Shown here piece by piece: positions 1 through 64,000 of a stretch of 64,000 nucleotides of DNA. Below the pieces are notes generated by a model. It was given only the letters and a program-made list of their open reading frames with translations. It was not told where the DNA came from and searched no databases. The position numbers and the translations under genes are program-made. This DNA is from Parcubacteria group bacterium (GTDB taxonomy: Bacteria > Patescibacteriota > Minisyncoccia > Phycocordibacterales > Phycocordibacteraceae), in NCBI GenBank assembly GCA_028286605.1, contig JAQBRE010000002.1, positions 262,011 to 326,010 on the forward strand. The letters run 5' to 3'. How positions within the stretch are numbered: position 1 is the first letter of the stretch; every line of letters starts with the position of its first letter.

Positions 1-383
1 CATACTGTTTTTATAAGAATAAGTTCATCGTTGTTCTGGCAGGGCAGACTGGCATGTGGACTCCTCCTGGAGGCAGCGTTGAAGTCGGGGAGTCGCTTGA
101 GGAAGCAGTGGTGCGAGAAGTGCACGAAGAAACAAATATGCGAGTGATCAAGCAATGTTTAATTGGATACCAAGACATTAGTGAATCTGCTGGAATAATT
201 ACTCAAACACGTTCCGTATGTCTCGTTGAGCCGTACGGAGAATTCATTTCTGATCCTGATGGAGACATAACTGAGATTAAGCTCATCGACCCAGATTCCT
301 ATAAAGAATTCTTTGACTGGGGCAAGGTTGGAGATCATATTATGGAACAGTCGCTGATCAAAAAGGAATATCTTTTATCCTAA
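1..383 (+). CDS. NUDIX hydrolase, C-terminal part (5' end lies outside the window)
   Basis: Nudix box GGSVEVGESLEEAVVREVHEETN in the ORF 54..383 frame; the frame stays open to the window start. Confidence 0.6.
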   Translation, partial: YCFYKNKFIVVLAGQTGMWTPPGGSVEVGESLEEAVVREVHEETNMRVIKQCLIGYQDISESAGIITQTRSVCLVEPYGEFISDPDGDITEIKLIDPDSYKEFFDWGKVGDHIMEQSLIKKEYLLS

Positions 384-417
384 TTCCAGCAGCGTCCACC
401 TAGGACGCTCGCGACGC

Positions 418-439
418 AAAAGCCCCATCAGGGGCTTTT
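418..439. terminator. Bidirectional intrinsic terminator
   Basis: AAAA-GCCCC-ATCA-GGGGC-TTTT lying between convergent ORFs. Confidence 0.5.
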
Positions 440-637
440 GCGATATCCGCGCAGCGCATACAGCATCAGCGAGAACCACACCAAGAAAGAAGCCAGTCCT
501 ACGATGAAGAACGAAGCAGCAGTTTGGAAATATATCGCGCTGCTGATCATCTTCCCGAGCCATATTGAGGTAAGAAACATGCCTGCGCAGCATATAAGGC
601 AGACAAGAAATATTCTAAAAAGGATGCGCTCAGCCAT
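428..637 (-). CDS. Small 2-TM membrane protein (hypothetical, doubtful)
   Basis: 69 aa ORF with two hydrophobic helices. Its stop codon lies in the terminator loop and there is no homology support. Confidence 0.25.
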   Translation of the reverse strand: MAERILFRIFLVCLICCAGMFLTSIWLGKMISSAIYFQTAASFFIVGLASFLVWFSLMLYALRGYRKSP

Positions 638-693
638 ATCAATGAGAACTGGGTGGGTAGTGGCTAGGTTACGGCTGGTATACTGGCTATATA

Positions 694-1626
694 ATGAGCC
701 GGAATATCATCCTGACGTGCGTGGCGGCAGCGCTCATCCTCGGCCTGAGCGGCTTCGCGTTCCTGCACAGCTCAAGCCTCGCGCTTCTGAACCCGAGCGG
801 CATCATCGGGGTGCACGAGAAATCCGTCATCATCCTTACCGTGCTGCTTTCGGGCATCATCGTGGTGCCGGTGTTCCTGATGCTCTTCTCGTTCGCGTGG
901 AAGTATCGCGCGGACGATCCTGAGGCTATCGAGCATCACGCGCCGGAGTGGGATCACGACAGCTGGTGGACGGACGAATTGGTGTGGTGGGTGGTGCCAG
1001 GAGTGATCGTGTTCTTGCTTTCGATTCTTGCATGGCAGAGCGCACACACGCTTGATCCGTATGAAGCGCTTACTTCGAAGGAAGCGCCGATAACGGTGCA
1101 GGTGGTCGCGCTTGATTGGAAGTGGCTGTTCATTTATCCGGCACAGGGAATCGCGACGGTGAACATGCTCGAGATTCCAGAGAACACGCCGATACATTTT
1201 GAAATCACCGCAGATGCGCCTATGAATTCCTTCTGGATTCCAAAACTTGGCGGGCAGATAATGGCGATGCAGGGTATGACGAATCAGTTGAATCTTGAGG
1301 CGACCGGAGAGGGAACATACACGGGCGTGTCTGCGAATATAAGCGGCGCAGGATTCGCTGGAATGACATTTCCTGCAAAGAGCGTTTCTAAAGATGAGTT
1401 CGACGCATGGGTGCAGTCTCACAAGAGTGAGGCGCCGCTTAACGCCGACGCGTACGCGGCACTCGCCAAGCCGAGCAGCTATACGCCGCCCGCATACTAT
1501 TCGCTCCCGAATGCGAACTTGTATACTTCAATCATAATGACGTACATGATGCCCGCGAACATGCAGCCTGCGCCGATAGCGATGCCAGCGATGAATATGG
1601 CTTCAACATCTACCACAACGCCATGA
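694..1626 (+). CDS. cyoA: Quinol oxidase subunit II (CyoA/QoxA-type)
   Basis: Signal/TM N-terminus and a cupredoxin-like C-domain (MNSFWIPKLGGQIMAMQGM...GTYTGVSANISGAGFAGM) resembling E. coli CyoA. No Cys/His CuA ligands, so a quinol rather than cytochrome c oxidase. The gene is first in a 4-nt-overlapping operon. Confidence 0.85.
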   Translation: MSRNIILTCVAAALILGLSGFAFLHSSSLALLNPSGIIGVHEKSVIILTVLLSGIIVVPVFLMLFSFAWKYRADDPEAIEHHAPEWDHDSWWTDELVWWVVPGVIVFLLSILAWQSAHTLDPYEALTSKEAPITVQVVALDWKWLFIYPAQGIATVNMLEIPENTPIHFEITADAPMNSFWIPKLGGQIMAMQGMTNQLNLEATGEGTYTGVSANISGAGFAGMTFPAKSVSKDEFDAWVQSHKSEAPLNADAYAALAKPSSYTPPAYYSLPNANLYTSIIMTYMMPANMQPAPIAMPAMNMASTSTTTP

Positions 1627-3593
1627 ACTGGTACTCACTGATATTCGGTACGCTCTCGTGGTCTCAGTTGCCGCAGAATCCTATTGCGTGGTTCGGCGCA
1701 TGCTGCGTGCTGCTCGGCGGCCTTGTGGTGCTCGGCATCATCACCTATAACAAATTCTGGACGCGTCTGTGGAAAGAATGGCTTACCTCGGTTGATCCGA
1801 AACGTATCGGCGTGATGTATCTGGTGGTCGCAGCGATTATGCTTGCGCGTGGAGGTGTCGATGCATTGCTGATGCGCGCGCAGCAGGCAACTTCAGTGGG
1901 GGATTCGCAGGGAATACTTACTGCGCAGCATTTCCAGGAGATCTTCTCGGCGCATGGCTCGATCATGATCTTCTTCGTGGCGATGGGATTCATGTTCGGC
2001 CTTATCAATCTTATTCTTCCGCTGCAAATAGGCGCACGCGATGTTGCATTCCCATTCCTGAACTCGCTCAGCTTCTGGCTGTTCGCCGCCGGCGCAGTGC
2101 TGGTGAATGTGTCGCTCGTGCTGGGTGATTTCTCTGCGGCGGGCTGGCTGGCATACCCGCCGCTCTCTGAGCTCGCCTATAGTCCGACGGTGGGCGTGGA
2201 CTACTGGCTGTGGAGCCTGCAGATATCTGGCATCGGGTCTTTGCTTTCAGGAGTGAACTTCCTCGTTACTATCGTGCGCATGCGCTGCAAGGGAATGACA
2301 TACATGAAGATGCCGATGTTCGTATGGAGCGTCTTCGGCGCAATGTGGCTCGTCGTGGTCTCGTTCCCGATACTCACCGTTACGCTCGCGCTGCTCGCGC
2401 TTGATCGAACAGCCGGCATGCACTTCTTCACGGCCGGCTTCGGCGGCAACATGATGATGTATGTGAACTTGATTTGGGCATGGGGCCATCCTGAAGTGTA
2501 CATACTGATTCTTCCGGCCTTCGGTATTTTCTCGGAAGTGGTGCCGGTGTTCTCCGGCAAGAAGCTTGCCGGCTACACGTCTATGGTGCTTTCAATCATG
2601 GCGATCGTCGCGCTTTCGTTCCTCGTGTGGCTGCATCATTTCTTTACGATGGGCGCCGGTGCGGATGTGAACGCGTTCTTCGGCATCATGACGGCAGTGA
2701 TCGCGATACCGACGGGCGTGAAGATCTTCAACTGGATTTTCACTATGTATAAAGGACGCATCCGCTTCACGACGCCGATGCTGTGGTTCATGGGCTTCGT
2801 CGTGCTGTTCACGCTTGGTGGCATCGCCGGCGTGGTGATGGCGGAACCGCCGGCAGACTATCAGCTGCATAACAGCCTGTTCCTGGTGGCGCACTTCCAT
2901 ACGATGATCGTGAGCGGCGTGCTCTTCGGCTACTTCGCCGGCCTAACGTATTGGTTCCCGAAGATATTCGGCTTCCGCCTTGATGAACGCCTGGGTCGTC
3001 GTGCATTCTGGTTCTGGCTCTTCGGGTTCATCCTTGCCTTCGGTCCGCTCTATGTGCTCGGCCTCATGGGTGCCACACGACGTATCGACCACTACGCTGC
3101 TGCGACCGGCTGGCAAGGCTGGTTCATAATTGCCGCTATCGGCGCGGTGCTTATTGCGTGTGGCTTCATTACGCAGATCATGCAGCTCGTGCACAGCATC
3201 AAGTGTCGCAATGATCGTCGCGACACTACCGGCGATCCGTGGAATGGCCGCACGCTCGAATGGTCGGTGGTTTCGCCGGCACCGTTCTATAACTTCGCAA
3301 CGCTTCCGGTGGTTGAGCAGCGCGACCCATTCTGGTATTCGAAAGGTTCGCAGCTGCTAAAGCAGGAAACATACGAAGATATCGTGATGCCGAAGAATAC
3401 GAGCGCAGGGCTCATCATCGCCGGCTTCGTATTCTTATGTGCCTTCGGTATCGTGTGGCACATGTGGCTGCTCGTTGGCATTGCGTTGCTGGGTGCAATC
3501 ATTACAGTGCTCGTTCGCGTATTTAGCGAAGAAACGGAATATGTGGTTACGGCGAGCGAAGTGGAACGGATAGAGCGCATGCATACTATATGA
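1623..3593 (+). CDS. cyoB: Heme-copper oxidase subunit I
   Basis: 656 aa with 12+ TM helices; classic subunit I motifs (GHPEVYILILP, HHFFTMG, VAHFH). The ATGA overlaps with cyoA and cyoC. Confidence 0.95.
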   Translation: MNWYSLIFGTLSWSQLPQNPIAWFGACCVLLGGLVVLGIITYNKFWTRLWKEWLTSVDPKRIGVMYLVVAAIMLARGGVDALLMRAQQATSVGDSQGILTAQHFQEIFSAHGSIMIFFVAMGFMFGLINLILPLQIGARDVAFPFLNSLSFWLFAAGAVLVNVSLVLGDFSAAGWLAYPPLSELAYSPTVGVDYWLWSLQISGIGSLLSGVNFLVTIVRMRCKGMTYMKMPMFVWSVFGAMWLVVVSFPILTVTLALLALDRTAGMHFFTAGFGGNMMMYVNLIWAWGHPEVYILILPAFGIFSEVVPVFSGKKLAGYTSMVLSIMAIVALSFLVWLHHFFTMGAGADVNAFFGIMTAVIAIPTGVKIFNWIFTMYKGRIRFTTPMLWFMGFVVLFTLGGIAGVVMAEPPADYQLHNSLFLVAHFHTMIVSGVLFGYFAGLTYWFPKIFGFRLDERLGRRAFWFWLFGFILAFGPLYVLGLMGATRRIDHYAAATGWQGWFIIAAIGAVLIACGFITQIMQLVHSIKCRNDRRDTTGDPWNGRTLEWSVVSPAPFYNFATLPVVEQRDPFWYSKGSQLLKQETYEDIVMPKNTSAGLIIAGFVFLCAFGIVWHMWLLVGIALLGAIITVLVRVFSEETEYVVTASEVERIERMHTI

Positions 3594-4171
3594 ACGGCAT
3601 CATGAACGACATGAAAAAAGATTCTACGACGGTGTTCGGATTCTGGGTATACCTGATGACGGACTTCGTACTCTTCGCATCGCTTTTCGCGGTATATGCC
3701 GTATTGCATGCAAATACGTTCGGCGGCGTAGGAGGAAAAGATATCTTCAACGCGCCGTTCGTGCTTATTGAAACGATAATCCTGCTCACGAGCAGTTTCA
3801 CCACCGGCCTCGCGCTTCTTGCAGCAAAGGCAGGGAAGAAGTGGTGGGTATTGATTCTGCTTCTTGCGACGGCTGCGCTCGGTGCTGCGTTCGTATCGCT
3901 CGAGTTCAGTGAGTTCAGCACTCTCGTACTCGAAGGTCACCGTTGGACGCAAAGTGGTTTTCTGTCGGCATACTTTACATTGGTGGGAACACACGGCTTA
4001 CACGTTTTGATCGGCTTGCTGTGGATGGTGGCACTCATGATCGCTATCATCCGTCATGGCCTTACGCAGCCGAACATGCGCAAGCTCTTGCTCTTCAGCT
4101 TGTTCTGGCACTTCCTTGATATCATCTGGATATTCATCTTTACGCTCGTATACCTATTCGGTCTCCTATGA
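3590..4171 (+). CDS. cyoC: Quinol oxidase subunit III
   Basis: 193 aa with 5 TM helices, consistent with the subunit III fold; sits in the operon. Confidence 0.85.
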   Translation: MNGIMNDMKKDSTTVFGFWVYLMTDFVLFASLFAVYAVLHANTFGGVGGKDIFNAPFVLIETIILLTSSFTTGLALLAAKAGKKWWVLILLLATAALGAAFVSLEFSEFSTLVLEGHRWTQSGFLSAYFTLVGTHGLHVLIGLLWMVALMIAIIRHGLTQPNMRKLLLFSLFWHFLDIIWIFIFTLVYLFGLL

Positions 4172-4572
4172 ACACTCGCACTTATTTCGAAGACGTCGGC
4201 GCCTGGCCGGCAGCAGAAGGAAAGCCGCACCTGGTATGGCCTGCCTACGTACTTGGCTTTATTCTTTCGCTCCTGCTTACATTCGCTGCGTACGGCGTGG
4301 TGGTGTATCACGTCCTACCCGTATCGCTTACGTATGTGATCGCGGTGCTGATAGGGCTCGCTGGCATACAGTTCCTCGTGCAGCTCGTGTTCTTCTTCCA
4401 CTTGAGCGCACAGCACGCTGCGCGCGAACGTCTCATCATTCTTGGCGGCACGATAATAATCGTTGGAATACTGCTTTCCGGTTCTATCTGGATCATGTTC
4501 ACGCTTGATCAGCGAATGATGCCGAGCGCTACGCAGATGACGCACTACATGGATACGCAGGCTGGTATTTAA
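4168..4572 (+). CDS. cyoD: Quinol oxidase subunit IV
   Basis: 134 aa with 3 TM helices. Its position after subunit III matches CyoD. Confidence 0.7.
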   Translation: MNTRTYFEDVGAWPAAEGKPHLVWPAYVLGFILSLLLTFAAYGVVVYHVLPVSLTYVIAVLIGLAGIQFLVQLVFFFHLSAQHAARERLIILGGTIIIVGILLSGSIWIMFTLDQRMMPSATQMTHYMDTQAGI

Positions 4573-4574
4573 TC

Positions 4575-5438
4575 ATGTTCAAGAACTATTATCGTTTAGC
4601 GAAGCCAGGGATCGTATACGGCAATACGTTCACCACGCTTGCAGGATTTTTGTTCGCATCGCAATTGAATTTCAGCCCTCTGACGATTATCCTCCTGCTC
4701 GCTACGCTCGCAGGTCTGGGCCTCGTCATAGCATCCGCTGCGGTATTCAATAACTATCTTGATCGCGATATCGATAAGAAGATGGAACGCACCAGCAAGC
4801 GCCCGCTTGTGACGGGTGTTATCAGCCCGCGTGCCGCGCTTATATATGGAACAGTATTAGGGCTCATCGGATTCGCGATTCTTTTCTTTTTCGTAAATAT
4901 ACTCAGTACAGAAATCGCGCTCTTCGGATTCATCTTCTACGCGCTCATCTATACGATAGCGAAACACAAGACGTCATGGGCTGCGGTTATCGGAAGCATC
5001 CCGGGCGCCGTGCCGATCGTCGTGGGATACACGGCCGTAACAAATCATCTCGATATCTCTGCGCTCATTCTTTTCATCGTAATGGTGGCGTGGCAGATGC
5101 CGCACTTCTATGCGATCGCGGTCTATCGCCTGAAGGAATATGAAGCAGCTGGCATACCCGTGCTTCCTGCAAAGAAGGGAATAGCACGAACGAAGATTCA
5201 CATGCTTCTGTACATCATCGCGTTTCTGGTTGCCGCTATCGCGCTTTTCGCGTTCGGCTACGTCGGCTACGTATATCTCGTACTCATTCTTACCTTCGGT
5301 CTTTCATGGCTCTGGCGCAGCATCAAGGGATTCAAAACCTCTGATGACCCGAAATGGGCACGCAGCTTATTTCTTTACTCGCTTGTCGTGCTGGTCGCAT
5401 TCTGCGTCGCTATCATTCTTGGCCCCGTCCTACCGTAG
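4575..5438 (+). CDS. cyoE: Protoheme IX farnesyltransferase (heme O synthase)
   Basis: UbiA-family polytopic protein; the motif NNYLDRDIDKKMERT is an Asp-rich prenyltransferase motif. Its position right after cyoD is as in bo3 operons. Confidence 0.9.
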   Translation: MFKNYYRLAKPGIVYGNTFTTLAGFLFASQLNFSPLTIILLLATLAGLGLVIASAAVFNNYLDRDIDKKMERTSKRPLVTGVISPRAALIYGTVLGLIGFAILFFFVNILSTEIALFGFIFYALIYTIAKHKTSWAAVIGSIPGAVPIVVGYTAVTNHLDISALILFIVMVAWQMPHFYAIAVYRLKEYEAAGIPVLPAKKGIARTKIHMLLYIIAFLVAAIALFAFGYVGYVYLVLILTFGLSWLWRSIKGFKTSDDPKWARSLFLYSLVVLVAFCVAIILGPVLP

Positions 5439-6086
5439 GCGCTCTTTCAGTCCATCGAACATCACGACATCAGTCGCGTAATCTATCAGGCCAGGCAGGG
5501 AAGGAGGAATCAGTTTCGCTGATCTACCATTCGGTTTCGCAAGGCGAAGGCGCAGATGGAAGGAAGTGCTCGTCGGCGTATCATTTTCCAGTACAAGTGC
5601 CCAGGTGAATGCATACGGTTGCGCCGTGGTGGTCGCTTCGCCATTATGGAATGATCCGTACACGACGTACTGATTCTGCTGCAACGAAAGCACTTTCAAT
5701 GAACCGCCGCCCCAATCGGGAACAACATCGCCTACGTTCATATGCTGGAATTGCTGAAGCGTCGTGCTTGCCGCATGTTCGTGAAGTACATCCTCCAGCC
5801 AGAACGGTGCATACCAGCCGCCGCGATCTTTTCCGAGCTGCTGTATCCACGGCCACGCAACCTCTGCTGAAACCGGAAGCGTTGCTGCGCGGTCTATCGA
5901 GATCCACGGATCAGCAATGACCTTGTCGCCGGGCAATGCTTCAGAAATTTGTGCAGGAGTTACACCTGAATGCGTGCCAAGGATGTGGACCGCCAGAACG
6001 AGAACAACAATAACCGCCAGAACGATGACTAGAATAGTGCGTGTGCGTTTCATCTTTCTATAGTAGCGCCTTTCCAATCCCATCAT
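5430..6086 (-). CDS. Membrane-anchored SRPBCC-like protein (hypothetical)
   Basis: N-terminal TM (KRTRTILVIVLAVIVVLVL), then a Trp-rich roughly 160 aa domain with an SRPBCC/polyketide-cyclase-like pattern. The likely start is the internal Met near 6053. Confidence 0.45.
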   Translation of the reverse strand: MMGLERRYYRKMKRTRTILVIVLAVIVVLVLAVHILGTHSGVTPAQISEALPGDKVIADPWISIDRAATLPVSAEVAWPWIQQLGKDRGGWYAPFWLEDVLHEHAASTTLQQFQHMNVGDVVPDWGGGSLKVLSLQQNQYVVYGSFHNGEATTTAQPYAFTWALVLENDTPTSTSFHLRLRLAKPNGRSAKLIPPSLPGLIDYATDVVMFDGLKERLR

Positions 6087-6154
6087 TTGATGAATAGTGG
6101 AATTATGCCGTTTCTGCTAGACTGCCGACAGATTGAAATCAACGAGGTGCGGTA

Positions 6155-6598
6155 ATGGATATGTTCTCACTCGAAGTCCCGTTGAGCGTCTTGATGCTCA
6201 AGGTGCTCGTTTTTGGTCTGGTTGCGCTCCTTGGCCTCCAACTTAAAGATGCAGCCCAGCTGGGCAAGGATCTTCATGCAGACCGTACGCAAAGTGATCG
6301 CCTATACAAGATTCTGCTTCGGCGGAAGAAAACCTTAACGTTCTATATATTCTGCTCGATTATCTTCAGTATTTTGGCAATTGAGGCAACGGTGCAGGTT
6401 ACCGGCAGACGCGATGCATTTCCGACTCTGCTTCCATTCCATCTGGTTTTCGCATTCATATTCTTCGCTCTATTCGTCACTCTCTTGGTACTGAACGGCC
6501 ACCGGCATCCGAGACAGCATCGCAAGATTGCCATTATGTTCATTGTGTTCGGTATGGTGGCTCTCATAAGCGGTCTCTATATGCTCGTGAAGATGTAG
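6155..6598 (+). CDS. Hypothetical 4-TM membrane protein
   Basis: 147 aa ORF preceded by a GAGGTG Shine-Dalgarno sequence 8 nt upstream; four hydrophobic segments. Confidence 0.5.
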   Translation: MDMFSLEVPLSVLMLKVLVFGLVALLGLQLKDAAQLGKDLHADRTQSDRLYKILLRRKKTLTFYIFCSIIFSILAIEATVQVTGRRDAFPTLLPFHLVFAFIFFALFVTLLVLNGHRHPRQHRKIAIMFIVFGMVALISGLYMLVKM

Positions 6599-6660
6599 AC
6601 AATGAGGAACCCCACTCGCGCATGCGTGAGTGGGGCCTCTTTCTATCTTTCGTTCAATCG

Positions 6661-7044
6661 TTATTCGCCCACCTCGTGCAGATCTTCCTGTATCGTGCTG
6701 CGCAAGTCGTTGAACTCCTTCGTGAGGCGATCAAGCTTCTCGTCGGCACTATCTTCGATATCGATGAAATCATTACGTGCAGGATCGATCGAGCGGATGA
6801 TCTCATCCAGCTTCAGATGAATTGCATGCGCATCGCGATTCTGTGTGTTCTGAATCAGGAACACCATGAGGAACGTAAGGATCGTCGTACCGGTATTAAT
6901 CACCAGCTGCCAGGTGTTGGAGAACTGGAAGATCGGTCCGGTAAGTGCCCAGACGACCACCAGCAATACGGCAACGATGAAACCGAACGGCGAACCTGTC
7001 GCCTTGCTCGTCCACTGGGCTGTCTTGCGGAACAGATTCTTCAT
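6661..7044 (-). CDS. Low-affinity iron permease-like small membrane protein (PF04120-like)
   Basis: 127 aa; the motif WQLVINTGTTILTFLMVFLIQNTQNRD resembles the Iron_permease family signature from memory; it has an acidic C-terminal tail. Confidence 0.5.
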   Translation of the reverse strand: MKNLFRKTAQWTSKATGSPFGFIVAVLLVVVWALTGPIFQFSNTWQLVINTGTTILTFLMVFLIQNTQNRDAHAIHLKLDEIIRSIDPARNDFIDIEDSADEKLDRLTKEFNDLRSTIQEDLHEVGE

Positions 7045-7051
7045 ACGGATA

Positions 7052-7270
7052 TTATGCCTGCTCGCTACGTGCGTAGCACTTGCAGCCGCCTGAACAGAAC
7101 TGCACGAGACCGATAAGAATGATTATAATTGGCCATGCGAAGCGGGCGATAGTAACATCCAGATAGCCGAGGGTTCCAAGAAGGAAGTTCAATCCGAAGA
7201 GCATGATAAGGATTGGAACTATCTTGTGATGAGGGCAACGGCAAGCCGATGCTGAGTTAACGTGATTCAT
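7052..7270 (-). CDS. Small Cys-containing membrane protein (hypothetical)
   Basis: 72 aa with 2 TM helices and CxC/CxC pairs; immediately upstream of, and co-directional with, 6661..7044. Confidence 0.4.
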   Translation of the reverse strand: MNHVNSASACRCPHHKIVPILIMLFGLNFLLGTLGYLDVTIARFAWPIIIILIGLVQFCSGGCKCYARSEQA

Positions 7271-7434
7271 GTACTGAAATTATTGGGTATGCCTTAAGAA
7301 TAACATTGAAAAAAAGCAAGAAATACCGTAGTGTTCAAGGGTTCGCCTATAGAACAAAAGCCGATGTAGGCTTATGAAGCCTGCAGCGTGCTCTCTCGGG
7401 CGAAAAGACATAAGAATGTCTTTTACCCTCGTTC

Positions 7435-7507
7435 GCCGATGTAGCTCAGGGGTAGAGCAACTCCATGGTAAGGAGTAGGTCGACAGTTCAATTCTGTCCA
7501 TCGGCTC
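7435..7507 (+). tRNA. tRNA-Thr (anticodon GGT)
   Basis: Manual cloverleaf: acceptor GCCGATG/CATCGGC, D-arm GCTC-AGGGGTA-GAGC, anticodon stem ACTCC/GGAGT with loop ATGGTAA, T-arm GACAG-TTCAATT-CTGTC. Confidence 0.85.
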
Positions 7508-7604
7508 AACAAAAAGTGAAGAACAGCTAAAATATTCCTGGGGCTCTTCTAAAGGAAAGCTGAAGAGTCCTTTTCAGGCACAACCCATTTCTTATAATTA
7601 ATGG

Positions 7605-8045
7605 ATGTCTAATCCGAAGAAAGCAAGAACTCCTTGTCTTGTTTGTTCAAAAGAACCGGCACGCGCAGCATATAAATACTGCAGCAATTCATGTCAGCAA
7701 GAATTCGAATACCGAATGTACATTGAAGAGTGGAAAAGAGGAGAAATATCTGGTCTGGCGAAGATTGGAATCGTATCCAGTACCGTTAAGCGATATCTGA
7801 GAAGAAAATTTAATAACAAATGTTGCGTGTGCGGATGGGAAGAAGTGAATACCAAAACCGGGCTCGTCCCTCTTGTGGCAGATCATATCGACGGGAATTG
7901 GCATAATAACAACGAAAGCAATTTGCGACTTATTTGTCCAAACTGTGATTCACTCACTCATACGTATGCAGCTCTAAATAAAGGAAAAGGAAGGGATAAT
8001 CGTGCTAAAAGTAAACGATCGATGGATGCCCACATGCTTGTCTAA
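7605..8045 (+). CDS. HNH endonuclease
   Basis: 146 aa with an N-terminal CxxC...CxxC pair and the HNH core DHIDGNWHNNNESNLRLICPNCD. Confidence 0.8.
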   Translation: MSNPKKARTPCLVCSKEPARAAYKYCSNSCQQEFEYRMYIEEWKRGEISGLAKIGIVSSTVKRYLRRKFNNKCCVCGWEEVNTKTGLVPLVADHIDGNWHNNNESNLRLICPNCDSLTHTYAALNKGKGRDNRAKSKRSMDAHMLV

Positions 8046-8074
8046 ATGTGCTTTGAAAGGTAATGTTTTCAAAT

Positions 8075-8150
8075 GCCGAGGTAGCTCAGTTGGTAGAGCG
8101 GCGGTATCGTAAATCGTAGGTCGGGAGTTCAAGCCTCCCCCTCGGCTCCA
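8075..8150 (+). tRNA. tRNA-Thr (anticodon CGT), CCA encoded
   Basis: Acceptor GCCGAGG/CCTCGGC, T-arm GGGAG-TTCAAGC-CTCCC, anticodon stem GCGGT/ATCGT (two G-U pairs), loop ATCGTAA. The anticodon assignment is less certain than the tRNA call itself. Confidence 0.75.
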
Positions 8151-8158
8151 ATGCAAGC

Positions 8159-8182
8159 AAAAACCGCCGCAAGGCGGTTTTT
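8159..8182. terminator. Intrinsic terminator after the tRNA
   Basis: ACCGCC-GCAA-GGCGGT followed by TTTTT. Confidence 0.6.
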
Positions 8183-8196
8183 GCTATACTTGCAAG

Positions 8197-9099
8197 ATGA
8201 ATCCCGAAGAACGACTCACGGAGATAGAAGCGCTGATGGCATCGCCTAGCTTCTGGAGCGACAAGGACAATGCGCAGAAAGTAGTGCGCGAATATCAGTC
8301 GCTTAAAGAGGGTGGCTCAGGCGATCCGGCAGACGCTCACGACGCGGGCTCAGCAACGCTCGCCATACTCGCCGGCGCAGGCGGCGATGATGCGGAAGAT
8401 TTCGCACGTATGCTGCGCGGCATGTACGAAGGGTACGCGAGCAATAAAGGATGGACCGCACGCGAATTGCATGCGAACGAGAACAATCACGGCGGCTACC
8501 GGAACGTGCTTCTTGAAATAGAAGGACGCGGTGCGTATGGCCGGCTTAAGAAAGAAAGTGGCGTGCACCGCCTCGTGCGCATCTCGCCGTTCAACGCGAA
8601 CGACAAGCGCCAGACTTCATTCGCTCTGGTAGAAGTATTGCCGGTGCTCGCGCCGAATGAACAGGTTGCGCTGAATCCGGATGATCTCGAAGTGACGTTC
8701 GCCCGCTCCGGAGGAGCGGGAGGTCAGAACGTGAACAAGCGCGAAACTGCCGTGCGTATCACACATGTCCCTACCGGCATCTCCGTACACGTTTCCAGCG
8801 AACGCAGCCAGCAAGCGAATCGCGAAAAGGCAGAAGCCTTCATAAAAGCTAAGATATTTGCAAAAGAAGAAGAGAAGCGCCAAGCCGAGGCAAAAGGCCG
8901 CTCGATAGCCGCTACCACGGCAAATGAATGGGGAAGCCAGATGCGCTCGTACGTCCTTCACCCGTATAAGATGGTGAAAGATCACGAAACAGGCCACGAA
9001 TCATCGAATCCTGACGCTGTTTTGGGTGGTGACCTCGATGCATTCATCGATGCAGCCAATGCCGAACCACAGGAATCTGGGCAGGTCGAGGGTGAGTAG
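8197..9099 (+). CDS. prfB: Peptide chain release factor 2 (compact, no frameshift site)
   Basis: SPF tripeptide ([11 protein letters not shown]) plus the GGQ motif ([11 protein letters not shown]). It is 300 aa and starts just after the terminator, with no room for the N-terminal +1 frameshift region. Confidence 0.85.
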
Positions 9100-9116
9100 G
9101 GTATAATAATCCGGTC

Positions 9117-9797
9117 ATGATCTATTTCGACAAGGTGACGAAGCTCTACCGAGACGGGACTCCTGCTCTTGAAGACATCACCCTCTCGATCGCTCCTAAG
9201 GAATTCGTTTCAATCGTCGGCCACTCCGGCGCAGGAAAGACGACACTTCTTAAAATGCTTCTCGTTGAAGAAGCGCCTACAGAAGGCACTATCTATTTCG
9301 AATCAACCGATGTGCACTCATTGCCAAAGAGCATGCTGCACCACTATCGTCGCAAGATCGGCATGGTCTTCCAGGACTTCCGTCTTATTCCGAATAAGAC
9401 CGCATACGAGAACATTGCGTTCGCGATGGAAGCGGCAGGCCGTCCCGATGACGAGATCGCATCAGACGTGCCGCACATACTTGATCTTGTGGACCTCACG
9501 AGCAAGGGCGGCCACTTTCCGCATCAGCTTTCCGGCGGCGAGCAGCAGCGCGTCGCTATCGGCCGCGCTATCGTGAATCAGCCGGACCTCATCGTTGCCG
9601 ATGAGCCGACGGGCAACCTCGACCCGGTGAACACGTACGAGATCGTCGAGATCCTTAAGAAGATCAACGAGCTCGGCACCACCGTGCTTATTACGACGCA
9701 CAATAAGGGTGTCGTGGATGCGATGGGGAAGCGCGTTATTACTATGGAGCGCGGACGCATCGTGCGTGACGATGCGCACGGACAATATATTCTTTAG
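9117..9797 (+). CDS. ftsE: Cell-division ABC ATPase FtsE
   Basis: Walker A GHSGAGKTT, signature LSGGEQQRV, Walker B LIVADEPTGNLD; 226 aa directly followed by ftsX. Confidence 0.9.
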   Translation: MIYFDKVTKLYRDGTPALEDITLSIAPKEFVSIVGHSGAGKTTLLKMLLVEEAPTEGTIYFESTDVHSLPKSMLHHYRRKIGMVFQDFRLIPNKTAYENIAFAMEAAGRPDDEIASDVPHILDLVDLTSKGGHFPHQLSGGEQQRVAIGRAIVNQPDLIVADEPTGNLDPVNTYEIVEILKKINELGTTVLITTHNKGVVDAMGKRVITMERGRIVRDDAHGQYIL

Positions 9798-9800
9798 CCT

Positions 9801-10712
9801 ATGTTGATGACTTTCAAGCGAATCCTTGCAGCCGGCGCGACCTCATTCGCGCGTAGCGGGCTCGTGTCCTTCGCGACCGTCCTTATCATGACGGTAACGC
9901 TCATCATCGTCGGTACGCTCCTGCTGCTTTCTGCGGTGCTCACCAACACGCTTGCATCCATCCAGAACAAAGTGGATGTGAACGTATATTTCACGACGGC
10001 TGCGCAGGCAAGCGAAGTACAGGATGTGCAGAGCCGCTTGCAGCAGCGCCCTGACGTTGCTGCCGTAACATTTACGTCTGCGGACGACGCGCTCGCGCAA
10101 TTCCGCCAGAACCATACATCCGACACGCTTACGCTTCAGGCGCTCGACCAGCTCGGCGGTAACCCGCTCGGTGCATCGCTCGCCGTTCGCGCGAAAGACC
10201 CTTCGCAGTACGCGGCTATCGTAACGTTCCTTCAGAATGACTCTGCTGCGAGCAGTATCATCGACCGCATCAATTACGCGCAGAACAAGGTGATTATCGA
10301 CCGCCTTACGAATGCCATAAAAGCGACGCAGGAAGCAGGGCTCGCTATTGCGCTTCTCTTCGCTATCGCTTCCGTGGTTATCGCTCTCGCTACCGTGCGC
10401 CTCGCGATATACAGCGCACGCGACGAAATCGCCGTCATGCGACTCGTGGGTGCGTCTAACACCTACATCCGCGGCCCGTTCATCGTTGCAGGAATCATAT
10501 CGGGCCTTATTTCAGGGCTCATCGCGCTGGCATTCTTCTTCCCGATAGCTTGGTATGCGGGCCGCTCCTTCACTGAATGGCTCGGCGGCTTCAATCTCTT
10601 TACGTATTACGTTTCTAACTTCCCGTACATCTTCCTGGTTATCATCGGTTCTGGTTTCGGGCTTGGCGCGATCGCTTCATTCTTAGCAGTGCGTCGTTAT
10701 CTGCGGATCTGA
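9801..10712 (+). CDS. ftsX: Cell-division permease-like protein FtsX
   Basis: N-terminal TM, a periplasmic domain and 3 C-terminal TM helices; its position after ftsE fits. Confidence 0.85.
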   Translation: MLMTFKRILAAGATSFARSGLVSFATVLIMTVTLIIVGTLLLLSAVLTNTLASIQNKVDVNVYFTTAAQASEVQDVQSRLQQRPDVAAVTFTSADDALAQFRQNHTSDTLTLQALDQLGGNPLGASLAVRAKDPSQYAAIVTFLQNDSAASSIIDRINYAQNKVIIDRLTNAIKATQEAGLAIALLFAIASVVIALATVRLAIYSARDEIAVMRLVGASNTYIRGPFIVAGIISGLISGLIALAFFFPIAWYAGRSFTEWLGGFNLFTYYVSNFPYIFLVIIGSGFGLGAIASFLAVRRYLRI

Positions 10713-10722
10713 TTCTGGGCGT

Positions 10723-12372
10723 ATGGCAATCGAAGGACACAAATACATATTCGTTCTCGGGGGCGTGATGTCCGGCGTCGGCAAAGGAGTCGCCGCTTCG
10801 AGCATGGGGCTTATCCTGCAGCAGCGCGGCTTCGGTGTTAACCTCGTTAAGGTTGATCCGTATCTGAACGTTGACGCAGGTACGATGAATCCGACTGAGC
10901 ACGGCGAAGTATTCGTACTGAAGAGCGGCCTCGAGACCGACCAGGACATGGGTAACTACGAGCGCTTTCTGAACCGCGACCTCGGCCCTGAGGATTACAT
11001 GACGAGCGGCATGGTGTATCAGAGCGTTATCAATCGTGAACGCGCGCTCGAATACGGCGGCAAGTGCATCGAAGCTATTCCGCACGTCCGCGACGAGATC
11101 CTTGCGCGCATCGAAGCTGCGGCTGCCAATAATGGCAGCCGCATTTCTGTGATCGAGATAGGCGGCACCGTGGGTGATTTCCAAAACGCACTTTTCATCG
11201 AAGCCGCACGCGTGCTCCGTCTTACACGCCCTGATGATGTGCGTTTCGTGATGGTTTCATACCTGCCGGTGCCGAACACGCTCGGCGAGATGAAGACGAA
11301 GCCAACGCAGAGCGCCGTACGCGAGCTCAACTCATACGGCGTGCAGCCGGATTTCATCATTGCGCGCAGCAATGGCCCGATGGATGCGAAGCGAAAAGAG
11401 AAGCTCGCTATCTGGTGCAATGTGCGTCCGGATCACATCATCTCTGCGCCGGATGTCGATTCCATCTACGACGTGCCGCTTAACTTCGAGAAAGATAATC
11501 TTGGCGACCTGCTGCTGAACGCGCTCTCGCTTCCAAAGGAAACGAAGGCAGATTTCACTGAGTGGCAGAAGTTCGTGAATAATACGAAGATCACGACACC
11601 TGAACTCAAGATCGGCATCGTCGGGAAATATTTTGATACGGGTGATTTCGTCCTTTCCGATGCATACCTTTCAGTTATCGAGGCATTGAAGTTCTCGGGC
11701 GCTGCGCTTCAGGTGAAGCCGAAGATCGAATGGATCAATGCGAAGAGTATAGAGAAGGATGGGCCGGCAGCGCTTGCCGGATTCGCAGGCATCATCGTGC
11801 CAGGTGGTTTCGGAGAAACCGGCATCGAAGGAAAGATCATTGCGGCGAAGTATTGCCGTGAGAATAAGATTCCGTATTTCGGCCTTTGCTACGGCATGCA
11901 CATGCTCGTCATTGAATATGCACGTAACGTGCTCGGTCTTGATGGTGCGCATACCGTAGAGATAGATCCGAAGACGCAATACCCTGTGGTGGATGTAATG
12001 CCTGATCAGAAGAGGCTCATTGCTGAAGGGAAGTATGGAGGCACCATGCGCTTAGGTACGTATCCTGCAAAACTTGGCGAGGGTACCATTGCCAGCGACG
12101 CCTACGGCGTCGCTCAGGTAGACGAACGTCACCGCCATCGCTACGAGATAAATCCTGAATACGTCCCGCAGCTCATTGAGAAAGGTCTCGTGTTCTCTGG
12201 TACTTCGCCAGACGGCGTGCTTATGGAAATCGCAGAGCTACCTAAGAGCGAACACCCGTTCATGCTCGGCTGTCAATTCCATCCTGAACTGCAGGCACGT
12301 CCGCTCGCGCCGCACCCGCTCTTCACCGCCTTCCTTACGGCAGCAATAGATACGAACGGTGCTTCCGCGTAG
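10723..12372 (+). CDS. pyrG: CTP synthase
   Basis: N-terminus KYIFVLGGVMSGVGKG; glutamine amidotransferase domain with GLCYGMH in the C-terminus; 549 aa. Confidence 0.95.
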   Translation: MAIEGHKYIFVLGGVMSGVGKGVAASSMGLILQQRGFGVNLVKVDPYLNVDAGTMNPTEHGEVFVLKSGLETDQDMGNYERFLNRDLGPEDYMTSGMVYQSVINRERALEYGGKCIEAIPHVRDEILARIEAAAANNGSRISVIEIGGTVGDFQNALFIEAARVLRLTRPDDVRFVMVSYLPVPNTLGEMKTKPTQSAVRELNSYGVQPDFIIARSNGPMDAKRKEKLAIWCNVRPDHIISAPDVDSIYDVPLNFEKDNLGDLLLNALSLPKETKADFTEWQKFVNNTKITTPELKIGIVGKYFDTGDFVLSDAYLSVIEALKFSGAALQVKPKIEWINAKSIEKDGPAALAGFAGIIVPGGFGETGIEGKIIAAKYCRENKIPYFGLCYGMHMLVIEYARNVLGLDGAHTVEIDPKTQYPVVDVMPDQKRLIAEGKYGGTMRLGTYPAKLGEGTIASDAYGVAQVDERHRHRYEINPEYVPQLIEKGLVFSGTSPDGVLMEIAELPKSEHPFMLGCQFHPELQARPLAPHPLFTAFLTAAIDTNGASA

Positions 12373-12443
12373 TTGATTTATTTAGCATTTGTATTGAAAT
12401 ACATAGTGCGCTATAGTGCCTCAGGGAAAAAGGAGTATGTACG

Positions 12444-12704
12444 ATGATACATCCGATAGATATTCATATTGGCAAACGTCTTCGCAGGCGCCGGAAGTTT
12501 TTGGGACATTCGCTCAAGCAGGTCGGCCTTTCTTGCGGCGTTACCTATCATGTAATCAATAACTATGAGTCCGGAAGGAATCCGATGAGAGCGTCATTCC
12601 TTTTGCCGCTCTCCCAAGCTCTTGATGTTCCGGTGGGATACTTTTTCGAAGGGTTCGAAGAAACGCGGCCTGTCGAAAGCGAGCACAACACCGCAGCGAA
12701 CTAA
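12444..12704 (+). CDS. XRE-family HTH transcriptional regulator (small)
   Basis: 86 aa; RBS AAAGGAG 8 nt upstream; HTH-like segment LKQVGLSCGVTYHVINNYESG. Confidence 0.55.
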   Translation: MIHPIDIHIGKRLRRRRKFLGHSLKQVGLSCGVTYHVINNYESGRNPMRASFLLPLSQALDVPVGYFFEGFEETRPVESEHNTAAN

Positions 12705-12734
12705 TTCTGCACCACGTCGTGCCTTTCTGGCACC

Positions 12735-12763
12735 AAAGCCGGCGACCTTGTCGCCGGCTTTTT
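12735..12763. terminator. Intrinsic terminator
   Basis: AAAGCCGGCGAC-CTT-GTCGCCGGCTTTTT. Confidence 0.7.
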
Positions 12764-12857
12764 GCATGGTAATTAAGCATGCTTTTGCACGTCTTATCCT
12801 TTTAGACGCTCCCACGCTGATATACTGTATGCATTACCTCGCCGTAACCTCGAACCT

Positions 12858-13118
12858 ATGTCACAGATGTCCAAGAATGAAAAAATCACGATCGCCGTTT
12901 TCATCGTGCTCGTGCTGGCCGGCCTCGGCTATTACTGGTATCAGCATGATATGACTCCGAAGACTGCGGCTACCTTCGTGAATACACCCGCAACGCTTCC
13001 TTCTGGTTCGAGTACTTCTGATCAGAGCCTTCAGCAGGACACTGCTGCAATCGATAGCCAAATGAGCGGACTCTCAAGCGATCAGGCAACCGTTAATTCC
13101 TCAGTGAGCGCTAACTAA
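12858..13118 (+). CDS. Small N-terminally anchored secreted protein, Ser/Thr-rich (hypothetical)
   Basis: 86 aa; TM ITIAVFIVLVLAGLGYYW followed by a low-complexity S/T/Q tail. Confidence 0.4.
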   Translation: MSQMSKNEKITIAVFIVLVLAGLGYYWYQHDMTPKTAATFVNTPATLPSGSSTSDQSLQQDTAAIDSQMSGLSSDQATVNSSVSAN

Positions 13119-13128
13119 TTATTTACGT

Positions 13129-14124
13129 ATGAAAAATATTCCAACCTCCGCACTCGCGCTTTCGCTTCTCATCGCAGCAGCGCCATTCGCTGCATTCGCT
13201 GAAGACTCCGGTGCTTCCGTAAACGTTTCTGCAAACGCGCAGGTGCAAAGCAGCACGAGCGGCTCTCATGATGGTGCTTCTGACAACAGTGGTCCAGACA
13301 AGGGCGGAATCATCAAGATCAGCGATGATCTGAAAGGGCTCTTCGGTGCAGGCGCGGTTCGCGCTCATGTAGAGGCGAATCATGAGGCTTCGACCAGTGA
13401 TATTCATGCGAACCTTCATGCCGGCGCGAACGCATCAACGACCCCTCGCGCTCCACACCCTACGGCTAATGGCGCACAGGCACGTGCGCGCGGCGATGCA
13501 GAAGTAGATGGCCGCATCGCGAACCTCACTAAGATGATCGCACGCCTTGGTGATGCGCAGCGTCTTTCGTCTGACGCGAAAGCATCACTCACTGCGTCAC
13601 TGAATGCGCAGATCGCGTCACTTACGAATCTTAAGACAGACATAGACACCGGCGCGAGCACCACGCTTAAGACGGATGACCAGTCTATAACGAAAGATTT
13701 CCGCGTGTATGCGCTTGTTATGCCGCAGGCAGCGATCAATGCCGCATCAGACCGCATCATGACTCTCGTTGCAGATATGCAGGCGCTCTCTGCGAAGATC
13801 AGTACCCGTATCAGCGCGGCAAGCGCGGCCGGAGCTGATGTAACGGCAGCAACCGCAGCGCATACGGACTTCGATGCTAAGGTAGCAGACGCAAGCGTGC
13901 AGGCACAGGCAGCAGTATCTGAAGTCGTGAATCTCAAGCCGGATAATGGCGATACGACTATTCTTGCTTCGAATACCGCATCGCTCAAGGATGCGAAGAC
14001 CAAGATCGACGCTGCGCAGGCAGACCTCAAAGCCGCTCGTGCAGACCTCGCCACCATCCTTAAGGGCGTAAAAGGAAAGGGAGAAGTGAAGGCAGGGGCA
14101 AGCGCTTCTACCACCGCGCAGTAG
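13129..14124 (+). CDS. Secreted Ala-rich coiled-coil protein (hypothetical)
   Basis: Signal peptide MKNIPTSALALSLLIAAAPFAAFA; 331 aa of A/S/T/D-rich heptad-like sequence. Confidence 0.55.
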   Translation: MKNIPTSALALSLLIAAAPFAAFAEDSGASVNVSANAQVQSSTSGSHDGASDNSGPDKGGIIKISDDLKGLFGAGAVRAHVEANHEASTSDIHANLHAGANASTTPRAPHPTANGAQARARGDAEVDGRIANLTKMIARLGDAQRLSSDAKASLTASLNAQIASLTNLKTDIDTGASTTLKTDDQSITKDFRVYALVMPQAAINAASDRIMTLVADMQALSAKISTRISAASAAGADVTAATAAHTDFDAKVADASVQAQAAVSEVVNLKPDNGDTTILASNTASLKDAKTKIDAAQADLKAARADLATILKGVKGKGEVKAGASASTTAQ

Positions 14125-14158
14125 GATACACTATACCTATACAAACCTAATCACTCGT

Positions 14159-14578
14159 ATGGTACCTATTAATCTTATGGCTGTGCTCGTAGCCGCTATC
14201 GTCACCATGGTGCTCGGCTATATCTGGTTCGGTCCGCTCTTCGGCAAGCTCTGGATGCGTCTCAATGGCTTCACTATGGAAACGATGTCTGCGCAGAAGG
14301 GCAAGATGGCGCAGATGTATATCATCATGTTCATCGGTGCTCTCGTAACGGCATATGTGCTCGCAGGCGTTCACATCTTCGCTTCAACGTATCTAAATAT
14401 CGGCGGCATCGATTCAGGTATCCTCGCAGGCTTCATGAGCTGGCTCGGCTTCACTGCGCCGGTAACCGTGAACTACACGCTTACCACGCAGAAGTCGTGG
14501 AAGCTCTGGGCTGTCAATTCCGGGTACTATCTCGTCTCCTTCGTGGTGATGGGTATTATCCTCGCGGTCTGGGCGTAG
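14159..14578 (+). CDS. DUF1761-like membrane protein
   Basis: N-terminus INLMAVLVAAIVTMVLGYIWFGPLFGKLWM matches the DUF1761 pattern from memory; 4 TM helices. Confidence 0.55.
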   Translation: MVPINLMAVLVAAIVTMVLGYIWFGPLFGKLWMRLNGFTMETMSAQKGKMAQMYIIMFIGALVTAYVLAGVHIFASTYLNIGGIDSGILAGFMSWLGFTAPVTVNYTLTTQKSWKLWAVNSGYYLVSFVVMGIILAVWA

Positions 14579-14584
14579 GCATCT

Positions 14585-14616
14585 AAAAACGAGCCCTTGA
14601 ACTAGGGCTCGTTTTT
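14585..14616. terminator. Intrinsic terminator
   Basis: AAAAACGAGCCC-TTGAACTA-GGGCTCGTTTTT. Confidence 0.75.
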
Positions 14617-14658
14617 AGGTATTGTGTTTGAGCACGACGGCTTCGGCCGTTCTGCTAT

Positions 14659-14729
14659 TGCGGGATCGTCTAATGGTAGGACTGCGGTTTCTGGTACCGT
14701 ATATCTAGGTTCGAGTCCTAGTCCCGCAG
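14659..14729 (+). tRNA. tRNA-Gln (anticodon CTG)
   Basis: U1-A72 acceptor TGCGGGA/TCCCGCA with discriminator G; anticodon stem GCGGT/ACCGT and loop TTCTGGT; T-arm CTAGG-TTCGAGT-CCTAG; no CCA encoded. Confidence 0.8.
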
Positions 14730-15084
14730 CTCGCTAACTGTAGTCATCAAAGTTATATAAAAAGAAAACCGCCCTCTCGTCGAAACGAAAGGGTTGTTTT
14801 CGTTTCGCCTATGGGCGGTCATTTAGATTTCCGAATCTCAAAAGATTCACAAAGGTGCAGCTCACGAAGCAATACTCTTGAGTACTTAGAAAATATGTTC
14901 CAGTACTTGTGAACTGAATATAGTTATTACGACTTTTCGGCAGCCCCCAATTCGGTCGTTGCATAATTGGGATCGTCAATTCAGTCACGTCACCTACTCG
15001 TGCAGGCTCGTTTGACGGGTCATGCGCCGATGCTTCCCCTCATATCTACAACATTCAATTCTCCTTGTGTTGTTAAGGCTTCAC

Positions 15085-15459
15085 TCAATCACTGAAGGAC
15101 AGATCATAGAGTGTATCTTCAAACCATTTGAAGATTTGTGGCCATAATGCTTGATGAGGACAGCTCGGGCTAGTCCACCACCGACGAACGCTGGTGATGT
15201 TATACCCCATGCTTTCAGCAAGCATACGATCCCAACCGGGCTTGGTAGAAAAGATCTCCACCAGCATCCGCTTGAAACCTTCCCGACGCAACGGGTTTTC
15301 CTTACTGACTTCCATCTTCGTGCTTTGCACGAGAAGACGAAGGCTTTCATGAACCTGCCGTCGAGAGTTTCTGAGACGTTCGATTGCTTCATCGAACGGA
15401 ATAGGCTCTTTCAAAAAGATCACCTCCTTTCGTGCCAAGTAGGCTGTGTATTTATACAC
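15085..15459 (-). CDS. Hypothetical protein with C-terminal HTH-like segment
   Basis: 124 aa; MLAESMGYNITSVRRWW resembles a DNA-binding HTH; divergent from the GNAT gene across repeat copy A. Confidence 0.4.
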   Translation of the reverse strand: MYKYTAYLARKEVIFLKEPIPFDEAIERLRNSRRQVHESLRLLVQSTKMEVSKENPLRREGFKRMLVEIFSTKPGWDRMLAESMGYNITSVRRWWTSPSCPHQALWPQIFKWFEDTLYDLSFSD

Positions 15460-15471
15460 TTGTAATATATT

Positions 15472-15530
15472 TTGTCAAAGATGGCCTAAACAAAGGATTT
15501 CGGTTCGAATAACGTTCCAGACTGCCAGCT
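15472..15530 (+). repeat. Cassette-boundary direct repeat, copy A (TTGTCAAA...TTTCGGTTCGAATAACGTTCCAGACTGCCAGCT)
   Basis: Aligned by eye with copies B, C and D; ends about 15 nt before the GNAT start. Confidence 0.7.
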
Positions 15531-15544
15531 AGTGATATTCTAGG

Positions 15545-15994
15545 GTGATGATAATTCGAGAACTTCGACAGGAAGATATCTCTGCAGTTGAGGAGATCTT
15601 TGATCTGTACTGGTCAGGAGAATTTCGCGCCCATCTTTCCGAACGTCTGCACTCATCTGATTTGCAATGGACTGTTGCAGAAGAGAACACTGAAATAGTC
15701 GGAGTTGCAGCATCTCGTGAAGCGCCAACAAGAATGCGAAAATACGCAAAGACGGACAGGGTAGTGGAATTTTATATCGCTGCAGCAAAATATAAAGGAA
15801 GGGGTATCGGTACTGCTCTGCGGAATGCTCGGATTGAACAGGCACGAAAAGACGACTTTAAGGAAGTGGTATTTTTCAGTGGCGATACGCATCAAGACTC
15901 GTGGAACTTCCATGACGCCTCAGAGTTTAGGAGGGTTGGAGAGGAGATCGCTCCTGACGGGGAAACTGGCATGATTTGGCTAATGGATCTTTAA
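15545..15994 (+). CDS. GNAT family N-acetyltransferase
   Basis: 149 aa; acetyl-CoA binding-like region AAKYKGRGIGTALRNA; GTG-ATG at the start (ATG at 15548 is likelier). Confidence 0.7.
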   Translation: MMIIRELRQEDISAVEEIFDLYWSGEFRAHLSERLHSSDLQWTVAEENTEIVGVAASREAPTRMRKYAKTDRVVEFYIAAAKYKGRGIGTALRNARIEQARKDDFKEVVFFSGDTHQDSWNFHDASEFRRVGEEIAPDGETGMIWLMDL

Positions 15995-15999
15995 GGAAA

Positions 16000-16029
16000 G
16001 TTCTCGCGTCGTATCAAACCGCCAGCTCG
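16000..16029 (+). repeat. Degenerate copy E of the boundary repeat (GTTCTCGCGTCGTATCAAACCGCCAGCTCG)
   Basis: Shares the GTTC..CGTC....C.GCCAGCTCG core with copies B and D; sits 6 nt after the GNAT stop. Confidence 0.5.
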
Positions 16030-16102
16030 TTAATTTTAGTCATTGTAAATAAAAGAAACCGCCCGAACCGTAAGGAACGGGCAGTTCCTTTTGGTTGGAC
16101 GG

Positions 16103-16519
16103 TTAGCGAAATTCGCGAAGCCATTCGCACGCGTTCTTGACGACTTCGGGCAACATGCCGGGCTTAAACCACTTGCCCTGGTATCGTTGATGATCTCTGA
16201 GCAGGAAATTACCCACTTCTCCTTCGTAGGAAAAGAAGCAGCCGGCGGTCATAAGCATTTTGCCTTTCACGCCGCCATAGGCGGGATAGTACCCGTCCTG
16301 CTGCGTCACGTCGAAGACGTGAACCGCATAGGCATTGTGCGCAGACGGGCCCTGCGAGAGGTCGAGTGCGCAGCTATCGACACGCACGACGCATTTACCG
16401 CGAAGTCTCGAGTGACGCTCAAGCTCACGCTCAAGCATCTCCTTGATGGTGTTGGCGCAGGAAAGCGCCATACGCGTGTCGGGTTTCTCCAAGACGGTAG
16501 TCGACATGACAATCTCCAA
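16103..16519 (-). CDS. Hypothetical protein
   Basis: 138 aa ORF on the opposite strand inside the cassette region; no motif recognised. Confidence 0.4.
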   Translation of the reverse strand: MEIVMSTTVLEKPDTRMALSCANTIKEMLERELERHSRLRGKCVVRVDSCALDLSQGPSAHNAYAVHVFDVTQQDGYYPAYGGVKGKMLMTAGCFFSYEGEVGNFLLRDHQRYQGKWFKPGMLPEVVKNACEWLREFR

Positions 16520-16572
16520 TCAGTGTGAGGCTAGGGCTGTTCTGGGAAGAATCATGGTATATTTAATGCTAT

Positions 16573-16631
16573 TTGTCAAATACAACCTAGACACTCAATT
16601 TCGGTTCGAATATCGTCCCAGACGGCCAGCT
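16573..16631 (+). repeat. Cassette-boundary direct repeat, copy B
   Basis: TTGTCAAATACAACCTAGACACTCAATTTCGGTTCGAATATCGTCCCAGACGGCCAGCT; a 34-nt core identical to copy C. Confidence 0.75.
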
Positions 16632-16728
16632 CGACACTTTCAATAAATAATTGTATATTCATTTCGATCTCAATGGTGAGGTTATGAACCATAGCCGACT
16701 CCCACGAGGATAGGCGACTGGAGGAACG

Positions 16729-17283
16729 ATGTACATTCGAGAAGCTAAAAAACTTGCACAGGCGCTTGCGCCGATCCTGAAGGACCGCGTGCTCGTGCGA
16801 TATGCCGTACAGGGGTGGGGTAAAGTTAGTTACACTGCGGAGCTTGTCGTGGTGGCGACGATCGGTGGCGAGGATTTTCTTTACCAAGCGCAAATCACAT
16901 TGCTGGTTGTGCGCGGTATTACGCAGATCGAGTCGGATTTTAGGCTGCTGAGCCTCAAGACCCAGCCTGACATTCTCGAAAGCGTCACTGAAAGGTGGCT
17001 TAGAAGGAGTGCTGACGACTGGTGTCATGGCGAGCAATTCATGGGCGCCTATGAAATCCTTCGTGACGGACAGCTCTATACTTCGGTCAAGCTTCCGCCA
17101 TTTGATCCCCGTTGGCATCTTCTGGTTGGAGTAATCCTGAGTGAGCTTGGGGCGCAGCAGGGCAAGGTGAACCCGCGAAATGCGGTAGACACCGGCAGCA
17201 TCAATCTAATGAACAAGCGTTATTCTGCCTTCGCTGCCGAAAGTATTTCTGGCTGGGCTCATCAGACTTTTTCGGCGCACTAG
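16729..17283 (+). CDS. Hypothetical protein
   Basis: 184 aa ORF following copy B; no motif recognised. Confidence 0.5.
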   Translation: MYIREAKKLAQALAPILKDRVLVRYAVQGWGKVSYTAELVVVATIGGEDFLYQAQITLLVVRGITQIESDFRLLSLKTQPDILESVTERWLRRSADDWCHGEQFMGAYEILRDGQLYTSVKLPPFDPRWHLLVGVILSELGAQQGKVNPRNAVDTGSINLMNKRYSAFAAESISGWAHQTFSAH

Positions 17284-17347
17284 GCGTATTCCTATCGATA
17301 TAGTTCAGAGCCACTCGAAAGGGTGGCTCTTCAATTTGTATGTTATA

Positions 17348-17396
17348 TGCATTTAAATAAGCATTTCGGTTCGAATATCGTCCCAGACGGCCAGCT
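17348..17396 (+). repeat. Cassette-boundary direct repeat, copy C (left half diverged)
   Basis: ATTTCGGTTCGAATATCGTCCCAGACGGCCAGCT identical to copy B; ends 25 nt before the kinase ATG. Confidence 0.75.
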
Positions 17397-17421
17397 TCTG
17401 TTTTCATGCTCTAATAGTGCT

Positions 17422-18003
17422 ATGCGTGAACATAAAGGAAAGCGACTCTGCATAAGTGGTATTCCGACCGCAGGCAAATCAACTCTAACTAAGAAGCTTG
17501 CTGAAACCGTAAACGGGATCAGTGTATTTCTTGATGATTTTCGAGAAGAACTTGCCTCAGACGAACGCTATATAAAGTGGATCAACTTTTATATCGATCA
17601 GGATCTTGAAACATATTACACAACCACAACTCCTGAGGACGAATGGAAGAATCTGGTCGCTCAATCAGAAGCAATGTGGCCAGCATTTCTAGAACGAATT
17701 AATTCGTATGCAGATGAGGAACGATCAGTCATATTTGAATGCGTAAACTTGCTGCCACATCTTATAAAGAGAGATTTAGGCTTTCCCTGTGTAGTACTTA
17801 TTGGTTCTTCCTACGATGAAACATTGGAGCGTAATAAACGAGAGCCTCGATGGGGAGGCGCAGAACGTGAGCTTGAATTGAACTCGAAGAGCTTCTTTTA
17901 CGTTGAGCGTCCGCATTATCTCGAAGAAGCCGAAAAGTATGGGTATCCTGTATTCGAGACATCTGAAGAAGCTTTTCCATTAGCCTTAGATCTTCTGAAG
18001 TAA
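17422..18003 (+). CDS. P-loop NTPase / nucleotide-kinase-like protein
   Basis: Walker A GIPTAGKST at the N-terminus (MREHKGKRLCISGIPTAGKSTLTKKLAE). The track ORF 17323.. runs through repeat copy C, so ATG 17422 is the likelier start. Confidence 0.6.
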   Translation: MREHKGKRLCISGIPTAGKSTLTKKLAETVNGISVFLDDFREELASDERYIKWINFYIDQDLETYYTTTTPEDEWKNLVAQSEAMWPAFLERINSYADEERSVIFECVNLLPHLIKRDLGFPCVVLIGSSYDETLERNKREPRWGGAERELELNSKSFFYVERPHYLEEAEKYGYPVFETSEEAFPLALDLLK

Positions 18004-18033
18004 GGTTCCCACGTCGTACCAAACTCCCATCTG
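18004..18033 (+). repeat. Degenerate copy F of the boundary repeat (GGTTCCCACGTCGTACCAAACTCCCATCTG)
   Basis: Similar to copy E (GTTCyCrCGTCGTAyCAAAC); starts 1 nt after the kinase stop. Confidence 0.45.
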
Positions 18034-18108
18034 AGGGCGATAGATAAGCATTTTTCTATCTTAGTAATAGAAAACCCGCCGAGACGGAAGGTTTTCCATC
18101 TCAGCGGG

Positions 18109-18666
18109 CTAGCGAACGCAGAGAAACGCGATGAAGCTGTTGAGCGCGATAGCGCCCCAGGGCACGGCCGTGTGGGCCACGTCCTGTTTCTTGGCTCCAT
18201 AGATCGAGAGCGCGCAGCTGACGATCGTGACGAGCCAGAGCCATGTCGTCGAAGACTGCGGCGTGTGCCAGTAGTCCACAATGAGCGGCACGGTCGCGAC
18301 AATGAAGGCGATCACGAAGGCGAAGATCGCAATCTCCGCACTGAGTGTGAGCCACAGCACTACGGCAATGAAGCAGAGCACGAGTGATGCCGATTCCACG
18401 ATGCCCCAGTGCCACGGACTCCGTCCCGCCAAGATGGCGATCAGGATAAGGCATGCAGCTGAGAGCCAGGCGATCTGTAGCAGCGGCAACTTGTTGCCGC
18501 CCCTGATGACCAGGAACAGGCCGAGCGCATCGAGCAGGACAGTCATCCCCCAGGTCGCCACGTTCTGCGGCACTCCCGTTTGATAAATAGTCCAGGCGAA
18601 GTAGGTCGGGGCAGCGAATCCAAGGATGCCGCTTGCCCAGTTGGCGTATTGCTTAGAGCGGTCCAT
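18109..18666 (-). CDS. Hypothetical polytopic membrane protein
   Basis: 185 aa with about 6 hydrophobic helices. Confidence 0.5.
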   Translation of the reverse strand: MDRSKQYANWASGILGFAAPTYFAWTIYQTGVPQNVATWGMTVLLDALGLFLVIRGGNKLPLLQIAWLSAACLILIAILAGRSPWHWGIVESASLVLCFIAVVLWLTLSAEIAIFAFVIAFIVATVPLIVDYWHTPQSSTTWLWLVTIVSCALSIYGAKKQDVAHTAVPWGAIALNSFIAFLCVR

Positions 18667-18727
18667 CCGCGCCTCCTGAATTGTTGAAGATCACGCAACT
18701 GGATATATTTTAAAACTATACTAATCT

Positions 18728-18786
18728 CTTGTCAAACACGACCTAGACGCTCGATTGTAGTTCGGACATCGTCCCAGACGGCCAGC
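18728..18786 (+). repeat. Cassette-boundary direct repeat, copy D
   Basis: TTGTCAAACACGACCTAGACGCTCGATTGTAGTTCGGACATCGTCCCAGACGGCCAGCT. Confidence 0.7.
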
Positions 18787-18819
18787 TCGACGTACTTACG
18801 TATAAGTGGTATTCCAAGA

Positions 18820-19524
18820 GTGGAGCTACGGTTCCGTTCTTTTGCAATCGGAGAAATGACCATGGTTACGACCGGGTATGACACTGTCGCTATTATTTCA
18901 GGGAAGATTCGGATTGATCCAACAACCTTTACGCCCACCGAATGGAAAACTATTATTGATGCTGCCATCAAAGAACTTACGATTGGGTACCTGAGTAATC
19001 TTGAAACAATTGGCCAACTTTTGCTGCCTAAGCGAGCTAACGAAATTAGCACTGAATATAACATATTCAATTTGCTTCATGTTGAACGTTCGTTTGACGA
19101 AAGTATTATGCATCCTGATTTCTTGAATCTCGGCACTCTTGTTGAGTTGCCTGACTGGAGAAGTTGGCCAAAAGCGTCAGCGCACAGTGATAGGTATGCT
19201 GAACTTTGCGAAACTATACTTACACTCAGGCGAGGCAAGCACGGCAGCACACATTTGGTACAAGTGGATATCTTCTGGTACCTCGAGGAAAGCCAGGCGG
19301 AGAGGAGATTGCAAGCCAAGCTGATCGTTATGCGCAACATCGTTGAAATTGATAAGCTCTTTGAGTCGCTCGGAACCACTGCATACCTTCGTGGGAAAAG
19401 AGTACTTTGGCAGCTGTATTCAGCACAAAAATCCACTCTTGCAAATATGAATCAGCGCGCAGCCGCTGCGCAAGAGGCCGCACAAAAGCTGGAGTCTTAT
19501 CTCACTCGAGCAGACATACTTTAG
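18820..19524 (+). CDS. Hypothetical protein
   Basis: 234 aa; an alternative start at ATG 18856 is preceded by CGGAGAA; no motif recognised. Confidence 0.5.
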   Translation: MELRFRSFAIGEMTMVTTGYDTVAIISGKIRIDPTTFTPTEWKTIIDAAIKELTIGYLSNLETIGQLLLPKRANEISTEYNIFNLLHVERSFDESIMHPDFLNLGTLVELPDWRSWPKASAHSDRYAELCETILTLRRGKHGSTHLVQVDIFWYLEESQAERRLQAKLIVMRNIVEIDKLFESLGTTAYLRGKRVLWQLYSAQKSTLANMNQRAAAAQEAAQKLESYLTRADIL

Positions 19525-19528
19525 AAGT

Positions 19529-19556
19529 GGGGCCGCAGCTTGTCTGCGGCCTTTTC
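19529..19556. terminator. Intrinsic terminator
   Basis: GGCCGCAG-CTTGT-CTGCGGCC-TTTTCT. Confidence 0.7.
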
Positions 19557-19562
19557 TATTTT

Positions 19563-19584
19563 GGTTCCCATCAACACCATCTTG
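19563..19584 (+). repeat. Degenerate copy G of the boundary repeat (GGTTCCCATCAACACCATCTTG)
   Basis: Begins GGTTCCCA...CATCT like copy F. Confidence 0.35.
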
Positions 19585-19597
19585 TATACTTATATAT

Positions 19598-19909
19598 ATG
19601 GCCAAAACTATTTCTGGCGGCACGGTACATGATCTGCCAGCAGATGTACGAAAGGCGTTGAAAGCGGATCCTAAAGCTCTTGCGTTGTGGGAAGGTCTTA
19701 CGCCACTCGCACGTAATGAGTGGATTTGTTGGGCTATCTCCGTTAAGAAATCAGAAACGCGTCAGGAGCATATCGAACGAATATGCTCCGAGCTGAAAGA
19801 GGGAATGCGCCGCCCTTGCTGCTGGGTAGGTTGTATTCATCGGAAGGATAAATCATTAAGCCCTTCGCAAAAATACGTGCTTAGTAAACGGCCAAAAAGC
19901 AAGAAATAA
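19598..19909 (+). CDS. YdeI/OmpD-associated family protein (DUF1801-like)
   Basis: 103 aa; LPADVRKALKADPKALALWEGLTPLARNEWICWAISVKK is typical of this family. Confidence 0.6.
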   Translation: MAKTISGGTVHDLPADVRKALKADPKALALWEGLTPLARNEWICWAISVKKSETRQEHIERICSELKEGMRRPCCWVGCIHRKDKSLSPSQKYVLSKRPKSKK

Positions 19910-20062
19910 GAATCCTTAGTATCTAGATATAATTTCTCTATGGAAAGCGAATCCTATCTTCCGCTATATTACTGAGCGGCCGCAGATAAATACCTAAGCA
20001 TTCAGATAGTTTAAATGCAGTCTCAGGCGCCCGCCCGCTTGAGACTTGTTCGGTCTTCCTTT

Positions 20063-20539
20063 CTAACCCTGTCGTGCTGCGTCGATAGCGGCCACGTCAA
20101 TCTTCTGCATGGTCATCATCGCTTTGAACGCGCGCTCTGCTTCTGCGCCACCGATAGCAAATGCCTCAAGCAGCGTACGCGGTGTGATTTGCCATGAAAC
20201 TCCCCAGCGATCCTTGCACCATCCGCAGTCGCTTTCCACGCCGCCATTTCCAACGATCGCGTTCCAATAGCGATCCGTCTCTTCCTGGTCTTCCGTCGTG
20301 ATCTGAAAGGAAAATGCCTCACTTTGCTTAAACGTAGGGCCACCATTGAGACCGACGCAAGGGATTCCACAGACCGTGAACTCCACTGTCAGCGCGTCGC
20401 CCTTCTTTCCATCCGGAAACTCACCAGGCGCGTGAAAAACAGCGCCTACGGTACTATCGGGAAAAGTAGCTGCGTAAAACTTCGCTGCATCTTCCGCGTC
20501 CTTATTGAACCAGAGGCAAATTGTATTTTTCGATATCAT
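20063..20539 (-). CDS. VOC/PhnB-like protein (3-demethylubiquinone-9 3-methyltransferase-domain family)
   Basis: Start taken at the internal Met (MISKNTICLWF...; the track ORF extends to 20578). Glyoxalase-fold pattern typical of PhnB/YjdN. Confidence 0.6.
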   Translation of the reverse strand: MISKNTICLWFNKDAEDAAKFYAATFPDSTVGAVFHAPGEFPDGKKGDALTVEFTVCGIPCVGLNGGPTFKQSEAFSFQITTEDQEETDRYWNAIVGNGGVESDCGWCKDRWGVSWQITPRTLLEAFAIGGAEAERAFKAMMTMQKIDVAAIDAARQG

Positions 20540-20558
20540 AGGTATGTATGTTACACCC

Positions 20559-21029
20559 TTACGCAGAGAGGAACCCATTCAGCTTCTCGAGCTGCTGCGT
20601 GAAGCCCATCTCCATACCTTGAACTGCCATTCCCGCCTTAGGGCCAGTCTTAAGGATAGCCGCTTTAACTTCAACTTTAGTCTTGCCATCGCTTTCAGAA
20701 AGAGTGATCTCGGTCGTCTGATCGATCGTAGTCTCTTCTTTCATACCTTCTGTCCATGCCTGCGCGGTATACGAAAGCTGGGACTCTGGCTCAACAACAG
20801 TGAACTGCGCGAGCATCGGCCACTTCGTACCTTTATACGGACCCATCGCTTCGCCTGCTTCCATCACGATATGAAATGTTCCCCCGACGCGAAGATCAAC
20901 TTCGCATTCAGGAATGCTCACATTGTCCGGACCCCACCACTGCTTCAATTCTTCAGGATCAGTCCATGCCTTCCATACGCGCGAGAGGGAAGCGTCATAA
21001 AGATGCACGAGAGTAATTTCTTTTTCCAT
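20559..21029 (-). CDS. SRPBCC / AHSA1 (activator of Hsp90 ATPase homolog)-domain protein
   Basis: 156 aa; SRVWKAWTDPEELKQWWGP is an AHSA1-family signature; sits next to arsR, a common pairing. Confidence 0.7.
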   Translation of the reverse strand: MEKEITLVHLYDASLSRVWKAWTDPEELKQWWGPDNVSIPECEVDLRVGGTFHIVMEAGEAMGPYKGTKWPMLAQFTVVEPESQLSYTAQAWTEGMKEETTIDQTTEITLSESDGKTKVEVKAAILKTGPKAGMAVQGMEMGFTQQLEKLNGFLSA

Positions 21030-21033
21030 ATGT

Positions 21034-21360
21034 TTATTTTTTATCTTCTAAGAATGTTCCTAATCTATCCAGTCTTCCTTCCCACAGCGCTCGATACTGT
21101 TCCAGATATTTGTCTGCCTGCTGCAGGCCGCCGGGCGAAAGCTCGACGCGTTGTTCACGGCCACGCTTATGCTTGCGCACGAGATTAGCCCGTTCAAGAA
21201 CCTGTATGTGTTTCGAGACTGCTGCGAACGTGAGGTCGTATCGTTGTGCTAATTCTCCGACCGAGTAATCCTGACGACGCAGCCTACGAAGCAAGTCGCG
21301 CCGTGTCGGGTCGGCAAGAGAAGAAAATATGGTGTCGAGCGGACTAGTATATTCAACCAT
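21034..21360 (-). CDS. ArsR/SmtB family transcriptional regulator
   Basis: LADPTRRDLLRRLRRQDYSVGELAQRYDLTFAAVSKHIQVLERANLV is an ArsR-type HTH. Confidence 0.75.
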   Translation of the reverse strand: MVEYTSPLDTIFSSLADPTRRDLLRRLRRQDYSVGELAQRYDLTFAAVSKHIQVLERANLVRKHKRGREQRVELSPGGLQQADKYLEQYRALWEGRLDRLGTFLEDKK

Positions 21361-21465
21361 ATAGTTGAATGATAGTGCAGGTTGATAACTGTGTCAATAC
21401 GCTCAATTCGAAGAACTTTCGTAGTTGTCTTATTCAGGATTCTGATTCAGTGATATGGTACGCAG

Positions 21466-22152
21466 ATGATAGTCACTAAGGACTTGCAGGTAGATATGCG
21501 CGGCGAACCTCTCTTCGAGAAGGTTAATATCGTTATACGTGCGGGCGAGCGCATCGGCGTGCTTGGCCCGAAGGCGAGCGATGTGACGCTTTTCTTCCAT
21601 GTCCTCGTTGGTGAAGCAGAAACGGATGCGGGAAAGGTACTGACCGAAGGAGAACGTGTGGTGTATGTTGATCGTGATACGCTACTCGGCGGTGATGAAT
21701 CGCTTGCGCGCGTGATGCACGCGCGCCCTACCTTTCTTCTTATCGACGCCACGAATCTGACTGCGAGCGCTAACGACCTCGAGCGTGCGAAACGTTTTAT
21801 AGAAAGCTTCCGCGGAGGAATTCTTATCGCAACAGATACTGCGCTGCTTATGAATGCCGCAAAGACCACTCGCGTGTTTGAAATACGCCCTTCGACCAAA
21901 ACTATCACTTCCTATACCGGAAGCTACGCTGCTTACTTGATTGAGAAAGAGAAGAACGATGCGAAGGAACTGGCCGCCTATGAGAAGCAGCAGAAAGAAA
22001 AGCGAAGACTTGAGGATTGGCTTACGAACAAGCGCATAGAAGCGTCGAACGACCGCTCGCCTGAAAAGGGTGCGACCATCCGCACCAAAGCAAAATATTT
22101 GCAGCGCGAGATCCTTGATAAGGAAATACCGAAGCCGAGCCAGTCTGAATAA
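21466..22152 (+). CDS. Degenerate single-domain ABC-F-like protein (catalytic motifs lost)
   Basis: Aligns by eye to an ABC-F N-terminal NBD plus linker, but Walker A is GVLGPKASDV, the signature is LLGG, Walker B is LLIDATN (Glu replaced by Ala) and the H-loop His is replaced by Thr. C-terminal charged coiled-coil. Confidence 0.45.
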   Translation: MIVTKDLQVDMRGEPLFEKVNIVIRAGERIGVLGPKASDVTLFFHVLVGEAETDAGKVLTEGERVVYVDRDTLLGGDESLARVMHARPTFLLIDATNLTASANDLERAKRFIESFRGGILIATDTALLMNAAKTTRVFEIRPSTKTITSYTGSYAAYLIEKEKNDAKELAAYEKQQKEKRRLEDWLTNKRIEASNDRSPEKGATIRTKAKYLQREILDKEIPKPSQSE

Positions 22153-22195
22153 ACTCACAGGAACTACATGCGCTAAAAAGGTATACTGGCCGCAT

Positions 22196-22921
22196 ATGAA
22201 AAAAGAAATAACTTTGAACGGCGTACCCGTATATCACACCTTTCCCGACGACGGCCAGAAGCATCCAGGCCTCATCGTTATCGAAGAGATCTGGGGCGTA
22301 ACCGACCACATAAAGGATGTGGCTGGTCGCTTTGCTGCGCAGGGCTATTCGGTTCTTTCGCCGGAACTCCTGCATGGCATGCCCTTTCTTGGAAAGGTAG
22401 ACCAGAGCGTGCTTGCAGACATGCAAGACCCCGAGAAGCGAGACGAAGCGCAGAAGAAACTGCGAACCGCCATGGCACCTGTTCAGGCGCCGGAATTCGC
22501 AGAAGGAGCCATCGCCGTACTGAAGGCCTGCGTTGATTATCTGATGGCAGACGAGAACGTAGATGGAAACGTCGGCGTCGTCGGATTCTGCTTCGGCGGT
22601 TCATACAGCTTCAAGCTGGCTTCAACCGATTCGCGCATCAAAGCAACGGTGCCATTCTATGGTCATGCGCCTTCAGCAGAGGAAGTAGAAACGATCACGG
22701 GCCCGGTCCTCGCGTTCTATGGAACGGAAGATGCCGCGCTCATGGAATCGCTTCCGAAGCTCAAAGAAGACATGGAGAAAGAAGGGAAGGAGTTTGAGGC
22801 TGTGGTCTTTGAAAACACAGGCCACGCATTCTTCAACGATACGAATGCACTTATGTATCGCCCAGGCCCTGCCGCAGAAGCATGGGATAAGACGCTTGCG
22901 TTCCTCGCGCATAATCTATAA
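22196..22921 (+). CDS. Dienelactone hydrolase family protein
   Basis: alpha/beta hydrolase with a GFCFGG nucleophile elbow; start at ATG 22196 in the track ORF frame. Confidence 0.7.
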   Translation: MKKEITLNGVPVYHTFPDDGQKHPGLIVIEEIWGVTDHIKDVAGRFAAQGYSVLSPELLHGMPFLGKVDQSVLADMQDPEKRDEAQKKLRTAMAPVQAPEFAEGAIAVLKACVDYLMADENVDGNVGVVGFCFGGSYSFKLASTDSRIKATVPFYGHAPSAEEVETITGPVLAFYGTEDAALMESLPKLKEDMEKEGKEFEAVVFENTGHAFFNDTNALMYRPGPAAEAWDKTLAFLAHNL

Positions 22922-22929
22922 TTACTGAT

Positions 22930-23382
22930 ATGAAATTCCTTACCGCATTCCTGGTTGCCCTTATTGGTTCAGTCGTCGTGAACGTTATTATCGTTTCTGT
23001 TCTTGGTCCGATGGTTACTAATCCTGCGATGCCGCTCATGGCGTTGACCATCATGCCTGTTGCTATGTTCACCGCCATCGGTGCAATTGGCGCGACGATC
23101 GTGTACGCGATCATGCGCGCAACGATGATGCGTCCGAACAAAGCATTCATCTGGCTCTCGGTCGTTGTATTCATCGTTTCGTGCTACCCCGATTACATGG
23201 TTATTGGTGCCGTCACTGGTCCGTTCGCTGGCGGTACGCTTGCTGATGCGCTCGTACTTATGCTCATGCACCTTGCTGCCGCGATCATCATTGTTTGGGC
23301 ACTCGTGAAGCTTTGGGGTAGCAGGACGGTGCTCACAAAAATACCAGGCATGCCAACGATGCCGGTTAATCCTCAGGCGTAA
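22930..23382 (+). CDS. Hypothetical 4-TM membrane protein
   Basis: 150 aa, hydrophobic throughout. Confidence 0.5.
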   Translation: MKFLTAFLVALIGSVVVNVIIVSVLGPMVTNPAMPLMALTIMPVAMFTAIGAIGATIVYAIMRATMMRPNKAFIWLSVVVFIVSCYPDYMVIGAVTGPFAGGTLADALVLMLMHLAAAIIIVWALVKLWGSRTVLTKIPGMPTMPVNPQA

Positions 23383-23403
23383 TAGCTTAACCAGAACTCT
23401 TCT

Positions 23404-23784
23404 ATGCTTACCGATTCTCACGCATACAGCGGTTTCTCCGTGAACGATATTGAAAAAGCAAACGAGTTCTATGGTACGACGCTTGGGCTTGATGTGGCAA
23501 AAATGCCTGAGGGTCTGAAGATCAATCTGCCAGGCGGCGGCATGACCTTCATTTATTTGAAGCCGGATCATGTGCCTGCTACGTTCACCATCCTTAACTT
23601 CGAGGTGAAGGATATCGATGCGACGGCAGATGAACTGGTGAAAGCAGGCGTAGTGCTTGAGCGGTATCCGAGTATGCATCAGGACGAGAAGGGAATCGCC
23701 CGCGGCAAAGCCGCGGGCATGGGGCCGGACATCGCGTGGTTCAAGGACCCTGCCGGCAACATTCTTTCAATAACTCATTCGTAA
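23404..23784 (+). CDS. Glyoxalase/bleomycin-resistance (VOC) family protein
   Basis: 126 aa with a VOC-fold pattern (FSVNDIEKANEFYGTTLGL...). Confidence 0.65.
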   Translation: MLTDSHAYSGFSVNDIEKANEFYGTTLGLDVAKMPEGLKINLPGGGMTFIYLKPDHVPATFTILNFEVKDIDATADELVKAGVVLERYPSMHQDEKGIARGKAAGMGPDIAWFKDPAGNILSITHS

Positions 23785-23787
23785 CCG

Positions 23788-24324
23788 ATGACTGATTCGC
23801 AGAGCGACCGCACCGAAGGGTATCATCTGTTTCTTGAGCCTTCAGGTGCGACGGCTGAATCATTGAAGGCAAGTATCGCAGCGCTTGCAGAAGAGTTCGG
23901 CGGACCGACATTTCCCCCACACGTTACGTTGTTGAGTGGTATTGCTACAGAGGAAGAAGAGGTGCTTATAGAGAAAACGGAACAGTTAGCTGCGCTAACT
24001 GTTCCGTTTTCTCTTACGCTTGGCGAAGCGGGAACCGAAGACGCATACTTCCGTGCACTCTATCTGAAGGTTCAGGAGTCAGAGGCGCTTGTTCTATTTC
24101 ATGCGCATGCGAGCGAACTCTTTTCCATGCAAGATGCATCTACGTTCATGCCGCACCTAAGCCTGCTCTATGGGAATTATCCGGAGGAACGCAAAAGAGC
24201 CGCGTTAGCGGCTCTTTTGGTGCCCGAAGGCAGTTTCTCGATTGATCGTATCAGTCTGTATCGCACGGAAGGCACGGTGGCCGACTGGCAGAAAGTAGCG
24301 GATCTATCCCTCGGAACGTACTGA
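23788..24324 (+). CDS. 2H phosphoesterase superfamily protein (LigT/2'-5' RNA ligase-like)
   Basis: Two H-x-T/S-x motifs: PHVTLLSG and PHLSLLYG. Confidence 0.7.
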   Translation: MTDSQSDRTEGYHLFLEPSGATAESLKASIAALAEEFGGPTFPPHVTLLSGIATEEEEVLIEKTEQLAALTVPFSLTLGEAGTEDAYFRALYLKVQESEALVLFHAHASELFSMQDASTFMPHLSLLYGNYPEERKRAALAALLVPEGSFSIDRISLYRTEGTVADWQKVADLSLGTY

Positions 24325-24552
24325 TACGCCCGAGTGAGCGCCCTTGCCCTGAAGCAGCTTGCTCACGCGAGTCGCGTACGGACCTTTGAGGCTCTTCGTC
24401 ACCAAGAAAGCTAGCGTGTCCCCGATGCGGAGGTCCTTGAATGATACGCCCACGAGGTCGCTCGAATCGAAGAACAGCTCTTCCTTGGTACCGTCTTCTT
24501 TTATGAAGCCTGAACCGCGGTCGCTGAATTTTGTGATCTTTCCTGAGTGCAT
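24304..24552 (-). CDS. Cold-shock domain protein
   Basis: KITKFSDRGSGFIKEDG...ELFFDSSDL has the CSD RNP motifs. Confidence 0.7.
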   Translation of the reverse strand: MHSGKITKFSDRGSGFIKEDGTKEELFFDSSDLVGVSFKDLRIGDTLAFLVTKSLKGPYATRVSKLLQGKGAHSGVSVRSEG

Positions 24553-24612
24553 AGTGGTTGTGCTAGTCCTGGTAATGAGAGACGAAAGGCGTCCTTGCGG
24601 ACGCCTTTTCGC

Positions 24613-24822
24613 TTAGACCTTGTGAACGTTGACGGCGTTCTTTTTGCCGTCACCCTTCTCACTGTCCTTAACTTCGAATTCGAGCGTATCTCCGACGTTG
24701 AGGTCTTCGATGCGAACGTTTACGAGGTCAGTTGCATGGAAGAAGAGATCCTTCTCCATACCATCAACTTTAATGAAGCCGAAGCCCTTATCGTTGATAC
24801 CTGCGATTGTTCCTTGTGTCAT
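24613..24822 (-). CDS. Cold-shock protein CspA family
   Basis: MTQGTIAGINDKGFGFIKVDG...DLFFHATDL; start at the internal Met (track 24855). Confidence 0.8.
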   Translation of the reverse strand: MTQGTIAGINDKGFGFIKVDGMEKDLFFHATDLVNVRIEDLNVGDTLEFEVKDSEKGDGKKNAVNVHKV

Positions 24823-24983
24823 GATATATAAGACGATGCACCTGATAACGATCAAGTGCAGGAAAGGCTAAAAATTGGAGTTCGACTCGTTTTCTTCTGC
24901 CCCGCGCTGCGATTGATAAGGACAGTTTACAATTTTCAGGTTTATTTGTCAAACCCCGCCATTAGGTGCGCTATTATAGGCAT

Positions 24984-25142
24984 ATGAAACAGATGGTGTG
25001 GCTCGGAGGATTCGTCGGCTCGACGGCAGGCGGCTATATACCTGCGCTCTGGGGCGGCAGCCTTTTTTCCTTCTCCTCCATCATTCTGGGCGCTATAGGC
25101 GGAGCAGCAGGAATCATTATTGCCTGGAAGATGACGAATTAG
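24984..25142 (+). CDS. Small glycine-zipper membrane protein (52 aa, below the ORF-track cutoff)
   Basis: MKQMVWLGGFVGSTAGGYIPALWGGSLFSFSSIILGAIGGAAGIIIAWKMTN translated by hand; ends 5 nt before the permease ATG; resembles GlsB/YeaQ/YmgE-type small proteins. Confidence 0.4.
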   Translation: MKQMVWLGGFVGSTAGGYIPALWGGSLFSFSSIILGAIGGAAGIIIAWKMTN

Positions 25143-25147
25143 GTGGT

Positions 25148-25981
25148 ATGAGCTTGCGACCACTTAGAAAGAAGCATCACGTGCTGTATTACAGCCATCA
25201 CGGCCGGCCGCCTCGGCCGGTGCATATCGTGCATCGCTTCGCGATGCCTATCGTTGTACCGCTCTTGCTCGTGCTTGGCAGTGCTTTCATCGCCACCGGA
25301 TACTTCGTCGTGCCGAGTTCGTATGCGGCAGAAGGTGCGCGGTTGCTCGCTGCGCTCGGCGCGTCGCTTCTGCGTCTTCTCATCGCGTTCGTGCTCTCGC
25401 TGCTTGTTGGAATCCCGCTCGGCCTCTGGGCCGAGCGAAGCCGTCGCGCAGAAAGCATTCTTCTTCCCGTATTCGATGTACTGGAGTCGATGCCAGTGCT
25501 CGCATTCTTTCCCGTTATCATTTTGTTCTTCTTGCATGCAGGATTACTCGAAGGCGCAGCGATATTCATCATCTTCTTCAGCATGGTATGGAGCATCGCC
25601 TTCAGCGTAGTGGGCGGATTGAAACAGATTCCTGCAGATGTGAAAGCAGTGGGGAAGATCTTCGGACTCACGCGCTGGCAGCGCTTCCGTGAAATTCTGT
25701 TGCCTGCGCTCTTTCCGGCAACACTCACCGGTTCCATCCTCGCACTTGCTGCGGGTTGGAATATCGTGATCGTTTCGGAAGCATTGCACGCGTATTCGCC
25801 GCATGCCGCACAGGCGCACGACTTGTTCGGCCTGGGCAGCATCATCGTCGCGGCATCGGTAGGTGGCCAGAATGCACTGCTCGTTTCTGCGATGCTCCTT
25901 CTTGTGATTACTATCGCGCTGGTGAACCTGTTTATATGGCAGCCGCTTCTTGCGCATGCTGAGCGCTTTAAATTTGAATAA
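25148..25981 (+). CDS. ABC transporter permease (NitT/TauT, SsuC-like)
   Basis: 6 TM helices with the EAA-like loop; start at ATG 25148 in the track frame (MSLRPL...). Confidence 0.8.
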   Translation: MSLRPLRKKHHVLYYSHHGRPPRPVHIVHRFAMPIVVPLLLVLGSAFIATGYFVVPSSYAAEGARLLAALGASLLRLLIAFVLSLLVGIPLGLWAERSRRAESILLPVFDVLESMPVLAFFPVIILFFLHAGLLEGAAIFIIFFSMVWSIAFSVVGGLKQIPADVKAVGKIFGLTRWQRFREILLPALFPATLTGSILALAAGWNIVIVSEALHAYSPHAAQAHDLFGLGSIIVAASVGGQNALLVSAMLLLVITIALVNLFIWQPLLAHAERFKFE

Positions 25982-25982
25982 T

Positions 25983-26705
25983 ATGGAAGATTCCGCACCC
26001 ATCCTTTCGTTCGAGGCCGTATCCTTCGGATACGGCCCGCACCTGCCGTCCATACTCACCAATGTGAGCTTCATGCTGAAGCCCGATACCTTCACGGTTA
26101 TCGTCGGTCCTTCTGGCGGCGGCAAATCTACGCTGCTGCGTTTGGCATCGAGGCTCGACGTCCCTACGAGCGGCACGGTGAAAAATACCGCCCGCACGCG
26201 CATGATCTTCCAGAATGCGGCACTGCTTCCGTGGAAGACCGCACTTCAGAATGTACTCGTCGGCACGACGGATCTTCCTGGTACACCTGCAGAGAAAAAG
26301 GCGCGCGCTCTCGCTGCACTTGCTGAAATGAGTCTTACCGAACACGCGAACAAGACGCCACGCGAGCTTTCGGGCGGGCAGCGTCAGCGTGTGGGTATCG
26401 CACGTGCACTCGTTTCAGAGCCACAGTTCCTTCTTCTGGATGAACCGTTCTCTGCACTCGATTTCGAAACCGCAGAAAAGCTTTCACAGGAAGTACTCGC
26501 CATCTTCAACAAGAAGGGAATCACGATGCTCATGGTTTCGCATAGTATCGAAGATGCGGTGCTCCTTGCTGATGAAATCCTCGTCTGTGCGGGCGGCACG
26601 ATCGCGGATCACGTTGTCGTTCCCATGCCGCGTCCGCGCAATCGCACGGATGCGCAGGTTCTCGCGCTCATTGCGCAGGTACGGAAGTTCATTCCTGAAT
26701 CATAA
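25983..26705 (+). CDS. ABC transporter ATP-binding protein (SsuB/TauB-like)
   Basis: Walker A GPSGGGKST, signature LSGGQRQRV, Walker B LLLDEPFSALD; start at the MEDS Met right after the permease stop. Confidence 0.85.
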   Translation: MEDSAPILSFEAVSFGYGPHLPSILTNVSFMLKPDTFTVIVGPSGGGKSTLLRLASRLDVPTSGTVKNTARTRMIFQNAALLPWKTALQNVLVGTTDLPGTPAEKKARALAALAEMSLTEHANKTPRELSGGQRQRVGIARALVSEPQFLLLDEPFSALDFETAEKLSQEVLAIFNKKGITMLMVSHSIEDAVLLADEILVCAGGTIADHVVVPMPRPRNRTDAQVLALIAQVRKFIPES

Positions 26706-26707
26706 GC

Positions 26708-27307
26708 ATGCATCTATTCAGTCTTTCGCTTCCGATCATCCTTTCGACATTCGGCATCATATTCATTTCGGAACTTCCCGATAAGACCGCACTCGCTTCG
26801 CTTGTGCTCGCCACGCGATATAAAGCGCATGAAGTGATAACCGGCGCATGGCTCGCGATGCTCGTGCAGACCATAGTTGCCGTTACGGCAGGAGGCTTGC
26901 TCGCGTTCCTTCCTGCACGGCCCGTGCATATCGTGGCGGGAATCGGCTTCTTCATATTTTCGTACTTGGCGTTCACTCGTAAGGAAGAAGTCGACCTCGT
27001 GAAGGAAGAGGATAAGGTGCATGCAGAAACACATCGCCCGGCATGGGTGGCGAGCCTTCTTGTAGTGTTCGCTGCAGAGTGGGGAGATCTTTCCCAGCTT
27101 GCCACCGCAGGTCTCGCCGCACATACGGCATCACCGCTTTCCGTGGGTATCGGTGCTGTGCTCGGGCTGTGGGCAGTTATCGCGATTGCCGCGCTCGTGG
27201 GCGGCCAGCTTAATAAGGTTCTCACTCCAAAGCGCCTTAACATCCTCAGCGGAACGCTCTTCGCGCTCGTTGGCGCGTTCATGTTCTTCTCTGCGTTGAC
27301 AGCGTAA
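26708..27307 (+). CDS. GDT1/TMEM165 (UPF0016) family cation/H+ antiporter-like membrane protein
   Basis: Two E-x-G-D-(K/R)-(T/S) type motifs: ELPDKT and EWGDLSQ. Confidence 0.75.
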   Translation: MHLFSLSLPIILSTFGIIFISELPDKTALASLVLATRYKAHEVITGAWLAMLVQTIVAVTAGGLLAFLPARPVHIVAGIGFFIFSYLAFTRKEEVDLVKEEDKVHAETHRPAWVASLLVVFAAEWGDLSQLATAGLAAHTASPLSVGIGAVLGLWAVIAIAALVGGQLNKVLTPKRLNILSGTLFALVGAFMFFSALTA

Positions 27308-27376
27308 GTCGGGAGGATTATTATAATCAACGACAACTCCTTCATTCATTTGGCTTAAAATCCAAGCGAGGGTAGA

Positions 27377-27410
27377 ACAGACAACCGGCCGAAAGGCCGG
27401 TTGTCTGTTT
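27377..27410. terminator. Intrinsic terminator
   Basis: ACAGACAACCGGCC-GAAA-GGCCGGTTGTCTGTTT. Confidence 0.75.
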
Positions 27411-27550
27411 ATATAAACTCAGGAAAACTTTATTTTCTCTTTAAGACTCCTTGAACACCTATTTCATATACTCAAGCTTCGCCGGTGGCTTGGAGCGAGG
27501 AAGGAGTTGTCATTCTACTCTCGAGAGTCCGATTCTCTCCACCGGCTTAG

Positions 27551-28339
27551 TTGGTATACTTCCTGTACATGGAAATAGATCGTCACAAGAATCAATTCGG
27601 CAATCAGGCAGAGAACTATACGAAATATCGTAGGCCATACGATATAGACGTACATGATCTGTTTTCTTCGCTACTTTCGAAAAGCGCTACAAAGATTCTA
27701 GATATTGCTTGTGGTACAGGGAAGTCTACAGAACCTCTCGTAAAGAATGGGCTTGAAGTCTTCGGAGTCGATATCGACCCATTAATGATTGAAGAGGCAA
27801 AGAAACAGGCAGAACTAAAGAATCTGACGATTCAATACTCGGTTGCAGAAGTTGAGCATCTTCCGTTCGAAGATGACTACTTCGATGCGATAACTGTCGG
27901 AACCGCATTCCATTGGTTTGTTAATAAAACAGCTATGGATGAAATAAAACGCATTCTGAAGAAAGATGGATTGTTCTTTGTATTTTGGACTCTCACAACC
28001 AAAGATGTGCCGGAAGAAGATTCGATCCCGTCTGAGATATTCAAATCATTTAACTGGGAGAAAGTTCCCGTTGAGCTACGAAATCTCGAACACATTTCTG
28101 AGTTTCTAAAACAGAATGAGTTGGAGAATGTTTCCACGGCTCGTTTACCATTCACGCATAACGATACGGTCGAAGACCAGGTCGGCTTGATGAAAACGGC
28201 TTCAAGCTACGAAGTGCTTTCAGAAGAAGATAAAGTCCGCTTCATAGATGCGATTCGAGCTGCTCTCACGAAGAACCTTGGTACTCGCGAGTACTTCACC
28301 TATGAGGAAGAGATACAGGTTTGCTACGGATTCAAATAA
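27551..28339 (+). CDS. Class I SAM-dependent methyltransferase
   Basis: Motif I LDIACGTGKST; 262 aa. Confidence 0.75.
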   Translation: MVYFLYMEIDRHKNQFGNQAENYTKYRRPYDIDVHDLFSSLLSKSATKILDIACGTGKSTEPLVKNGLEVFGVDIDPLMIEEAKKQAELKNLTIQYSVAEVEHLPFEDDYFDAITVGTAFHWFVNKTAMDEIKRILKKDGLFFVFWTLTTKDVPEEDSIPSEIFKSFNWEKVPVELRNLEHISEFLKQNELENVSTARLPFTHNDTVEDQVGLMKTASSYEVLSEEDKVRFIDAIRAALTKNLGTREYFTYEEEIQVCYGFK

Positions 28340-28341
28340 CT

Positions 28342-28794
28342 ATGTTTACTCTACGACAAGCGACACCAGAAGACTTAGATTTTCTATTCAAAGTCTCAAC
28401 AGAAGCGATGAAGCCTGTCGCAGAGATGTCTGAAGCGCTTGAGGAAAAGAGTACGCAAGAACGGCTAGCTGAATATAAAGAAAAGTTCGTTCCTGAAGAA
28501 ATTGAAGTAATTCAGCATTATGGGGAAGATGTTGGAAGGCTCCGTGTCGTTCGGTCTGCTGATTCTATCTATATAGGAGGAATTCAGATCCTCCCTGAGT
28601 TCCAGAACAAAGGAATCGGAACCGCTCTGTTCACTGAACTCATTGAGGAATCAAAGCGGTCGAATCTCCCGATAGTTTTGGAAGTCCATGATGTAAATAC
28701 GCGAGCAATATCCTTCTATAAGAAACTTGGCTTCGAGGAAGGCGAGAAAGTGAAAGACCAGACGGTTATGAGATACCTCCCAAACCAAGCTTGA
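28342..28794 (+). CDS. GNAT family N-acetyltransferase
   Basis: QNKGIGTALFTELIEES acetyl-CoA motif; start at the Met right after the methyltransferase stop (track 28321). Confidence 0.7.
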   Translation: MFTLRQATPEDLDFLFKVSTEAMKPVAEMSEALEEKSTQERLAEYKEKFVPEEIEVIQHYGEDVGRLRVVRSADSIYIGGIQILPEFQNKGIGTALFTELIEESKRSNLPIVLEVHDVNTRAISFYKKLGFEEGEKVKDQTVMRYLPNQA

Positions 28795-28806
28795 TTTTGC
28801 TATAGT

Positions 28807-29682
28807 GTGCGCATCATGACGTACCAAGTGCTGCTTTTCTATAAATATGTGACCGTTGAAGATCCGAAGGCTCTGGCTAATCGGGTACGTGGCCTCGCAA
28901 CTAAGTACGACCTGCTTGGCCGTGCGCTTATCGCCGAAGAAGGAGTAAACGTAACGCTCGAAGGTGAGATCGACGCAACCGAAGCCTTCATTCAGGAATT
29001 CCTTGCAGACCCGCGCTTCGCAGGCATGCCCGTAAAGCGAAGCATCGGAGACGGTGCTGCATTCGGAAAGCTTGCCGTGAAGGTACGCGATCAGATCGTC
29101 GGTACCCGCTTCCCGAAAGAGAAAGCAGACCCGCGCGTGAAGACGGCGCCAGCAATCACCCCGGAAGAATTGAAGCGTTGGTTCGAGGAAGGGGAGGACT
29201 TCACTATCGTAGACATGCGTAACGACTATGAATTCAAGTCAGGGCACTTCAAAGGCTCGGTGAATCCGGAACTCGAGAACTCACGTGATCTTCCTGAAGC
29301 GCTTCCGAAGCTCGCACACCTGAAGAACAAGAAAGTCCTCACAGTATGCACCGGCGGCGTACGCTGCGAATCGATGAGCGCATACCTCATGAGTGAAGGA
29401 TTCGAAGACGTGTATCAGCTCGAGAACGGCATGCACGGCTACATGGAGAAATACCCTGGGCAGGATTTCCTTGGCACCTTATATACGTTCGATCGCCGCA
29501 AGGTCATGGATTTCGGCGGCGATCGTGAAGTGATCGGTCGCTGCATGCGCTGCGACGCACCGAGCGAAACCTACTTCAACTGCGCGAATGACCTCTGCCA
29601 TTTGCACTTCATCGCTTGCGAGAATTGCTCGAGCAGCGAAGGTACGTTCTGTTCGGATGCGTGCGTTCTTGTCGCGGCATAA
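28807..29682 (+). CDS. trhO: Rhodanese-domain tRNA U34 hydroxylase TrhO (YceA/UPF0176)
   Basis: N-terminus YQVLLFYKYVTVEDP; rhodanese active-site Cys in CTGGVRCE; C-terminal Cys cluster. Confidence 0.8.
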   Translation: MRIMTYQVLLFYKYVTVEDPKALANRVRGLATKYDLLGRALIAEEGVNVTLEGEIDATEAFIQEFLADPRFAGMPVKRSIGDGAAFGKLAVKVRDQIVGTRFPKEKADPRVKTAPAITPEELKRWFEEGEDFTIVDMRNDYEFKSGHFKGSVNPELENSRDLPEALPKLAHLKNKKVLTVCTGGVRCESMSAYLMSEGFEDVYQLENGMHGYMEKYPGQDFLGTLYTFDRRKVMDFGGDREVIGRCMRCDAPSETYFNCANDLCHLHFIACENCSSSEGTFCSDACVLVAA

Positions 29683-29740
29683 AGATTTCAAAATAAGCGC
29701 AAAGTCCATGATAGGATTTTCTTATAATCCTTGAATAGAC

Positions 29741-30184
29741 ATGAGCTACGACCTTACGATATACAAATCAAAATTAGGGCGCCCGGAAGCTGAAGAGGTC
29801 TTTCAAATGATGGATGCCGAGGAGCAAGCCATAGTACAAGGTACCTATTCAGAAATGGCCACAAGCATTCCGTGCAGCAGCATTCTGGAAAAAATGGAAC
29901 AGGAGTTTCCTATGAGCACTACTATCTCATCAGAAGATAAGATTGATATTAACCTTGCGTATGGCAGTCTGGGAAAAGATGCTGAGCAAATGTTCGTAAG
30001 GCTCAATGGGTATTTAAAACAGATGGCTGAGTGTGGTGGATATTATGTTTTTGATTCTCAGACTGGAGAAGCATTTGATCCGAAAGTAACTGATTTTGGA
30101 GGGACACGAATGTATTCGCACGGCACTAGGGTGCTTCACGACGTAGTACAGGGACACTCTCGATCTATAAAAAGTCGTATATAG
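29741..30184 (+). CDS. Hypothetical protein
   Basis: 147 aa ORF in a locally AT-richer stretch (judged by eye); no motif recognised. Confidence 0.4.
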   Translation: MSYDLTIYKSKLGRPEAEEVFQMMDAEEQAIVQGTYSEMATSIPCSSILEKMEQEFPMSTTISSEDKIDINLAYGSLGKDAEQMFVRLNGYLKQMAECGGYYVFDSQTGEAFDPKVTDFGGTRMYSHGTRVLHDVVQGHSRSIKSRI

Positions 30185-30206
30185 GTTTGTACTTGCTGTA
30201 GCTACT

Positions 30207-30413
30207 ATGATTTTACTATTGGCAATAGTATGTTTTGCACTTAGCATCATTTCCTTCATTGCATATAAAAATAATGGCGCTCTATCTTTAGTGCAAATCT
30301 CAGGCAGTCTAGTATTTTTGGGTATCATTGGTATCAGAGTAAGCAAGACCTTTAGGCAAATATTTATGTCCTCCTCACAAGACCTACCCGCAGCACTATT
30401 CTTTCGATCATAA
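30207..30413 (+). CDS. Small 2-TM membrane protein (hypothetical)
   Basis: 68 aa with two hydrophobic helices. Confidence 0.3.
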   Translation: MILLLAIVCFALSIISFIAYKNNGALSLVQISGSLVFLGIIGIRVSKTFRQIFMSSSQDLPAALFFRS

Positions 30414-30464
30414 TTGACCTTCATTCGCATTTCATATATACTTAGCTATGCTAACTATTAGCAT

Positions 30465-30926
30465 ATGGCTGCGAACAAGAAATCCACTAGGGGTGCGAAA
30501 GGAACAGGCTCCGATACGAGCACAGCAGAGATATTCTCGCTGATGTTCGAGATGGGCCGGCTTCTCAAGCACCAAGTTGCGGTAGATGGCTCCGGACCTT
30601 CAACGTACCTGCATCTGGAAACGCTTCGGTATATCCAGGAGGCAGGGAAGCCGGACATGCAGGCGGTCGCAGAATATCTGCGTGTTAAGTCGCCTTCGGC
30701 GACACGCCTGATAGGCGCACTCGTTACGGATGGCCTTCTTGCGCGCGTGCTGGATGCTGATGATCGTCGTCGTGTTCTGCTTACGCTTACGCCGAGCGGA
30801 AAGCGCATGCTGGATGTGGCGACGCAGACGCGCGCGAAAGCCTTCGCTCGTGTCATCGCGCCGCTTTCCGCCAAGGATCGCGCGGAGTTCGCCCGTTTGC
30901 TTACTATTATCACCAGACGCTCGTAG
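30465..30926 (+). CDS. MarR family transcriptional regulator
   Basis: Winged-helix core LHLETLRYIQEAGKPDMQAVAEYLRVKSPSATRLIGALVTDGLLAR. Confidence 0.8.
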   Translation: MAANKKSTRGAKGTGSDTSTAEIFSLMFEMGRLLKHQVAVDGSGPSTYLHLETLRYIQEAGKPDMQAVAEYLRVKSPSATRLIGALVTDGLLARVLDADDRRRVLLTLTPSGKRMLDVATQTRAKAFARVIAPLSAKDRAEFARLLTIITRRS

Positions 30927-30951
30927 TTTTCTTTCCCTTATACTTTCACCT

Positions 30952-32487
30952 ATGCCCGCTTCACTGAAACAACTTTTTAAACACAAGGCCGTCCTTATCG
31001 CTATCGGCGTCGTCGCTGCTATCGCCGTTGCCAGCCTTGCATACTATTTGATCGCTACGCATGTGCCGGGCTTCTCGTACGTGCAGGCGACGAACGGACC
31101 GATACATCAGGACATCGTTGCCACCGGCAGCGTTGAACCGGTGCAGAATCCAGACCTCTCTTTCATTGCAGGCGGTCGCGTGACGATGGTGAACGCAACG
31201 GTGGGGCAGCAGGTTTCGGCAGGAACCGTTATCGCGACGCTCGATACGGGCGTTCTTGGCGCACAGCTTCAAGCAGCGCAGGCAGCGCTCGCTTCCGTTG
31301 CGGCGCCCGCGCGTGCCGTTGACGTTGCAGGCGCGCAGAACACAGTCTCTGTGGCGCAGCAGAATCTTGCGAACAGCTTCACGACGTTTCCGACGACGCT
31401 CCTTTCAACCGTAACGAAGGCGCAGGCTGCCGTGAGCCAGACGGACCTCGTCTTCATGTACCCATCGCTTTCTTCGCCGCAGGTTAACTCTTCCTACGTG
31501 AGTGACTATACGGCACGCACGAATATAAATAATGAGCGCGGCATGCTTAATGGCGAGCTCACGGTATGGGAAAACGAGACGGCATCTATAAATGGCGCAA
31601 CCATTACTACTGCGAATGCTGCAACATATACGCAGGAGGCGATCACGCATCTTTCGCACGTTCGTACCTACCTGAACGATCTCGCGGCAGCGATTCGCGT
31701 GACGCCGGCAACACAGCAGACTACTCAGACGCAGCTCAATGCAGCCCTTACGGCCGCAACCAGCGCGCGCGATAGCATCGATGCGCTTACGCTCTCGCTG
31801 CAGAACACGCAGCAGTCCTTCGCGACCAACCAGCTTGCCGTACAGGCAGCGCAGGATGCGCTGAATCAGAAGAATGCCGGTGCAACGCCACAGGCCATCG
31901 CCGTACAGCAGGCACAGGTTGCTGCAGCTGCTGCGCAGCTGCGCCAGGCTGAAATCATCGCGCCATTCTCGGGCGTGGTCGGAGCCGTAGCCGTGAAGCC
32001 AGGTGACGTAGTTCCTGCGAATACGGTTGCTGTATCGCTCATTCCTTCCGGCAGCTATCAAGTTGAGGCGCAGCTTTCGGAACTCGAGATGTCTAAACTC
32101 GCGACGGGGGATACGGTGGATGTGACGCTCGACGCCTACGGCGCCTCGCGTCCCTTCACCGGAACCGTCGCATCGATAGCGACCGCACCGGTCGCGGTGA
32201 ACAATATCCCTTCGTACAAGGTCGTGGTCGTACTCGATACGAAAGATCCTGCCGTAACAGTAGGCATGCACGCGAACCTCACCATTCATGCGGGAAGCAA
32301 GACGAGCGCGCTGGTGATACCGAAGAGCGCAGTGATTACGAGCGGTAATCAGTCGTTCGTTATCAAGAAGGAAGGAAATGGAAGTGCACGCGTACCGGTA
32401 ACGCTTGGCCTTGAAGGCATCGATACGGTGGAGGTGGTTTCCGGTCTTTCCGCAGGCGACAGCGTCGCGCGCATCGGCGGTCAATAA
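30952..32487 (+). CDS. HlyD/EmrA-family membrane fusion protein
   Basis: N-terminal TM, long Ala/Gln-rich coiled coil and a C-terminal beta-barrel domain; start at ATG 30952 (the track ORF 30730 overlaps marR). Confidence 0.75.
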   Translation: MPASLKQLFKHKAVLIAIGVVAAIAVASLAYYLIATHVPGFSYVQATNGPIHQDIVATGSVEPVQNPDLSFIAGGRVTMVNATVGQQVSAGTVIATLDTGVLGAQLQAAQAALASVAAPARAVDVAGAQNTVSVAQQNLANSFTTFPTTLLSTVTKAQAAVSQTDLVFMYPSLSSPQVNSSYVSDYTARTNINNERGMLNGELTVWENETASINGATITTANAATYTQEAITHLSHVRTYLNDLAAAIRVTPATQQTTQTQLNAALTAATSARDSIDALTLSLQNTQQSFATNQLAVQAAQDALNQKNAGATPQAIAVQQAQVAAAAAQLRQAEIIAPFSGVVGAVAVKPGDVVPANTVAVSLIPSGSYQVEAQLSELEMSKLATGDTVDVTLDAYGASRPFTGTVASIATAPVAVNNIPSYKVVVVLDTKDPAVTVGMHANLTIHAGSKTSALVIPKSAVITSGNQSFVIKKEGNGSARVPVTLGLEGIDTVEVVSGLSAGDSVARIGGQ

Positions 32488-32508
32488 TTTTACGAGCATT
32501 ACATCTAT

Positions 32509-33183
32509 ATGGACGAAGATACCCAGAACAATACGCCAGAAGAAGTGAAGGAAGAGGCTGCGAAGCCCGTGGCTTCGCGCGCGCCGCTCATGATAGCTGC
32601 AGCGATCGTGCTTATCGTCGGCGGTGCTATCGGCGCACTCGCATACCTTGGCGTATCGAGTCAGCGCGTCAGCATCGATACCTCGCAGATTCAAGCACCC
32701 GAGATACAGCTCGCACCGACCACGCCGGGTGTACTCAAACAGATGTACGTACAGGCAGGGGATACGATTCCTGCTAACACTGTTGTTGCGCAGGTGGGTA
32801 CGGAACTCATCAAGAGCACTTCAGCTGGGCTTGTCATCAGTACGAGCGATCAGGTCGGCGCTATCGTTTCAGCAGCCTCGCCGGTAGCTACTATGATTGA
32901 TCCGACGGCGCTTCGCGTCGTCGGCCAGATTGACGAGAACAAAGGTCTCTCTCGCGTTGCTGTCGGCGATCGCGCTGAGTTCACGGTCGATGCATTCGGA
33001 AGCCAGAAGTTCGAGGGCGTCGTTGACGAAGTGAGCCCGACCTCGCACGCGGCAGACGTCGTTTTCTCTATCTCAGACAAGCGTCAGGTGCAGACTTTCG
33101 ATGTGAAAGTCGCCTACGATCAGACGCAGTATCCGCAGCTGAAGAACGGCATGAGCGCACGTATCTCGGTGTTCACGAAATAA
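32509..33183 (+). CDS. Second, short HlyD-like membrane fusion protein
   Basis: 224 aa; N-terminal TM then biotinyl/lipoyl-like and beta-barrel segments (QAGDTIPANTVVAQVG...). Confidence 0.55.
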   Translation: MDEDTQNNTPEEVKEEAAKPVASRAPLMIAAAIVLIVGGAIGALAYLGVSSQRVSIDTSQIQAPEIQLAPTTPGVLKQMYVQAGDTIPANTVVAQVGTELIKSTSAGLVISTSDQVGAIVSAASPVATMIDPTALRVVGQIDENKGLSRVAVGDRAEFTVDAFGSQKFEGVVDEVSPTSHAADVVFSISDKRQVQTFDVKVAYDQTQYPQLKNGMSARISVFTK

Positions 33184-33190
33184 CCCCCTT

Positions 33191-34723
33191 ATGGCAACCG
33201 CTGCAGCATCAACCATACCTGTGGCAGCGAAGAAAGAACGCTCCGCAGATTCACTGAAGTGGCTCATCTTGCTTACAGTGATCATCGGTACGTTCCTGGG
33301 CCGCATGGACCAGACGATCGTGAACCTCGCATTGCCGAAGATCATCAATGACTTCGGCATCAGCGTCTCTGCAGCCGGCTGGATCGGTACCGCGTACATC
33401 CTTGCGAACGCGGTCTTCGTTCCTATCTGGGGAAAGCTCGGCGACACGATAGGCCGCAAGAAGGTGTATATCATCGGTTTCGTCGTATTCATTATCGGTT
33501 CGATACTCGCGGGTCTTTCGTGGAATCTTCCGTCGCTCATAACATTCCGTATCATCCAGGCTATCGCGGGTTCTGCAGACTATCCGACGGCTATGGCCAT
33601 CCTAACCGTTACGTTCCCGGACCAGAAAAGTCGCGGGCAGGCGCTCGGCATATGGAGCAGCGTGTTCGGCGCGAGTGCGGTGCTTGGTCCGCTCATCGGC
33701 GGCCCGCTTATCGATACGTTCGGCTGGCGTTCCGTCTTTCTCATAAATCTTCCTATCGGTATCATCGGTCTTTTCATGGCACTCACGTTCATCAGCGAAT
33801 CGAAGCTGCCAGAGAAAGTCCGTAAGTTCGACTGGTGGGGCGCTATTACGCTTGGCATTACGCTCGGCGCGCTGGTGCTCGTGTTGGATCAAGGTGCGAC
33901 CTGGGGTTGGCTCTCGCTCGCGTCCGTCGCTTCGTACCTCACGGTGCTTGCTGCAGGCGTCATGTTCTATTTCATCGAGAAGTACCATTCAGAACCGATC
34001 GTGGATCTGAAGTTCTTCAGCAATCCTGTGTTCGTGAATACGCTCGCGAATAATTTCGTGGTCTTTATGGCGATGATGGGTTCTATATTCCTCGTGCCGA
34101 TTTTCGCGCAAACGTTTCTTGGGTATAGCGCAACGGAATCAGGCTATCTCTTCATACCGATGGCGGTGGGGCTCATGGCTGCGGCACCATTCGGCGCGAT
34201 GCTGATAGGGCGAGTGAAGCCAGGCATCGTCATCGGTACCTCTACCTTGGTGGCAGCAATCGGTATCGGCTTATTCTCGCTTATTGATGCGCGCTCCACT
34301 GCGTGGGATCTTGCCATTCCGCTTTTCGTTATGGCCGTGGGCATGGGCTTCGGCATGGCGCAGCGCACGAATGCTATCGCCGGCGCCGTGCCGCCTTCTG
34401 AAATCGGTGCCGCCTCGAGCGTGCTCGCGCTCGCCCGCAACATTGCCGGCGCCTTCGGCATCGCGCTGTTCGGCACGCTCCTTAATTGGGCGATTGAACG
34501 CAACATCCTGAAGATCGATTCGCTGAGCCAGGTGTTCACGCACACTCCTGCGGTTATGACCCAGTTCACGGGCCTCATAATACTGAAGGCGCAGATAGAT
34601 GCCTACGCGCTTATTTACGAGCTCGCTGCGGCCCTTCTGTTGGTTGGAGCGCTCGCCGCATTCTTCATTACGGTACCGGATCGCCAGATGACGCACGAAC
34701 AGCGCGCGATGGCTGAGACGTAG
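33191..34723 (+). CDS. MFS drug:H+ antiporter (DHA2/EmrB-QacA family, 14 TM)
   Basis: Motif A GKLGDTIGRKK; 14 predicted TM helices; located downstream of the MFP genes. Confidence 0.85.
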   Translation: MATAAASTIPVAAKKERSADSLKWLILLTVIIGTFLGRMDQTIVNLALPKIINDFGISVSAAGWIGTAYILANAVFVPIWGKLGDTIGRKKVYIIGFVVFIIGSILAGLSWNLPSLITFRIIQAIAGSADYPTAMAILTVTFPDQKSRGQALGIWSSVFGASAVLGPLIGGPLIDTFGWRSVFLINLPIGIIGLFMALTFISESKLPEKVRKFDWWGAITLGITLGALVLVLDQGATWGWLSLASVASYLTVLAAGVMFYFIEKYHSEPIVDLKFFSNPVFVNTLANNFVVFMAMMGSIFLVPIFAQTFLGYSATESGYLFIPMAVGLMAAAPFGAMLIGRVKPGIVIGTSTLVAAIGIGLFSLIDARSTAWDLAIPLFVMAVGMGFGMAQRTNAIAGAVPPSEIGAASSVLALARNIAGAFGIALFGTLLNWAIERNILKIDSLSQVFTHTPAVMTQFTGLIILKAQIDAYALIYELAAALLLVGALAAFFITVPDRQMTHEQRAMAET

Positions 34724-34819
34724 AAGGGTTCGGGCAGGTGTAAATTGACTTTTATAATTACTGTGCAATTATAGTTAATAGATTATCATCAATTCTCCTG
34801 ATCGGAAGGATCAATAGAA

Positions 34820-35137
34820 ATGGAAATGCTGGAGTTGAAAGACAGTTCCTCAGAACCGAAGCCCATCGTCCTGGCCGTCATGATGTCCACTCAAATGCTC
34901 TGGGAGAGTGGCATCACTGGCATGTGTCATGTCGTTGAACTGGTGAATCGTTGTCACGATTCACACTGCGCCATCGATTCCTCGAGCGAGGAGAGGCTCA
35001 AAGAACTTGAGCTGCTCCAGAAAGATGGAAGCGTTCACTCGAGCGTTCGGGCGATAATGCTCTCGGCCGCCATCGGTAAGGGGGTCCATATGAAGTTCGG
35101 ATCTCCGCTTAAACCCGGCGAGACAGATATCAAGTAA
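34820..35137 (+). CDS. Hypothetical protein
   Basis: 105 aa ORF; weak support. Confidence 0.3.
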   Translation: MEMLELKDSSSEPKPIVLAVMMSTQMLWESGITGMCHVVELVNRCHDSHCAIDSSSEERLKELELLQKDGSVHSSVRAIMLSAAIGKGVHMKFGSPLKPGETDIK

Positions 35138-35239
35138 ACAAGGCGCCCCACACAGTAATTGTGAGGGGCGCTGACTGTTTATCTCTGTTCGGAATCGTCT
35201 CAGATAGTCAGCAACACAAGAGGTGTATATTTAAACAAT

Positions 35240-35587
35240 ATGGAAGTGCCAAATATTCGAATAACCCCAGATGTATCCCAAAAATACATTTTAGTCTCAG
35301 TTGCTGGTACTGGAGGAAAGACACTGTTTCTGTGGGGCAACCCGAATGCTGAGTGGCATAAGGATATCGTTGAAGAAATCTCAGAATCAGGTTTAGAAAT
35401 AGTGAGTGTTGATGGTGGGGGTCGAGTATTACTTCAATCGAAGGACAAGATGATTTATTTCTGGGGCAAGAGCGATCGATTTGGAAATGCAGATGCCGGA
35501 ATCATTCAAGGACTCCTTGAAGTGGAGTATCCAGGATACGAGGTATTTGCGGGTCAAGACCCAGAGACGAACGCAATGAAAATATGA
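35240..35587 (+). CDS. Hypothetical soluble protein, partner of the HExxH membrane protein
   Basis: 115 aa; ATGA overlap with the next gene. Confidence 0.45.
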   Translation: MEVPNIRITPDVSQKYILVSVAGTGGKTLFLWGNPNAEWHKDIVEEISESGLEIVSVDGGGRVLLQSKDKMIYFWGKSDRFGNADAGIIQGLLEVEYPGYEVFAGQDPETNAMKI

Positions 35588-36111
35588 GTCAGCAGACTAA
35601 GAAAATACTTAGAATAGTATTCGCACTGCTTGCTTCTGCATACTTCTTCTACTACGCGCAAAGCACGGGGAGTTGGCACTTCCTCGACAATGTGAACCTC
35701 ATCATTCATGAGGCCGGGCACGTCGTGTTCTCGCCATTCGGCCGGTTCATCTACATCCTGGGCGGCTCGCTATTCCAGACGCTGGTGCCGATCGTCTTCA
35801 GCGTCTATTTTTTCGTATGGCGCCGTGATTATTATTCTGGTTCGCTGCTGTTGTTCTGGGTTGGGCAGAATCTTATAAACGTTTCTGTATACGCTGGTGA
35901 TGCGGTCGTGATGCAGCTTCCGCTCTTGGGCGGCGATTCATCCACGCACGATTGGCATGCGATCCTTTCGACGCTTAATGCGCTGCAGTACACGCATGCG
36001 GTTGCGACTGCGATATATACGACAGGATTCCTAACGATATGCGCAGGTACCGCTCTATCTCTTTACTTCGCTTTCTATACAACGCCAGAACGAATACACG
36101 CACGATTCTAA
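35584..36111 (+). CDS. Membrane protein with HExxH motif (putative zincin-like membrane peptidase, DUF3267-like)
   Basis: HEAGH in the first cytoplasmic/TM boundary (LIIHEAGHVVF); 5 TM helices. Confidence 0.5.
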   Translation: MSQQTKKILRIVFALLASAYFFYYAQSTGSWHFLDNVNLIIHEAGHVVFSPFGRFIYILGGSLFQTLVPIVFSVYFFVWRRDYYSGSLLLFWVGQNLINVSVYAGDAVVMQLPLLGGDSSTHDWHAILSTLNALQYTHAVATAIYTTGFLTICAGTALSLYFAFYTTPERIHARF

Positions 36112-36114
36112 ACT

Positions 36115-36363
36115 ATGGCGCAGTATTACGTATACATTCTTGAATGCGCAGACGGCACCTTATACGTGGGAAGCACGAATGATATTCAGAAACGCTTACG
36201 GGCCCATAACGGGGAACTGCCAGGCGGGGCGCGGTACACAAGCGGTCGCCGGCCAGTGACGCTCCGCTATAGCGAAGCGTGTACAGATCGGAGTGCCGCA
36301 CTAAAGCGCGAGCATGTAGTTAAGAATTTAAGTAGAAGCGAAAAGTTAAAGATACATAATTGA
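36115..36363 (+). CDS. GIY-YIG nuclease family protein (YhbQ/UPF0213-like)
   Basis: YYVYILECADGTLYVGSTNDIQKRLRAHN is a GIY-YIG motif. Confidence 0.7.
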   Translation: MAQYYVYILECADGTLYVGSTNDIQKRLRAHNGELPGGARYTSGRRPVTLRYSEACTDRSAALKREHVVKNLSRSEKLKIHN

Positions 36364-36446
36364 CTCCTCATGCGTCAGGAGTATACTTGTGCTATGTCCG
36401 TGGGGCATCGGCCCCTTATCCAACATTGTAGTTGATGTCGGACACC

Positions 36447-36479
36447 AAAATCTCCCGAGAAATCGGGAGATTTTGTTTT
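36447..36479. terminator. Bidirectional intrinsic terminator
   Basis: AAAATCTCCCGA-GAAA-TCGGGAGATTTT. Confidence 0.75.
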
Positions 36480-36864
36480 ATTTACTCTTACCCGCTGTCA
36501 TAATTGAGTAGAAATGCTTTTGTCCTTTGTTCATTTGGCGTATAACTGCTTTAACAAGTATTCCGTCCTTTACCTTCTTAAGAGTCCAGTACTCTGTAAC
36601 TGAACCATTAAGAACATTTTTCCTATACTCAAGCTCAGTCTTTGGGTCAGTAATTATATCTGTAATATAAGATACAAGAGAAAACCGTCGCACTTGTTCG
36701 CTATAGGAACGCATGACCTGCTTTCGAATCAAATGGCGAAACCCAATGTTGTTGAAGTGGATATACTCATTGTTTAAGACGGGACAGCGCATCTTTTTAA
36801 TCTTTTTGTAATCCTTCAAGGCTCGGTTTTTTATCTCTTCGTAGTTTTCCGAGTCTGAGTGCAT
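36478..36864 (-). CDS. Hypothetical protein (orphan, AT-rich)
   Basis: 128 aa, Lys-rich; no motif recognised. Confidence 0.45.
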   Translation of the reverse strand: MHSDSENYEEIKNRALKDYKKIKKMRCPVLNNEYIHFNNIGFRHLIRKQVMRSYSEQVRRFSLVSYITDIITDPKTELEYRKNVLNGSVTEYWTLKKVKDGILVKAVIRQMNKGQKHFYSIMTAGKSK

Positions 36865-37013
36865 TTATTTAATTTTCTCAGCACTCAATCAAAATCTGTC
36901 TATTTTAGAAGCTGTACAAGCTTTTATCTCTTCAGTTTTTCTTTATCTTTTCTTTAAAACTCCTTGATGGGTAAAAGCGTATAGTATGGGTGTTCTGATA
37001 TATAATCTTCTAT

Positions 37014-37748
37014 ATGGAACGAACTTACGTAATGACCAATCATGATCTAGTGCTAGATGGAACAGGGAAGCGCTATGAGTTGCGCGTCCGTGATTTGCCG
37101 AACGAGGAGAAGCCGCGCGAGCGATTAGCCGCTGAAGGGCCGAACGCACTCTCAGTACGAGAACTTCTGGCAATCGTGCTTACAACCGGTACGAAGAAGG
37201 AAGAAGTGCTCGCCATGACCACACGCATTGTAAACGAGTATGGCGATCGTAATATTCTTATGGCCACGGACGCGAAAGCGCTTTCAGCCGATCTCGACAT
37301 TCCGATCGTAAAGGCAATGCAGATAGTTGCCGTGGGTGAGCTTGGTCGTCGCTTTTTCCGCAAGCAGAAAAATGGCGCAGCAATCATTCGCACTGCACGA
37401 GATGTGTACGACTACACTATCGACATGCGTGCTCTGCCGAAAGAGCATCTTCGCGGCCTGTACCTGGACGCACACTACCAAGTCATTCATGATGAAACTC
37501 TTTCTATCGGTACGATCGATGCAAATCTGATTCACCCACGTGAGGTATTTCGTCCAGCGCTTGCTCATGCTGCCGCTGCCGTCGTACTGGTACACAATCA
37601 TCCTTCTGGCATCGTTACGCCGAGCGAAGCAGATTGCGTCGTAACTCAGCAGATTGCCGCAGCAGGGAAGATCGTCGGCATCGATCTTGTGGATCATGTG
37701 GTTATTACGGAAGACAGCTTTATAAGTATTCCCGTTGAATTCATATGA
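37014..37748 (+). CDS. radC: RadC-like JAB/MPN domain protein
   Basis: JAMM motif HNHPSG plus an N-terminal HhH-like segment (LLAIVLTTGTKKEEVL). Confidence 0.8.
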   Translation: MERTYVMTNHDLVLDGTGKRYELRVRDLPNEEKPRERLAAEGPNALSVRELLAIVLTTGTKKEEVLAMTTRIVNEYGDRNILMATDAKALSADLDIPIVKAMQIVAVGELGRRFFRKQKNGAAIIRTARDVYDYTIDMRALPKEHLRGLYLDAHYQVIHDETLSIGTIDANLIHPREVFRPALAHAAAAVVLVHNHPSGIVTPSEADCVVTQQIAAAGKIVGIDLVDHVVITEDSFISIPVEFI

Positions 37749-38053
37749 CTACATCACATATCCAATCCACCACCCGCACCTACGCACGCAGCTCTTATTC
37801 AAATGCTGTCGTATGCGGTTCACGCAACGCAACGCAATTCTATATCTACGACCGTTCGGCGTGGGAGACATTCGAGCCCGCAGACTTGCCGGAATATCTC
37901 ACCGAAGGTGCTGAGAAAGCCGCAGCTCATTTAGAGCGTATTGCCTATCTTGATCATCCGTACACGGAACAAGATGAACAGAATCTACGTTTTATGGTTG
38001 AAGCACTCTTACAGGCACGTCGTGCAGCTGATGAATTGATATCTACGCGCTAG
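37745..38053 (+). CDS. Hypothetical protein overlapping the radC stop (ATGA)
   Basis: 102 aa ORF; no motif recognised. Confidence 0.4.
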   Translation: MTTSHIQSTTRTYARSSYSNAVVCGSRNATQFYIYDRSAWETFEPADLPEYLTEGAEKAAAHLERIAYLDHPYTEQDEQNLRFMVEALLQARRAADELISTR

Positions 38054-40076
38054 TTTCGTCAGCCGATAAAATAGGCAAGTGAATAGTCATGATTGTCCCG
38101 TTACCGAGGATGCTTTCGGTTTCAATTCGACCCCCATGTCGTTCGACAATTCGCTTCGTTATAGCAAGGCCGATTCCTGAACCCTGTGCATCTTGTGCTC
38201 GATAGAAACGTTCGAAGATATGAGGAAGGCGTTCTTCGCCGATGCCTATACCAGTGTCTTTTATAGAAATTTCTACGCTGTCATTGTTGCGCACGAGCTG
38301 GATATGAATATTCCGCACAGGACATCCTGCGGTATACCGTACTGCATTACTGAGAATGTTTGTTATTGCTTCTTCGATTTGTCTCTTATTGCCGTCTAGA
38401 TATATCTCAGGCGCTATATTCGCGCTGAATTGAATCTCATTGTTCACGCATATGACATGGACATATTCAACGATTCGCTCAATGCTCTCGCTCAGGTTGA
38501 ATGACATCGGAGCATCAGATCCTGGCAGAGACTCAATGCGTGCAAGAGCCAAAAGATTGCTGGTGAGGCGAGACAATTCTTCAATGCTGCGTGTCGCCAT
38601 AGAAACATGCCGATGTTGATCTGCCGGAATATTCTTCGTAACTATCTCTATAGTACTGGTAAGTACGGTGAGCGGAGTTTGGAGTGCGTGCGATATGTCG
38701 TCAATGAATTCACGCTGACTTGTCCGAAGCTCTTCAAGATGCCGGGTGCGTTCCTGAACCTTATCTTCAAGATTGTCTGAATGCTGTTTGAGTTGCTCAT
38801 ACAGCTCTGCCTTTTCAAGCGCAACAGTCGCTTGGTTCGCGAACGTTCGTAATAAAGCTCGATCTTCTTTCGTATACGGATCTCCTGAGCGCTTTTGCCA
38901 CAGAAGAAATTCACCCAGGGTTCGTCCTTGCGAATATATCGGAATGATAAGGCCGCGGTGATCAGGCAGTATCGTTTCAAAAGGAAGAGCATAATCGCCG
39001 CTCATGTCATACCGTTTTCCGGTCTTCAAGTAATGGAACTCAATCCGATCTGGTTTTAAGATTCGGCTAAGCATGTGCAGGCTCCGGGCGATAAGCTGAG
39101 GAATACGGACGGTGGTATTAAGAACACCACCCAGTTCCTCAAGTGCGATTGAATACTCATATACATCCTTAAAGAAGAAACGATCGGTCTGCTTCCGAAA
39201 ATATGCTTCAATATGCGGTGCGCCGAATATCCCCACTATCACCGTCACCGTTCCTATTAGGAATTCCAATGCATCTGAATTAATTCGAAACAGGTACGCA
39301 AGGATGAATAAAAGAAGAAGATAAACACTTAAAAAGCTTCCAAGTAGCAAGCTATAAATAAGTCCGCGACGAATGAGCGGAGTAACGTCTAAGAATCGGT
39401 GGCGTACCATCGCATAGGTGCTGCATCCAACCATAATTATTGAAAACAGCGGCGCTATTTTGGAAGCATTAATAAGTGCAGGAATGAAATATGGCAGTAG
39501 TGCGGCACATATGATCACAAGGCTTAGAAAGGCTAACCAGCCGATAATGATCAATACGGCTTGATCACGAACGACCGTGCGTCCAGCCCTGCGAGCCGTC
39601 TTTACGAGTTCAGTGACGCCAAATCCAGCGATCAGGAGGCCGAGCAAGCTGAAGGGAATATAGAGAAATCCGAAGGTGAGATCATTCAACCCTGCGCTGC
39701 CAAGGACTGCATCAGAAAATACAAGATTACTCCCAATCGTTATGCCGATCATGATAAAAGAAGCTAGCGACACAAGGAAGAAGTACGGAGTAATACGTAT
39801 TTTTCGTGTCTGGGCGAAGGTTAGTGTAAAGACATAGAATACAAATATGTATCCGAGTGCGAAGCTGAAAAGCGCGCGCATCCAGAACAGTGCTTCTGCG
39901 CCCGTCGCACTTTCATCGATTGCGTAATTCGCTATTGTCCACAGGATGATTAGTCCGACCATCGTTAGAAATAGTCGAGCGTTTATGGTGCGTCTACCAG
40001 CTCGCCACACGAAGGCGGCTAGTATTGCGTTTGCCACTATAGTGACGATAAAAATTGCGCTATTTATGTCGGTCAT
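38043..40076 (-). CDS. Sensor histidine kinase with roughly 10-TM N-terminal sensor domain
   Basis: HisKA box FIDDISHALQTPLT; HATPase_c motifs (NILSNAVRYT, IKDTGIGI, GSGIGLAI). The N-terminal 330 aa is all TM helices with short loops. Confidence 0.85.
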   Translation of the reverse strand: MTDINSAIFIVTIVANAILAAFVWRAGRRTINARLFLTMVGLIILWTIANYAIDESATGAEALFWMRALFSFALGYIFVFYVFTLTFAQTRKIRITPYFFLVSLASFIMIGITIGSNLVFSDAVLGSAGLNDLTFGFLYIPFSLLGLLIAGFGVTELVKTARRAGRTVVRDQAVLIIIGWLAFLSLVIICAALLPYFIPALINASKIAPLFSIIMVGCSTYAMVRHRFLDVTPLIRRGLIYSLLLGSFLSVYLLLLFILAYLFRINSDALEFLIGTVTVIVGIFGAPHIEAYFRKQTDRFFFKDVYEYSIALEELGGVLNTTVRIPQLIARSLHMLSRILKPDRIEFHYLKTGKRYDMSGDYALPFETILPDHRGLIIPIYSQGRTLGEFLLWQKRSGDPYTKEDRALLRTFANQATVALEKAELYEQLKQHSDNLEDKVQERTRHLEELRTSQREFIDDISHALQTPLTVLTSTIEIVTKNIPADQHRHVSMATRSIEELSRLTSNLLALARIESLPGSDAPMSFNLSESIERIVEYVHVICVNNEIQFSANIAPEIYLDGNKRQIEEAITNILSNAVRYTAGCPVRNIHIQLVRNNDSVEISIKDTGIGIGEERLPHIFERFYRAQDAQGSGIGLAITKRIVERHGGRIETESILGNGTIMTIHLPILSADETSA

Positions 40077-40144
40077 AGATTCCTGCTAATGAGGTATTCA
40101 TATAATACGGTGGGCGGTACCTTTCAGGTACCGCCCGTAGTGTC

Positions 40145-40786
40145 TTATTTTATTGCCCATTCTGTTTTTGCAGTACTGTACCGAGAGTACATGTGTTCAG
40201 CGTGTTTTGCTAGTTGGCTTTCAAACTCATCGATCCAAATAATGGAAGGAACTACAATACCTCCGTGATACAGATACGGTGCTGCAAGCGCATGTTGCGT
40301 TCCGAAGAATGTCTCATTGATACGTTCGAATATTCGTGGACTGCCGAGCGATACAAGACCTATCATTCCTTTTGCGCTTGCATAGGCAACTGATTGTATG
40401 ACGGCCTCCGAGAGTACTTGCCGTGCAGGATCAGAACCTCTTGATAAAGAACGGGCTGCAGACACGACACGCGTAGACTCACAGAGCCTCTTAGAAATGC
40501 CTTCAATAGCGAGACGAGGGAAAGCTGATAAGAGCGGAAGGCCGTGAGTCCCCACTATCAGACGAAACGTACCTGCTATCGTTTTTGGCTCTGTTCTCGT
40601 GTACAGAAGGCAATACGCGGCCCTCTCCGTGTCGTATTCATCACTTGGTTCTGCAGCGATCTCCTTACTGATATAGCCTTTTCGCAGATAGGAATCAGCA
40701 ATAAGCGCGAGATGTGCTAAATATTCTGTTGATCGGAAGAGCGCCGATGCGACAAGATATGGCGATATTTGTTCAGGATTATTCAT
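40145..40786 (-). CDS. LuxI-type (autoinducer-synthase-like) GNAT-fold N-acyltransferase
   Basis: By-eye alignment to LasI: YLRKGY / DEYDTERAAYCLLYTR / GTFRLIVGTHGLPLLSAFPRL / CESTRVVS versus FKERKGW / DGYDALSPYYMLIQED / GCWRILDTTGPYMLKNTFPEL / WELSRFAI. The start codon abuts the ThiF stop. Confidence 0.5.
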   Translation of the reverse strand: MNNPEQISPYLVASALFRSTEYLAHLALIADSYLRKGYISKEIAAEPSDEYDTERAAYCLLYTRTEPKTIAGTFRLIVGTHGLPLLSAFPRLAIEGISKRLCESTRVVSAARSLSRGSDPARQVLSEAVIQSVAYASAKGMIGLVSLGSPRIFERINETFFGTQHALAAPYLYHGGIVVPSIIWIDEFESQLAKHAEHMYSRYSTAKTEWAIK

Positions 40787-41743
40787 CTATCGTTCCTTAC
40801 GTTTAACTATGACTTTCATTTCGAACCGTGCTGCGTCGAAGTACCCATATCCTGGAGAAACAGGTATCTGCAGTATCGAACGTTCTGAACCAAACGAAGC
40901 GAGTAGATACAAGAGGACCTGGTTGGCGACAATGCCTGCCGCAACCAAGGGATTAGTTGTAATAATAGAAGCAGTCCCTTCTTTTATAAGACGCTCCATG
41001 ACTTGTGCAGCGGTGTCAGTGGAATAGTTCGGAATAGACGGAATGAAGGCGTTCAAGATTTTTGTAGCCAGAGCAACTCGCTCCACATCGCTGATAGTTC
41101 CCTCGAGCACCGCACGTTCAAGGCGATCTGCTTCTGACAAGCTTAATCCAAGCAATGTCTCGACATGCATACTTTGGGGCGTAAACAGATGCAGATAGGA
41201 GGCAAATCCAACGCTTAATCCATTGAAGATCGCTATGCCACAAGCACGTGCCGCCTGATGCATGTGTATGCAGGAACTGATATTCCAGAACTCAATCTCG
41301 TCGATAATTACATCGGCGCCTTTGATGAATTCGGCAGCCGTGTCGACGGTAATGCCTTGCGGATACACCACCAGACGATAATCATTTGTGATGGCACGCA
41401 TACTCCGAGCCGTTTCAATCGCTTTGGAGCGTCCGATCGTCCCGTCACCACAGGCAGCCTGCCGGTTCATATTCGAGAGCTCGAAGGATTCGGGGTCTGC
41501 AATACGTATCTCTCCTATGCCAAGCCTCACCATCGCTTGCGCGACCAAGCCACCCATCCCGCCTGTTCCTGCAATCGCTACGCAGGTGTTTCTGAGTAAC
41601 GATTGTTCTTCTTTGGTAATCCAGCCGATATTTCTGTTCGTGCGTAATTCATAATAGGTATCACCTCGATCTATCAAGCGTAGCGCGAATGCTGAAGCAG
41701 GTCTGAATTCAGGAACAACATCATATTCTTCAAGCGTGTGCAT
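40787..41743 (-). CDS. ThiF/MoeB/HesA-family (E1-like) adenylyltransferase with roughly 60 aa N-terminal extension
   Basis: Nucleotide-binding IAGTGGMGG and NMNRQ motifs; 318 aa. Confidence 0.85.
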   Translation of the reverse strand: MHTLEEYDVVPEFRPASAFALRLIDRGDTYYELRTNRNIGWITKEEQSLLRNTCVAIAGTGGMGGLVAQAMVRLGIGEIRIADPESFELSNMNRQAACGDGTIGRSKAIETARSMRAITNDYRLVVYPQGITVDTAAEFIKGADVIIDEIEFWNISSCIHMHQAARACGIAIFNGLSVGFASYLHLFTPQSMHVETLLGLSLSEADRLERAVLEGTISDVERVALATKILNAFIPSIPNYSTDTAAQVMERLIKEGTASIITTNPLVAAGIVANQVLLYLLASFGSERSILQIPVSPGYGYFDAARFEMKVIVKRKER

Positions 41744-41772
41744 CTGAACATTTCTTTCGTTGAGTAAGTACC

Positions 41773-41796
41773 GAATGAACAGGAATGAACATTCCT
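41773..41796 (-). promoter_or_regulatory. Tandem direct repeats GAATGAACA (10-bp phase) plus palindrome AGGAATGAACATTCCT in the operon promoter
   Basis: Lies 30-70 bp upstream of the ThiF start and downstream of the OmpR-type regulator gene; its geometry is typical of OmpR/PhoB-family binding sites. Confidence 0.35.
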
Positions 41797-41909
41797 TACC
41801 TATAGTAGTAAATCAGTGGTGATGGGAGCTTAAACAAAAGATAAAGAAAAACTGAAATAATTTACACTTATCCCCTGGCAAATTTTCTCACCCAGCACTC
41901 TGTAGAGAC

Positions 41910-42587
41910 TTATGGAGAGGGGAGATCAATTCGATACCCGCGCCCCGGTACGGTATGAATAAGTTTCTTTCGGTCTGGTCCTTCTATCTTTTTTCGCAAG
42001 CTTAGAATGTGCGATTCGATCGTGTTAGAGAATGGATCGCTCGTCATGTCCCATACGTGTTCCATAATCATTGCGCGTGAAAGCACGCTGCCGCGATTCC
42101 TCATAAGGTATTCCAGCAACATATACTCTTTACGGGTAAGGTATATATCCAAGCCCACGCGCTTTGCAGTTTGTTGCTTGGTATCGAGGGAAAGCGTATC
42201 GATAATAATAATGTCTCCCTCAAGCGCAGGCGGTCTTCGAAGGAGTGCACGTATTCGTGCCATAAGCTCTTCAAATGAGAACGGCTTGATCATATAATCG
42301 TCTGCACCAGCATTCAACAGATCAACCTTTCTCCATGAATCGGAAAGCACAGACAGAATCAAAATCGGCGTCATATTTCCAGTACGCCTAATATCCTCAC
42401 AAACAGCCATGCCATTCTTTTCTGGCAGCATATTATCAAGGATGATCAGGTCATATATATTGGTACGTGCCATGTATGAGCCCTCTATACCATCTTCCGC
42501 TGTGTCTACAGCAAAAGCACGAGCACGCAGATTTTCAGCTAATGTTTCGCGCACGCCACGTTCGTCATCTATTACAAGTGCTCTCAT
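41910..42587 (-). CDS. OmpR/PhoB-family response regulator
   Basis: Receiver domain with the phospho-acceptor Asp (LIILDNMLP) and a winged-helix C-terminus (LTRKEYMLLEYLMRNRG...). Confidence 0.9.
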   Translation of the reverse strand: MRALVIDDERGVRETLAENLRARAFAVDTAEDGIEGSYMARTNIYDLIILDNMLPEKNGMAVCEDIRRTGNMTPILILSVLSDSWRKVDLLNAGADDYMIKPFSFEELMARIRALLRRPPALEGDIIIIDTLSLDTKQQTAKRVGLDIYLTRKEYMLLEYLMRNRGSVLSRAMIMEHVWDMTSDPFSNTIESHILSLRKKIEGPDRKKLIHTVPGRGYRIDLPSP

Positions 42588-42686
42588 GTCGTTATGGTAG
42601 CAATCTGCTTTTCACGCGTTCTCTTTCTGGTGGCAGTTCGGTGGATAACAAGCATGTTTTTGCTGTTAAACAGACACAATCGAGTT

Positions 42687-43271
42687 TCACGTTGATTTCT
42701 TTGACTCGGATATGAAGAAAAACACGAGAGAAATAACAGAACTTATGGCAATGAGATAGGTAAGTGCTACGAGTGCAGTATGAATGTCATGAGACCACGG
42801 CGTACCGATGGTGTAGCCGATAGCGAGATAGGCGACGACGCAGATGCTTTCGCCAGCTGCCGCTGCACCGAAGAACTTGAACAGGTTCATGCGCGTGAGC
42901 CCGGCGAGCGCATTCACCGGCATGCTCGTGAAGCCGATGAAACGAGATACGGCAACCACGAGAGTCGGATGTTTCCTGAAGTTCCGTTCTATAACGCCTG
43001 CGTAGCGATTCTTATTCACGAACTCCAGATACTTCTCTTTTTTCCCGACCCAGCGCGTTATGCCGTACGTGATAGCGTCATCTACCAAACTAGCCAAGAG
43101 CGCCACGATGAACGAAAGGGTGAGTGTAAAGAAGTGGTGATGGTGCGAAAGGACGCCGACGGCGATCAGCATCACGCCTGCAGGAACCGGCACGTAGGTC
43201 CCACCCAGAAGCACGAAAATAAATAGGGCAACGTACCCATATTGTGAAAGAAGTTGTAAGAACATCGCCAT
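42687..43271 (-). CDS. DedA/SNARE-associated family membrane protein
   Basis: FVLLGGTYVPVPAGVMLIAVG is a DedA-type motif; 194 aa. Confidence 0.65.
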   Translation of the reverse strand: MAMFLQLLSQYGYVALFIFVLLGGTYVPVPAGVMLIAVGVLSHHHHFFTLTLSFIVALLASLVDDAITYGITRWVGKKEKYLEFVNKNRYAGVIERNFRKHPTLVVAVSRFIGFTSMPVNALAGLTRMNLFKFFGAAAAGESICVVAYLAIGYTIGTPWSHDIHTALVALTYLIAISSVISLVFFFISESKKST

Positions 43272-43335
43272 ACAGATTGATAGAGTGTAGCATTTTGCTT
43301 CTTGGTAAGAGAGTGAAGAGGCGATTATTGACTAT

Positions 43336-43349
43336 CGAACAAATGTTCG
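43336..43349 (+). promoter_or_regulatory. SOS (LexA) box CGAACAAATGTTCG
   Basis: Perfect CGAAC-N4-GTTCG palindrome about 15 nt upstream of the lexA start. Confidence 0.6.
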
Positions 43350-43363
43350 AGTATACTGTTTGT

Positions 43364-43930
43364 ATGGAAATAAGCCGTCATCGCAAGGTCTTGGGCTTCT
43401 ATCGGAAGAATAAACGCATGCCTTCTATTACGGAGATCATGGCGATCTTCGGGCTCTCTTCGCGTAGCAGTGGTTTTTATGTGATGCAGCAACTAGTTAA
43501 GCAAGGTGTGGCGGAAAAGGATCGCACAGGAAAGCTGGTGCCAGGGCCGGAACTCTTTACGCTGCCAGTGCTTGGGCGAATCCGTGCCGGATTCGCCGCG
43601 CCTGCCGAAGAAGAACTCGCAGATACTATTACGATAGGCGAGTACCTATTGGGTCGCCCCGAAGCAAGTTACCTATTAAAGGTAGAGGGTGATTCGATGC
43701 AGGATGCCGGCATACAGGAAGGCGACATGGTGGTATTCGAGCGTACGAATGATTACAAGCCGGGCGATATCGTCGTGGCGCTCACAGAAGACGGCTACAC
43801 GCTGAAATATCTACGCCGCAAAGACGGGAAGTATTACTTGGAAGCTGCGAACGAGAACTATCCGGATATTCATCCGCGCGAAGGTGAGATCATCGGCGTC
43901 GTCATCTCGACGTTCCGGACCTATTCCTAA
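43364..43930 (+). CDS. lexA: LexA repressor
   Basis: N-terminal winged HTH (PSITEIMAIFGLSSRSSGFYVMQQLVKQGV); S24 peptidase domain with the GDSM Ser motif and catalytic Lys; start at the internal Met (track 43244). Confidence 0.8.
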   Translation: MEISRHRKVLGFYRKNKRMPSITEIMAIFGLSSRSSGFYVMQQLVKQGVAEKDRTGKLVPGPELFTLPVLGRIRAGFAAPAEEELADTITIGEYLLGRPEASYLLKVEGDSMQDAGIQEGDMVVFERTNDYKPGDIVVALTEDGYTLKYLRRKDGKYYLEAANENYPDIHPREGEIIGVVISTFRTYS

Positions 43931-43933
43931 GCT

Positions 43934-45247
43934 ATGTCCGATCTGCTTTCTACGCGATCGTTTCCGCGCGCTATCGTGCATTTCGACGGCGACTCGTTCT
44001 TCGCTTCGGTAGAGCAGCTGATGAATCATGAGCTGCGCGGCAAGCCGGTGATTACGGGCGGCGAGCGTGGTGCGGCAACTTCGCTTTCCTACGAAGCGAA
44101 ACGCATGGGTGCGCACCGCGGCATGAGCATGCGCGAGATAAAGAAGATATGCCCGAATGCAGTCATCGTTTCTTCGGATTATCTTTCGTACTCCATTTAC
44201 GCACGGCGCATGTATGCGATCGTACGTTCGTTCACGCCGGATGTAGAGGAATACAGCATCGACGAATGCTTTGCAGATATCACCGGGTTGCGCCAAAAAT
44301 ATCACATGCCATATGAAAAGATTACCCAGATGATTCAGGCGAAGCTGCTTGCTGATTTAGGATTGAGTTTCAGCGCAGGGCTGGGGCCGAACAAGAGCTT
44401 GGCGAAAGTTGCCTCGAAGTTCCGTAAGCCGGCAGGCTTCACGTCTATTCCTGCAAAAGAAGCACACTTATATTTGAAAGATGTATGGGTGGGGAGCGTG
44501 TGGGGCATGGGCGGCAGCACGAGCCTGTATATGCAGAAGCTCGGCATCAATACGGCGCTCGAGTTCGCGCAGCAGGATGCGCACTGGCTTGAGGTTAACA
44601 AGATAAGCAAGCCGTATCGAGATATCTGGACGGAACTGCGTGGCGGTTTCGTGAAGCAGCTCAATACAGCGAGTGATGATTCTATCGGTTCCATAATGAA
44701 AACGCAGACGTTCACGCCGCCCTCGAGCGACCGCGCCTTCATACTTTCGCAGCTAGCGCGCAATATCGAAGGCGCCTGCATGAAAGCACGCCGGCACGGC
44801 GTGCGCGGGCGCACCTGCTCCTTCTATCTGAAGACGCAGGACTTCACCTATAGCGGCCTTTCGCTCGAGCTCTCATTACCCTTAGCAGATCCGCGCGAGT
44901 TCATGCGGTTAATTGAAGCGGAATTCGATCGCGTGTTCGAAGAAGGTATACTGTATCGCGCCACCGGTTTTACGCTCCGTTCCATAACGGCAGACCACGC
45001 GATCATGAATGATCTCTTCGGCGATAGCGAGAAAGCAGAAGCGAAAGGCAAGATCCTTACGACGCTCGATATTCTTAATCACAAATTCGGAAGCAATACG
45101 GTACATTTCGCCTCGAGCTTCACGGCACGGAAGGATGGCGACGCGCATCAGGAGATGCGTGCGAAGAAGTCCCGTCCGAGAATCAATCTTTCTATAGAGA
45201 AGCGACGCAAGTCTTTGAACATTCCGTATCTTGGCATCGTTCGGTAA
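43934..45247 (+). CDS. dinB: DNA polymerase IV (Y-family)
   Basis: N-terminus IVHFDGDSFFASVEQ; the SIDECFAD catalytic motif; 437 aa. Confidence 0.9.
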   Translation: MSDLLSTRSFPRAIVHFDGDSFFASVEQLMNHELRGKPVITGGERGAATSLSYEAKRMGAHRGMSMREIKKICPNAVIVSSDYLSYSIYARRMYAIVRSFTPDVEEYSIDECFADITGLRQKYHMPYEKITQMIQAKLLADLGLSFSAGLGPNKSLAKVASKFRKPAGFTSIPAKEAHLYLKDVWVGSVWGMGGSTSLYMQKLGINTALEFAQQDAHWLEVNKISKPYRDIWTELRGGFVKQLNTASDDSIGSIMKTQTFTPPSSDRAFILSQLARNIEGACMKARRHGVRGRTCSFYLKTQDFTYSGLSLELSLPLADPREFMRLIEAEFDRVFEEGILYRATGFTLRSITADHAIMNDLFGDSEKAEAKGKILTTLDILNHKFGSNTVHFASSFTARKDGDAHQEMRAKKSRPRINLSIEKRRKSLNIPYLGIVR

Positions 45248-45268
45248 TACCTACGTATAACGAGATAA

Positions 45269-45297
45269 GGAAAGGCCCCGCGAAGCGGGGCCTTTCC
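45269..45297. terminator. Bidirectional intrinsic terminator
   Basis: GGAAAGGCCCCGC-GAAG-CGGGGCCTTTCC. Confidence 0.75.
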
Positions 45298-45308
45298 ACG
45301 TCTATTCT

Positions 45309-48300
45309 TTAATGCGCCCCTTCGTCTGAATCGAACTTCGCACGCACTGCTTTCCCTGGCCAGCGGTAATACAGCATTGGAATGAGCACGAGCGTAAGAA
45401 GGAGTGAGAAGGCGAGGCCGAACATGATGGCGACAGCGAGCGGACCGAAGAATGCAGAGGTGATGGCAAGCGGGACCATGCCGATGACCGTTACGACGGT
45501 CGTAAGAAGGATAGGGCGTAGTCGCGTAGACGCTGCTTCCACCACCACGTCTTCAAGCGAATGCGTCGGATTCTCACGATGGATGCGTGCGATGGAATCC
45601 ATCAGGATGATCGCGTGGTTGATGATCACGCCAGCTAAGGCGATGACGCCGAGCATCGACGTAAGCGATAGCGGTTGGCCCACGAGCAACAGACCAGCAA
45701 ACACGCCGACAAGCGAAAGAGGAATGATGAGCAGCAGATAGAACGAATGACGGAACGAGTTGAACTCAAGGATCAGGATACTGAGCATAAGCGCTGCGCC
45801 TGCGATAAGAGCGAAGATAAGCTCGACGAACGAATTCGTAACGTCTTGAGTCGCGCCGCCGAGGTCCATGGTGACGCCCGTGCCGATCATGGCCGGCGTG
45901 AATTTCTTCTGGAATTCTTTCGTCGCTTCGATAGCATTCGTCTTGCCGCTTACGTCTGCGGTAACGGTCGTGATGCGGTTGCCGTCCTGATGATTGATAG
46001 AGGATTGTGCAGCCTCATAGGAGATAGTCGCGATAGTGGAAAGGGGAACAGGGCCGTGTGCGCCTGGTACCGTAAGCGCACGGACGGAATCGATCGTCGT
46101 ATTCGTTGTCTGCGACGGATCCGCATAGTTCGGATTCAGATCGAGCTTGGTGTGTACTTCGATGTCGTCCTTACCGGCACGTATCGAAGTTGCTTTCTCG
46201 CTGAAGAGTGCAGTACGAAGCGTGTCGGCAACGACCGTCGGCGAGACGCCGAGCTGCGTTGCTTTGTCGCTGTCGAGCGTCACGACGAACTCCGCACTGG
46301 AATTCTCGGTGCTTGAATGAATGTTCACCACACCAGGAATAGAGGCGAGCGTATGCGCAGCGTTGTCTGCTGTCGTTGAAAGCGCATCAAGATCCTGGCC
46401 CGAGAACGTGATGGTGATGGGAGAAGCTGAAGGCGGGCCGCCTGCCGGTTCGCCAACCGTGATTGTCGCGGAGGTTATCGGTGCGAGCTGCGCGCGAAGT
46501 TCCGTTACCAGTTGCGCACTTGTCTGCTTGTGATTCTTCGGAAGATTGACCGTGATGTTTCCTACGTTGCTGCCTGAAGAAGGACCGGTAAGGCCGCCGC
46601 CTGCGAACGAGCTGCCTGCGCCTGCTTCGCTTACGAATGAAGCGACATGGGGATTCGCATACAGCACTTCCTCTACCTGGCGCACGGCAAGATCGGTTTC
46701 ATCGAGATCCGTACCCTGCGGCTTCTCAACCTGTACATATATATAATCGGAATCAGCACTCGGGAAGAAAATCGATTTCACGACACCGGTAAGCGGAAGC
46801 GCGAGCGCGACAAAGAACAGCACGACCATGCCTATAAGGAAGAAGTTCTGATTTCGCTTGTTGTTAAGCAGATGATGCAGGAAGTTCTGATACCACGCCT
46901 TTGCTTTGATGTTGTATCGCTCCTGCCACTCCTGAGACTTCGAATGCTCATCCTTCACGAACATGATCGCGAGCAGCGGCACGAAGCCGAGCGCGACGAA
47001 GATAGAAGCGAGCAACACGAAGATTATCGTGAACGGTATCGCGCCGAGGAATTTTCCGATGATACCGGAAAGAAAGAAGAGCGGCACGAAGACGACGATC
47101 GTCGTAAACGTTCCGGCAATGAGGGGCCATGCGTATTCACGGATTGCTGCGATAGCTGCTTCTTGTTTATCGCCGTATTTGAGTAATCGGGTATGGAATG
47201 CTTCCACCACGACGATGCCGGAATCCACGAGAATACCTATCGCAAGGATAAGCGCGAAGAGTGAGACTTCGTTCAGCGTATTGCCTGAAGCGAGCAAGCC
47301 GATGAATGCAACGAGGAAGGAAAGGGGAATCGATGCCGCAGCAACGAGCGATTCGCGCCAGCCGAGCGTAAGCAGCAGGATGATCATCACGAGGATGACG
47401 GTCTCGATACCTGCGCGCGAAAGCTCGACGAGGCTCTTGTTCACTTCGTCCGCGCCGTTGTATGAAACGACCGTCTCGGTTCCGGCAAGCGTCGTACCCT
47501 GCAGGCTTGCGAGTTCCTTCTGCACTGCTTGGGCCGTGGCGACGATATTGCCGCCACGTGCCTTGAAGACGCTCAGCGTGAGCGAAGGGTTCGCCGGCTT
47601 TCCGCTCACTGATACGCGCGAATAGGTAGTCGGGTCTTCAAGGCCGTCTACGACGTCAGCGACATCGCGTACGTGCAGCGCGATACCGCCAGGGCCGGTG
47701 ATAGCGACGTTCGCGACCTGATCGGTAGTCGTAATACCGGATTCGAACCGTACTGCATAATTCACGCCGTCTACGGTGATGTCGCCCGCAGGGGATGCAA
47801 CGCCGGCGGTACGGATAGCGTTCGTAACATCAGAAAGAGAAAGCCCATATTGCTGAAGTGCTGCCTGCTTCGCGATGACCTGTACCTGCCGTGCGCGTAC
47901 GCCGGAAACCTGCACGCTTGAAACGCCCGGTACGCGCTTCACGTCATCGGAAACCGTTCCACCAAGCGCGGTAAGTTCTTCCGGCGAAAGATTGCCTGAT
48001 ATAGAGACGATAAGGATCGGCGAGTCGGCGAAGTTTACGTCGGAGACGGTCGGTGTCGTTGCTTCTGTGGGCAAGTCCGGTTGCACTTTCGTAACGGCAT
48101 CCTTAAGGAGCTGGATAGACTTATCGATATTCGCGCTCGAATCGAATTCGACGGAAACGGAAGAGAAGCCATCGCCCGAGGTAGAAGTAACTTTCGAAAC
48201 ATGCGCCACGCCGAGCACGCCGTCTTCGATCTTGTCTGTAACGAGACGTTCAACGTCTGCAGATGATGCGCCGGGAAGTGCGGTCGTAATAACGCCGAGC

Positions 48301-48431
48301 GGTATGGAAATATCTGGTGTCGATTCCTTCGGAATCGACACCACGGCATAGAGACCCGCCGCAAGCAGCACGATCATCAGAAATACGGTGAAATGTTCTT
48401 TCTTAAGGAAGAAGCTCCAGAATTTTGTCAT
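45309..48431 (-). CDS. RND efflux transporter (AcrB-like, HAE family)
   Basis: 1040 aa with 12 TM helices and two large periplasmic loops. Confidence 0.9.
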   Translation of the reverse strand: MTKFWSFFLKKEHFTVFLMIVLLAAGLYAVVSIPKESTPDISIPLGVITTALPGASSADVERLVTDKIEDGVLGVAHVSKVTSTSGDGFSSVSVEFDSSANIDKSIQLLKDAVTKVQPDLPTEATTPTVSDVNFADSPILIVSISGNLSPEELTALGGTVSDDVKRVPGVSSVQVSGVRARQVQVIAKQAALQQYGLSLSDVTNAIRTAGVASPAGDITVDGVNYAVRFESGITTTDQVANVAITGPGGIALHVRDVADVVDGLEDPTTYSRVSVSGKPANPSLTLSVFKARGGNIVATAQAVQKELASLQGTTLAGTETVVSYNGADEVNKSLVELSRAGIETVILVMIILLLTLGWRESLVAAASIPLSFLVAFIGLLASGNTLNEVSLFALILAIGILVDSGIVVVEAFHTRLLKYGDKQEAAIAAIREYAWPLIAGTFTTIVVFVPLFFLSGIIGKFLGAIPFTIIFVLLASIFVALGFVPLLAIMFVKDEHSKSQEWQERYNIKAKAWYQNFLHHLLNNKRNQNFFLIGMVVLFFVALALPLTGVVKSIFFPSADSDYIYVQVEKPQGTDLDETDLAVRQVEEVLYANPHVASFVSEAGAGSSFAGGGLTGPSSGSNVGNITVNLPKNHKQTSAQLVTELRAQLAPITSATITVGEPAGGPPSASPITITFSGQDLDALSTTADNAAHTLASIPGVVNIHSSTENSSAEFVVTLDSDKATQLGVSPTVVADTLRTALFSEKATSIRAGKDDIEVHTKLDLNPNYADPSQTTNTTIDSVRALTVPGAHGPVPLSTIATISYEAAQSSINHQDGNRITTVTADVSGKTNAIEATKEFQKKFTPAMIGTGVTMDLGGATQDVTNSFVELIFALIAGAALMLSILILEFNSFRHSFYLLLIIPLSLVGVFAGLLLVGQPLSLTSMLGVIALAGVIINHAIILMDSIARIHRENPTHSLEDVVVEAASTRLRPILLTTVVTVIGMVPLAITSAFFGPLAVAIMFGLAFSLLLTLVLIPMLYYRWPGKAVRAKFDSDEGAH

Positions 48432-48436
48432 GCTCT

Positions 48437-50002
48437 TTATATACTAGCCTGCGTGCTCGTTGAAACCTGCACTTTTTCACCTTCAGAAAGGCCGCGCGCG
48501 TCAGTAACGATCATAAGGTCTGGCGTAATGCCGTTCGTTATCTCGATACGATCGCTAATGACGTTTCCGATCTTCACGATGTGCGCAACGAGCAGGTCGT
48601 TCCCGTCTACCGTGAAGACGACGCTCTGATTCGCTGAAAGCTTAACGGCTGCGAGCGGAAGAAGTATCGGCGATGCAGCGGATGTGGTACTCGTGGCCAC
48701 CGTAGATTTTGATGGCAGCGCGCTCGCGAATCCGATACGTACGCTCTGACCGTTCTCAAGATTAGTCGCTCCGCTTACAGCGATATCAACTTCTATCTGT
48801 TTGGTCGTAGGATCAAGCGCCGGTGCGATCGTCGTGATGATTCCGTCATAGGAATCATTGATGCGCACTTTCATGCCGGTCGTGATATTCGCGCGATCAT
48901 CTTGTGAAATGAAGGCGACGATCTCAAGCGAACCGTTATTCGCCACCGTTGCTACATGCATGAGCTGCGTTACGTAATCACCTACATGGATAGGAAGGAA
49001 GTTCACCGTGCCGCCGATAGGAGCGCGTACGACTGTCTTCTCAAGATTCGCTTGTGCGAGGCGAAGAGAACCGAGCGCAGATTTCACATTCGCATCAACG
49101 CTCGCCGTTGAAGAGGTGCTTTTTGCACGATACGCAGCGCGTGCGCTGGAAACCGCAGCGAGCTGAGCATTGATGCTCGCACGTGCGGAAGCTAAGGCTG
49201 CATTCTGCGCAGGCGTTACATGCGAATCAGCTTCGCCAGAAATGGCAGCGATCTGATCGAGCAAGCTGCTTACCGATTGCAGATCACTCTGCGATTCGTT
49301 AAGAAGGTCATCAACGGAACGCGTATTCGCGCTCGCGATATTCGCGCTGCGCTGCGTCATCGTTTCATCAAGCTGCTGACGATGCGTCTCGATATCGCTG
49401 GCGGTTGGCTTAAGCACGAATTGCGGACCGAATGGCGTGGGATTACCGAAGAAAAGATCTACCTGCGTCGTGAGCGTTGAATCAATAGCAGCGATCGTTG
49501 ATTTGTAAGCATTACGCGCATCGGTGTCTGCATCTTGGGGTGAAACAGCGGCGCCAGCGGCGATAGCTGCATCATAGGCGCCCTGCGCCTGCAGTACCTG
49601 TGCGCGCTCGGTGTCATTATTAAGTTCAGCGATAACGAATCCCGCCGGAACGACACTGCCGAGCTGGGCATGTACCGCTTCAACGGTGCCGCCGGCCTGA
49701 GCAAGGAGATTTGCTTCAGAAACGGAACGAACATTACCGACCACGCTTACAGAATCGCCGCCGCCCTCAAGACTGTTTACGGATTGCACCGTTACCGTGC
49801 GGAGCTGATCGGCAGTCGTGGCAGTACCTCCCGAACGGGCAAGCACGACGCCACCGACCACGAGCGCAGCGATGACTGCAACGATCGTTACCTGCTGCCA
49901 GCGCTTACGTGCCTTGAACCATACCCATATACGCTTCGAGCCAGTGCGGATATTCGTACCGAGTTTCTTCGTCCAGGAGATAATAGGTTTCATTACCTTC
50001 AC
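48437..50002 (-). CDS. Efflux RND periplasmic adaptor (MFP) with long Ala/Ser-rich insertion
   Basis: N-terminal TM, a biotinyl/lipoyl-like hairpin and a beta-barrel; 521 aa, against a typical 350-400. Confidence 0.7.
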   Translation of the reverse strand: MKVMKPIISWTKKLGTNIRTGSKRIWVWFKARKRWQQVTIVAVIAALVVGGVVLARSGGTATTADQLRTVTVQSVNSLEGGGDSVSVVGNVRSVSEANLLAQAGGTVEAVHAQLGSVVPAGFVIAELNNDTERAQVLQAQGAYDAAIAAGAAVSPQDADTDARNAYKSTIAAIDSTLTTQVDLFFGNPTPFGPQFVLKPTASDIETHRQQLDETMTQRSANIASANTRSVDDLLNESQSDLQSVSSLLDQIAAISGEADSHVTPAQNAALASARASINAQLAAVSSARAAYRAKSTSSTASVDANVKSALGSLRLAQANLEKTVVRAPIGGTVNFLPIHVGDYVTQLMHVATVANNGSLEIVAFISQDDRANITTGMKVRINDSYDGIITTIAPALDPTTKQIEVDIAVSGATNLENGQSVRIGFASALPSKSTVATSTTSAASPILLPLAAVKLSANQSVVFTVDGNDLLVAHIVKIGNVISDRIEITNGITPDLMIVTDARGLSEGEKVQVSTSTQASI

Positions 50003-50079
50003 TATAGATTGAAAACAGCTTGAGTCAATTGTTTATTGCTCATGCGCGCTTCATGAAAAGGGCGTACACTAATTCTTAT

Positions 50080-50988
50080 ATGAAGAATACTACCTATATA
50101 TGGACGGCGATTATTATACTCGTGCTGCTTATCGCTTCAGGCGCGTATGCTTACGTGCATATCAATAGCCTGAAACAGCAATTGAGCATGGCGAGCACGA
50201 CGCCGATGATGGCGGGTGCAGCGACGCAGTATTCCTGTTCGCAGGGAAGCCTTTCGGCTACCTTCGGTACATCAAGCGTGATGCTTATGCTTCCAAACGC
50301 GCGCATGCTGACGCTTCCGCAGGCTGTTTCTGGTTCTGGTTTTCGCTATGAAAGCGGCACGATCGTCTTCAATGGAAAGGGTAGTAGTGCGACTCTTACT
50401 GAAAACGGCACGGTTACCTATGGAAATTGTCTCGCGGGAACGAATGCAAGCACCGGTACGGCAGGCGACACGAATGCCGGCATGAAGACCTTCACAGACA
50501 GCAGTAACACTTTTAAGTTCACATATCCAGGCATGTTCGCGCTTACCGGTTCTGATGCGGGTTATACCAACGACTGGTCTGCAGGTTCCGCACAGCTCGG
50601 CTTGGTTCTTGCGCAGGTAACGATTCCTCAGTCCTTCGAGCCGAAGACGAACTTCGGTGATGCGAAGTTTACGGTGGGAACGAGTGCCGACCCTGCCGCA
50701 GTGAAGGGATGCCTCACTCAGGCGAACGGCAGTATGACGAAAGCTCCGGTAAACGTAACTATCAACGGTGTGAAGTATGCGAAGCTCACGTTCGGTGATG
50801 CAGGCGCAGGAAATCTGTACGACACGACCAGCTACCGCACGGTAAAGAATAATCAGTGCTACGCGATCGAATACACGATCCACTCTTCGCAATTCGCCAA
50901 TTATCCTGCAGGCTCCATCACCATGTTTGACCAAGCGAAGATACAGAGCACGCTCGATTCCATCGCGCAAAGCTTCAGCTTCCTCTAA
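50080..50988 (+). CDS. Secreted MliC-domain (lysozyme-inhibitor-like) fusion protein
   Basis: Signal/TM YIWTAIIILVLLIASGAYAYV, then YSCSQGSLSATF...LPQAVSGSGFRYESG...VTYGNC (MliC pattern with 2 Cys), followed by a roughly 180 aa extra domain. Confidence 0.55.
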   Translation: MKNTTYIWTAIIILVLLIASGAYAYVHINSLKQQLSMASTTPMMAGAATQYSCSQGSLSATFGTSSVMLMLPNARMLTLPQAVSGSGFRYESGTIVFNGKGSSATLTENGTVTYGNCLAGTNASTGTAGDTNAGMKTFTDSSNTFKFTYPGMFALTGSDAGYTNDWSAGSAQLGLVLAQVTIPQSFEPKTNFGDAKFTVGTSADPAAVKGCLTQANGSMTKAPVNVTINGVKYAKLTFGDAGAGNLYDTTSYRTVKNNQCYAIEYTIHSSQFANYPAGSITMFDQAKIQSTLDSIAQSFSFL

Positions 50989-51038
50989 TCTTCATACCGG
51001 TTGTTCTTTAATGGGCAGGTTATCCCTAACCATCCCGT

Positions 51039-51578
51039 ATGAAGAAATTTACTGTTGGCATATTCGAGAATCGAGAGAATGCTGAAAAGGCGATTAACCG
51101 TGCACATAATGAGCTGAACATCCCGACCGATGATCTTTCATTCATCTATCGCAACAGCGACGGAGAGGTTAAGGAAGTGCATACGGGCGACATCGCCACT
51201 GATACGCCTGCTGAAGGTGCTGGTCGCGGCGCTGCTGTCGGTGCGACTATCGGTGCATTAGCTGGCCTTGCGACCGTCGCTGGCGTTATTCCTGTTATCG
51301 GTCCGCTGTTCGCCGCCGGCCCAATCGCGATCGCGCTGGGGCTTACGGGTGCCGTTGGCACGACGGCGGCTGCAGCTGCTACGGGCGCCATCGCCGGCGG
51401 CCTTATCGGTGCACTCGTGAACATGGGTGTGGGCGAAGAGAACGCGAAGCGCTATGCAGACCGCGTGCAATCCGGTGACGTACTCGTTTCTGCCTATGCG
51501 CAGGATGACATAGACGTACGCGCGCTCTTCCTTGATGCTGGTGCGCTCGAGACTGAAGGCTACGGACTCGCTGTATAA
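51039..51578 (+). CDS. YflT/general-stress-protein-17M-like protein with Gly/Ala-zipper segment
   Basis: N-terminus KFTVGIFENRENAEKAINRAHNELNIPTDDLSFIY resembles YflT; the central G/A-rich membrane-like stretch fits. Confidence 0.55.
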   Translation: MKKFTVGIFENRENAEKAINRAHNELNIPTDDLSFIYRNSDGEVKEVHTGDIATDTPAEGAGRGAAVGATIGALAGLATVAGVIPVIGPLFAAGPIAIALGLTGAVGTTAAAAATGAIAGGLIGALVNMGVGEENAKRYADRVQSGDVLVSAYAQDDIDVRALFLDAGALETEGYGLAV

Positions 51579-51769
51579 GATAGTACGTATCTTCATCATC
51601 AATTCACTACTCCTTATATAGGATGTGAAGGTATGAAATACCGAACGGCAAACCGACACAGCATACGTTTTATCCTTCGTCGCTTCACGCGCACGATTAA
51701 AGACGCTTTCACTGAAGCATTCGAAGACGTTACGGTTACCGCGTATCGCACATTCGCGTAATAAGAATA

Positions 51770-51840
51770 AAGGAACGCACGCAGGCCGCTTTGCATAATG
51801 CTAAAATGCATCTATGCAAAGCGGCCTGCGTGCGTTCCTT
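51770..51840. repeat. Perfect 28-bp inverted repeat with 15-nt spacer (AAGGAACGCACGCAGGCCGCTTTGCATA ... TATGCAAAGCGGCCTGCGTGCGTTCCTT)
   Basis: Verified base by base; ends 6 nt before the mltG ATG. Confidence 0.9.
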
Positions 51841-51846
51841 GTACAT

Positions 51847-52833
51847 ATGCGAAAGAAGAACTGGAGGCGCATCGGTATCCGTGCGCTTCTTATCGTAATC
51901 GCACTTATCGTTACGAGCGGGCTCGTATACGCGCACATCTTCGGCCCTACGAATATCTATGGCCAAAGCACGCAATTCATCATTCCGGAGGGTGATACCG
52001 TTTCGCAGGTTGCGGACATGCTCAAAGCGCAAGGATTCGTGCGAAGCAGCGTCGCCTTCCAGATAGCGCTCATCGGTAAAGTGAGCTCACGCGGGATACG
52101 GCCCGGCGGGTATGAAATTTCTTCGAGCATGGACACGTGGACTATCGCGCAGACGCTCGCTGAACCGCCGTATCTAGTGTTCGTAACGTTTCCGCAAGGC
52201 TCGCGTAAAGAACAGATGGCAGATATTCTGGCTAACGCGCTTTTCTGGACTGATGCGCAGAAGAAAGAATGGCTGACCGTAGATACCGCAGCAACCGGCA
52301 CGCTTCCCGAAGGAGATTATTATCCGGACACCTATCTTATTCCTTCGGATCAATCACCCGCAGATGTCGCTGCGCGCTTGCGCGGCCGATTCACGGACAC
52401 GTTCGCTCCGTACATCGCTGAAACGAAGAAGAAAGGTCTCGATTGGAACAAAGTGCTTACGCTCGCGTCTATCGTTGAACGCGAGTCTGCAATAAACGAC
52501 CGCACGCTCGTTGCAGGAATTCTATGGAATCGCCTGAACGATGGTATGAAGCTGCAGGCAGATGCAACGCTGCAGTATGCGAAGGGAACAGAAGGGAATT
52601 GGTGGCCCGTGCCACACAGCGCAGACAAATACATCGATTCGCCGTACAACACCTATGAGCACACCGGGCTTCCGCCATATCCGATTGCGAACCCAAGCCC
52701 TGCATCGGTCGCTGCGGTCCTTGATCCGCAGGCTACGAACTGCATCTTCTACCTGCACGATAACGACCACGTGATTCATTGTTCTGCTACGTATGCAGGC
52801 CAGCAGCACAATGTTACGAAGTATTTAAAATAG
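51847..52833 (+). CDS. mltG: Endolytic murein transglycosylase MltG (YceG family)
   Basis: N-terminal TM and a YceG-like domain; start at ATG 51847 (the track ORF 51814 starts inside the palindrome). Confidence 0.8.
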   Translation: MRKKNWRRIGIRALLIVIALIVTSGLVYAHIFGPTNIYGQSTQFIIPEGDTVSQVADMLKAQGFVRSSVAFQIALIGKVSSRGIRPGGYEISSSMDTWTIAQTLAEPPYLVFVTFPQGSRKEQMADILANALFWTDAQKKEWLTVDTAATGTLPEGDYYPDTYLIPSDQSPADVAARLRGRFTDTFAPYIAETKKKGLDWNKVLTLASIVERESAINDRTLVAGILWNRLNDGMKLQADATLQYAKGTEGNWWPVPHSADKYIDSPYNTYEHTGLPPYPIANPSPASVAAVLDPQATNCIFYLHDNDHVIHCSATYAGQQHNVTKYLK

Positions 52834-53493
52834 ATTCGAAAGAATAGAAGCGAGCGCAGAAGAAGTTATAACGGTGGCTCCCGAAGGGTTCGTAACTATG
52901 ACGATAGAGTCGTCATAGGCGAGCAGGGCAGCGCCGATGCCTTTTCGTACATTCACCTGCACAAGAACGCCGCGATGCTCCGCATCGCGGCTCTTCTCAT
53001 CTAGCCCCAGGTCATTCAAAAAATCCTTCGACGAAATTATAACCACGCACTTCTTCGAACGCGCATAGAACGCAAGATCGAACACGGCCTGCACGCTTTT
53101 CACATCTGCATACTGCATCACTTCGATTCCGCTACTCGCGGCAGGCGTTCGTGTCGCCAACTGCGAAATCAAACTTTGTACCGCATCTTCTTTTTCCATG
53201 AGCGCATTCTTCTGCTGTTCAATCCATCCAAGCAATCGTCCGGGCACTTCCATACGAAACGCGCTCTTGCCATCGCGATCGCGTTCCGCAACCAACCCTT
53301 TCTCGTTCAGCGTATGCAGCGCGTGATAAATGGTGGGACGCTTCACGCCAGTAGCCGTACCAATTTCCTGCACCGTAATCGAATCAAGAGTCTGGCCAGC
53401 CAGATATATGGATGCCTCAGTATCCGTTAGTCCGACCTCCTCCAACAGTTTCTGCAAGTCAGAGCTTGCGTCATTGGTATTACTTGCTTTCAT
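52825..53493 (-). CDS. TrmB-family transcriptional regulator
   Basis: N-terminal HTH (LTDTEASIYLAGQTLDSITVQEIGTATGVKRPTIYHALHTLNEKGLV). Confidence 0.6.
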   Translation of the reverse strand: MKASNTNDASSDLQKLLEEVGLTDTEASIYLAGQTLDSITVQEIGTATGVKRPTIYHALHTLNEKGLVAERDRDGKSAFRMEVPGRLLGWIEQQKNALMEKEDAVQSLISQLATRTPAASSGIEVMQYADVKSVQAVFDLAFYARSKKCVVIISSKDFLNDLGLDEKSRDAEHRGVLVQVNVRKGIGAALLAYDDSIVIVTNPSGATVITSSALASILSNLF

Positions 53494-53602
53494 AGTCGTA
53501 TTAATTATAACCCTTCGTTGACATTTACGGGAAAACTAATTGACAATAGCGAATATATATGCTATATATAGATCAGCCACAGCAATAAGGAGACATCTTC
53601 TA

Positions 53603-54001
53603 ATGCGCCTGTTCCTCACAACCATTCTCGCTGGTATTGCGCTCTCCGCGTCCGCCAGCGCCCAAGTAGTTCCGCCGATAATCATTGTCACGCCCATGCC
53701 TCTGGTCAGTGCTCCGAATCCGCGGCAAGTGCCAATTGAGGGTACTGACCTGATTGTGCGTTCCAGCACTGGGCTGACCTACGATCATCGCCAATACCTA
53801 CGTCACTTGAGCGCCAGTTGCCTCAAGCAGGTTGGGCACATGCAACCCGATCCTATCGGCCCATGGGATGGCGGCCAAGCACTGGACTTGTGTGTCCGGC
53901 TCGATTTCCGGCTCGCCGTGCAGATGCATGACCTTCCAGCTAATGTACATCTGGAAAAGGATCCTCACACGGTCTCGCCGCTTATGGTGAGACTTAAGTA
54001 A
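53603..54001 (+). CDS. Small secreted protein (hypothetical)
   Basis: Signal peptide MRLFLTTILAGIALSASASAQ; start at the internal Met of track ORF 53540. Confidence 0.45.
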   Translation: MRLFLTTILAGIALSASASAQVVPPIIIVTPMPLVSAPNPRQVPIEGTDLIVRSSTGLTYDHRQYLRHLSASCLKQVGHMQPDPIGPWDGGQALDLCVRLDFRLAVQMHDLPANVHLEKDPHTVSPLMVRLK

Positions 54002-54021
54002 GATTCGCTTTCTCCGCTCGC

Positions 54022-54051
54022 ACCGCCCCTTCATCTGAAGGGGCGGTTTTC
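54022..54051. terminator. Intrinsic terminator
   Basis: CCGCCCCTT-CATCTG-AAGGGGCGG-TTTT. Confidence 0.75.
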
Positions 54052-54132
54052 ATTGACGCAAACGCCTTTTAAGGGTATTTTAGATATATCAGCCCGAGGG
54101 GCATTTTTATTTTATTCTATTGAATTAGCAGT

Positions 54133-55926
54133 ATGGAAATCCGAAACATCGCCATCATCGCTCACGTGGACCACGGCAAGACCACGCTTACTGACGCTCT
54201 TATGCGCCAGACTGGTGCCGTTGCCGAAGGCGTCTCGATGGACTCCAACTCGCTCGAGCAGGAACGCGGTATCACTATCTATTCGAAGAACACGTCTATC
54301 GAATACAAGGGTACGAAGATCAACATCGTCGATACCCCAGGACACGCGGATTTCGGCTCTGAAGTGGAGCGCGTGCTTCGCTCTATCGACTCCGTGCTAC
54401 TCGTCGTTGATGCGCAGGAAGGCCCGATGCCGCAGACGCGCTTCGTTCTTAAGAAGAGCCTTGAGCTCGGCATCAAGCCTATCGTCGTCCTGAACAAGAT
54501 CGACAAGGCTGCTGCGAATCCTGCACAGGCAGAAGAGCAGGTGCTTGAACTCTTCCTTGAGCTCGGCGCATCGGACGCACAGGCAGATTTCACGAGCGTA
54601 TACGCGATCGGCCGTGAAGGCGTCGCGATGAAGAAGCTTGAAGATCCTCGCGTGGACCTCACGCCGCTTCTGGACACCATCCTTGAACTCGTACCGCCAG
54701 CAACGAAGCCGGAAGATGTCGCGAAGCCTGCAAAGCTTCAGGCATTCAACCTCGCCTACGATAACTTCCTCGGCCGCCTCGCTATCTGCCGCATCTACGA
54801 AGGAAAGATTCATCCTAATGACACCGTAACGGTTAAGAAGCCAGATGGAACGAGCCGTACCGGCAAGATCACGAAGGTATTCACGTTCAAGGGTATCGAG
54901 CGCGTAGAGACTCAGGAAGCAGAAGCAGGCGACATCGTTATCGTTGCTGGTCTTCCGGACATTTTCATTGGAGAGACCATCACTATGGATGCGAACACGG
55001 AACCGCTTCCAGCAATCGCTATCGATGAGCCGACCATCACCGTTAACTTCCTCGTTAACAACTCGCCATTCGCAGGACGCGAAGGGAAGTATGTAACGAG
55101 CCGCCAGCTCCGCGAGTATCTCGAGCGCGAGCTCGAAGTGAACGTGGGACTTAAGATCGATTTCGTCTCGCCTGATTCCTTCCAGGTTTCCGGTCGTGGC
55201 GAATTGCATATCGCTATTCTCCTTGAGAACATGCGCCGCGCAGGGTACGAGCTTCAGGTCTCGCAGCCGCAGGTCATCATCCGCGAAGTGGATGGACACA
55301 AGATGGAGCCATTCGAGGAAGTCATCATCGATACGCCAAGCGCGTACCAGGGTGCCATCATCGAGCGCCTCGGCACGCGTGCATTCGTGATGCAGAACCT
55401 TACGCAGCATGACGATTCCGTTCGCCTTACGTTCGAAGGACCGACACGCGGACTCCTCGGCTATCGCAACCAGTTCGTTATCGACACGAAGGGCGAAGGC
55501 ATCCTTTCTTCCCGCGTCCTCGACTTCAAGCCGTTCGCAGGCGAGATCAAGAAGCGCCAGACGGGCTCGATGATCTCTATGGCAACCGGCAAGGCACTCG
55601 GCTATGCGCTGTGGGCTATGCAGGAGCGCGGCGTTCTCTACATCGTTCCGGCTACGGAAGTGTATGAAGGTATGGTCATGGGCAACACGAGCAAGGGCGA
55701 GGAAATGGTGGTGAACCCTACGAAGGGTAAGAACCTCACGAACGTCCGTTCTTCCGGTAACGACGAAGCGATCACGCTCGTCCCAGCCTACGAGCTCACC
55801 ATCGAGCGCGGCCTCGAAGTCATGGCTGAAGACGAATACCTTGAGATTACTCCGGTATCTGTTCGCCTCCGCAAGATGCACCTCACGGAAAGCGCCCGTT
55901 CGAAGAACAAAGGCAAGTCGGCTTAG
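54133..55926 (+). CDS. typA: Translational GTPase TypA/BipA
   Basis: [17 protein letters not shown] (G1 motif), DTPGH; 597 aa EF-G-like architecture. Confidence 0.95.
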
Positions 55927-55991
55927 GTCCTCATCAATCCTTCAGCATTCCTAATGCATGATGCGCGTATTACTCACGTAACGCGCATTTC

Positions 55992-56141
55992 ATGCTATAT
56001 ACCATCGCTGTGATCTTGGTTGTGCTCTGGGCTATCGGACTCCTGACCGCGTACACGCTCGGTGGATTCATCCACCTGCTGCTCGTCGTCGCGATCATCC
56101 TGGTGCTCATCCGCATCATCCAGGGCAGAAAAGTAGTCTAG
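55992..56141 (+). CDS. Tiny membrane protein (lmo0937-like family, 49 aa, below the ORF-track cutoff)
   Basis: MLYTIAVILVVLWAIGLLTAYTLGGFIHLLLVVAIILVLIRIIQGRKVV translated by hand; it closely resembles a widespread small-protein family as I recall it. Confidence 0.5.
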   Translation: MLYTIAVILVVLWAIGLLTAYTLGGFIHLLLVVAIILVLIRIIQGRKVV

Positions 56142-56144
56142 TAC

Positions 56145-56465
56145 TTGCATATGCCGCGCGGAGACAAATCGGCCTACACCGAAAAGCAGAAGCGACAGGC
56201 TGAACACATAGAAGAAGGCTACGAGAAGCGGGGAACATCTAAGAAGGTCGCAGAAGCTAGAGCCTGGGCAACGGTAAACAAGGAAGATCACGGAGGAAAG
56301 AAATCAGGCTCGGGGCACGGCACGAAGAAGGATACGAGTCCTTCAAAGAAGGGAGGCCGTATCGGCGGAAAGAAAGGCGGGGCAGCATCAGCTGCACGTC
56401 CTAAAGCAGCACGCGTTGCATCTGCAAAGAAAGCAGCGAAGACACGCAAGAAGAGGGGCTCGTAA
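56145..56465 (+). CDS. Lys-rich small stress/plasmid-stabilisation-like protein (hypothetical)
   Basis: Conserved N-terminal GDKSAYTEKQKRQAEHIEEGYEKRG and a K/G/A-rich tail. Confidence 0.5.
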   Translation: MHMPRGDKSAYTEKQKRQAEHIEEGYEKRGTSKKVAEARAWATVNKEDHGGKKSGSGHGTKKDTSPSKKGGRIGGKKGGAASAARPKAARVASAKKAAKTRKKRGS

Positions 56466-56474
56466 TCTAAAAAA

Positions 56475-56521
56475 GGACAAAACAAAGAATGACCGATATT
56501 CGGTCATTCTTTGTTTTGTCC
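56475..56521. repeat. Perfect 21-22 bp hairpin (GGACAAAACAAAGAATGACCG-atat-CGGTCATTCTTTGTTTTGTCC)
   Basis: Verified by reverse complement; an A-run lies upstream on the plus strand (a U-run on the minus-strand transcript). Confidence 0.85.
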
Positions 56522-56601
56522 GATCTGTTGTCTGCCTGCAATGTTTGATAAGAGTATATAAAGTAAAACCCGCCAGAGGTCCGAAGACATGGCGGGTCAT
56601 T

Positions 56602-57129
56602 TCACTTCGCAGTGATTTTCTCGGGCAATAGTTCCTGAACAAGGTTCACTCTAGCCCGTAGATTTCTCTGGTAGTCAGCCAGCGTATCTTGAACGGATTC
56701 CATGACACCCAGAAAGAACGCTTCTGAAAGAGGGCGTTCACGCCCGCCAACATGGGTGCCGAACTGAAATTCACATTCGAACTTTTGAACGTTAGGTACC
56801 GTCAGTACGACTTTCACATCATATTTGTAATACCAGCCGCACTCTCGACCCCATGCCTTCCATGGAATTATTTTAATCAATTCCACACAGAGGCGCAGCT
56901 TCGGGTCGAGCGCTCTTAGGAAGCGTGAGCATCCGGAAGTCAGCCTGGCGAGCTGCTGTGCACTGATTAGTTCATCGCAATATGCACCGTTCGGGCTTTG
57001 GACGATGCGGTTGGTTATGCTAATGATCACATCACTCATTTCAATCTCCTTTGGGCCATAGACCCGTTCGGCCTGCTCTCTGTATGAAGCAGGTAAGGAG
57101 ACTGTGCTCCTTTGAAGCGGGTTAGTCAA
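56602..57129 (-). CDS. Hypothetical protein
   Basis: 175 aa ORF with its own CCCGCC/GGCGGG terminator downstream. Confidence 0.45.
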   Translation of the reverse strand: MTNPLQRSTVSLPASYREQAERVYGPKEIEMSDVIISITNRIVQSPNGAYCDELISAQQLARLTSGCSRFLRALDPKLRLCVELIKIIPWKAWGRECGWYYKYDVKVVLTVPNVQKFECEFQFGTHVGGRERPLSEAFFLGVMESVQDTLADYQRNLRARVNLVQELLPEKITAK

Positions 57130-57374
57130 TTAGCACAAAGATTCCAACATCTTTCAGCAGACAGCTAGCACAGAGCTTGCGTTTTTAGAGGATATCTGTC
57201 ATACTGGGCTCACAACCGTTTTCTAGTTTATACGTCTTGAGAGGGTATAAAGCCGCTGCTTAAGACCGGGTTCAATTGGTTTCCAAGGAACGACCCCGAA
57301 ACTCTCGAGACGTTTGTTTTACTCTTCTGGCTCCATGCACAGGCGTTCCAGCCAGGAACCCAAAACAACAATAA

Positions 57375-58712
57375 ATGACAACAACATACATGCGGCGCAA
57401 TGACGGCCGCCGCAACCCGTTCGAGCGCGATGGCGCTCGTTCATCGGGCCGTCCCACTAGCAATAATCGTTCTAGCTCATCCCGTTCTTCGGGCTCTTCA
57501 GATCGTCGCTCATCGGGCGGCCGCTCTGATTTCGGAGGTCGTGGAGGAGGTAACCGTTCTTCAGGCGCTCGTCCTTCTCGCGGAGGTCGCGGTTTCCAGG
57601 AGATGTCAGTAGACCTCTCGAAGCTCGTTAATAAGGCTGTCGAAGGATTCGTGCCTGAGGTATACGTACCGACGCACCAATTCATCGATTTCCCCGTAGA
57701 CGATCGCCTCAAGGCGAACATCATCTCGAAGGGATACGTTACTCCTACGCCGATTCAGGATCAGTCGATCCCGGTCGTGCTGAAGGGAAGCGACATCGTC
57801 GGTATCGCGAATACCGGAACCGGCAAGACTGCTGCGTTCCTTATTCCGCTTATCGATAAGGTTCTCAAGATGCGTGCAGCTGGCATCGAGGAGCGCGTGC
57901 TCATCATGGTTCCGACCCGTGAGCTCGCTATCCAGATCGAACAGGAATTCTACGGCTTCGCTAAGCAGCTCGGCATCAACTCGGTCGTCGTCGTCGGTGG
58001 TGCAGGTATCGAGCCTCAGGTTCGCGGCCTTCGCCGCAAGCCGAACTTCGTTATCGGTACGCCAGGACGCTTGAAGGACTTGATGGAGCGCCGTGAACTG
58101 GACCTTTCTAAGTTCCAGACCGTCGTTCTTGATGAGGCAGACCGCATGCTCGATATGGGTTTCATCCAGGACATGCGCCACATCATGAGCTTCATGCTTG
58201 ATAACCGCCACACGCTCTTTTTCTCGGCTACGCTTTCACGCGACATCGAGAAGCTGATCGGTGAATTCCTCAACAATCCTGTCCGTATCTCGGTTAAGAC
58301 CCGCGACACTGCAGCGACCGTTGATCAGGACGTCATCCGTGTGCCGAACGGCCAGAAGCTCGAGACGCTTATCAACCTGCTCAAGCAGCCAGGTTTCGAT
58401 AAGGTTCTCGTCTTCGGACGTACCAAGCACGGCGTCGAGCGTCTTGCCCGCGATCTTAACCAGGCGGGAATCAAATCTGATTCCATCCATGGCGACAAGA
58501 CGCACGGCAAGCGCCAGAAGGCTCTCGGCCTGTTCAAGCAGAATCAGGTGAACGTGCTCGTTGCGACTGACGTTGCCGCTCGCGGCCTCGACATCAGCGG
58601 CGTTTCGCACGTGATCAACTTCGATCTGCCTGCGACATATGAGGACTACACGCACCGTATCGGACGTACCGGACGCGCGGGTCAGACTGGTTCTGCGCTT
58701 ACGTTCATCTAA
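57375..58712 (+). CDS. DEAD-box ATP-dependent RNA helicase with Ser/Arg/Gly-rich N-terminus
   Basis: Q-motif, Walker A NTGTGKT, DEAD (VLDEADRMLDMGF), SAT, HRIGRTGRAG. Confidence 0.9.
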   Translation: MTTTYMRRNDGRRNPFERDGARSSGRPTSNNRSSSSRSSGSSDRRSSGGRSDFGGRGGGNRSSGARPSRGGRGFQEMSVDLSKLVNKAVEGFVPEVYVPTHQFIDFPVDDRLKANIISKGYVTPTPIQDQSIPVVLKGSDIVGIANTGTGKTAAFLIPLIDKVLKMRAAGIEERVLIMVPTRELAIQIEQEFYGFAKQLGINSVVVVGGAGIEPQVRGLRRKPNFVIGTPGRLKDLMERRELDLSKFQTVVLDEADRMLDMGFIQDMRHIMSFMLDNRHTLFFSATLSRDIEKLIGEFLNNPVRISVKTRDTAATVDQDVIRVPNGQKLETLINLLKQPGFDKVLVFGRTKHGVERLARDLNQAGIKSDSIHGDKTHGKRQKALGLFKQNQVNVLVATDVAARGLDISGVSHVINFDLPATYEDYTHRIGRTGRAGQTGSALTFI

Positions 58713-58734
58713 TTCCTATAAAATAAGGAACGAC

Positions 58735-58766
58735 AAAGCCCGGCTGCTACGCAGCCGGGCTTTGTT
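58735..58766. terminator. Intrinsic terminator
   Basis: AAAGCCCGGCTG-CTACG-CAGCCGGGCTTTGTTT. Confidence 0.75.
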
Positions 58767-58804
58767 TGTATTGACATTGTATATACAACGTATATACTCA
58801 CTCT

Positions 58805-59068
58805 ATGGCTACAAACGCAATATTAACTATACGAACTGACAGTTCTGTAAAACGCGCAGCACAAAAGGCAGCGAAGGATCTTGGCGTTCCTCTTTCAGTA
58901 ATTGTGAACGCATCACTCCGCGCATTCATACGCAACCCGCGTATAGAACTAGAACCCTATACTCCTAACGCACGAACACGTCGAGCACTAGATGCTGCTC
59001 GTAAATCAGCAGCGAAATCAAAGACATACAATTCAGTCGAAGAACTCATTTCCGGTCTAAAGAAGTAA
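58805..59068 (+). CDS. dinJ: RelB/DinJ-family antitoxin
   Basis: N-terminal RHH fold (TIRTDSSVKRAAQKAAKDLGVPLSVIVNASLRAFI). Confidence 0.7.
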   Translation: MATNAILTIRTDSSVKRAAQKAAKDLGVPLSVIVNASLRAFIRNPRIELEPYTPNARTRRALDAARKSAAKSKTYNSVEELISGLKK

Positions 59069-59072
59069 TTTC

Positions 59073-59336
59073 ATGCGCTTCAACCCCTCGAAGCGCTTTG
59101 AAAAGCAGTACGCCAAGCTTTCTGTAAGGACACAAGATAAAATCACTGAAAAGTTGAATTTGTTTGTTAAAAATCAGTCTGATCCTGTGCTTGAGAATCA
59201 CATGCTGAAAGGAAAATATAAAGGTTATCGAAGTATTAACATTACGGGAGATTTACGACTTATATACGAACAAACTAGCCCAGACAGCGTTTGGCTCCTT
59301 CTTGTTGGGACACACCACGAGCTATACGGCTCCTAG
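59073..59336 (+). CDS. yafQ: YafQ/RelE-family toxin
   Basis: 87 aa; ...YRSINITGDLRLIYEQ...LLVGTHHELY resembles the RelE/YafQ C-terminus. Lies 4 nt after dinJ. Confidence 0.7.
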   Translation: MRFNPSKRFEKQYAKLSVRTQDKITEKLNLFVKNQSDPVLENHMLKGKYKGYRSINITGDLRLIYEQTSPDSVWLLLVGTHHELYGS

Positions 59337-59395
59337 GTATGGGGATAGGGCATTTGACGGCCTAGAAAATCGTTATACTTACTAGGCGAAGGCTC

Positions 59396-59680
59396 ATGGA
59401 TCCATTCCTGCAGATGCATATCTTCTTTTTCGTCACTACGGTCGTCGTGGTGATATTCGGTGTGCTTTCGTGCGTCGCGCTCGTGTATCTTGTTCTTCTC
59501 TTCCGTACACTAAATCGTTTTGCGAATACCGTGCACGAAGAAACCGAAGAGATACGAGCGGACTTAGATGATATGCGTAGGAAAGCGAAACGTGAGGGGC
59601 TTCGTCTCGGGCATTTGATTACGTTCTTTGGGAAGACCGCGAAGCGCGCAAAGAAAAAGGTGCACGCATCGCTTGATTAA
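59396..59680 (+). CDS. Small membrane protein (hypothetical)
   Basis: 94 aa; one or two TM helices then a charged tail. Confidence 0.4.
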   Translation: MDPFLQMHIFFFVTTVVVVIFGVLSCVALVYLVLLFRTLNRFANTVHEETEEIRADLDDMRRKAKREGLRLGHLITFFGKTAKRAKKKVHASLD

Positions 59681-59699
59681 TTATTTTTGTAACTAGCAT

Positions 59700-60191
59700 A
59701 TGGCAACTAAGAAAACAGCGAAGAAATCAAGTAAGAAAGGACAGAGTAAGGGGATGGTAGCTGCAGAGATAGGCGCCGGCGTCGTCGCAGCAGGTGCAGC
59801 GGCAGCAGCGGGGTATTACTTCTACGGCGACAAGAAAGCGAAGAAGCATCGCCAGGCTGCAAGCAAATGGGCGAAGGGTATGAAGACGCAGGTCGTTAAG
59901 GAAGCGAAGAAAGTACAGAAGCTTGATCAGAAGACGATGGCCGCTATCATCGATAGCGCCGCTATGGCATACGCAGGCGCACGTTCCGTTAATGCTGCAG
60001 ACGTGAAGCAGGCAGCTTCTGAACTCAAGCAGCACTGGCAGACCATCCAGAAGGAGGTTTCTTCTGAAGGACGCAGCGTGAAGAAAGCAGTTAAGAAGGC
60101 CGCGAAGGCAGGAGCAAAGAAGGTCGCTAAGAAGGCAGTGAAAAAGGCTGCCCCTAAGAAAGCAGCGAAGAAATCCCCAAAGAAGCGCTAA
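59700..60191 (+). CDS. Lys/Ala-rich histone-H1-like protein with a central hydrophobic segment
   Basis: The C-terminus is KKAVKKAAKAGAKKVAKKAVKKAAPKKAAKKSPKKR. Confidence 0.5.
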   Translation: MATKKTAKKSSKKGQSKGMVAAEIGAGVVAAGAAAAAGYYFYGDKKAKKHRQAASKWAKGMKTQVVKEAKKVQKLDQKTMAAIIDSAAMAYAGARSVNAADVKQAASELKQHWQTIQKEVSSEGRSVKKAVKKAAKAGAKKVAKKAVKKAAPKKAAKKSPKKR

Positions 60192-60217
60192 AGGCGGTTG
60201 TGATACGATAGACAGAT

Positions 60218-60937
60218 ATGGAAAATACAAAAAGTGCATTCATGGATAAGTATCTGACGCCGCTGGCCATATTCGTGGCTGCGATAATTATCGCTCTTGC
60301 TCTTATTTACGGACATATTGGTGGTGTCGCTACAGGAGGAACAGGGGCACCAACCGCGCCTGCAGTGGCAGTGAACATCAAGGATGTGAAGACAGATGGC
60401 GACCCATTCATCGGCCCCGCGAATGCGCCGACGACCGTCGCGCTCTTCTACGACTACCAGTGTCCGTTCTGCAAGCAGTTCGAGCAGGGCGTTACGCCGC
60501 AGCTCATCACGAACTACGTGAGCACAGGCAAGACGAAGATCGTCTTTAAGGACTTCCAGTTCCTGGGTGCTGATTCCACGACCGCCGCGCTCTTCGCACG
60601 TGCAGTCTGGGCTACGTATCCAGACCAGTTCTACCCTTGGTTCATGGCTATGTTCAACGCACAGGATCAGGAAGGCGACACGGGCTTCGGAAACCTCGCA
60701 TCCATCGAGACGCTTACGAAGACCATTCCAGGCATCGACGTAACGAAGGTGGAGGCGAACATGAACGCGAATAAGGATGCGTACCAGAAGGCAGTCGATG
60801 CAGATCGCGCCGAGGGCGCAGCCCTCGGCATCAACGGTACGCCAAGCATCATCGTCGGTACGAAGCTCTTCACGGGCCTCTCGACGGCTGCGTATTACAG
60901 CGGTATCTCTGCTGAACTCAACAGCGAGTTGAAGTAA
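60218..60937 (+). CDS. DsbA-family thiol:disulfide oxidoreductase (membrane-anchored)
   Basis: N-terminal TM; thioredoxin-fold CPFC active site. Confidence 0.7.
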   Translation: MENTKSAFMDKYLTPLAIFVAAIIIALALIYGHIGGVATGGTGAPTAPAVAVNIKDVKTDGDPFIGPANAPTTVALFYDYQCPFCKQFEQGVTPQLITNYVSTGKTKIVFKDFQFLGADSTTAALFARAVWATYPDQFYPWFMAMFNAQDQEGDTGFGNLASIETLTKTIPGIDVTKVEANMNANKDAYQKAVDADRAEGAALGINGTPSIIVGTKLFTGLSTAAYYSGISAELNSELK

Positions 60938-60958
60938 TCAAACACAGATGGTTTTAAG

Positions 60959-60986
60959 AAAAGCCGCCCCAAAGGGGCGGCTTTTC
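60959..60986. terminator. Intrinsic terminator
   Basis: AAGCCGCCCC-AAA-GGGGCGGCTTTT. Confidence 0.75.
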
Positions 60987-61055
60987 GCTATCCCCACGCA
61001 TCCTTAATTTTGCCTATGCTATAGCTAATAGGCATTATCAGGCTAATAAAATTCT

Positions 61056-61607
61056 ATGCCTAATTATCGTCTGCTCGCTATTTCAGGAAGTCTCAGAAAA
61101 GATTCTATCAATACGCACCTTGTTAATGCATTCATCGCGAACGCACCGGAAGGAACGACTATCGAGATGCTCGATTGGTCTGAAACGCCGATCTTCAATC
61201 AGGATGACGAAGCGTCATTTCCTGCCTATGTAACCGCCCTTAAGGAAAAGATCAGTGCAGCAGACGGTGTCATCGTCGTTACGCCTGAATATAATCGTTC
61301 TGTTCCGGGTGCTCTTAAGAACATGCTCGATTGGACGAGTCGTCCGTGGAGTCAGTCTGCATGGAAGGACAAGCCGGTATACACTGCGGGCGCTACTGGC
61401 GGCGCGGTCGGTACGGCGCTTGCGCAGGATGACGTGAAGAAATTCATGCATTTCAACTCAGCACTGATTATGGGTCAGCCGGAATTCTATATGACCGGTG
61501 CGCCTGCAAAGTTCGATGAAGCGGGTACTCTTATAGACGAAGAGACGAAGAAGCATATTGTGAGCGGACTCACGGCATTCGCAGCTTTCATCGAAAAAGT
61601 TAGTTAG
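61056..61607 (+). CDS. NADPH-dependent FMN reductase family protein
   Basis: Flavodoxin-like; LAISGSLRKDSINTHL and VTPEYNRSVPGALKNMLDW match the FMN_red family. Confidence 0.75.
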   Translation: MPNYRLLAISGSLRKDSINTHLVNAFIANAPEGTTIEMLDWSETPIFNQDDEASFPAYVTALKEKISAADGVIVVTPEYNRSVPGALKNMLDWTSRPWSQSAWKDKPVYTAGATGGAVGTALAQDDVKKFMHFNSALIMGQPEFYMTGAPAKFDEAGTLIDEETKKHIVSGLTAFAAFIEKVS

Positions 61608-61630
61608 AATAGACGCGCTATACTAGATGC

Positions 61631-61858
61631 ATGGAGGAACCGAAACCAGGCATCTATTATCACTTCAAGCACCCAGAACTTCACTATGAAGTTCTGGGTG
61701 TCGCGCTGCATATCGAAACCGAAGAGAAGATGGTCGTATATCAACGCACCTTCGACGATCATCAGATCTTCGTGCGCCCGCTCGCGATGTTCATGGAAGA
61801 AGTCGATAAGCCCGAGCTCAACTATAAAGGTCTGCGGTTTGTATATGTGAGCCCGTAA
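61631..61858 (+). CDS. DUF1653-like small protein
   Basis: GIYYHFKHPELHYEVLGVALHIETEEKMVVYQ matches the DUF1653 pattern from memory. Confidence 0.55.
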   Translation: MEEPKPGIYYHFKHPELHYEVLGVALHIETEEKMVVYQRTFDDHQIFVRPLAMFMEEVDKPELNYKGLRFVYVSP

Positions 61859-61897
61859 CCTATAATTAACGTACGAATTATTAAATTTCTATTACAC

Positions 61898-64000
61898 ATG
61901 TTTACAAAGAAGCATCTTATTCCCGCTCTATCTTTTTCACTCGTACTCCTTATATCTTTTGGAGTGTACTCGCATGTTGCTAATGCGGCTACGAGCATTG
62001 CGGTTTCCTCTGCAACGCTTGCTGCAGACGGCAGAACGCTAACGGTACACATGACAGGCGTGACAGGAAGCCTCTCGCCTGCGACCGCTATCACGAACTT
62101 CTCGGTCGCACAGGGCGGGGTACCGGTAGTCATCTCCACAGCTACCTCGAGCGCAACGACGGTAACGCTCGTTCTCAGCGGACCGATAGTATCGACCGCT
62201 ACGGTTACCGTGAACCTTGCCAGCGGTAACCTGACCGATACCGGAAGCGACACGGTCATTACGAGTAGCGGAAATGCCGTTACGAACAGTAGTACCGTTA
62301 CCGCAACCACGTTCGCATTTTCTAATGCGGTAATTACGCAGGGCGGGCAATTCGGCGCCTGGGGAAACATGTCTGGCCACTCGATGCTCACCAGCTTCGG
62401 TGCCGAAAGCCGAATAGATTTCGAAGTAACCGGAACCAGTGCAACGATGCAGTATTTCTACGCATCGGATGTTGGCGATATAACAGTCACCGTTGCGAAC
62501 GCAGACGGATCAGGTGCAACCACTGTTACACCGACACTTCCAACGGGTGCACTGACATCGAACGTATCGTTATTCTCTGGAAAACCCGACGCGACCTACC
62601 GAGTCAGTGTCGTATTCCATGGACAAGGAGTATTTTTGTTTGACGGAACCTCGTTCCTCTCTGTAACTGGATCGGCACCCGCGCTTTCTGCGTATCCGGG
62701 ATACAGCGGCAACAGCATATATCCCTTTTCCGATCCTTCAGTCACCCCGCATATCGTTATAGAGCCAGGATTCAAGGCTTTAACGGCCCAAGGCTACGCA
62801 GCATATAACGCCCTCATGCCTATTACAGGAGATCAGGTTCAGGCGGATGCCGCATATCGTTTTAAAGGCAGTATTTCCTCACTCTACCTATGGGCCTATG
62901 GCGACGGTGCCAACGTGCATCTTGATGTATATGACGCAACGGGTGCGACGCTTCAGAATAGTTACGATGTCTCTCAAGTCGCTTCTAGTTGGGGAACCTG
63001 GATGCCTGTGGCTTCGGGTATGGACACCTCAACGCAGCACATCTACCGTTTGACGGGTTCGACTAACGCCGGATTCTTGACCTACAGCATCATGACCGTC
63101 GGTGGAACCGGACTCGACCTCACGTGGACTCCTCCATCGCTCGCTTCACTCAGTGTTATTGCTGGCTATGGAGATAGTATTACGGCAGGCAATGTAGGAA
63201 CAAACGGTATGTCATGGCTCGGCTACATCCGTAGCGTTGCACAGAAACTTCCTGGTGCAGGCGGTGGTGCAGCAATTGCGAACTTCGGCTTAGGTGGTGA
63301 CCCTGTAATAGGATCGGGTGATACGCGCTTTACCGACATAACCGGACTCTCTCCTCAACCGAAAACCGTATTCGTGCTCTACGGTATTAACGACATTAAT
63401 GCAGGGGTGTCAACTACTACGTTCGCGGCCTCGTATTCGACCATGGTAAACGGACTCAGTGCTGGTTTGCCTAGTGGCACGAATATCGACTATATGGCGG
63501 TTCTTCCGACGAGCTACGGAGGCGGCAGCGAAACGAAGATTGATCCATTCAATGCAGTCATCGCAAGCATCGTTACTGCGAAGGGAGGACATAATCACTT
63601 CATAAATACGAAGAATTGGAATTTGGGAGGCACTGCCTACCTTACGGGCGGTGCGCTTGATAACACGAATTTCTACGACGGACTGCATCCCAACCCTGCT
63701 GGCTATGTCGTGATGACGAAGTACCTTACTCCATTCGCAGTTACTAATCCGTATAGCGTGAGCGGCCCATCTTCCGGAGCAAACGGAACGGCAAGTGCGA
63801 ACTTCACTGTAACCTTGAATAACGGCGCTGCATTCGACGCGAACGATACGGTCGTTCTTTCAGATGGTGCAAGTGGTGGAACGTTCACTCCTTCGGTCGG
63901 AAGCTTAGGCACTTCGATTGCAACGGTAACGCCGGCACTAAATGCGACCTCATTCACCTTCACCTACACGCCTGCAACGAGCGGAACGAAGACTCTGACC
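61898..64000 (+). CDS. Large secreted multidomain protein with SGNH/GDSL hydrolase domain (3' end outside the window)
   Basis: Not in the ORF track because it is open-ended. I translated it by hand and found no stop from ATG 61898 to the window end. It has a signal peptide (LIPALSFSLVLLISFGVYSHVANA), Thr/Ser-rich Ig-like N-terminal repeats, and the SGNH blocks GDSIT, GINDI and DGLHPN. Confidence 0.65.
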   Translation, partial: MFTKKHLIPALSFSLVLLISFGVYSHVANAATSIAVSSATLAADGRTLTVHMTGVTGSLSPATAITNFSVAQGGVPVVISTATSSATTVTLVLSGPIVSTATVTVNLASGNLTDTGSDTVITSSGNAVTNSSTVTATTFAFSNAVITQGGQFGAWGNMSGHSMLTSFGAESRIDFEVTGTSATMQYFYASDVGDITVTVANADGSGATTVTPTLPTGALTSNVSLFSGKPDATYRVSVVFHGQGVFLFDGTSFLSVTGSAPALSAYPGYSGNSIYPFSDPSVTPHIVIEPGFKALTAQGYAAYNALMPITGDQVQADAAYRFKGSISSLYLWAYGDGANVHLDVYDATGATLQNSYDVSQVASSWGTWMPVASGMDTSTQHIYRLTGSTNAGFLTYSIMTVGGTGLDLTWTPPSLASLSVIAGYGDSITAGNVGTNGMSWLGYIRSVAQKLPGAGGGAAIANFGLGGDPVIGSGDTRFTDITGLSPQPKTVFVLYGINDINAGVSTTTFAASYSTMVNGLSAGLPSGTNIDYMAVLPTSYGGGSETKIDPFNAVIASIVTAKGGHNHFINTKNWNLGGTAYLTGGALDNTNFYDGLHPNPAGYVVMTKYLTPFAVTNPYSVSGPSSGANGTASANFTVTLNNGAAFDANDTVVLSDGASGGTFTPSVGSLGTSIATVTPALNATSFTFTYTPATSGTKTLT

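Follow-up and report, generated by a model that had tools for sequence, protein, structure and literature searches.

The locus downstream of tRNA-Gln in the window (the whole 64 kb stretch of DNA analysed, from a bacterium of the tiny-genome CPR/Patescibacteria) is probably a chromosomal gene-cassette array that is integron-like in its working but is not an integron, with site-specific exchange at a terminal CAGC by an enzyme encoded in trans. As read from the sequence, it comprises seven cassettes, each a gene plus a 33 nt motif at its 3′ side, and the repeat belongs to the cassette on its left. An earlier sequence-only reading had instead described at least four cassettes, each preceded by a repeat. 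The features are as follows.

14659..14730, plus strand: tRNA-Gln(CTG) (ARAGORN; Rfam tRNA 57 bits)
14731..15529: cassette 1, with a minus-strand terminator (14772-14793) and a minus-strand ORF with its promoter, ending in motif A
15085-15459, minus strand: cassette 1 ORF, 124 aa, no family
15497..15529, plus strand: motif A, class 1, 3 mismatches
15530..16026: cassette 2, with a GNAT acetyltransferase ORF, ending in motif E
15545-15994, plus strand: GNAT acetyltransferase ORF (Pfam Acetyltransf_1 5.7e-10)
15994..16026, plus strand: motif E, variant class, AGTTCTCGCGTCGTATCAAACCGCCAGC
16027..16630: cassette 3, with a terminator, a minus-strand ORF and a promoter (16579->16551), ending in motif B
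16103-16519, minus strand: cassette 3 ORF, 138 aa, no family
16598..16630, plus strand: motif B, class 1, consensus
16631..17395: cassette 4, with its own promoter (16631-16659), a conserved 5′ leader (16664-16728), an ORF and a terminator, ending in motif C
16729-17283, plus strand: cassette 4 ORF, 184 aa, no family
17363..17395, plus strand: motif C, class 1, consensus
17396..18031: cassette 5, with a P-loop kinase-like ORF, ending in motif F
17422-18003, plus strand: P-loop kinase-like ORF (Pfam AAA_18 1.1e-4, a weak match below the curated cut-off)
18000..18031, plus strand: motif F, class 2b, GGTTCCCACGTCGTACCAAACTCCCATC
18032..18786: cassette 6, with a terminator (18110->18073), a membrane-protein ORF and a promoter (18735->18707), ending in motif D
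18109-18666, minus strand: membrane-protein ORF of cassette 6
18754..18786, plus strand: motif D, class 1, 3 mismatches
18787..19581: cassette 7, with an ORF and a terminator (19529-19553), ending in decayed motif G
18862-19524, plus strand: cassette 7 ORF, 220 aa as called on L009; longest reading from 18820
19563..19581, plus strand: motif G, an F-type copy with a 9 nt internal deletion, GGTTCCCATCAACACCATC, read from the sequence
19598..19909, plus strand: OmdA-family gene (Pfam OmdA 3.4e-19), the distal flank or, alternatively, an old last cassette

The same-orientation copies noticed earlier are real, A to F being recovered by the repeat finder and G by reading of the sequence: four strong (A-D) and three weaker (E-G) copies lie in a single orientation between tRNA-Gln and 19581, and none was found elsewhere in the 64 kb window than at 15.5-19.6 kb. 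The repeat finder returned four direct 63 nt copies (15472-15534, 16573-16635, 17338-17400 and 18729-18791) and a second repeat family that ties 15999-16029 and 18004-18034 to them. A 29 nt core gave 4 matches at ≤3 mismatches, all on the plus strand, against 0.00 expected (100 shuffles; 64 kb), and the 34 nt stretch ATTTCGGTTCGAATATCGTCCCAGACGGCCAGCT is the same in B and C, as had been stated. Motif E begins at the stop codon of the GNAT ORF, and motif F directly follows that of the P-loop kinase-like ORF. The ORF at 15085-15459, previously taken for a divergent ‘HTH’ gene, has no Pfam hit.

The motif reads A-N5-GTTCGAATATCGTCCCAGACGGCCAGC, or, with its variants, A-N5-GTTC(G/C)(A)A(T/C)(A)TCGT(C/A)CCA(G/A)AC-NN-CCAGC. 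Copies E, F and G had been regarded as degenerate. They are indeed weaker and G is decayed, but E and F constitute a second conserved site class (GGTTCCCACGTCGTACCAAACYCCCAGC); random decay was rejected as their origin, the variant class itself being kept in other genomes. Near-identical copies of F occur in sources L007, L010, L013 and L034, and L034 carries an intact class 2b copy before OmdA at the position equivalent to G. Mixed combinations occur, with the left half of one motif class joined to the right half of another. In the position matrix, positions 24-27 (CAGC) carry ≥1.4 bits and position 23 carries 1.25; a sharp boundary follows CAGC because information falls to ≤0.5 bits from position 28 onward. 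Neither dyad symmetry nor a hairpin was found in the motif when looked for. Its only small hairpin is broken by the class variants, with no conserved fold and no covariation, and Rfam gave no match on the motif, CRISPR-DR included.

Nearly identical motifs are present in at least 25 independent contigs of Patescibacteria (Parcubacteria, Adler-, Nomura- and Saccharibacteria). Identity between contigs of different candidate phyla is 90-100 %, with unrelated flanks. In total, 25 non-redundant sources hold 90 copies (background, 2 hits per 1.17 Mb of shuffled sequence), and within every source all copies share one orientation. The array forms one locus per genome or large contig (340-690 kb). Exactly one ORF lies in 50 of the 65 inter-motif intervals, whose median is 605 nt. 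GC content of adjacent cassettes spans 42 to 60 %. The cassettes carry a mixed, accessory-type cargo: NUDIX, GNAT, methyltransferases, P-loop kinases, VOC, hydrolases and Abi-type defence genes. The single-ORF intervals, uniformly oriented motif and varied Pfam cargo support the integron-like single-gene array with mixed cargo proposed at first. A dispersed REP/MITE-like or CRISPR-like repeat, clustered here by chance, would have a similar length (~28 nt), but this reading is already refuted by the distribution: a single stretch per genome or large contig, spacing of 230-4400 nt with whole genes between, no palindrome and no Rfam CRISPR-DR match.

The motif could also be conceived as a cis-regulatory or RNA-level signal of an accessory cluster (an upstream activating site, an insulator, or a tRNA-like 3′-end processing or stability signal), the array then being a side effect of the usual gain and loss of genes. 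In A, B and D, the TTGTCAA extension forms the -35 box (TTGACA) of minus-strand gene promoters, placing these copies between divergent promoters; this is based on a promoter scan for B and D and on reading of the sequence for A, where the scan reported no promoter. Boxes of -35 type often begin 0-7 nt after the motif (AATTGACT, TCGACA, TTGACA). Where gene and motif are co-oriented, the motif lies directly behind the stop codon, starting ≤5 nt past it in 17 of 46 cases, and it contains a T-loop-like GTTCGAA. However, 59 of the array ORFs point the same way as the motif and 17 the opposite way (17/76), yet the motif never flips. Moreover, the signal of a regulon would not be limited to one locus beside tRNA-Gln, nor would it mark homology breakpoints. 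Together with the lack of a conserved fold, of covariation and of any Rfam match, this makes a cis-regulatory or RNA-level signal quite improbable, though the -35 boxes abutting the motif leave some room for a regulatory role.

Ten sources carry a tRNA-Gln directly upstream of the array and in the same orientation; six arrays (L001, L007, L008, L017, L018 and L033) are without one within the sequence examined. The last four bases of tRNA-Gln in the window are CAGC (14727-14730; C71-A72-G73-C74), as in the motif, and this end is the proximal array boundary, where it presumably acts as primary attachment site. Sequence directly after tRNA-Gln resembles that after motif copies in the window (14731 versus 16027), in L013 (AATTGACTTTT) and in L017/L021. 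Likewise, the left end of cassette 1 (TCGCTAACTGTAGTCAT...AAAAGAAAACCGCCC) recurs directly after motif copies at 16027 in the window, at 11701 in L017, in L021 and at 2585 in L033.

Gene content differs at repeat boundaries between the window and L005, L028, L034 and L033, and between L022 and L026, the boundary variation that the comparison of relatives was meant to look for. The window has the proximal synteny ftsX-pyrG...tRNA-Gln in common with L005 and L028, and the distal flank is common to L034 and the window (74 % nucleotide identity for OmdA, 88 % for 3-dmu); the cassettes in all three are different. The OmdA-family gene, common to the window and L034, lies distally to the arrays in L003 and L027 as well. 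The cassette 4 family is found in six different neighbour contexts (the window, L007, L033, L028, L031 and L034), with homology bounded by motifs. In L026, the tRNA-Gln end GCAGC is followed directly by AAACATAATATG, which in L022 instead follows the motif-like site AGGTTCGGATTTGGTAGTATAAAGCAGC. These two are 99.9 % identical over 2916 nt downstream of the junction and unrelated upstream; they are the best insertion polymorphism, although the alternative upstream sequence is just 30 nt and repeats are places where metagenome contigs can be chimeric. No circular cassettes or empty sites were observed.

The sequence-only reading had left a choice between a decayed tandem accretion and a cassette system with a distant recombinase. 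Under the former, islets with a tRNA-Gln-targeting integrase would have integrated repeatedly at the 3′ end, leaving att repeats; integrases and most island DNA would later have been deleted, and the array would be immobile today. Tandem accretion at tRNA genes (ICE/CIME accretion; tandem genomic islands) offers a parallel in its tRNA 3′-end anchor, in direct repeats resembling that end, and in several tandem units that can lack their own integrase. Here too the repeat resembles the tRNA end (GGTTCGA..GTCC.AG..CAGC), with T-loop-like GTTCGA and GTCC.AG blocks in common, and decayed copies exist (G, those of L031 and the split ones of L003). The similarity is moderate, and a tRNA-Trp scores alike. 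However, att repeats would copy the local tRNA end, whereas the motif is conserved separately: it differs from every tRNA-Gln by 5 nt in length and several substitutions, and hardly varies between candidate phyla that differ in their tRNA-Gln acceptor stems. In addition, each unit is a single gene of ~0.6 kb, whereas islands measure several kb; Pfam scans of array and flanking ORFs found no integrase or remnant of one in or beside any of ~25 arrays; and cassette content differs between related genomes. The decayed option has thus lost ground, the motif being strongly conserved across phyla, and a fossil accretion is unlikely.

The earlier observation that the window lacks a recombinase held: none was found among ~45 ORFs scanned with Pfam or among the remaining ORFs read by eye. 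Pfam scans of array and flanking ORFs detected no recombinase or integrase fragment in any of the ~25 arrays or beside any tRNA-Gln. Competence machinery is commonly encoded by CPR bacteria, and transformed cassettes could be swapped by RecA, for which the tRNA gene and the 27-33 nt motifs would supply short arms of homology, the motif then being a landing pad that needs no dedicated recombinase. The absence of linked recombinases and the mixed motif halves fit such a scheme, but 27 nt is barely long enough for RecA-dependent exchange. Left unexplained are the near-invariance of a 33 nt sequence across phyla, the end of conservation exactly at CAGC, and a cassette directly after tRNA-Gln, whose 3′ end shares merely scattered identity with the motif. 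Exchange by homologous recombination of this kind is quite unlikely.

A site-specific cassette system remains the preferred reading. Each unit would consist of one gene, in many cases equipped with a promoter and terminator of its own, and the 33 nt recombination site at its 3′ end. Cassettes would be gained, lost and reshuffled via site-specific strand exchange at the terminal CAGC or directly behind it. The tRNA-Gln 3′ end would be the fixed primary attachment site, and therefore the tRNA would stay intact while the array grows downstream. The recombinase would be encoded elsewhere in the genome and act in trans. What the data show is the motif and its arrays, one locus per genome, the tRNA-Gln anchor, where the boundary lies, turnover of cassettes among relatives, and no linked recombinase among the ORFs examined. 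That exchange is enzymatic and site-specific, its direction and its continuing activity are points that we infer; since no recombinase was found in the window, in the arrays or beside tRNA-Gln, the catalytic step is one that we infer entirely.

Among known recombination systems, pdif/Xer modules of Acinetobacter plasmids are alike in that small gene modules are bounded by 28 bp sites and the recombinase, XerC/D, is chromosomal and elsewhere. However, pdif has XerC and XerD arms with partial dyad symmetry round a 6 bp spacer and alternates in orientation, whereas the present motif has no such symmetry and is always direct; the lack of dyad symmetry also sets it apart from core sites of known tyrosine and serine recombinases. 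By analogy, HUH systems (IS200/IS605, IS91/ISCR, relaxase nic-site recombination) may be comparable in having all sequence requirements 5′ of the joining point and none conserved 3′, and direct repeats of that type would let the segment between them be excised along with one site copy. Yet no HUH, Rep or relaxase gene was found here, and the subterminal hairpin on which HUH enzymes generally depend is either missing or not conserved.

Sedentary chromosomal integrons and CALINs (attC-site clusters without an integrase) are alike in several respects: mostly single-ORF, mostly co-oriented cassettes of ~0.5-1 kb; a 3′ recombination site per cassette, often overlapping the stop codon, with all sites in one orientation; accessory, heterogeneous cargo (GNAT, NUDIX, VOC, methyltransferases); and cassette content that varies between relatives, with new cassettes appearing to enter at a fixed proximal site. 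In contrast to integrons, the array has no IntI gene, its proximal site is a tRNA-Gln end and not attI with a Pc promoter, many cassettes have their own promoters, and the hosts are Patescibacteria. Unlike attC, the 33 nt site is asymmetric, without R″-L″/L′-R′ inverted repeats, a GTTRRRY core or an attC-type hairpin, and is conserved in sequence rather than in structure. The searchable literature yielded no description of such a system. Many related uncultured bacteria have this layout with other genes in it, and the array appears to be an integron-like platform for gene capture not described so far.

Downstream of the tRNA-Gln(CTG) gene at 14659–14730, the repeat search of the window recovered four strong direct copies of one motif: A (15472–15534), B (16573–16635), C (17338–17400) and D (18729–18791). 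Two weaker copies, E (15999–16029) and F (18004–18034), are located directly 3′ of stop codons, and G (19563–19581) reads as an F-type copy minus 9 nt. A 34 nt stretch is the same in B and C. The 29 nt core has four matches at no more than 3 mismatches in the whole 64 kb, all on the plus strand, against 0.00 expected by chance; it is absent from the rest of the window, copies being confined to 15.5–19.6 kb. Repeat search, core scan and B/C identity together bear out the repeat coordinates and description of the sequence-only reading, while the ORF at 15085–15459, which it had called an HTH gene, belongs to no Pfam family. Counted from junction to junction, that is, from the nucleotide after the terminal CAGC of one site to the end of the next, the array comprises seven cassettes:

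14731–15529, cassette c1, 124-aa ORF on the minus strand, ending in copy A
15530–16026, cassette c2, GNAT gene, ending in copy E
16027–16630, cassette c3, 138-aa ORF on the minus strand, ending in copy B
16631–17395, cassette c4, 184-aa ORF, ending in copy C
17396–18031, cassette c5, P-loop kinase-like gene, ending in copy F
18032–18786, cassette c6, membrane protein gene on the minus strand, ending in copy D
18787–19581, cassette c7, 220-aa ORF, ending in copy G

The OmdA gene that follows c7 (19598–19909) may be either distal flank or an old cassette. GC content of adjacent cassettes ranges from 42 to 60 %, compared with 51 % for the whole window. An exact-protein look-up of the kinase-like protein of c5 gave no match.

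A TTGTCAA extension common to A, B and D is the opposite-strand form of a TTGACA −35 box, found in the promoter of each of the three minus-strand genes. The promoters at B and D come from the promoter scan; that at A (TTGACA, 17 nt, ATAAAT) was recognized by eye and went unreported by the scan. Cassettes with minus-strand genes, here and in other Patescibacteria contigs or genomes carrying motif arrays (L numbers), have conserved ends in common around unrelated genes. The left end is TCG(C/T)TAAYTNTAGTCAT...AAAAGAAAACCGCCC, and the right end TTGTCAA(−35)...(A/G)CCTA(G/A)ACACTC(A/G)ATTTCG, followed by the motif. These shared ends, which look like a reusable cassette 'backbone', occur at:

window, 14731–14800, 16027–16100, 15472–15500, 16573–16600 and 18729–18757
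L017, 11701–12281
L021
L033, 2578–2945
L010

Elsewhere in the window, a heme-copper oxidase cluster (subunits II, I and III, a small subunit and heme O synthase), identified by reading translations, appears to occupy 694–5438; such clusters are unusual for Parcubacteria. A stretch homologous to it is found at 5334–7979 of L008, a few kb from the array. At 7435–8150, two tRNA-Thr genes flank a 146-aa ORF (7605–8045), in which an HNH-like motif (HIDGN...N..NL.LICPNC) was recognized by eye and Pfam gave no match at 1e-3. L028 is syntenic here, and its two tRNA-Thr genes (1572–1644 and 1681–1754) are only 37 nt apart, so the ORF seems to be an insertion, and it looks like a homing-endonuclease-like gene. 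Distal to the array, 19600–28800 holds a run of small accessory-type genes, including OmdA and 3-dmu-9_3-mt, without recognizable motifs. Homologues of a methyltransferase gene (27551–28339) and a GNAT gene (28321–28794) from this side of the window are motif-flanked cassettes in L015 (608–1342) and L016 (1178–1666), the L016 homologue being the first cassette after tRNA-Gln. Inspection of 27100–27600, 28740–28860 and 29640–30800 around the window genes disclosed no recognizable decayed motif. The methyltransferase and GNAT genes of the window may be fossil cassettes.

A first scan with GTTCGNNNNNCGTNCCAGACNGCCAGCT against one genome per species (GTDB) returned 8 genomes, all of Patescibacteria (Nomurabacteria, Adlerbacteria, Paceibacterota, Saccharibacteria, and Parcubacteria C7867-004 and C7867-008); in NCBI, Adlerbacteria and Saccharibacteria fall under different candidate phyla. 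A further 18 contigs with the motif were found in the metagenome collection. Viral contigs gave no match for three motif patterns, so nothing points to a phage or plasmid as carrier. The core is 90–100 % identical in all matching genomes and contigs, and the flanks are unrelated. Profile and degenerate pattern combined yielded 90 copies in 25 non-redundant sources, with uniform orientation in every source; a shuffled control gave 2 matches per 1.17 Mb. Each genome or large contig (340–690 kb) has a single motif stretch. The motif is therefore limited to one locus per genome, unlike REP or MITE elements with their many scattered copies, and the reading of it as a dispersed repeat is refuted.

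The position matrix describes a 33 nt site with a near-invariant A at −5, followed by GTTC (positions 1–4), A7, TCGT (10–13), CCA (15–17), AC (19–20) and CCAGC (23–27). Information content drops sharply at position 28. Variants form a continuum (GTTCGAATATCGTCCCAGACGGCCAGC, GGTTCCAACATCGTCCCAGACNGCCAGC, GGTTCCCACGTCGTACCAGACGGCCAGC, GGTTCCCACGTCGTACCAAACCCCCAGC); E, F and G of the window fall in the GGTTCCCACGTCGTACCAAACCCCCAGC class, which is also conserved in L007, L010, L013 and L034. Two irregular copies occur in L003, one split into GTTCGAATATCGTC and CCCAGACGGCCAGC 54 nt apart (2945–3031) and one with a 12 nt internal duplication (3961–4005). Split copies in L003 were considered as hybrid sites marking the crossover point, and were rejected as degenerate or duplicated copies that are uninformative.

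Intervals between motifs (n=65) have a median of 605 nt and range from 227 to 4402 nt, and 50 of the 65 contain a single ORF, counting ORFs of 50 aa or more. This separates the array from CRISPR, with its regular 25–50 nt spacers. ORFs are mostly oriented as the motif (59 same, 17 opposite); the motif itself is never inverted. In 17 of 46 cases with a co-oriented gene, the motif starts no more than 5 nt from the stop codon. The cargo includes NUDIX and GNAT proteins, methyltransferases, P-loop kinases, nucleoside deoxyribosyltransferase-like, VOC/glyoxalase and hydrolase proteins, AbiU2, AAA_21, an ECF sigma factor and many orphans.

A position so close to stop codons could be that of a regulatory or RNA signal. 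No inverted-repeat partner of the motif was detected (within 120 nt upstream, the longest complementary word has a mean length of 5.4 nt, compared with 5.3 in shuffles), nor a fold signal (mean fold z-score −0.47), and the sole small hairpin within the motif (CGTC-CCA-GACG) is broken in variant classes 2 and 2b. An Rfam search of 13–22 kb in the window with E up to 10 returned the tRNA alone, without a CRISPR-DR match on the motif. Constant motif orientation despite inverted genes, restriction to a single locus, and the coincidence of motifs with homology breakpoints all count against a regulatory or RNA role, which is considered very unlikely.

In 10 sources (the window, L003, L005, L013, L016, L019, L023, L026, L027 and L028) the array directly follows a tRNA-Gln gene, CTG or TTG, with the same orientation. 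What precedes the tRNA varies by source and includes MetK, DnaX, ArsR-type, His_Phos and Exo_endo_phos genes. CAGC forms the 3′ end of the tRNA-Gln genes, and CCAGC that of the motif. Right-aligned without gaps, the two have GTCC.AG.C...CAGC in common, and the motif also has a T-loop-like GGTTCGA; alignment scores are 7–13 with a 5 nt length difference, and a tRNA-Trp reaches 10.5. The likeness is moderate, and is to be taken as a lead rather than as proof. The CAGC end of bacterial tRNA-Gln follows from G2-C71, U1-A72, G73 and C74, features that may account for this tRNA being preferred. In L033, whose array is without tRNA-Gln in the available sequence, a 23 nt site directly after a peptidase-like gene (199–221, GGTTCGAGTCCCAGACTGCCAGC) reads like the tRNA-Gln T-loop region (GGTTCGAGTCC) fused to the right half of the motif.

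The junction is best seen in L026 and L022, which are 99.9 % identical over 2916 nt from AAACATAATATG on, directly after GCAGC. Upstream of this shared start L026 has tRNA-Gln and L022 a motif-like site, AGGTTCGGATTTGGTAGTATAAAGCAGC; one cassette is thus found both behind the tRNA and behind a cassette site. Such an arrangement is what insertion of new cassettes at the tRNA end would predict. In three further cases the sequence right after tRNA-Gln is homologous to sequence right after a motif copy:

window 14731, with window 16027, L017 11701 and L021
L013 tRNA, with L013 8273, L013 855 and L007 6016 (AATTGACTTTT)
L015, with L020, from one metagenome

Cassette turnover is evident from the family of the c4 gene (16729–17283), which has homologues in L007, L033 (75 % aa), L034 (74 %), L031 (64 %) and L028 (57 %). 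Neighbours are different in each, and motifs bound the homology. The 3′ motif is of class 1, the class of copies A–D, in four or five of six copies, with upstream motifs of classes 1, 1b and 2b; a constant 3′ and varying upstream motif agrees with each site moving together with the cassette to its left. L034, obtained in one sequencing run with L009, a contig identical to the window, matches the window in its distal flank (nt identity 74 % for OmdA and 88 % for 3-dmu-9_3-mt). The stretch from cassette 4 to OmdA differs: in place of the window's kinase, membrane protein and 220-aa ORF, L034 has a gene for 305 aa and an unrelated P-loop gene. L005 and L028 have the same proximal synteny as the window (ftsX-pyrG...tRNA-Gln), yet other cassettes. 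L028, L029 and L030, considered as a case of cassette replacement, were rejected as one sequence differing by SNPs. Exchange of this kind could in principle be driven by RecA, with the motif as landing pad; this is judged improbable.

In the cassette-4 gene, the 5′ leader (16664–16728) is more conserved than the coding sequence. It has a hairpin with some compensatory changes and, after it, an invariant CCAUAGCCGAC...GGAUAGGCGACUGGAGGA, ends in the ribosome-binding site, and has no Rfam match; it is a candidate cis-regulatory RNA. Leader homologues are located at:

L033, 1320–1385
L007, 6060–6100
L028, 9895–9955
L031, 430–490
L034, 720–785

The array is probably one of gene cassettes made by site-specific exchange directly after the terminal CAGC, with a recombinase supplied in trans. 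The 33 nt motif would be the site carried by each cassette, the tRNA-Gln end would serve as the fixed primary site, and the recombinase would act from elsewhere. No recombinase was found in the window, where about 45 ORFs were scanned with Pfam and the remaining translations read by eye. Likewise, Pfam scans of ORFs upstream of tRNA-Gln, inside the arrays and distal to them in 25 other sources gave no integrase, resolvase, transposase, Rep or relaxase. The sole nuclease-type matches are a GIY-YIG (UPF0213-like) ORF in L003 and an Endonuc_Holl ORF in L027, one genome each. The latter (8639–9076, minus strand) is a membrane-anchored protein with an archaeal Holliday-junction-resolvase-like domain, encoded by one of the first genes behind tRNA-Gln in the Saccharibacteria array; the only nuclease of its kind in any array, it is probably cargo.

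Several known systems resemble the array in part. As in integrons, single-ORF cassettes carry a 3′ site, and within any one source the motifs, 90 in all, point the same way. However, there is no intI tyrosine recombinase, nor a Phage_integrase match among the scanned ORFs. Integron attC sites are 55–141 nt imperfect inverted repeats (R″/L″-L′/R′) that fold as single strands, with R′ being GTTRRRY, whereas the motif lacks attC structure and begins GTTC(G/C). The entry point is a tRNA-Gln 3′ end with unrelated housekeeping genes upstream, in contrast to attI and the Pc promoter next to intI. The system is integron-like in its working, but has neither of the features that define an integron, intI and attC structure. 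Islands and tandem accretions that target tRNA genes are similar in that the array sits at a tRNA 3′ end in ten sources with its junction after CAGC, but differ in that the Pfam scans gave no integrase gene at the element end. Direct repeats flanking such elements are identical to the tRNA 3′ segment, the att core; motif and tRNA-Gln end have GGTTCGA, GTCC.AG and CAGC in common, at lengths that differ by 5 nt. A fossil accretion is an unlikely explanation. The Xer/dif site is 28 bp, with two 11 bp arms of partial dyad symmetry and a 6 bp spacer, and its modules lie between oppositely oriented sites; the motif differs in having no dyad symmetry and direct copies only. Placement of all conservation 5′ of the junction recalls, speculatively, the single-strand HUH systems, but scanned sequence contains no HUH or Rep endonuclease gene of a transposon or rolling-circle element, and no conserved hairpin.

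Literature searches, with the motif sequence among the queries, and a 2025 paper on gene exchange and HGT in Patescibacteria turned up no account of the system. In kind it would be a cassette array built by site-specific recombination, and both the enzyme and the type of site have a substantial chance of being new. A bolder proposal, advanced tentatively and with somewhat less than even confidence, is that CPR bacteria possess a gene-capture platform of their own, independent of integrons. A recombinase in trans that has so far had no tie to cassette arrays (e.g. a housekeeping Xer-like enzyme or a single-strand transferase) would recognize a 33 nt site resembling the tRNA-Gln 3′ end, with the tRNA-Gln end as primary attachment site, and cassettes would be exchanged across candidate phyla.

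The site is short, defined by sequence and easily searched, and so cataloguing of CPR cassettes, identification of the recombinase by co-occurrence and assays on synthetic substrates are directly testable. A recombinase for which an asymmetric 33 nt site flanking the junction on one side is enough could serve as a tool. CPR/Patescibacteria are episymbionts with genomes of about 1 Mb and few recognized mobile elements. If the proposal is true, the array, found once in each genome and common to different candidate phyla, would be a principal port of entry for genes gained horizontally in the CPR radiation, and a second, independently evolved answer to the problem solved by integrons.

Follow-up and report, generated by a model that had tools for sequence, protein, structure and literature searches.

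A repeated sequence that follows a tRNA-Gln gene in the 64 kb stretch of DNA analysed here (the window) probably constitutes the recombination site of mobile one-gene cassettes that are inserted directly behind this tRNA gene, a reading to which we assign a probability of about 0.7. The arrangement looks like an undescribed integron-like gene-capture system. The analyses presented below show arrays of such units, in which the sites have a constant orientation and which are anchored at tRNA-Gln, together with precise insertion polymorphism and the sharing of a cassette between arrays.

A series of single-gene units starts at tRNA-Gln

The features of the array are given in Table 1. The window contains six copies of the repeat and one remnant, all of them on the + strand, and each terminates a single-gene unit. 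Four copies are strong (R1 to R4) and two are variants (R1b and R3b). The series of units begins immediately 3′ of the tRNA-Gln gene, whose 3′ end (...GTCCCGCAGC) delimits the array proximally and has a role like that of attI or attB. Shuffled sequences gave an expectation of 0 chance matches for the full repeat and of 0.03 for its 16-base skeleton; the repeat family is far beyond chance. A previous reading based on the sequence only had quoted the tRNA-Gln 3′ segment (GGTTCGAGTCCTAGTCCCGCAG, followed by the trailer CTCGC) and the repeat core (GGTTCGAATATCGTCCCAGACGGCCAG at 16603, followed by CTCGAC), and both quotations are correct.

The proteins encoded by cassettes 1 and 4 match Pfam families Acetyltransf_1 (5.7e-10) and AAA_18 (1.1e-4), respectively, and their stop codons are separated from sites R1b and R3b by 5 and 1 nt. 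The gene of cassette 0 has no match in Pfam, NCBIfam or PADLOC. Homologues of the cassette 3 and cassette 6 genes were found elsewhere in the same context, the former adjoining a site in locus L033 and the latter as a cassette between two sites in L012. The variant sites also recur: the core of R1b (CGTCGTACCA) is present in L024 and L144, with near variants (TTCGTACCA) in L121 and L135, and the counterpart of R3b in L024 is GTTCCCACGTCGTACCAGACGGCCAGC.

Table 1. Features of the tRNA-Gln-anchored array, in coordinates of the window.
Feature	Position	Strand	Content or basis
tRNA-Gln(CTG)	14659..14730	+	ARAGORN; Rfam tRNA, 57 bits
Cassette 0	14731..15529		3′ end is site R1; ORF list
Terminator hairpin, cassette 0	14772-14793		terminator scan
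Orphan 124-aa gene, cassette 0	15085-15459	-
TTGACA promoter box of cassette 0 gene	15472-15477		read on - strand
Site R1	15503..15529	+	GTTCGAATAACGTTCCAGACTGCCAGC; family profile E=1.6e-9
Cassette 1	15530..16026		GNAT acetyltransferase gene 15545-15994 (+)
Site R1b	16000..16026	+	GTTCTCGCGTCGTATCAAACCGCCAGC; variant, 'CGTCGTA' subfamily
Cassette 2	16027..16630		orphan gene 16103-16519 (-); 3′ end is site R2
Promoter-like TTGACA-17-CATGAT, cassette 2	16579-16551
Site R2	16604..16630	+	GTTCGAATATCGTCCCAGACGGCCAGC; family profile E=1.1e-11; tRNA-Gln profile E=0.2
Cassette 3	16631..17395		orphan gene 16729-17283 (+), hairpin, site R3
Hairpin GAGCCACTCGAAAGGGTGGCTC, cassette 3	about 17302-17330		read by eye
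Site R3	17369..17395	+	GTTCGAATATCGTCCCAGACGGCCAGC, same letters as R2
Cassette 4	17396..18031		P-loop kinase-like gene 17422-18003 (+)
Site R3b	18005..18031	+	GTTCCCACGTCGTACCAAACTCCCATC; variant
Cassette 5	18032..18786		membrane protein gene 18109-18666 (-); 3′ end is site R4
Terminator, cassette 5	18110-18073		terminator scan
Promoter TTGACA-17-TAAAAT, cassette 5	18735-18707
Site R4	18760..18786	+	GTTCGGACATCGTCCCAGACGGCCAGC
Cassette 6	18787..19584		orphan gene 18820/18856-19524 (+)
Terminator, cassette 6	19529-19553
Possible decayed site, cassette 6	19563-19582		GGTTCCCATCAACACCATCT; by eye only

The site is conserved across Patescibacteria

A scan of a genome collection detected the site, 33 bases long (A.AAARGTTCNAAYATCGTCCCAGACNGCCAGC), in 40 genome stretches, 36 of which come from named Patescibacteria lineages and four from unclassified 'bacterium' records. 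Together with the window, these loci contain 149 copies in 41 sequences, and the copies within one sequence always lie on the same strand. The 87 intervals between sites have a median spacing of 582 bp, with units of a uniform size of about 0.3-1.4 kb, and 74 of them contain one dominant ORF, which is co-oriented in 50 cases and reversed in 24 (32%). The stop codon is located at a median distance of 11 nt 5′ of the next site. In 12 of these 40 motif-selected loci the first site is preceded, at a distance of one cassette (about 340-1320 bp), by a tRNA-Gln gene on the same strand, and arrays that do not contain a full tRNA gene begin one cassette length past an authentic 3′ piece of tRNA-Gln (such as TAGGTTCGATCCCTAGTCTCCCAGC).

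The information content of the site remains high across positions -5 to +27 and drops abruptly at +28, which defines a sharp boundary, and the sequence is conserved almost base-for-base between classes of Patescibacteria. No conservation was found 3′ of the junction, and a conserved right half-site and dyad symmetry are absent. For tyrosine as well as serine recombinases it is atypical that the sequence to the right of the crossover is unconserved, and this observation runs counter to the model. DNA folding of six copies or strands predicted no secondary structure (z-scores -1.1 to +1.6), and only the tRNA itself matched Rfam 15 at E<=1 within positions 13000-24000.

Resemblance of the site to the 3′ end of tRNA-Gln

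The sequence-only reading had also proposed that the repeat resembles the 3′ end of tRNA-Gln. This holds at the level of the family, where the likeness is specific to tRNA-Gln, but it is marginal inside the window alone. The alignment that had been put forward, which places GTCCC on GTCCC and requires two gaps, is not the best one. The best alignment is 3′-anchored and consists of GGTTCGA, a 5-nt insertion (ATATC) and then GTCCCAGACGGCCAGC versus GTCCTAGTCCCGCAGC, with 11/16 identical positions. When scores of R2/R3 in global alignment to the tRNA 3′ segment were compared with those of shuffled sequences, the similarity was significant for full shuffles (P<0.001) and marginal for shuffles that kept GGTTCGA (P=0.026); the latter type of shuffle gave P=0.08 for R1 and P=0.036 for R4. 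Moreover, 2 of 15 other CPR tRNA ends equalled the score of tRNA-Gln against the window repeats, and a profile of the four strong repeats missed the tRNA of the window even at E<=100. GGTTCGA is a trait of the subfamily to which the window sites belong and not of the whole family, whose consensus, GGTTCCAAC, is not T-loop-like. That the window repeats are only marginally similar to their own tRNA is a further counterpoint to the model.

When the last 16 nt of the family site were compared with 60 distinct CPR tRNA-Gln 3′ ends, on average 11.1 of the 15 specified positions matched, versus a mean of 7.25 and a maximum of 9 for 20 other CPR tRNAs, and random sequence reaches at least 11 matches to this 16-mer with P=0.002. 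As judged from these comparisons, the 3′ part of the site is specifically tRNA-Gln-like.

Probable insertion of cassettes precisely behind an intact tRNA gene

In an independent sample of 117 loci picked solely by their tRNA-Gln gene, site matches numbered 0 in 347 kb of upstream sequence and 47 in 350 kb of downstream sequence, and the opposite (minus) strand of these loci contained none. In comparisons between relatives, much of the material for which is metagenome assembly in which conserved repeats, including tRNA genes, can yield chimeric joins, related contigs are 75-100% identical through the tRNA gene and their homology ends at +1 or +2 after it. The sequence of L056 equals that of L070 plus a precise 772-bp insertion, and the flanks of 111 and 119 bp are 100% identical. 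The insert lies between ...GGCAGC of the tRNA and AACGAGTTTTAG, and its end is the site (...GTTCCAACATCGTCCCAGACAGCCAGC). L066, the closest relative of the window, is syntenic with it up to the tRNA gene and has nothing in common with it afterwards. A comparison of empty and occupied sites, which had been suggested as a check, places the insertion exactly at an intact tRNA in both pairs.

One downstream unit is also found at different distances from the tRNA gene. This unit, ACGAGAGTT(T)AAAG..., adjoins the tRNA directly in L061, L078 and L092, and sits behind one cassette in L076 and behind five in L144. Finally, L035 and L037 have one cassette in common (87% identical at the amino acid level and about 80% at the nucleotide level); the homology runs from site to site and the flanks are unrelated.

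According to the model that we propose, every cassette would bear the asymmetric 33-bp site at its 3′ end, and this site would derive from, or imitate, the tRNA-Gln gene's 3′ end. It would open with a T-loop-like part, followed by 5 additional bases, by sequence resembling the T-stem 3′ strand and by an acceptor-like strand that includes G73 and C74. Site-specific recombination would put cassettes exactly behind the terminal ...CAGC of tRNA-Gln and leave the tRNA intact. Older cassettes would be displaced distally, resulting in an array of the type tRNA, cassette-site, cassette-site. Strand exchange would take place at or within the shared CAGC, with the conserved information located entirely 5′ of the exchange point. 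Insertion would presumably involve a circular cassette intermediate, and the recombinase would act in trans.

The idea, put first in the sequence-only reading, that the tandem islets arose by repeated insertion is retained as far as successive units at the tRNA-Gln end and att-like sites are concerned, but the repeats are not degenerating copies. Neither are they regenerated attL/attR copies of the tRNA end, since they differ from the host end (11/16, and 5 nt longer), are near-identical between classes of Patescibacteria and delimit units without an integrase. The window lacks attL/attR repeats that reproduce the 3′ portion of the host tRNA gene; host-identical fragments occur only in other loci. 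The other possibility raised in that reading, in which the repeats are recombination sites for cassette capture and have a core derived from a tRNA, provides the best fit.

Search for the recombinase

A search for a P4-type integrase near other copies of the repeat had been suggested. No P4- or lambda-like tyrosine recombinase was found in 1.07 Mb of sequence (the window plus 157 loci) when the six-frame translation was searched with phmmer using lambda Int and P4 Int as queries (E<=10); a positive control with a large serine recombinase (LSR) worked. A catalytic-box search did not yield a tyrosine recombinase match either, and no IntI tyrosine recombinase was found beside the array. Neither the window nor any of the 40 array-bearing 8-kb blocks contains a recombinase gene, including LSR genes (Resolvase + Recombinase + Zn_ribbon_recom), which speaks against the model, and the cassette units contain no integrase or integrase remnants.

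LSR genes do abut the tRNA-Gln end in L075, L090, L092, L115 and L147, where the elements located exactly at this end consist of an LSR and Rep. The LSR family is our best, though tentative, lead for the cassette-moving enzyme, because LSR elements are found at this very tRNA-Gln end in related loci and because attP half-sites that are ∼5 bp longer than attB half-sites would match the 28 nt of the site versus the 23 nt of the tRNA end. Known LSR attP half-sites are indeed about 5 bp longer than attB half-sites, and a left arm that is 5 nt longer in the site than in the tRNA is what is expected for P-type versus B-type half-sites.

The very short identity between partner sites is another likeness to LSR attP/attB systems and to the SCC-type tandem arrays at rlmH. 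LSR sites, however, are 40-50 bp long with an imperfect dyad and a central dinucleotide, whereas conservation is confined here to -5 to +27; LSR genes are missing from the window and the array-bearing blocks, and further integration does not normally take place at an LSR attL. Xer-dependent modules (pdif modules, IMEX) are similarly small, bounded by short sites and moved by a recombinase encoded elsewhere. Unlike the 28-bp Xer site, the site described here has no 11-6-11 dyad (11-bp inverted arms with a 6-bp spacer) or dif-like sequence; its copies are all direct repeats instead of alternating inverted ones, and the anchor is a tRNA gene and not the replication terminus.

Alternative explanations

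We consider it unlikely that the arrays result from tandem accretion of tRNA-integrating elements, such that the islets would be decayed integrase-bearing elements and the repeats displaced, mutating copies of the tRNA-Gln 3′ end (attR). In other loci, authentic tRNA-Gln 3′ fragments that were displaced but retain an intact T-arm are present at array starts and within arrays, the LSR and Rep elements occupy the tRNA-Gln end in five loci, and the proximal-insertion pattern fits the published tRNA-seed model (10.1101/2020.12.28.424599). As in the tycheposons of Prochlorococcus described there and in P4-type islands, the seed is a tRNA gene that receives insertions at its 3′ end and remains intact; tRNA-adjacent entry displaces older units, and tRNA-end-like repeats punctuate the island. 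The window repeats, however, match their own tRNA end at only 11/16 positions with 5 additional nt, and sites from other classes of Patescibacteria resemble them more than the neighbouring tRNA does. Twenty-seven near-invariant positions across the phylum would not be expected under decay; the units are uniform in size, have one ORF and carry the site 1-11 nt past the stop codon, and no integrase remnants were found. In contrast to tRNA-seeded islands, moreover, each unit consists of one gene and lacks both an integrase and a replication module, the repeat at the boundary is a conserved phylum-wide variant and not a copy of the host tRNA, and crossover takes place in the terminal bases (CAGC) instead of in the T-loop or the anticodon loop.

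We also consider it unlikely that the 33-nt element serves primarily another function, for example as a binding site of a conserved protein or as a transcript 3′-end or processing signal mimicking the tRNA end, and that the arrays arise and exchange units by homologous recombination between the repeats after natural transformation. The element does lie close behind the stop codons of co-oriented genes, its conservation resembles that of a functional motif, and a stretch of 33 identical bp might allow a degree of homologous exchange; natural competence is assumed for Patescibacteria. Its orientation, however, is fixed with respect to the tRNA but varies with respect to the genes, which are reversed in 24 of the 74 cassettes; no structure or Rfam match is associated with it, and it is absent outside arrays in the 64 kb window. 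In addition, the tRNA-cassette junctions are exact even though they have only CAGC in common with the site, an identity that is too short for homologous recombination.

A true integron or CALIN, with attC repeats recombined by an IntI encoded elsewhere, is very improbable: the mostly single-ORF cassettes, the site just past the stop codon and the cargo (orphans, GNAT, a small kinase) are typical of integrons, but neither strand contains an imperfect palindrome or foldable hairpin, an inverted site partner is missing (149 copies and 47 tRNA-selected matches, one strand per sequence), the sequence itself and not merely a structure is conserved, and no tyrosine recombinase was found. For the same reason attC identity was rejected for the window repeats, attC sites being imperfect R''-L''...L'-R' palindromes and the site copies being unfoldable and without inverted copies.

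The preferred reading, recombination sites of mobile cassettes behind tRNA-Gln, has several traits in common with integrons: ordered arrays of small, mostly one-ORF mobile cassettes with mostly orphan cargo, a site at the cassette 3′ end directly past the stop codon, entry at a fixed platform-proximal site, and conserved information only 5′ of the crossover. It differs from them in that the site is a linear conserved 33-bp sequence instead of a folded palindrome, the platform is the tRNA-Gln 3′ end instead of attI, there is neither an adjacent integrase nor a Pc promoter, and the system was found here only in Patescibacteria. One third of the cassettes are reversed and have their own promoters and terminators, so a strict integron-like expression logic does not apply.

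Implications

Patescibacteria are episymbionts with tiny genomes and are believed to rely strongly on acquired functions; the ways in which they gain and reshuffle genes are not well understood. We give even odds to the broader proposal that they own a phylum-wide gene-capture platform, a functional analogue of the integron, in which the tRNA-Gln 3′ end is the acceptor and a linear tRNA-Gln-derived 33-bp sequence is the cassette site, and which is served by a recombinase other than IntI and allows single genes to be exchanged between distant CPR lineages. That recombinase could be an LSR acting in trans on P-type versus B-type half-sites, or belong to a class not yet linked to cassettes. One route by which genes flow across the phylum would be explained by a conserved, sequence-defined cassette site that docks at a fixed position of the chromosome, and the 33-nt site is a simple search key for the accessory gene pool of Patescibacteria in metagenomes. 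The tRNA-Gln end and the site could also serve genetic tools as a natural landing pad, in organisms whose manipulation is just becoming feasible. In a wider sense, the integron-like solution of stacking single-gene cassettes at one site would have arisen more than once, with different site chemistry.

A gene cassette array behind tRNA-Gln in the window

The repeats noticed by the sequence-only reading are real. Downstream of the tRNA-Gln gene of the window, which has housekeeping genes upstream of it, lies an array of cassettes stacked one behind the other, each closed by an asymmetric repeat of 33 bases that we call the site (see the table). A 16-base skeleton derived from the six window copies had no further match in the window at up to two mismatches, the number expected from shuffles being 0.03. 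The array consists of seven intervals with one gene each, which are, in order, an orphan (-), a GNAT acetyltransferase (+), an orphan (-), an orphan (+), a P-loop kinase-like gene (+), a membrane protein (-) and an orphan (+). PADLOC and NCBIfam searches of this cargo yielded nothing that explains the system.

Coordinates of features in the window
Feature	Position	Strand	Remark
tRNA-Gln(CTG)	14659-14730	+	start of array
Four near-identical copies of GTTCGAATATCGTCCCAGACGGCCAGC	starts 15503, 16604, 17369, 18760	+	downstream of tRNA-Gln
Two variant copies of the site	starts 16000, 18005	+	directly 3' of stop codons
Probable site remnant	19563-19582		
Promoter of a reversed gene, TTGACA-17-TAAAAT	18735-18707		
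HTH_3-type regulator gene and orphan	12444-14124		upstream of tRNA
Degenerate site copy GTTCGGAATCGTCTCAGATAGTCAGC	35184-35212		profile E=0.04; 3' of a terminator
Small genes after the degenerate site	35240-36864		

Other identities of the repeats were weighed and rejected. By eye, the motif was considered as a promoter, sigma-54, ECF or dif element, and these readings were dropped: the boxes do not match and dyad symmetry is absent. Folding of the repeats as DNA gave no structure on either strand, and an attC identity was therefore rejected. In an Rfam scan of positions 13000-24000 (E<=1) the tRNA alone was matched, and the repeats fell into no family. Three copies have an extension, TTGTCAAA...CCTAGAC, that lies outside the site proper and corresponds to the -35 region of promoters belonging to the reversed cassettes themselves; one such promoter is listed in the table.

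Upstream of the tRNA, a regulator gene of the HTH_3 type and a gene for a secreted-looking orphan of 331 aa lie between CTP synthase and DUF1761. The matching interval of L066 is about 640 bp long versus about 1.8 kb in the window, so that both genes appear to be absent from L066; this region appears to be another small insertion. The degenerate site copy further downstream is followed by an Ocnus-like gene, an orphan, a GIY-YIG gene and a reversed orphan, and GC content falls there. A homologue of the Ocnus-like gene is located within the array of locus L015, and one of the reversed orphan in L004, a locus with one site copy. The whole region may be a second, decayed array.

Distribution of the site and geometry of the arrays

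The site occurs across the phylum. An exact scan with GTTCNNNNNNCGTYCCAGACNGCCAGCT over 185,579 species, each represented by one genome, returned 40 stretches, 36 of them from named Patescibacteria (CPR) lineages and four from unclassified 'bacterium' records. The lineages include Parcubacteria, Paceibacteria, Saccharibacteria and Kaiser-, Adler- and Nomurabacteria. With a profile built from the scan copies, 149 copies were detected in the window and the 40 loci together, confined to a single strand within every sequence. Intervals from site to site (n=87) had a median length of 582 bp (interquartile range 440-720 bp), and 74 of them contained one dominant ORF, co-oriented in 50 cases and reversed in 24. 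The stop codon of co-oriented ORFs precedes the next site by a median of 11 nt, which assigns the site to the 3' end of every unit. The conserved block spans positions -5 to +27 (A.AAARGTTCNAAYATCGTCCCAGACNGCCAGC), with an abrupt loss of conservation at +28; conservation within this block is partly circular, since the copies were selected with the profile, but its sharp edges are not. A viral-contig scan for the site gave zero matches, and thus no evidence for a phage-borne attP.

In the arrays of L147, L150 and L106, which belong to one lineage, the repeated unit runs about 60 nt past the site, the added part being a leader, TGTAATAATCCACCCCTTTTGGGGTG..., that consists of a terminator and then an A+T-rich stretch. 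This leader also follows the tRNA itself in L150, which indicates that some cassette 5' ends are conserved as well.

Arrays are anchored at tRNA-Gln

In 12 of the 40 blocks the first site is preceded, on the same strand, by a tRNA-Gln gene about 340-1320 bp upstream, a distance of one cassette length. Where a block has no full tRNA, a search with a tRNA-Gln profile detected a genuine 3' fragment consisting of T-arm and acceptor strand, e.g. TAGGTTCGATCCCTAGTCTCCCAGC (L002, L029, L016, L034, L040, L032, L005, L021 and L038), and in most such loci this fragment is located one cassette length ahead of the first site. An independent set, 117 metagenome loci picked solely by the tRNA-Gln(CTG) anticodon arm, showed the link as well: 0 site matches were present in 347 kb upstream and 47 in 350 kb downstream, with zero on the opposite strand. 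The link of site arrays to tRNA-Gln is therefore real. Occupancy is variable, as 13 of the 52 tRNA-selected loci having at least 2 kb downstream contained a site within 2 kb.

About 224 to 188 nt upstream of tRNA-Gln, several loci (L043, L047, L050, L052, L061, L078, L092 and others) have a conserved piece, TGCCCGATCGTCTAATGGAAAGAAATCG, that resembles the first 23-28 nt of tRNA-Gln. ARAGORN makes no tRNA call for it; the piece might represent a second tRNA-Gln-like gene, interrupted or degenerate.

Insertion at the tRNA end

Where two contigs have 75-100% identity through the tRNA, their homology breaks off at +1 or +2 past it (e.g. L046/L126, L075/L077 and L063/L072). Between L056 and L070, identity is 100% in the 111 bp that end at the tRNA and again in the next 119 bp of L070, and L056 contains 772 extra bp between ...GGCAGC and AACGAGTTTTAG, an insert that ends in GTTCCAACATCGTCCCAGACAGCCAGC. 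L066, the closest relative of the window (about 70% nucleotide identity over RF2, FtsEX and CTP synthase), keeps synteny up to the tRNA and has nothing in common with the window beyond it. In addition, L061, L078 and L092 have a unit, ACGAGAGTT(T)AAAG..., directly against the tRNA, and this unit comes after one cassette in L076 and after five in L144. Finally, the cassette common to L035 (Saccharibacteria) and L037 (87% amino acid identity) is homologous only between the point just past one site and the end of the following site. Together, these results place the exchange point at ...CAGC|; CAGC is the only stretch always common to tRNA end and site.

Most comparative loci are metagenome assemblies, in which conserved repeats can give chimeric joins. 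The difference between L056 and L070 is hard to explain that way, because both flanks are identical. No excised cassette form was seen.

Non-coding units of about 170 nt are located at +146 to +200 after tRNA-Gln in L052, L056, L078, L121, L133 and others. They end in an exact copy of the last ~20 nt of the host tRNA, and ahead of this copy lies a hairpin whose changes are compensatory (GAAGCT-GTA-AGCTTC versus GAACTC-GTA-GAGTTC). At the start of related units in L061 and L092 there are a terminator and a copy of the 5' acceptor strand of the tRNA. These units have a tRNA-like look, and they stack as cassettes do.

Likeness of the site to the tRNA-Gln end

The sequence-only reading had taken the repeats for copies of the tRNA-Gln 3' end. 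Tested within the window alone, this likeness is only marginal. A profile of four window repeats did not recover the tRNA end when run against the window. The pairwise score of copies R2 and R3 against the tRNA 3' segment exceeds that of full shuffles, but reaches only P=0.026 when shuffles keep GGTTCGA, and 2 of 15 other CPR tRNA ends score equal to tRNA-Gln. The best alignment also has another register than the one proposed: GGTTCGA, a 5-nt insertion and an ungapped 3'-anchored 16-mer with 11/16 matches. At the level of the family the likeness is clear. Compared with 60 distinct CPR tRNA-Gln ends, the last 16 nt of the site agree on average at 11.1 of 15 positions, versus a mean of 7.25 (maximum 9) for 20 other tRNAs and a random-sequence expectation of P(>=11) = 0.002. 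The GGTTCGA T-loop look is confined to the window's subfamily, the family consensus being GGTTCCAAC. The main sequence-only reading is right in outline and wrong in detail: an att-like site tied to the tRNA-Gln end and serial insertion are retained from it, and decaying tRNA copies are not.

Several site copies in L017 (Adlerbacteria, positions 3454-6701) end in GGGCAGC rather than GCCAGC, which matches the end of its own tRNA-Gln, TCGGGCAGC. The overlap region may be matched to the host tRNA, or exchange may occur a few bases upstream of the end.

Candidate recombinases

The P4-type integrase that the sequence-only reading had proposed to look for was not found: phmmer searches with lambda Int and P4 Int near the arrays gave no hit, and neither did a tyrosine-recombinase regular expression. 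Pfam detected no recombinase among array-flanking genes or among 110 large ORFs of the 40 loci, and the window and array blocks encode no recombinase gene. In five tRNA-selected loci (L075, L090, L092, L115 and L147), genes for large serine recombinases (LSRs; Resolvase, Recombinase and Zn ribbon domains) abut the tRNA-Gln end. A degenerate site follows the LSR element in L147 and L115, and in L147 an array comes after this degenerate site, with the same continuation as in L150. Rolling-circle Rep genes adjoin the LSR genes in L147 (Viral_Rep plus S3 helicase), L092 (Phage_CRI/G2P) and L090 (a similar Rep, by its FTIHNY motif). The LSR-bearing elements of the five loci are small and integrated, 0-6 kb after the tRNA, and the LSR C-terminus (..PDRDSNPD*) is encoded on the strand opposite to the tRNA T-arm.

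At 28 nt, the site is 5 nt longer than the tRNA arm (23 nt), which would equal the offset that separates P-type from B-type half-sites of LSRs. The absence of a conserved right half-site argues against a canonical LSR reaction. We therefore regard an LSR only as a candidate for the enzyme that moves the cassettes.

Comparison with known systems

Like integrons, the arrays have single-gene cassettes, a 3' site and proximal insertion, but they are without foldable attC and without IntI. tRNA-seeded additive islands such as tycheposons work in a like manner (10.1101/2020.12.28.424599), the differences being that the repeats here are not identical to the host tRNA and that the units lack an integrase. 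The system thus fails the defining tests of both integrons and tRNA-seeded islands. In the searchable literature, an incomplete corpus, no description of such arrays in CPR bacteria was found, and the tycheposon preprint is the nearest analogue found. The best-supported explanation is the one that the sequence-only reading had offered as its alternative, a cassette-capture system with a tRNA-derived core.

Follow-up and report, generated by a model that had tools for sequence, protein, structure and literature searches.

A CPR gene cassette joining a ThiF-family enzyme and a FeeM/LuxI-fold acyltransferase to a two-component system: a candidate module for making and sensing a modified N-acyl amino acid

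Enzyme pairs that N-acylate an amino acid and then cyclise the product have been described in several bacteria. [quoted passage not shown] The order of action, i.e. NAS followed by ATP-dependent cyclisation by the ThiF-type enzyme, has been demonstrated for OxzAB, TyzABC and TrzAS, and disabling the TrzS desaturase domain revealed a saturated cyclised intermediate (PMC10404671, PMC12856293, bioRxiv 10.1101/2020.06.11.147165). Stieleriacine-type clusters likewise pair an NAS with a ThiF-like protein (PMC12479983). In view of this published logic, the original prediction for the locus analysed here was wrong in claiming that no described system combines ThiF and LuxI-like enzymes. In the CPR, Bernard et al. 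2020 (mSystems) reported 36 LuxI homologues, 18 of them adjoining a sensor kinase, and proposed these pairs to be complete quorum-sensing systems, read as AHL systems; a ThiF gene, fusions and a response regulator go unmentioned in that study, nor does it connect the loci with the chemistry of N-acyl amino acids or oxazolones (PMC7567580). The loci in that survey are probably the same as, or overlap with, those considered here.

The present locus lies in a Parcubacteria (CPR) MAG, within a stretch of 64,000 nucleotides that is referred to here as the window. Four ORFs on the minus strand follow each other in the order regulator (41910-42587, 225 aa), ThiF (40787-41743, 318 aa), FeeM/LuxI-like acyltransferase (40145-40786, 213 aa) and sensor kinase (38043-40076, 677 aa), at exactly the predicted coordinates and with domain assignments that hold for all four genes in Pfam. 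As also foreseen, thiF and the acyltransferase gene abut, and there is no LuxR-type partner. The TAG stop codon of thiF runs straight into the ATG of the next gene, and an AAGGA is located 8 nt upstream. No nitroreductase-type desaturase partner was found among the neighbouring ORFs in the window or at the other cassette loci. The cassette as originally described is thus confirmed to be real, while its interpretation is partly supported.

The ThiF protein, a putative ATP-dependent enzyme for N-acyl amino acid activation or cyclisation, passes the profile check suggested for it (Pfam ThiF, 5.2e-28), and the nearest solved chains to its AF2 model (pLDDT 90.8) are AclA (9EGB), ThiF and MoeB. Its best NCBIfam match, PRK08223 (8.3e-41), is under the cutoff of that model, its match to the Rv1355c family (64 bits) does not exceed that to ThiF proper (73 bits), and the TcdA, MoeB and ThiF equivalog scores are all far under their cutoffs; TcdA had been named as a known function that the protein might have. 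CxxC zinc motifs of the MoeB/ThiF type are absent from its sequence. The enzyme looks active, its motifs for nucleotide and Mg binding being invariant (GxGGxG, D83, N91/R94/Q95, K107 and D148 across 24 homologues). More than 120 CPR homologues at approximately 45% identity, ThiF::GNAT fusions among them, were found, and no other cassette gene is as well conserved as ThiF. In Roseovarius, Pseudomonas and Thermoleophilia, members of this ThiF clade are paired with NAS-like GNATs, and elsewhere with other putative N-acylating enzymes (carbamoyl-/formyl-transferase-like) and MFS exporters.

The 213-aa protein encoded directly downstream, a putative N-acyl amino acid synthase, had been taken for a LuxI-type enzyme. 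Both its profile matches and its predicted fold are indeed LuxI/FeeM-like; however, PF00765, the LuxI model, finds no match in it at E ≤ 1, and of the models for FeeM/PEP-CTERM-associated N-acyl amino acid synthases (PF21926, PF13444, TIGR03694) it passes FeeM (PF21926; 3.7e-7; 30.5 bits, with the cutoff at 27) and weakly matches TIGR03694 (1.9e-5), PF13444 being passed by the fusion-type GNAT domains. The AF2 model (pLDDT 70.6, pTM 0.75), whose predicted fold is that of FeeM (2G0B), has BjaI, RpaI, TofI, FeeM, LasI, MesI and EsaI as top PDB matches, with generic GNATs ranking behind, so that the structural check proposed for this ORF does place AHL synthases (BjaI, RpaI, TofI, LasI) and FeeM at the top; the best PDB sequence match of its profile is TofI (E 0.038). 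D49, D52, R75, E103, S104 and R106 are invariant. Because the ThiF partner requires a free carboxylate, which an AHL does not have, FeeM/N-acyl-amino-acid-synthase type is a better name than LuxI-type AHL synthase. In contrast to the FeeM/PEP-CTERM synthases, the window protein scores just 30.5 bits, has neither an acyl carrier protein gene (FeeL) nor an exosortase context, and has ThiF as its partner instead. Between the window-type GNAT and the commoner CPR type, hhalign detects no similarity, and the window type is joined to the fusion-type GNAT domain only transitively, via P0131-P0136.

The cassette is conserved in many of the ultra-small Patescibacteria (CPR): Terrybacteria, Azambacteria, Paceibacterota and Nomurabacteria all have it, as do further CPR loci. 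Among the 19 informative CPR loci on which our counts rest, the GNAT is adjacent or fused to ThiF in all 19, the 7TM kinase is downstream in 18 and the OmpR-type regulator is upstream in 15; in L014 a regulator is not detectable, and two CPR-type loci (L021, L023) have the ThiF–GNAT pair but no two-component system. As many as 100 different Pfam families are represented among the 104 flanking ORFs, and RadC alone recurs (3 times). The four genes, whose synteny across related genomes had been put forward as a check, are the only conserved unit at these loci, and their flanks are unrelated. In the fusion proteins P0068, P0084 and P0093, ThiF is N-terminal and an Acetyltransf_5/Autoind_synth/FeeM domain C-terminal, i.e. 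the domain order matches the gene order of the window pair. PF00765 is passed by the fusion P0068 and by a Chloroflexia protein (locus L048).

The kinase, the proposed receptor, matches HisKA_7TM (1.8e-12), HisKA and HATPase_c, with GAF_2 near its threshold (27.1 bits against 28.6). Where the original prediction had about 10 TM helices in the sensor, a hydropathy scan gives approximately nine TM segments, and these are followed by a GAF-like domain. At 13 other CPR loci, the cassette kinase has a homologous TM domain. At the Chloroflexia locus, ThiF and a LuxI-like GNAT (Autoind_synth, 2.4e-12) lie beside a TM-GAF-GGDEF-HD-GYP protein, i.e. one with a c-di-GMP output, and residues 3-446 of the window kinase are collinear with it (E 3e-14). 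Further 7TM-HD-GYP homologues, all from one syntenic lineage, are encoded directly 3' of GH3-family acyl-acid amido synthetase genes, and another homologue of the sensor module adjoins a standalone ketosynthase. By these comparisons, the TM-GAF input module travels with acyl-amide synthases while its outputs differ, as a cognate ligand would predict, and an intramembrane sensor would suit a lipophilic ligand. Acyltransferase and kinase TM domain co-diverge with a rho of 0.83 when the window's own clade is included; among the other loci, with that clade left out, co-divergence is not significant (rho 0.23, Mantel p 0.15).

The regulator, encoded by the first gene, is of the OmpR/PhoB type, with a receiver and a winged-helix DNA-binding domain (Response_reg 6.7e-24, Trans_reg_C 1.7e-25); orthologues are located upstream of ThiF in 15 CPR loci, with identities of 44-89% across cassettes. 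The 166-bp gap between regulator and ThiF does carry tandem repeats as predicted. A proximal direct repeat on the minus strand (41773-41791), TGTTCATTC-C-TGTTCATTC, consists of two exact copies of GAATGAACA (41773-41781 and 41783-41791), 10 nt from start to start, and is a candidate OmpR-type site. The 64 kb window contains one further exact copy only, and single copies with at most one mismatch are no commoner than chance would give (16 against 15.7 expected). The orthologous promoter of L004 has an identical tandem pair in the matching position, and those of L001 and L005 have degenerate pairs, with 4 nt inserted in the case of L001; none was found in distant cassettes. In the window, the proximal repeat is located just 30-48 nt upstream of the ThiF ATG, which is odd for an activator site. 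A distal, T-rich direct repeat with an 11-nt period, TTTTCTTTA-N2-TTTTGTTTA (41831-41850, minus strand), is a candidate regulator or promoter element; it sits inside the best-conserved block of the intergenic region, of which TTTCAGTTTTTCTTTATCTTTT is kept in the window, L001 and L004, and in L001 the spacing is also 11. Between the acyltransferase and kinase genes, the predicted GC-rich hairpin (40112-40136, minus strand) is real, with fully (100%) complementary 11-nt arms (40112-40122 and 40126-40136) and an MFE of -24.2 kcal/mol (z = -4.1). L001, L005 and L019 also have hairpins at this position, with differing sequences. No canonical T-tract follows on the coding strand, and the structure is a candidate partial terminator, attenuator or stabiliser.

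How could these components work together? That the cassette makes and senses its own small molecule is plausible, and we tentatively propose, at somewhat under an even chance, a module akin to quorum sensing, whose product would be an N-acyl amino acid cyclised or activated with ATP. Such a modified N-acyl amino acid is probably made, and the cassette may sense it. By family membership, the acyltransferase would N-acylate an amino acid, whose free carboxylate would then be adenylated by the co-translated ThiF with ATP, the adenylate being resolved intramolecularly. This proposed step is modelled on TyzB, OxzB and TrzS. The likeliest product would be a saturated 5(4H)-oxazolone (azlactone), with a side-chain lactone or lactam as the alternative; since a nitroreductase-type desaturase is absent, it would be distinct from the tyrazolones and tryptazolones described so far. 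Weighing against this reading, the cassette lacks the desaturase by which known oxazolone clusters are defined, an azlactone of the saturated kind would be readily hydrolysed, and with regard to the acyl donor, fatty-acid synthesis is missing from many CPR genomes. The adjacent kinase could sense the lipophilic product or the hydrolysed N-acyl amino acid via its 9-TM/GAF input and phosphorylate the regulator, which would act on the direct repeats upstream of thiF in a feedback control of the synthase genes, while the hairpin might set different expression levels for synthase and kinase. The analysis shows the gene content, the domain identities and the predicted fold, that the pair is conserved and in places fused, that the two-component system around it is conserved too, and that the sensor module recurs beside acyl-amide synthases; from these we infer substrates, product, ligand–receptor relation and regulator binding site.

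Alternatively, the product could be a membrane lipid, antimicrobial or stress metabolite, with kinase and regulator switching on its production when they perceive something from outside (envelope stress or a host-derived lipid, for example) and not the product itself. We regard this as unlikely but serious: antibiotics induce oxazolone production in proteobacteria, the Mtb tyz locus is tied to oxidative stress, tyrazolones and tryptazolones are mainly cell-associated, and MFS exporters and ArsR regulators occur in related ThiF clusters, as they do in ordinary biosynthetic clusters. The lack of significant co-divergence outside the window's clade and the two loci that retain the pair alone point in the same direction. 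However, regulator and kinase bracket the synthase pair in most CPR lineages, homologous TM-GAF modules with other outputs again adjoin acyl-amide synthases, and the intramembrane sensor fits a lipophilic ligand. It is less probable still that ThiF acts first, adenylating a carboxylic or amino acid and handing the acyl adenylate to the GNAT in a CoA/ACP-independent, GH3-equivalent amide synthetase with a plain amide as the signal. Gene order and fusion order are both ThiF then GNAT, GH3 amido synthetases (which form an adenylate, then an amide) hold the equivalent position beside homologous sensors, the desaturase that would stabilise an oxazolone is absent, and fatty-acid synthesis and ACP pathways are missing from many CPR genomes. 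Against this order of events, the acyltransferase comes first in all characterised cases, with the N-acyl amino acid as the substrate of the ThiF enzyme, and LuxI/FeeM-fold enzymes use acyl-ACP or acyl-CoA (PMC10404671, PMC12856293), while a 2025 review knows of no ThiF-family enzyme that activates fatty acids (PMC12596934).

Very little weight can be given to classical AHL quorum sensing, in which the 213-aa protein would be an AHL synthase, the kinase a LuxN-like AHL receptor and ThiF an unrelated passenger, even with AHL synthases as top structural matches, PF00765 passed by the P0068 fusion and the Chloroflexia protein, and LuxI homologues beside sensor kinases in the published CPR survey (PMC7567580). 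The window protein itself passes FeeM and not PF00765, an AHL would offer ThiF no free carboxylate for adenylation, and ThiF is no passenger, being the best-conserved cassette gene and fused to the GNAT in several lineages. Least probable of all is macromolecule modification, with the E1-like enzyme activating the C-terminus of a small protein or RiPP (as MccB, PaaA or ubiquitin-like systems do) or a tRNA base (TcdA) and the GNAT providing immunity or tailoring. Most characterised ThiF-family enzymes do target proteins, peptides or tRNA (PMC12596934), and PaaA, MccB and TcdA are among the structural or sequence matches. The MccB and PaaA matches, however, are limited to the Rossmann core (residues 47-115), the equivalog scores given above are far too low, the cassette has no ThiS, MoaD or ubiquitin-like gene and no space for a precursor ORF (conservation is lacking for a 20-codon ORF that spans the repeats, with 10 codons in L004 and no ATG in L001), and the partner is of the FeeM/LuxI fold, not a RimL/MccE-type GNAT.

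Acyl signals are read by membrane kinases in LuxM/LuxN, AinS/AinR and CqsA/CqsS, and a missing LuxR receptor is not unusual for such signals. In these systems and in LqsA/LqsS, the synthase gene adjoins a polytopic TM kinase that binds a lipophilic autoinducer without LuxR, which is the best functional analogy for the proposed N-acyl amino acid module. In contrast to LuxM, AinS, CqsA and LqsA, however, synthesis in the cassette would fall to a ThiF and FeeM-like pair; its kinase has a HisKA_7TM and GAF input, for which our searches detected no similarity to LuxN or CqsS, and unlike the LuxN/AinR/CqsS/LqsS type it is non-hybrid and paired with an OmpR-type regulator in the same cassette. With respect to the synthases, the nearest described counterparts are the oxazolone clusters (OxzAB of P. 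rubra; TyzABC and TrzAS of M. tuberculosis and Rhodococcus), where a FeeM/LuxI-fold NAS also adjoins an ATP-dependent ThiF-family enzyme, TyzB being a standalone 318-aa protein like the window ThiF, and the NasY–ThiF–nitroreductase clusters of Stieleria, Thalassotalea and Massilia have the same pairing, with a SAM methyltransferase added in some oxazolone variants, as in Stieleria. None of these clusters is without a flavin desaturase of the nitroreductase superfamily, either fused or encoded by a neighbouring gene, and such an enzyme was not found in the CPR cassette; they have no dedicated two-component system, whereas the cassette does; their fusions are ThiF::desaturase rather than ThiF::acyltransferase; and they have been described from Pseudomonadota, Actinomycetota and Planctomycetota, but not from CPR. 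The cassette may give a candidate receptor to this N-acyl amino acid chemistry. What appears to be new is a ThiF–acyltransferase pair that occurs without a nitroreductase desaturase partner, is flanked by its own two-component system and is widely spread in the CPR.

The four genes of the cassette occupy the minus strand exactly where the original prediction had placed them, and Pfam bears out the domain identity given there to each product: a 225-aa OmpR-type response regulator (41910-42587), a ThiF-family protein (40787-41743), a GNAT-type acyltransferase (40145-40786), whose ATG directly follows the ThiF stop codon, and a histidine kinase (38043-40076). The ThiF-family protein (318 aa) and the acyltransferase (213 aa) match proteins from a Parcubacteria group (CPR/Patescibacteria) MAG, on a contig of 532 kb, at 100% identity. 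Close relatives retain not only these four genes but also a wider neighbourhood, and for this reason their synteny is weak evidence for a cassette as such. As judged from gene order, it is the distant loci that are decisive for cassette conservation. A synteny check on relatives, as had been proposed, finds the one-strand order of regulator, ThiF, ~200-aa protein and 7TM kinase in Terrybacteria, Azambacteria, Paceibacterota, Nomurabacteria and other CPR with unrelated flanks, where the 104 flanking ORFs represent 100 different Pfam families, RadC being the only one to recur (3/104). A GNAT is adjacent or fused at all of the 19 informative CPR-type loci, a 7TM kinase lies downstream at 18 of 19 and an OmpR-type regulator upstream at 15 of 19. 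Identity to the window at the distant CPR loci (L006–L026) is 37-46% for ThiF, 44-71% for the regulator, 32-43% for the kinase core, 20-27% for the kinase TM domain and 12-20% for the GNAT. Some cassettes also contain accessory genes for SAM methyltransferases, ADI/DDAH-like enzymes or a ketosynthase; an ADI/DDAH-like enzyme is encoded between regulator and kinase in a Terrybacteria locus (L006:3852-6004), together with a ketosynthase, and in a second distant CPR locus (L016:6137-10114), together with two SAM methyltransferases. Such additions suggest that the amino-acid or the acyl portion of the product may be tailored differently from lineage to lineage.

GC content is 0.46-0.47 over positions 36001-42000, i.e. 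the cassette and its downstream neighbours, versus 0.50-0.56 in most of the window; this may point to acquisition or simply to membrane-protein composition. Convergent to the kinase 3' end, in the interval 37014-38053, a RadC-like JAB protein is encoded, as it is in three close relatives (L001, L004, L005) and at three other CPR loci, and this recurrence may reflect lineage synteny or, indistinguishably, a functional link. In the window, L001 and L004 it is accompanied by a conserved unannotated protein of ~100 aa, and in the window these convergent genes share 11 nt with the kinase gene. The upstream neighbours (42687-48431) encode a VTT/DedA-family membrane protein, a LexA-like S24 peptidase, a Y-family polymerase (IMS) and a 1040-aa RND transporter; since L001, L004 and L005 have this set in synteny too, it is ordinary context for the window lineage.

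Of the non-coding features predicted inside the cassette, both proved real. The tandem repeats in the 166-bp gap upstream of thiF are two exact 9-mers (TGTTCATTC) 10 nt apart; together with a T-rich block containing an 11-nt repeat, this pair forms a phylogenetic footprint that L004 shares with the window and that is present in degenerate form in L001 and L005, and no direct repeats upstream of thiF are common to the distant cassettes. A small ORF over these repeats was rejected as not conserved, and no conserved small ORF was found in either the 166-bp or the 68-bp gap. The hairpin in the 68-bp gap has an 11-bp stem (MFE -24.2 kcal/mol, z = -4.1), and hairpins of differing sequence occur between GNAT and kinase genes in the window, L001, L005 and the distant locus L019. 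Scans for consensus promoters and terminators gave background levels and were uninformative.

The 318-aa ThiF-family protein (PF00899, 5.2e-28) has more than 120 homologues at ~45% identity, nearly all of them from CPR. Its nucleotide- and Mg-binding motifs are intact, with GxGGxG, R94/Q95, K107 and D148 invariant in 24 ThiF homologues. A role in primary metabolism as ThiF, MoeB or TcdA was rejected, because the equivalog models score far below their cutoffs (TIGR02356 for ThiF, 73 versus 275; PRK05690 for MoeB, 54 versus 266; TcdA, 42 versus 304), the sequence has no CxxC zinc site, and no ThiS/MoaD partner or other sulfur-carrier gene lies near the cassette in the window and the fetched close-relative contexts. 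The best NCBIfam model is the unnamed PRK08223 (140 bits, cutoff 266), and NF005901, the Rv1355c family, matches the ThiF core only, at 64 bits against a cutoff of 476 and against the 73 bits of TIGR02356. RiPP-type ThiF-like enzymes (MccB, PaaA), which are marked by a peptide-clamp/RRE domain at the N-terminus and a precursor peptide gene, were likewise set aside, with matches confined to residues 47-115 and no conserved small precursor ORF in the gaps. The structure model is confident (pLDDT 90.8); AclA (9EGB), ThiF and MoeB are the nearest solved relatives, AclA being the closest. Several ThiF homologues are 500-526-aa fusions of an N-terminal ThiF and a C-terminal Acetyltransf_5/Autoind_synth/FeeM domain, and as their domain order is that of the window's gene pair, they provide a Rosetta-stone link between the two enzymes.

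Outside CPR, ThiF relatives at 30-35% identity have carbamoyltransferase-like, LCM methyltransferase, hydrolase and MFS genes as neighbours, and oxazolone-type clusters were not seen around them. Compact clusters with relatives at ~30% identity over 90% length, in the order ArsR/wHTH regulator, ThiF, carbamoyltransferase-like or formyltransferase-like enzyme and MFS exporter, are found in a Staphylococcus epidermidis plasmid (L091, NZ_CP090919.1), a Lactiplantibacillus plantarum plasmid (L092), a Corynebacterium tuberculostearicum plasmid (L093) and Streptomyces (L032), several of them residing on small plasmids of bacteria that live on human skin. Apparently still uncharacterised, this family might act by cyclising N-carbamoyl or N-formyl amino acids. 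In Pseudomonas spp. (L053, L055, L060, L071), an alpha/beta hydrolase, ThiF, an MFS transporter and a 221-aa NAS-like GNAT are conserved together, the GNAT being found only with a broadened profile (E about 1e-6).

The 213-aa acyltransferase had been read as LuxI-type, and this reading stands in part: the conserved blocks are there and the predicted fold is nearest to AHL synthases and FeeM, but PF00765 (Autoind_synth) gives no match to the window protein at E <= 1, and it is the FeeM N-acyl-amino-acid-synthase model of Pfam that is passed instead (30.5 bits, cutoff 27). TIGR03694, the PEP-CTERM-associated acyltransferase, matches weakly. PF00765 does match relatives, namely the C-terminus of the ThiF::GNAT fusion P0068 (24.4 bits versus a cutoff of 24) and the GNAT of the compared locus L048 (47 bits). 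In a Foldseek search of the PDB with a moderately confident AlphaFold model (pLDDT 70.6, pTM 0.75), BjaI, RpaI, TofI, LasI, MesI, EsaI and FeeM rank above generic GNATs for the predicted fold, these matches having E values of 5e-8 to 3e-5 and TM-scores of ~0.6. TofI is also the best PDB sequence match of the family profile, in register but weak (E 0.038). D49, D52, R75, E103, S104 and R106 are invariant in the five-member family; the D-x-x-D, R and E-S-x-R blocks are thus present, with their LuxI equivalence judged by eye and from the in-register TofI match, and they do not discriminate between AHL synthases and NAS enzymes, because FeeM has them too.

This GNAT subtype is rare, with five word-index homologues and 12 matches when 1.84 billion representatives were scanned exhaustively with HMMER. 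Compared by hhalign, the window-type family and the commoner CPR type have no similarity (probability 0.14%), and their relation was recovered only transitively, via the bridging sequences P0131-P0136 and an HMM of the fusion C-terminal domain. The latter matches ~200-aa CPR proteins at 3e-21 to 2.5e-7, and that of L023 at 2.1e-4; the ~200-aa proteins of the distant cassettes otherwise give weak matches to T_hemolysin and FeeM.

The 677-aa kinase consists of HisKA_7TM, a near-threshold GAF domain, HisKA and HATPase_c (Pfam). The sensor made of membrane helices that had been predicted is indeed a TM bundle with short loops and no large extracytoplasmic domain, but a hydropathy scan gives ~9 rather than ~10 segments, and a GAF-like domain follows; this input adjoins the synthase. 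It shows no detected similarity to LuxN or CqsS, Pfam giving HisKA_7TM, and the NCBIfam matches, LuxQ included, are confined to the kinase core (residues 445-674). As predicted, no LuxR-type receptor is encoded in the window cassette or its neighbours. A mirror-tree comparison of GNAT and kinase TM domain (rho 0.83) fell to rho 0.23 (p 0.15) without the window clade and was discarded as evidence.

Residues 3-446 of the kinase, i.e. TM bundle and GAF, are collinear with an 848-aa Chloroflexia protein (22% identity, E 3e-14), and a search with the input region alone also retrieved 7TM(-GAF)-HD-GYP proteins, whose genes directly follow those of GH3-family acyl-acid amido synthetases, and a 7TM-GAF-PAS kinase beside a standalone ketosynthase. 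The input module thus recurs beside acyl-amide or lipid-like synthases while its output domain varies. The Chloroflexia locus (L048:6962-12744, MAG CAWKAJ010000002.1) encodes ThiF, a LuxI-like GNAT (Autoind_synth 2.4e-12), a LuxR/GerE-type response regulator and the 848-aa TM-GAF-GGDEF-HD-GYP protein, and appears to be a version of this synthase pair and sensor with a c-di-GMP output. GH3 genes upstream of HisKA_7TM(-GAF)-HD-GYP genes are seen on metagenome contigs of one syntenic lineage (L095:779-4522, L101:1134-4462), the two genes overlapping in L101, and may represent a second type of acyl-amide synthase-sensor pair.

How could these parts work together? The acyltransferase would generate an N-acyl amino acid, the carboxylate of which ThiF would adenylate; the adenylate would cyclise and, without a desaturase, yield a saturated azlactone or another intramolecular product, which would be sensed by the 9-TM/GAF kinase, with the OmpR-type regulator feeding back on the operon. 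We favour this chain as a whole, tentatively and as something short of probable. Its main rival keeps the same chemistry and has the two-component system answer an external cue, a minority possibility of real weight; indirect as it is, the strongest support for a ligand-receptor relation is the recurrence of the input module beside such synthases. An order of events in which ThiF acts first, as a GH3-like amide synthetase, appears improbable; GH3 genes do precede sensors with this input.

Classical AHL signalling is how Bernard et al. 2020 read 36 LuxI homologues in CPR, of which 18 adjoin a sensor kinase, with ThiF unmentioned in text and supplements alike (PMC7567580). For our cassette it seems very unlikely. 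Set against LuxI-LuxR quorum sensing, the window cassette has neither a PF00765 match in its GNAT nor a LuxR-type receptor. Modification of a macromolecule, with no sulfur-carrier gene close by, is more improbable still. Acylation followed by ThiF-dependent cyclisation and kinase sensing would take the place of the published AHL reading of CPR loci.

More broadly, CPR bacteria might use autoinducers of an unrecognised class, i.e. ATP-cyclised N-acyl amino acids such as saturated azlactones, lactones or lactams, made by the ThiF and FeeM-like pair and perceived by 9-TM/GAF receptors, a proposal that we consider doubtful at present. If true, the receptor module, with kinase, c-di-GMP or other outputs and ThiF-GNAT, GH3 or ketosynthase partners, would constitute a broad lipid-amide signalling family across phyla and would account for the role of bacterial acyl-oxazolones, those of Mycobacterium tuberculosis included. 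The cassette is one of few conserved regulatory modules across many CPR lineages; its carriers have tiny genomes and rely on other cells, and a private signal of the lipid-amide type would be relevant to how they perceive kin or hosts.

Several known systems resemble the cassette. With LuxMN/CqsAS-type modules it shares a synthase gene adjoining a kinase with multi-TM input (18/19 CPR loci), but the input of the window kinase shows no detected similarity to LuxN or CqsS. The pairing of enzyme classes, originally thought undescribed, is already realized in OxzA/OxzB, TyzA/TyzB/TyzC and TrzA/TrzS, which produce N-acyl oxazolones (PMC10404671, PMC12856293, bioRxiv 10.1101/2020.06.11.147165). As in the cassette, a FeeM/LuxI-like GNAT adjoins a ThiF with intact ATP/Mg motifs, and TyzB is, like the window ThiF, a standalone protein of 318 aa. 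In these pathways, however, desaturation is carried out by a nitroreductase-superfamily flavin oxidase (PMC10404671, PMC12856293), fused or adjacent in the clusters and not found at the examined CPR cassettes: in nine annotated contexts, the genes called within 5-8 kb include no nitroreductase-family member, and the 104 flanking ORFs of 13 further loci show no recurrent one, although a lone case could be masked in that aggregated output. Its absence and the ThiF::acyltransferase fusions point to an as yet undescribed product. The physiological role of N-acyl oxazolones has been called unresolved, with a resemblance to signals noted (PMC12856293, bioRxiv 10.1101/2020.06.11.147165), and the trzAS locus of M. 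tuberculosis is flanked by c-di-GMP genes (PMC12856293); a two-enzyme logic wired to a dedicated membrane sensor and a transcription factor provides a candidate receptor for these compounds, along with a signalling hypothesis that can be tested. The CPR cassette is, in short, oxazolone-synthetase logic minus the desaturase, set within a two-component system, found across CPR and partly anticipated in print.
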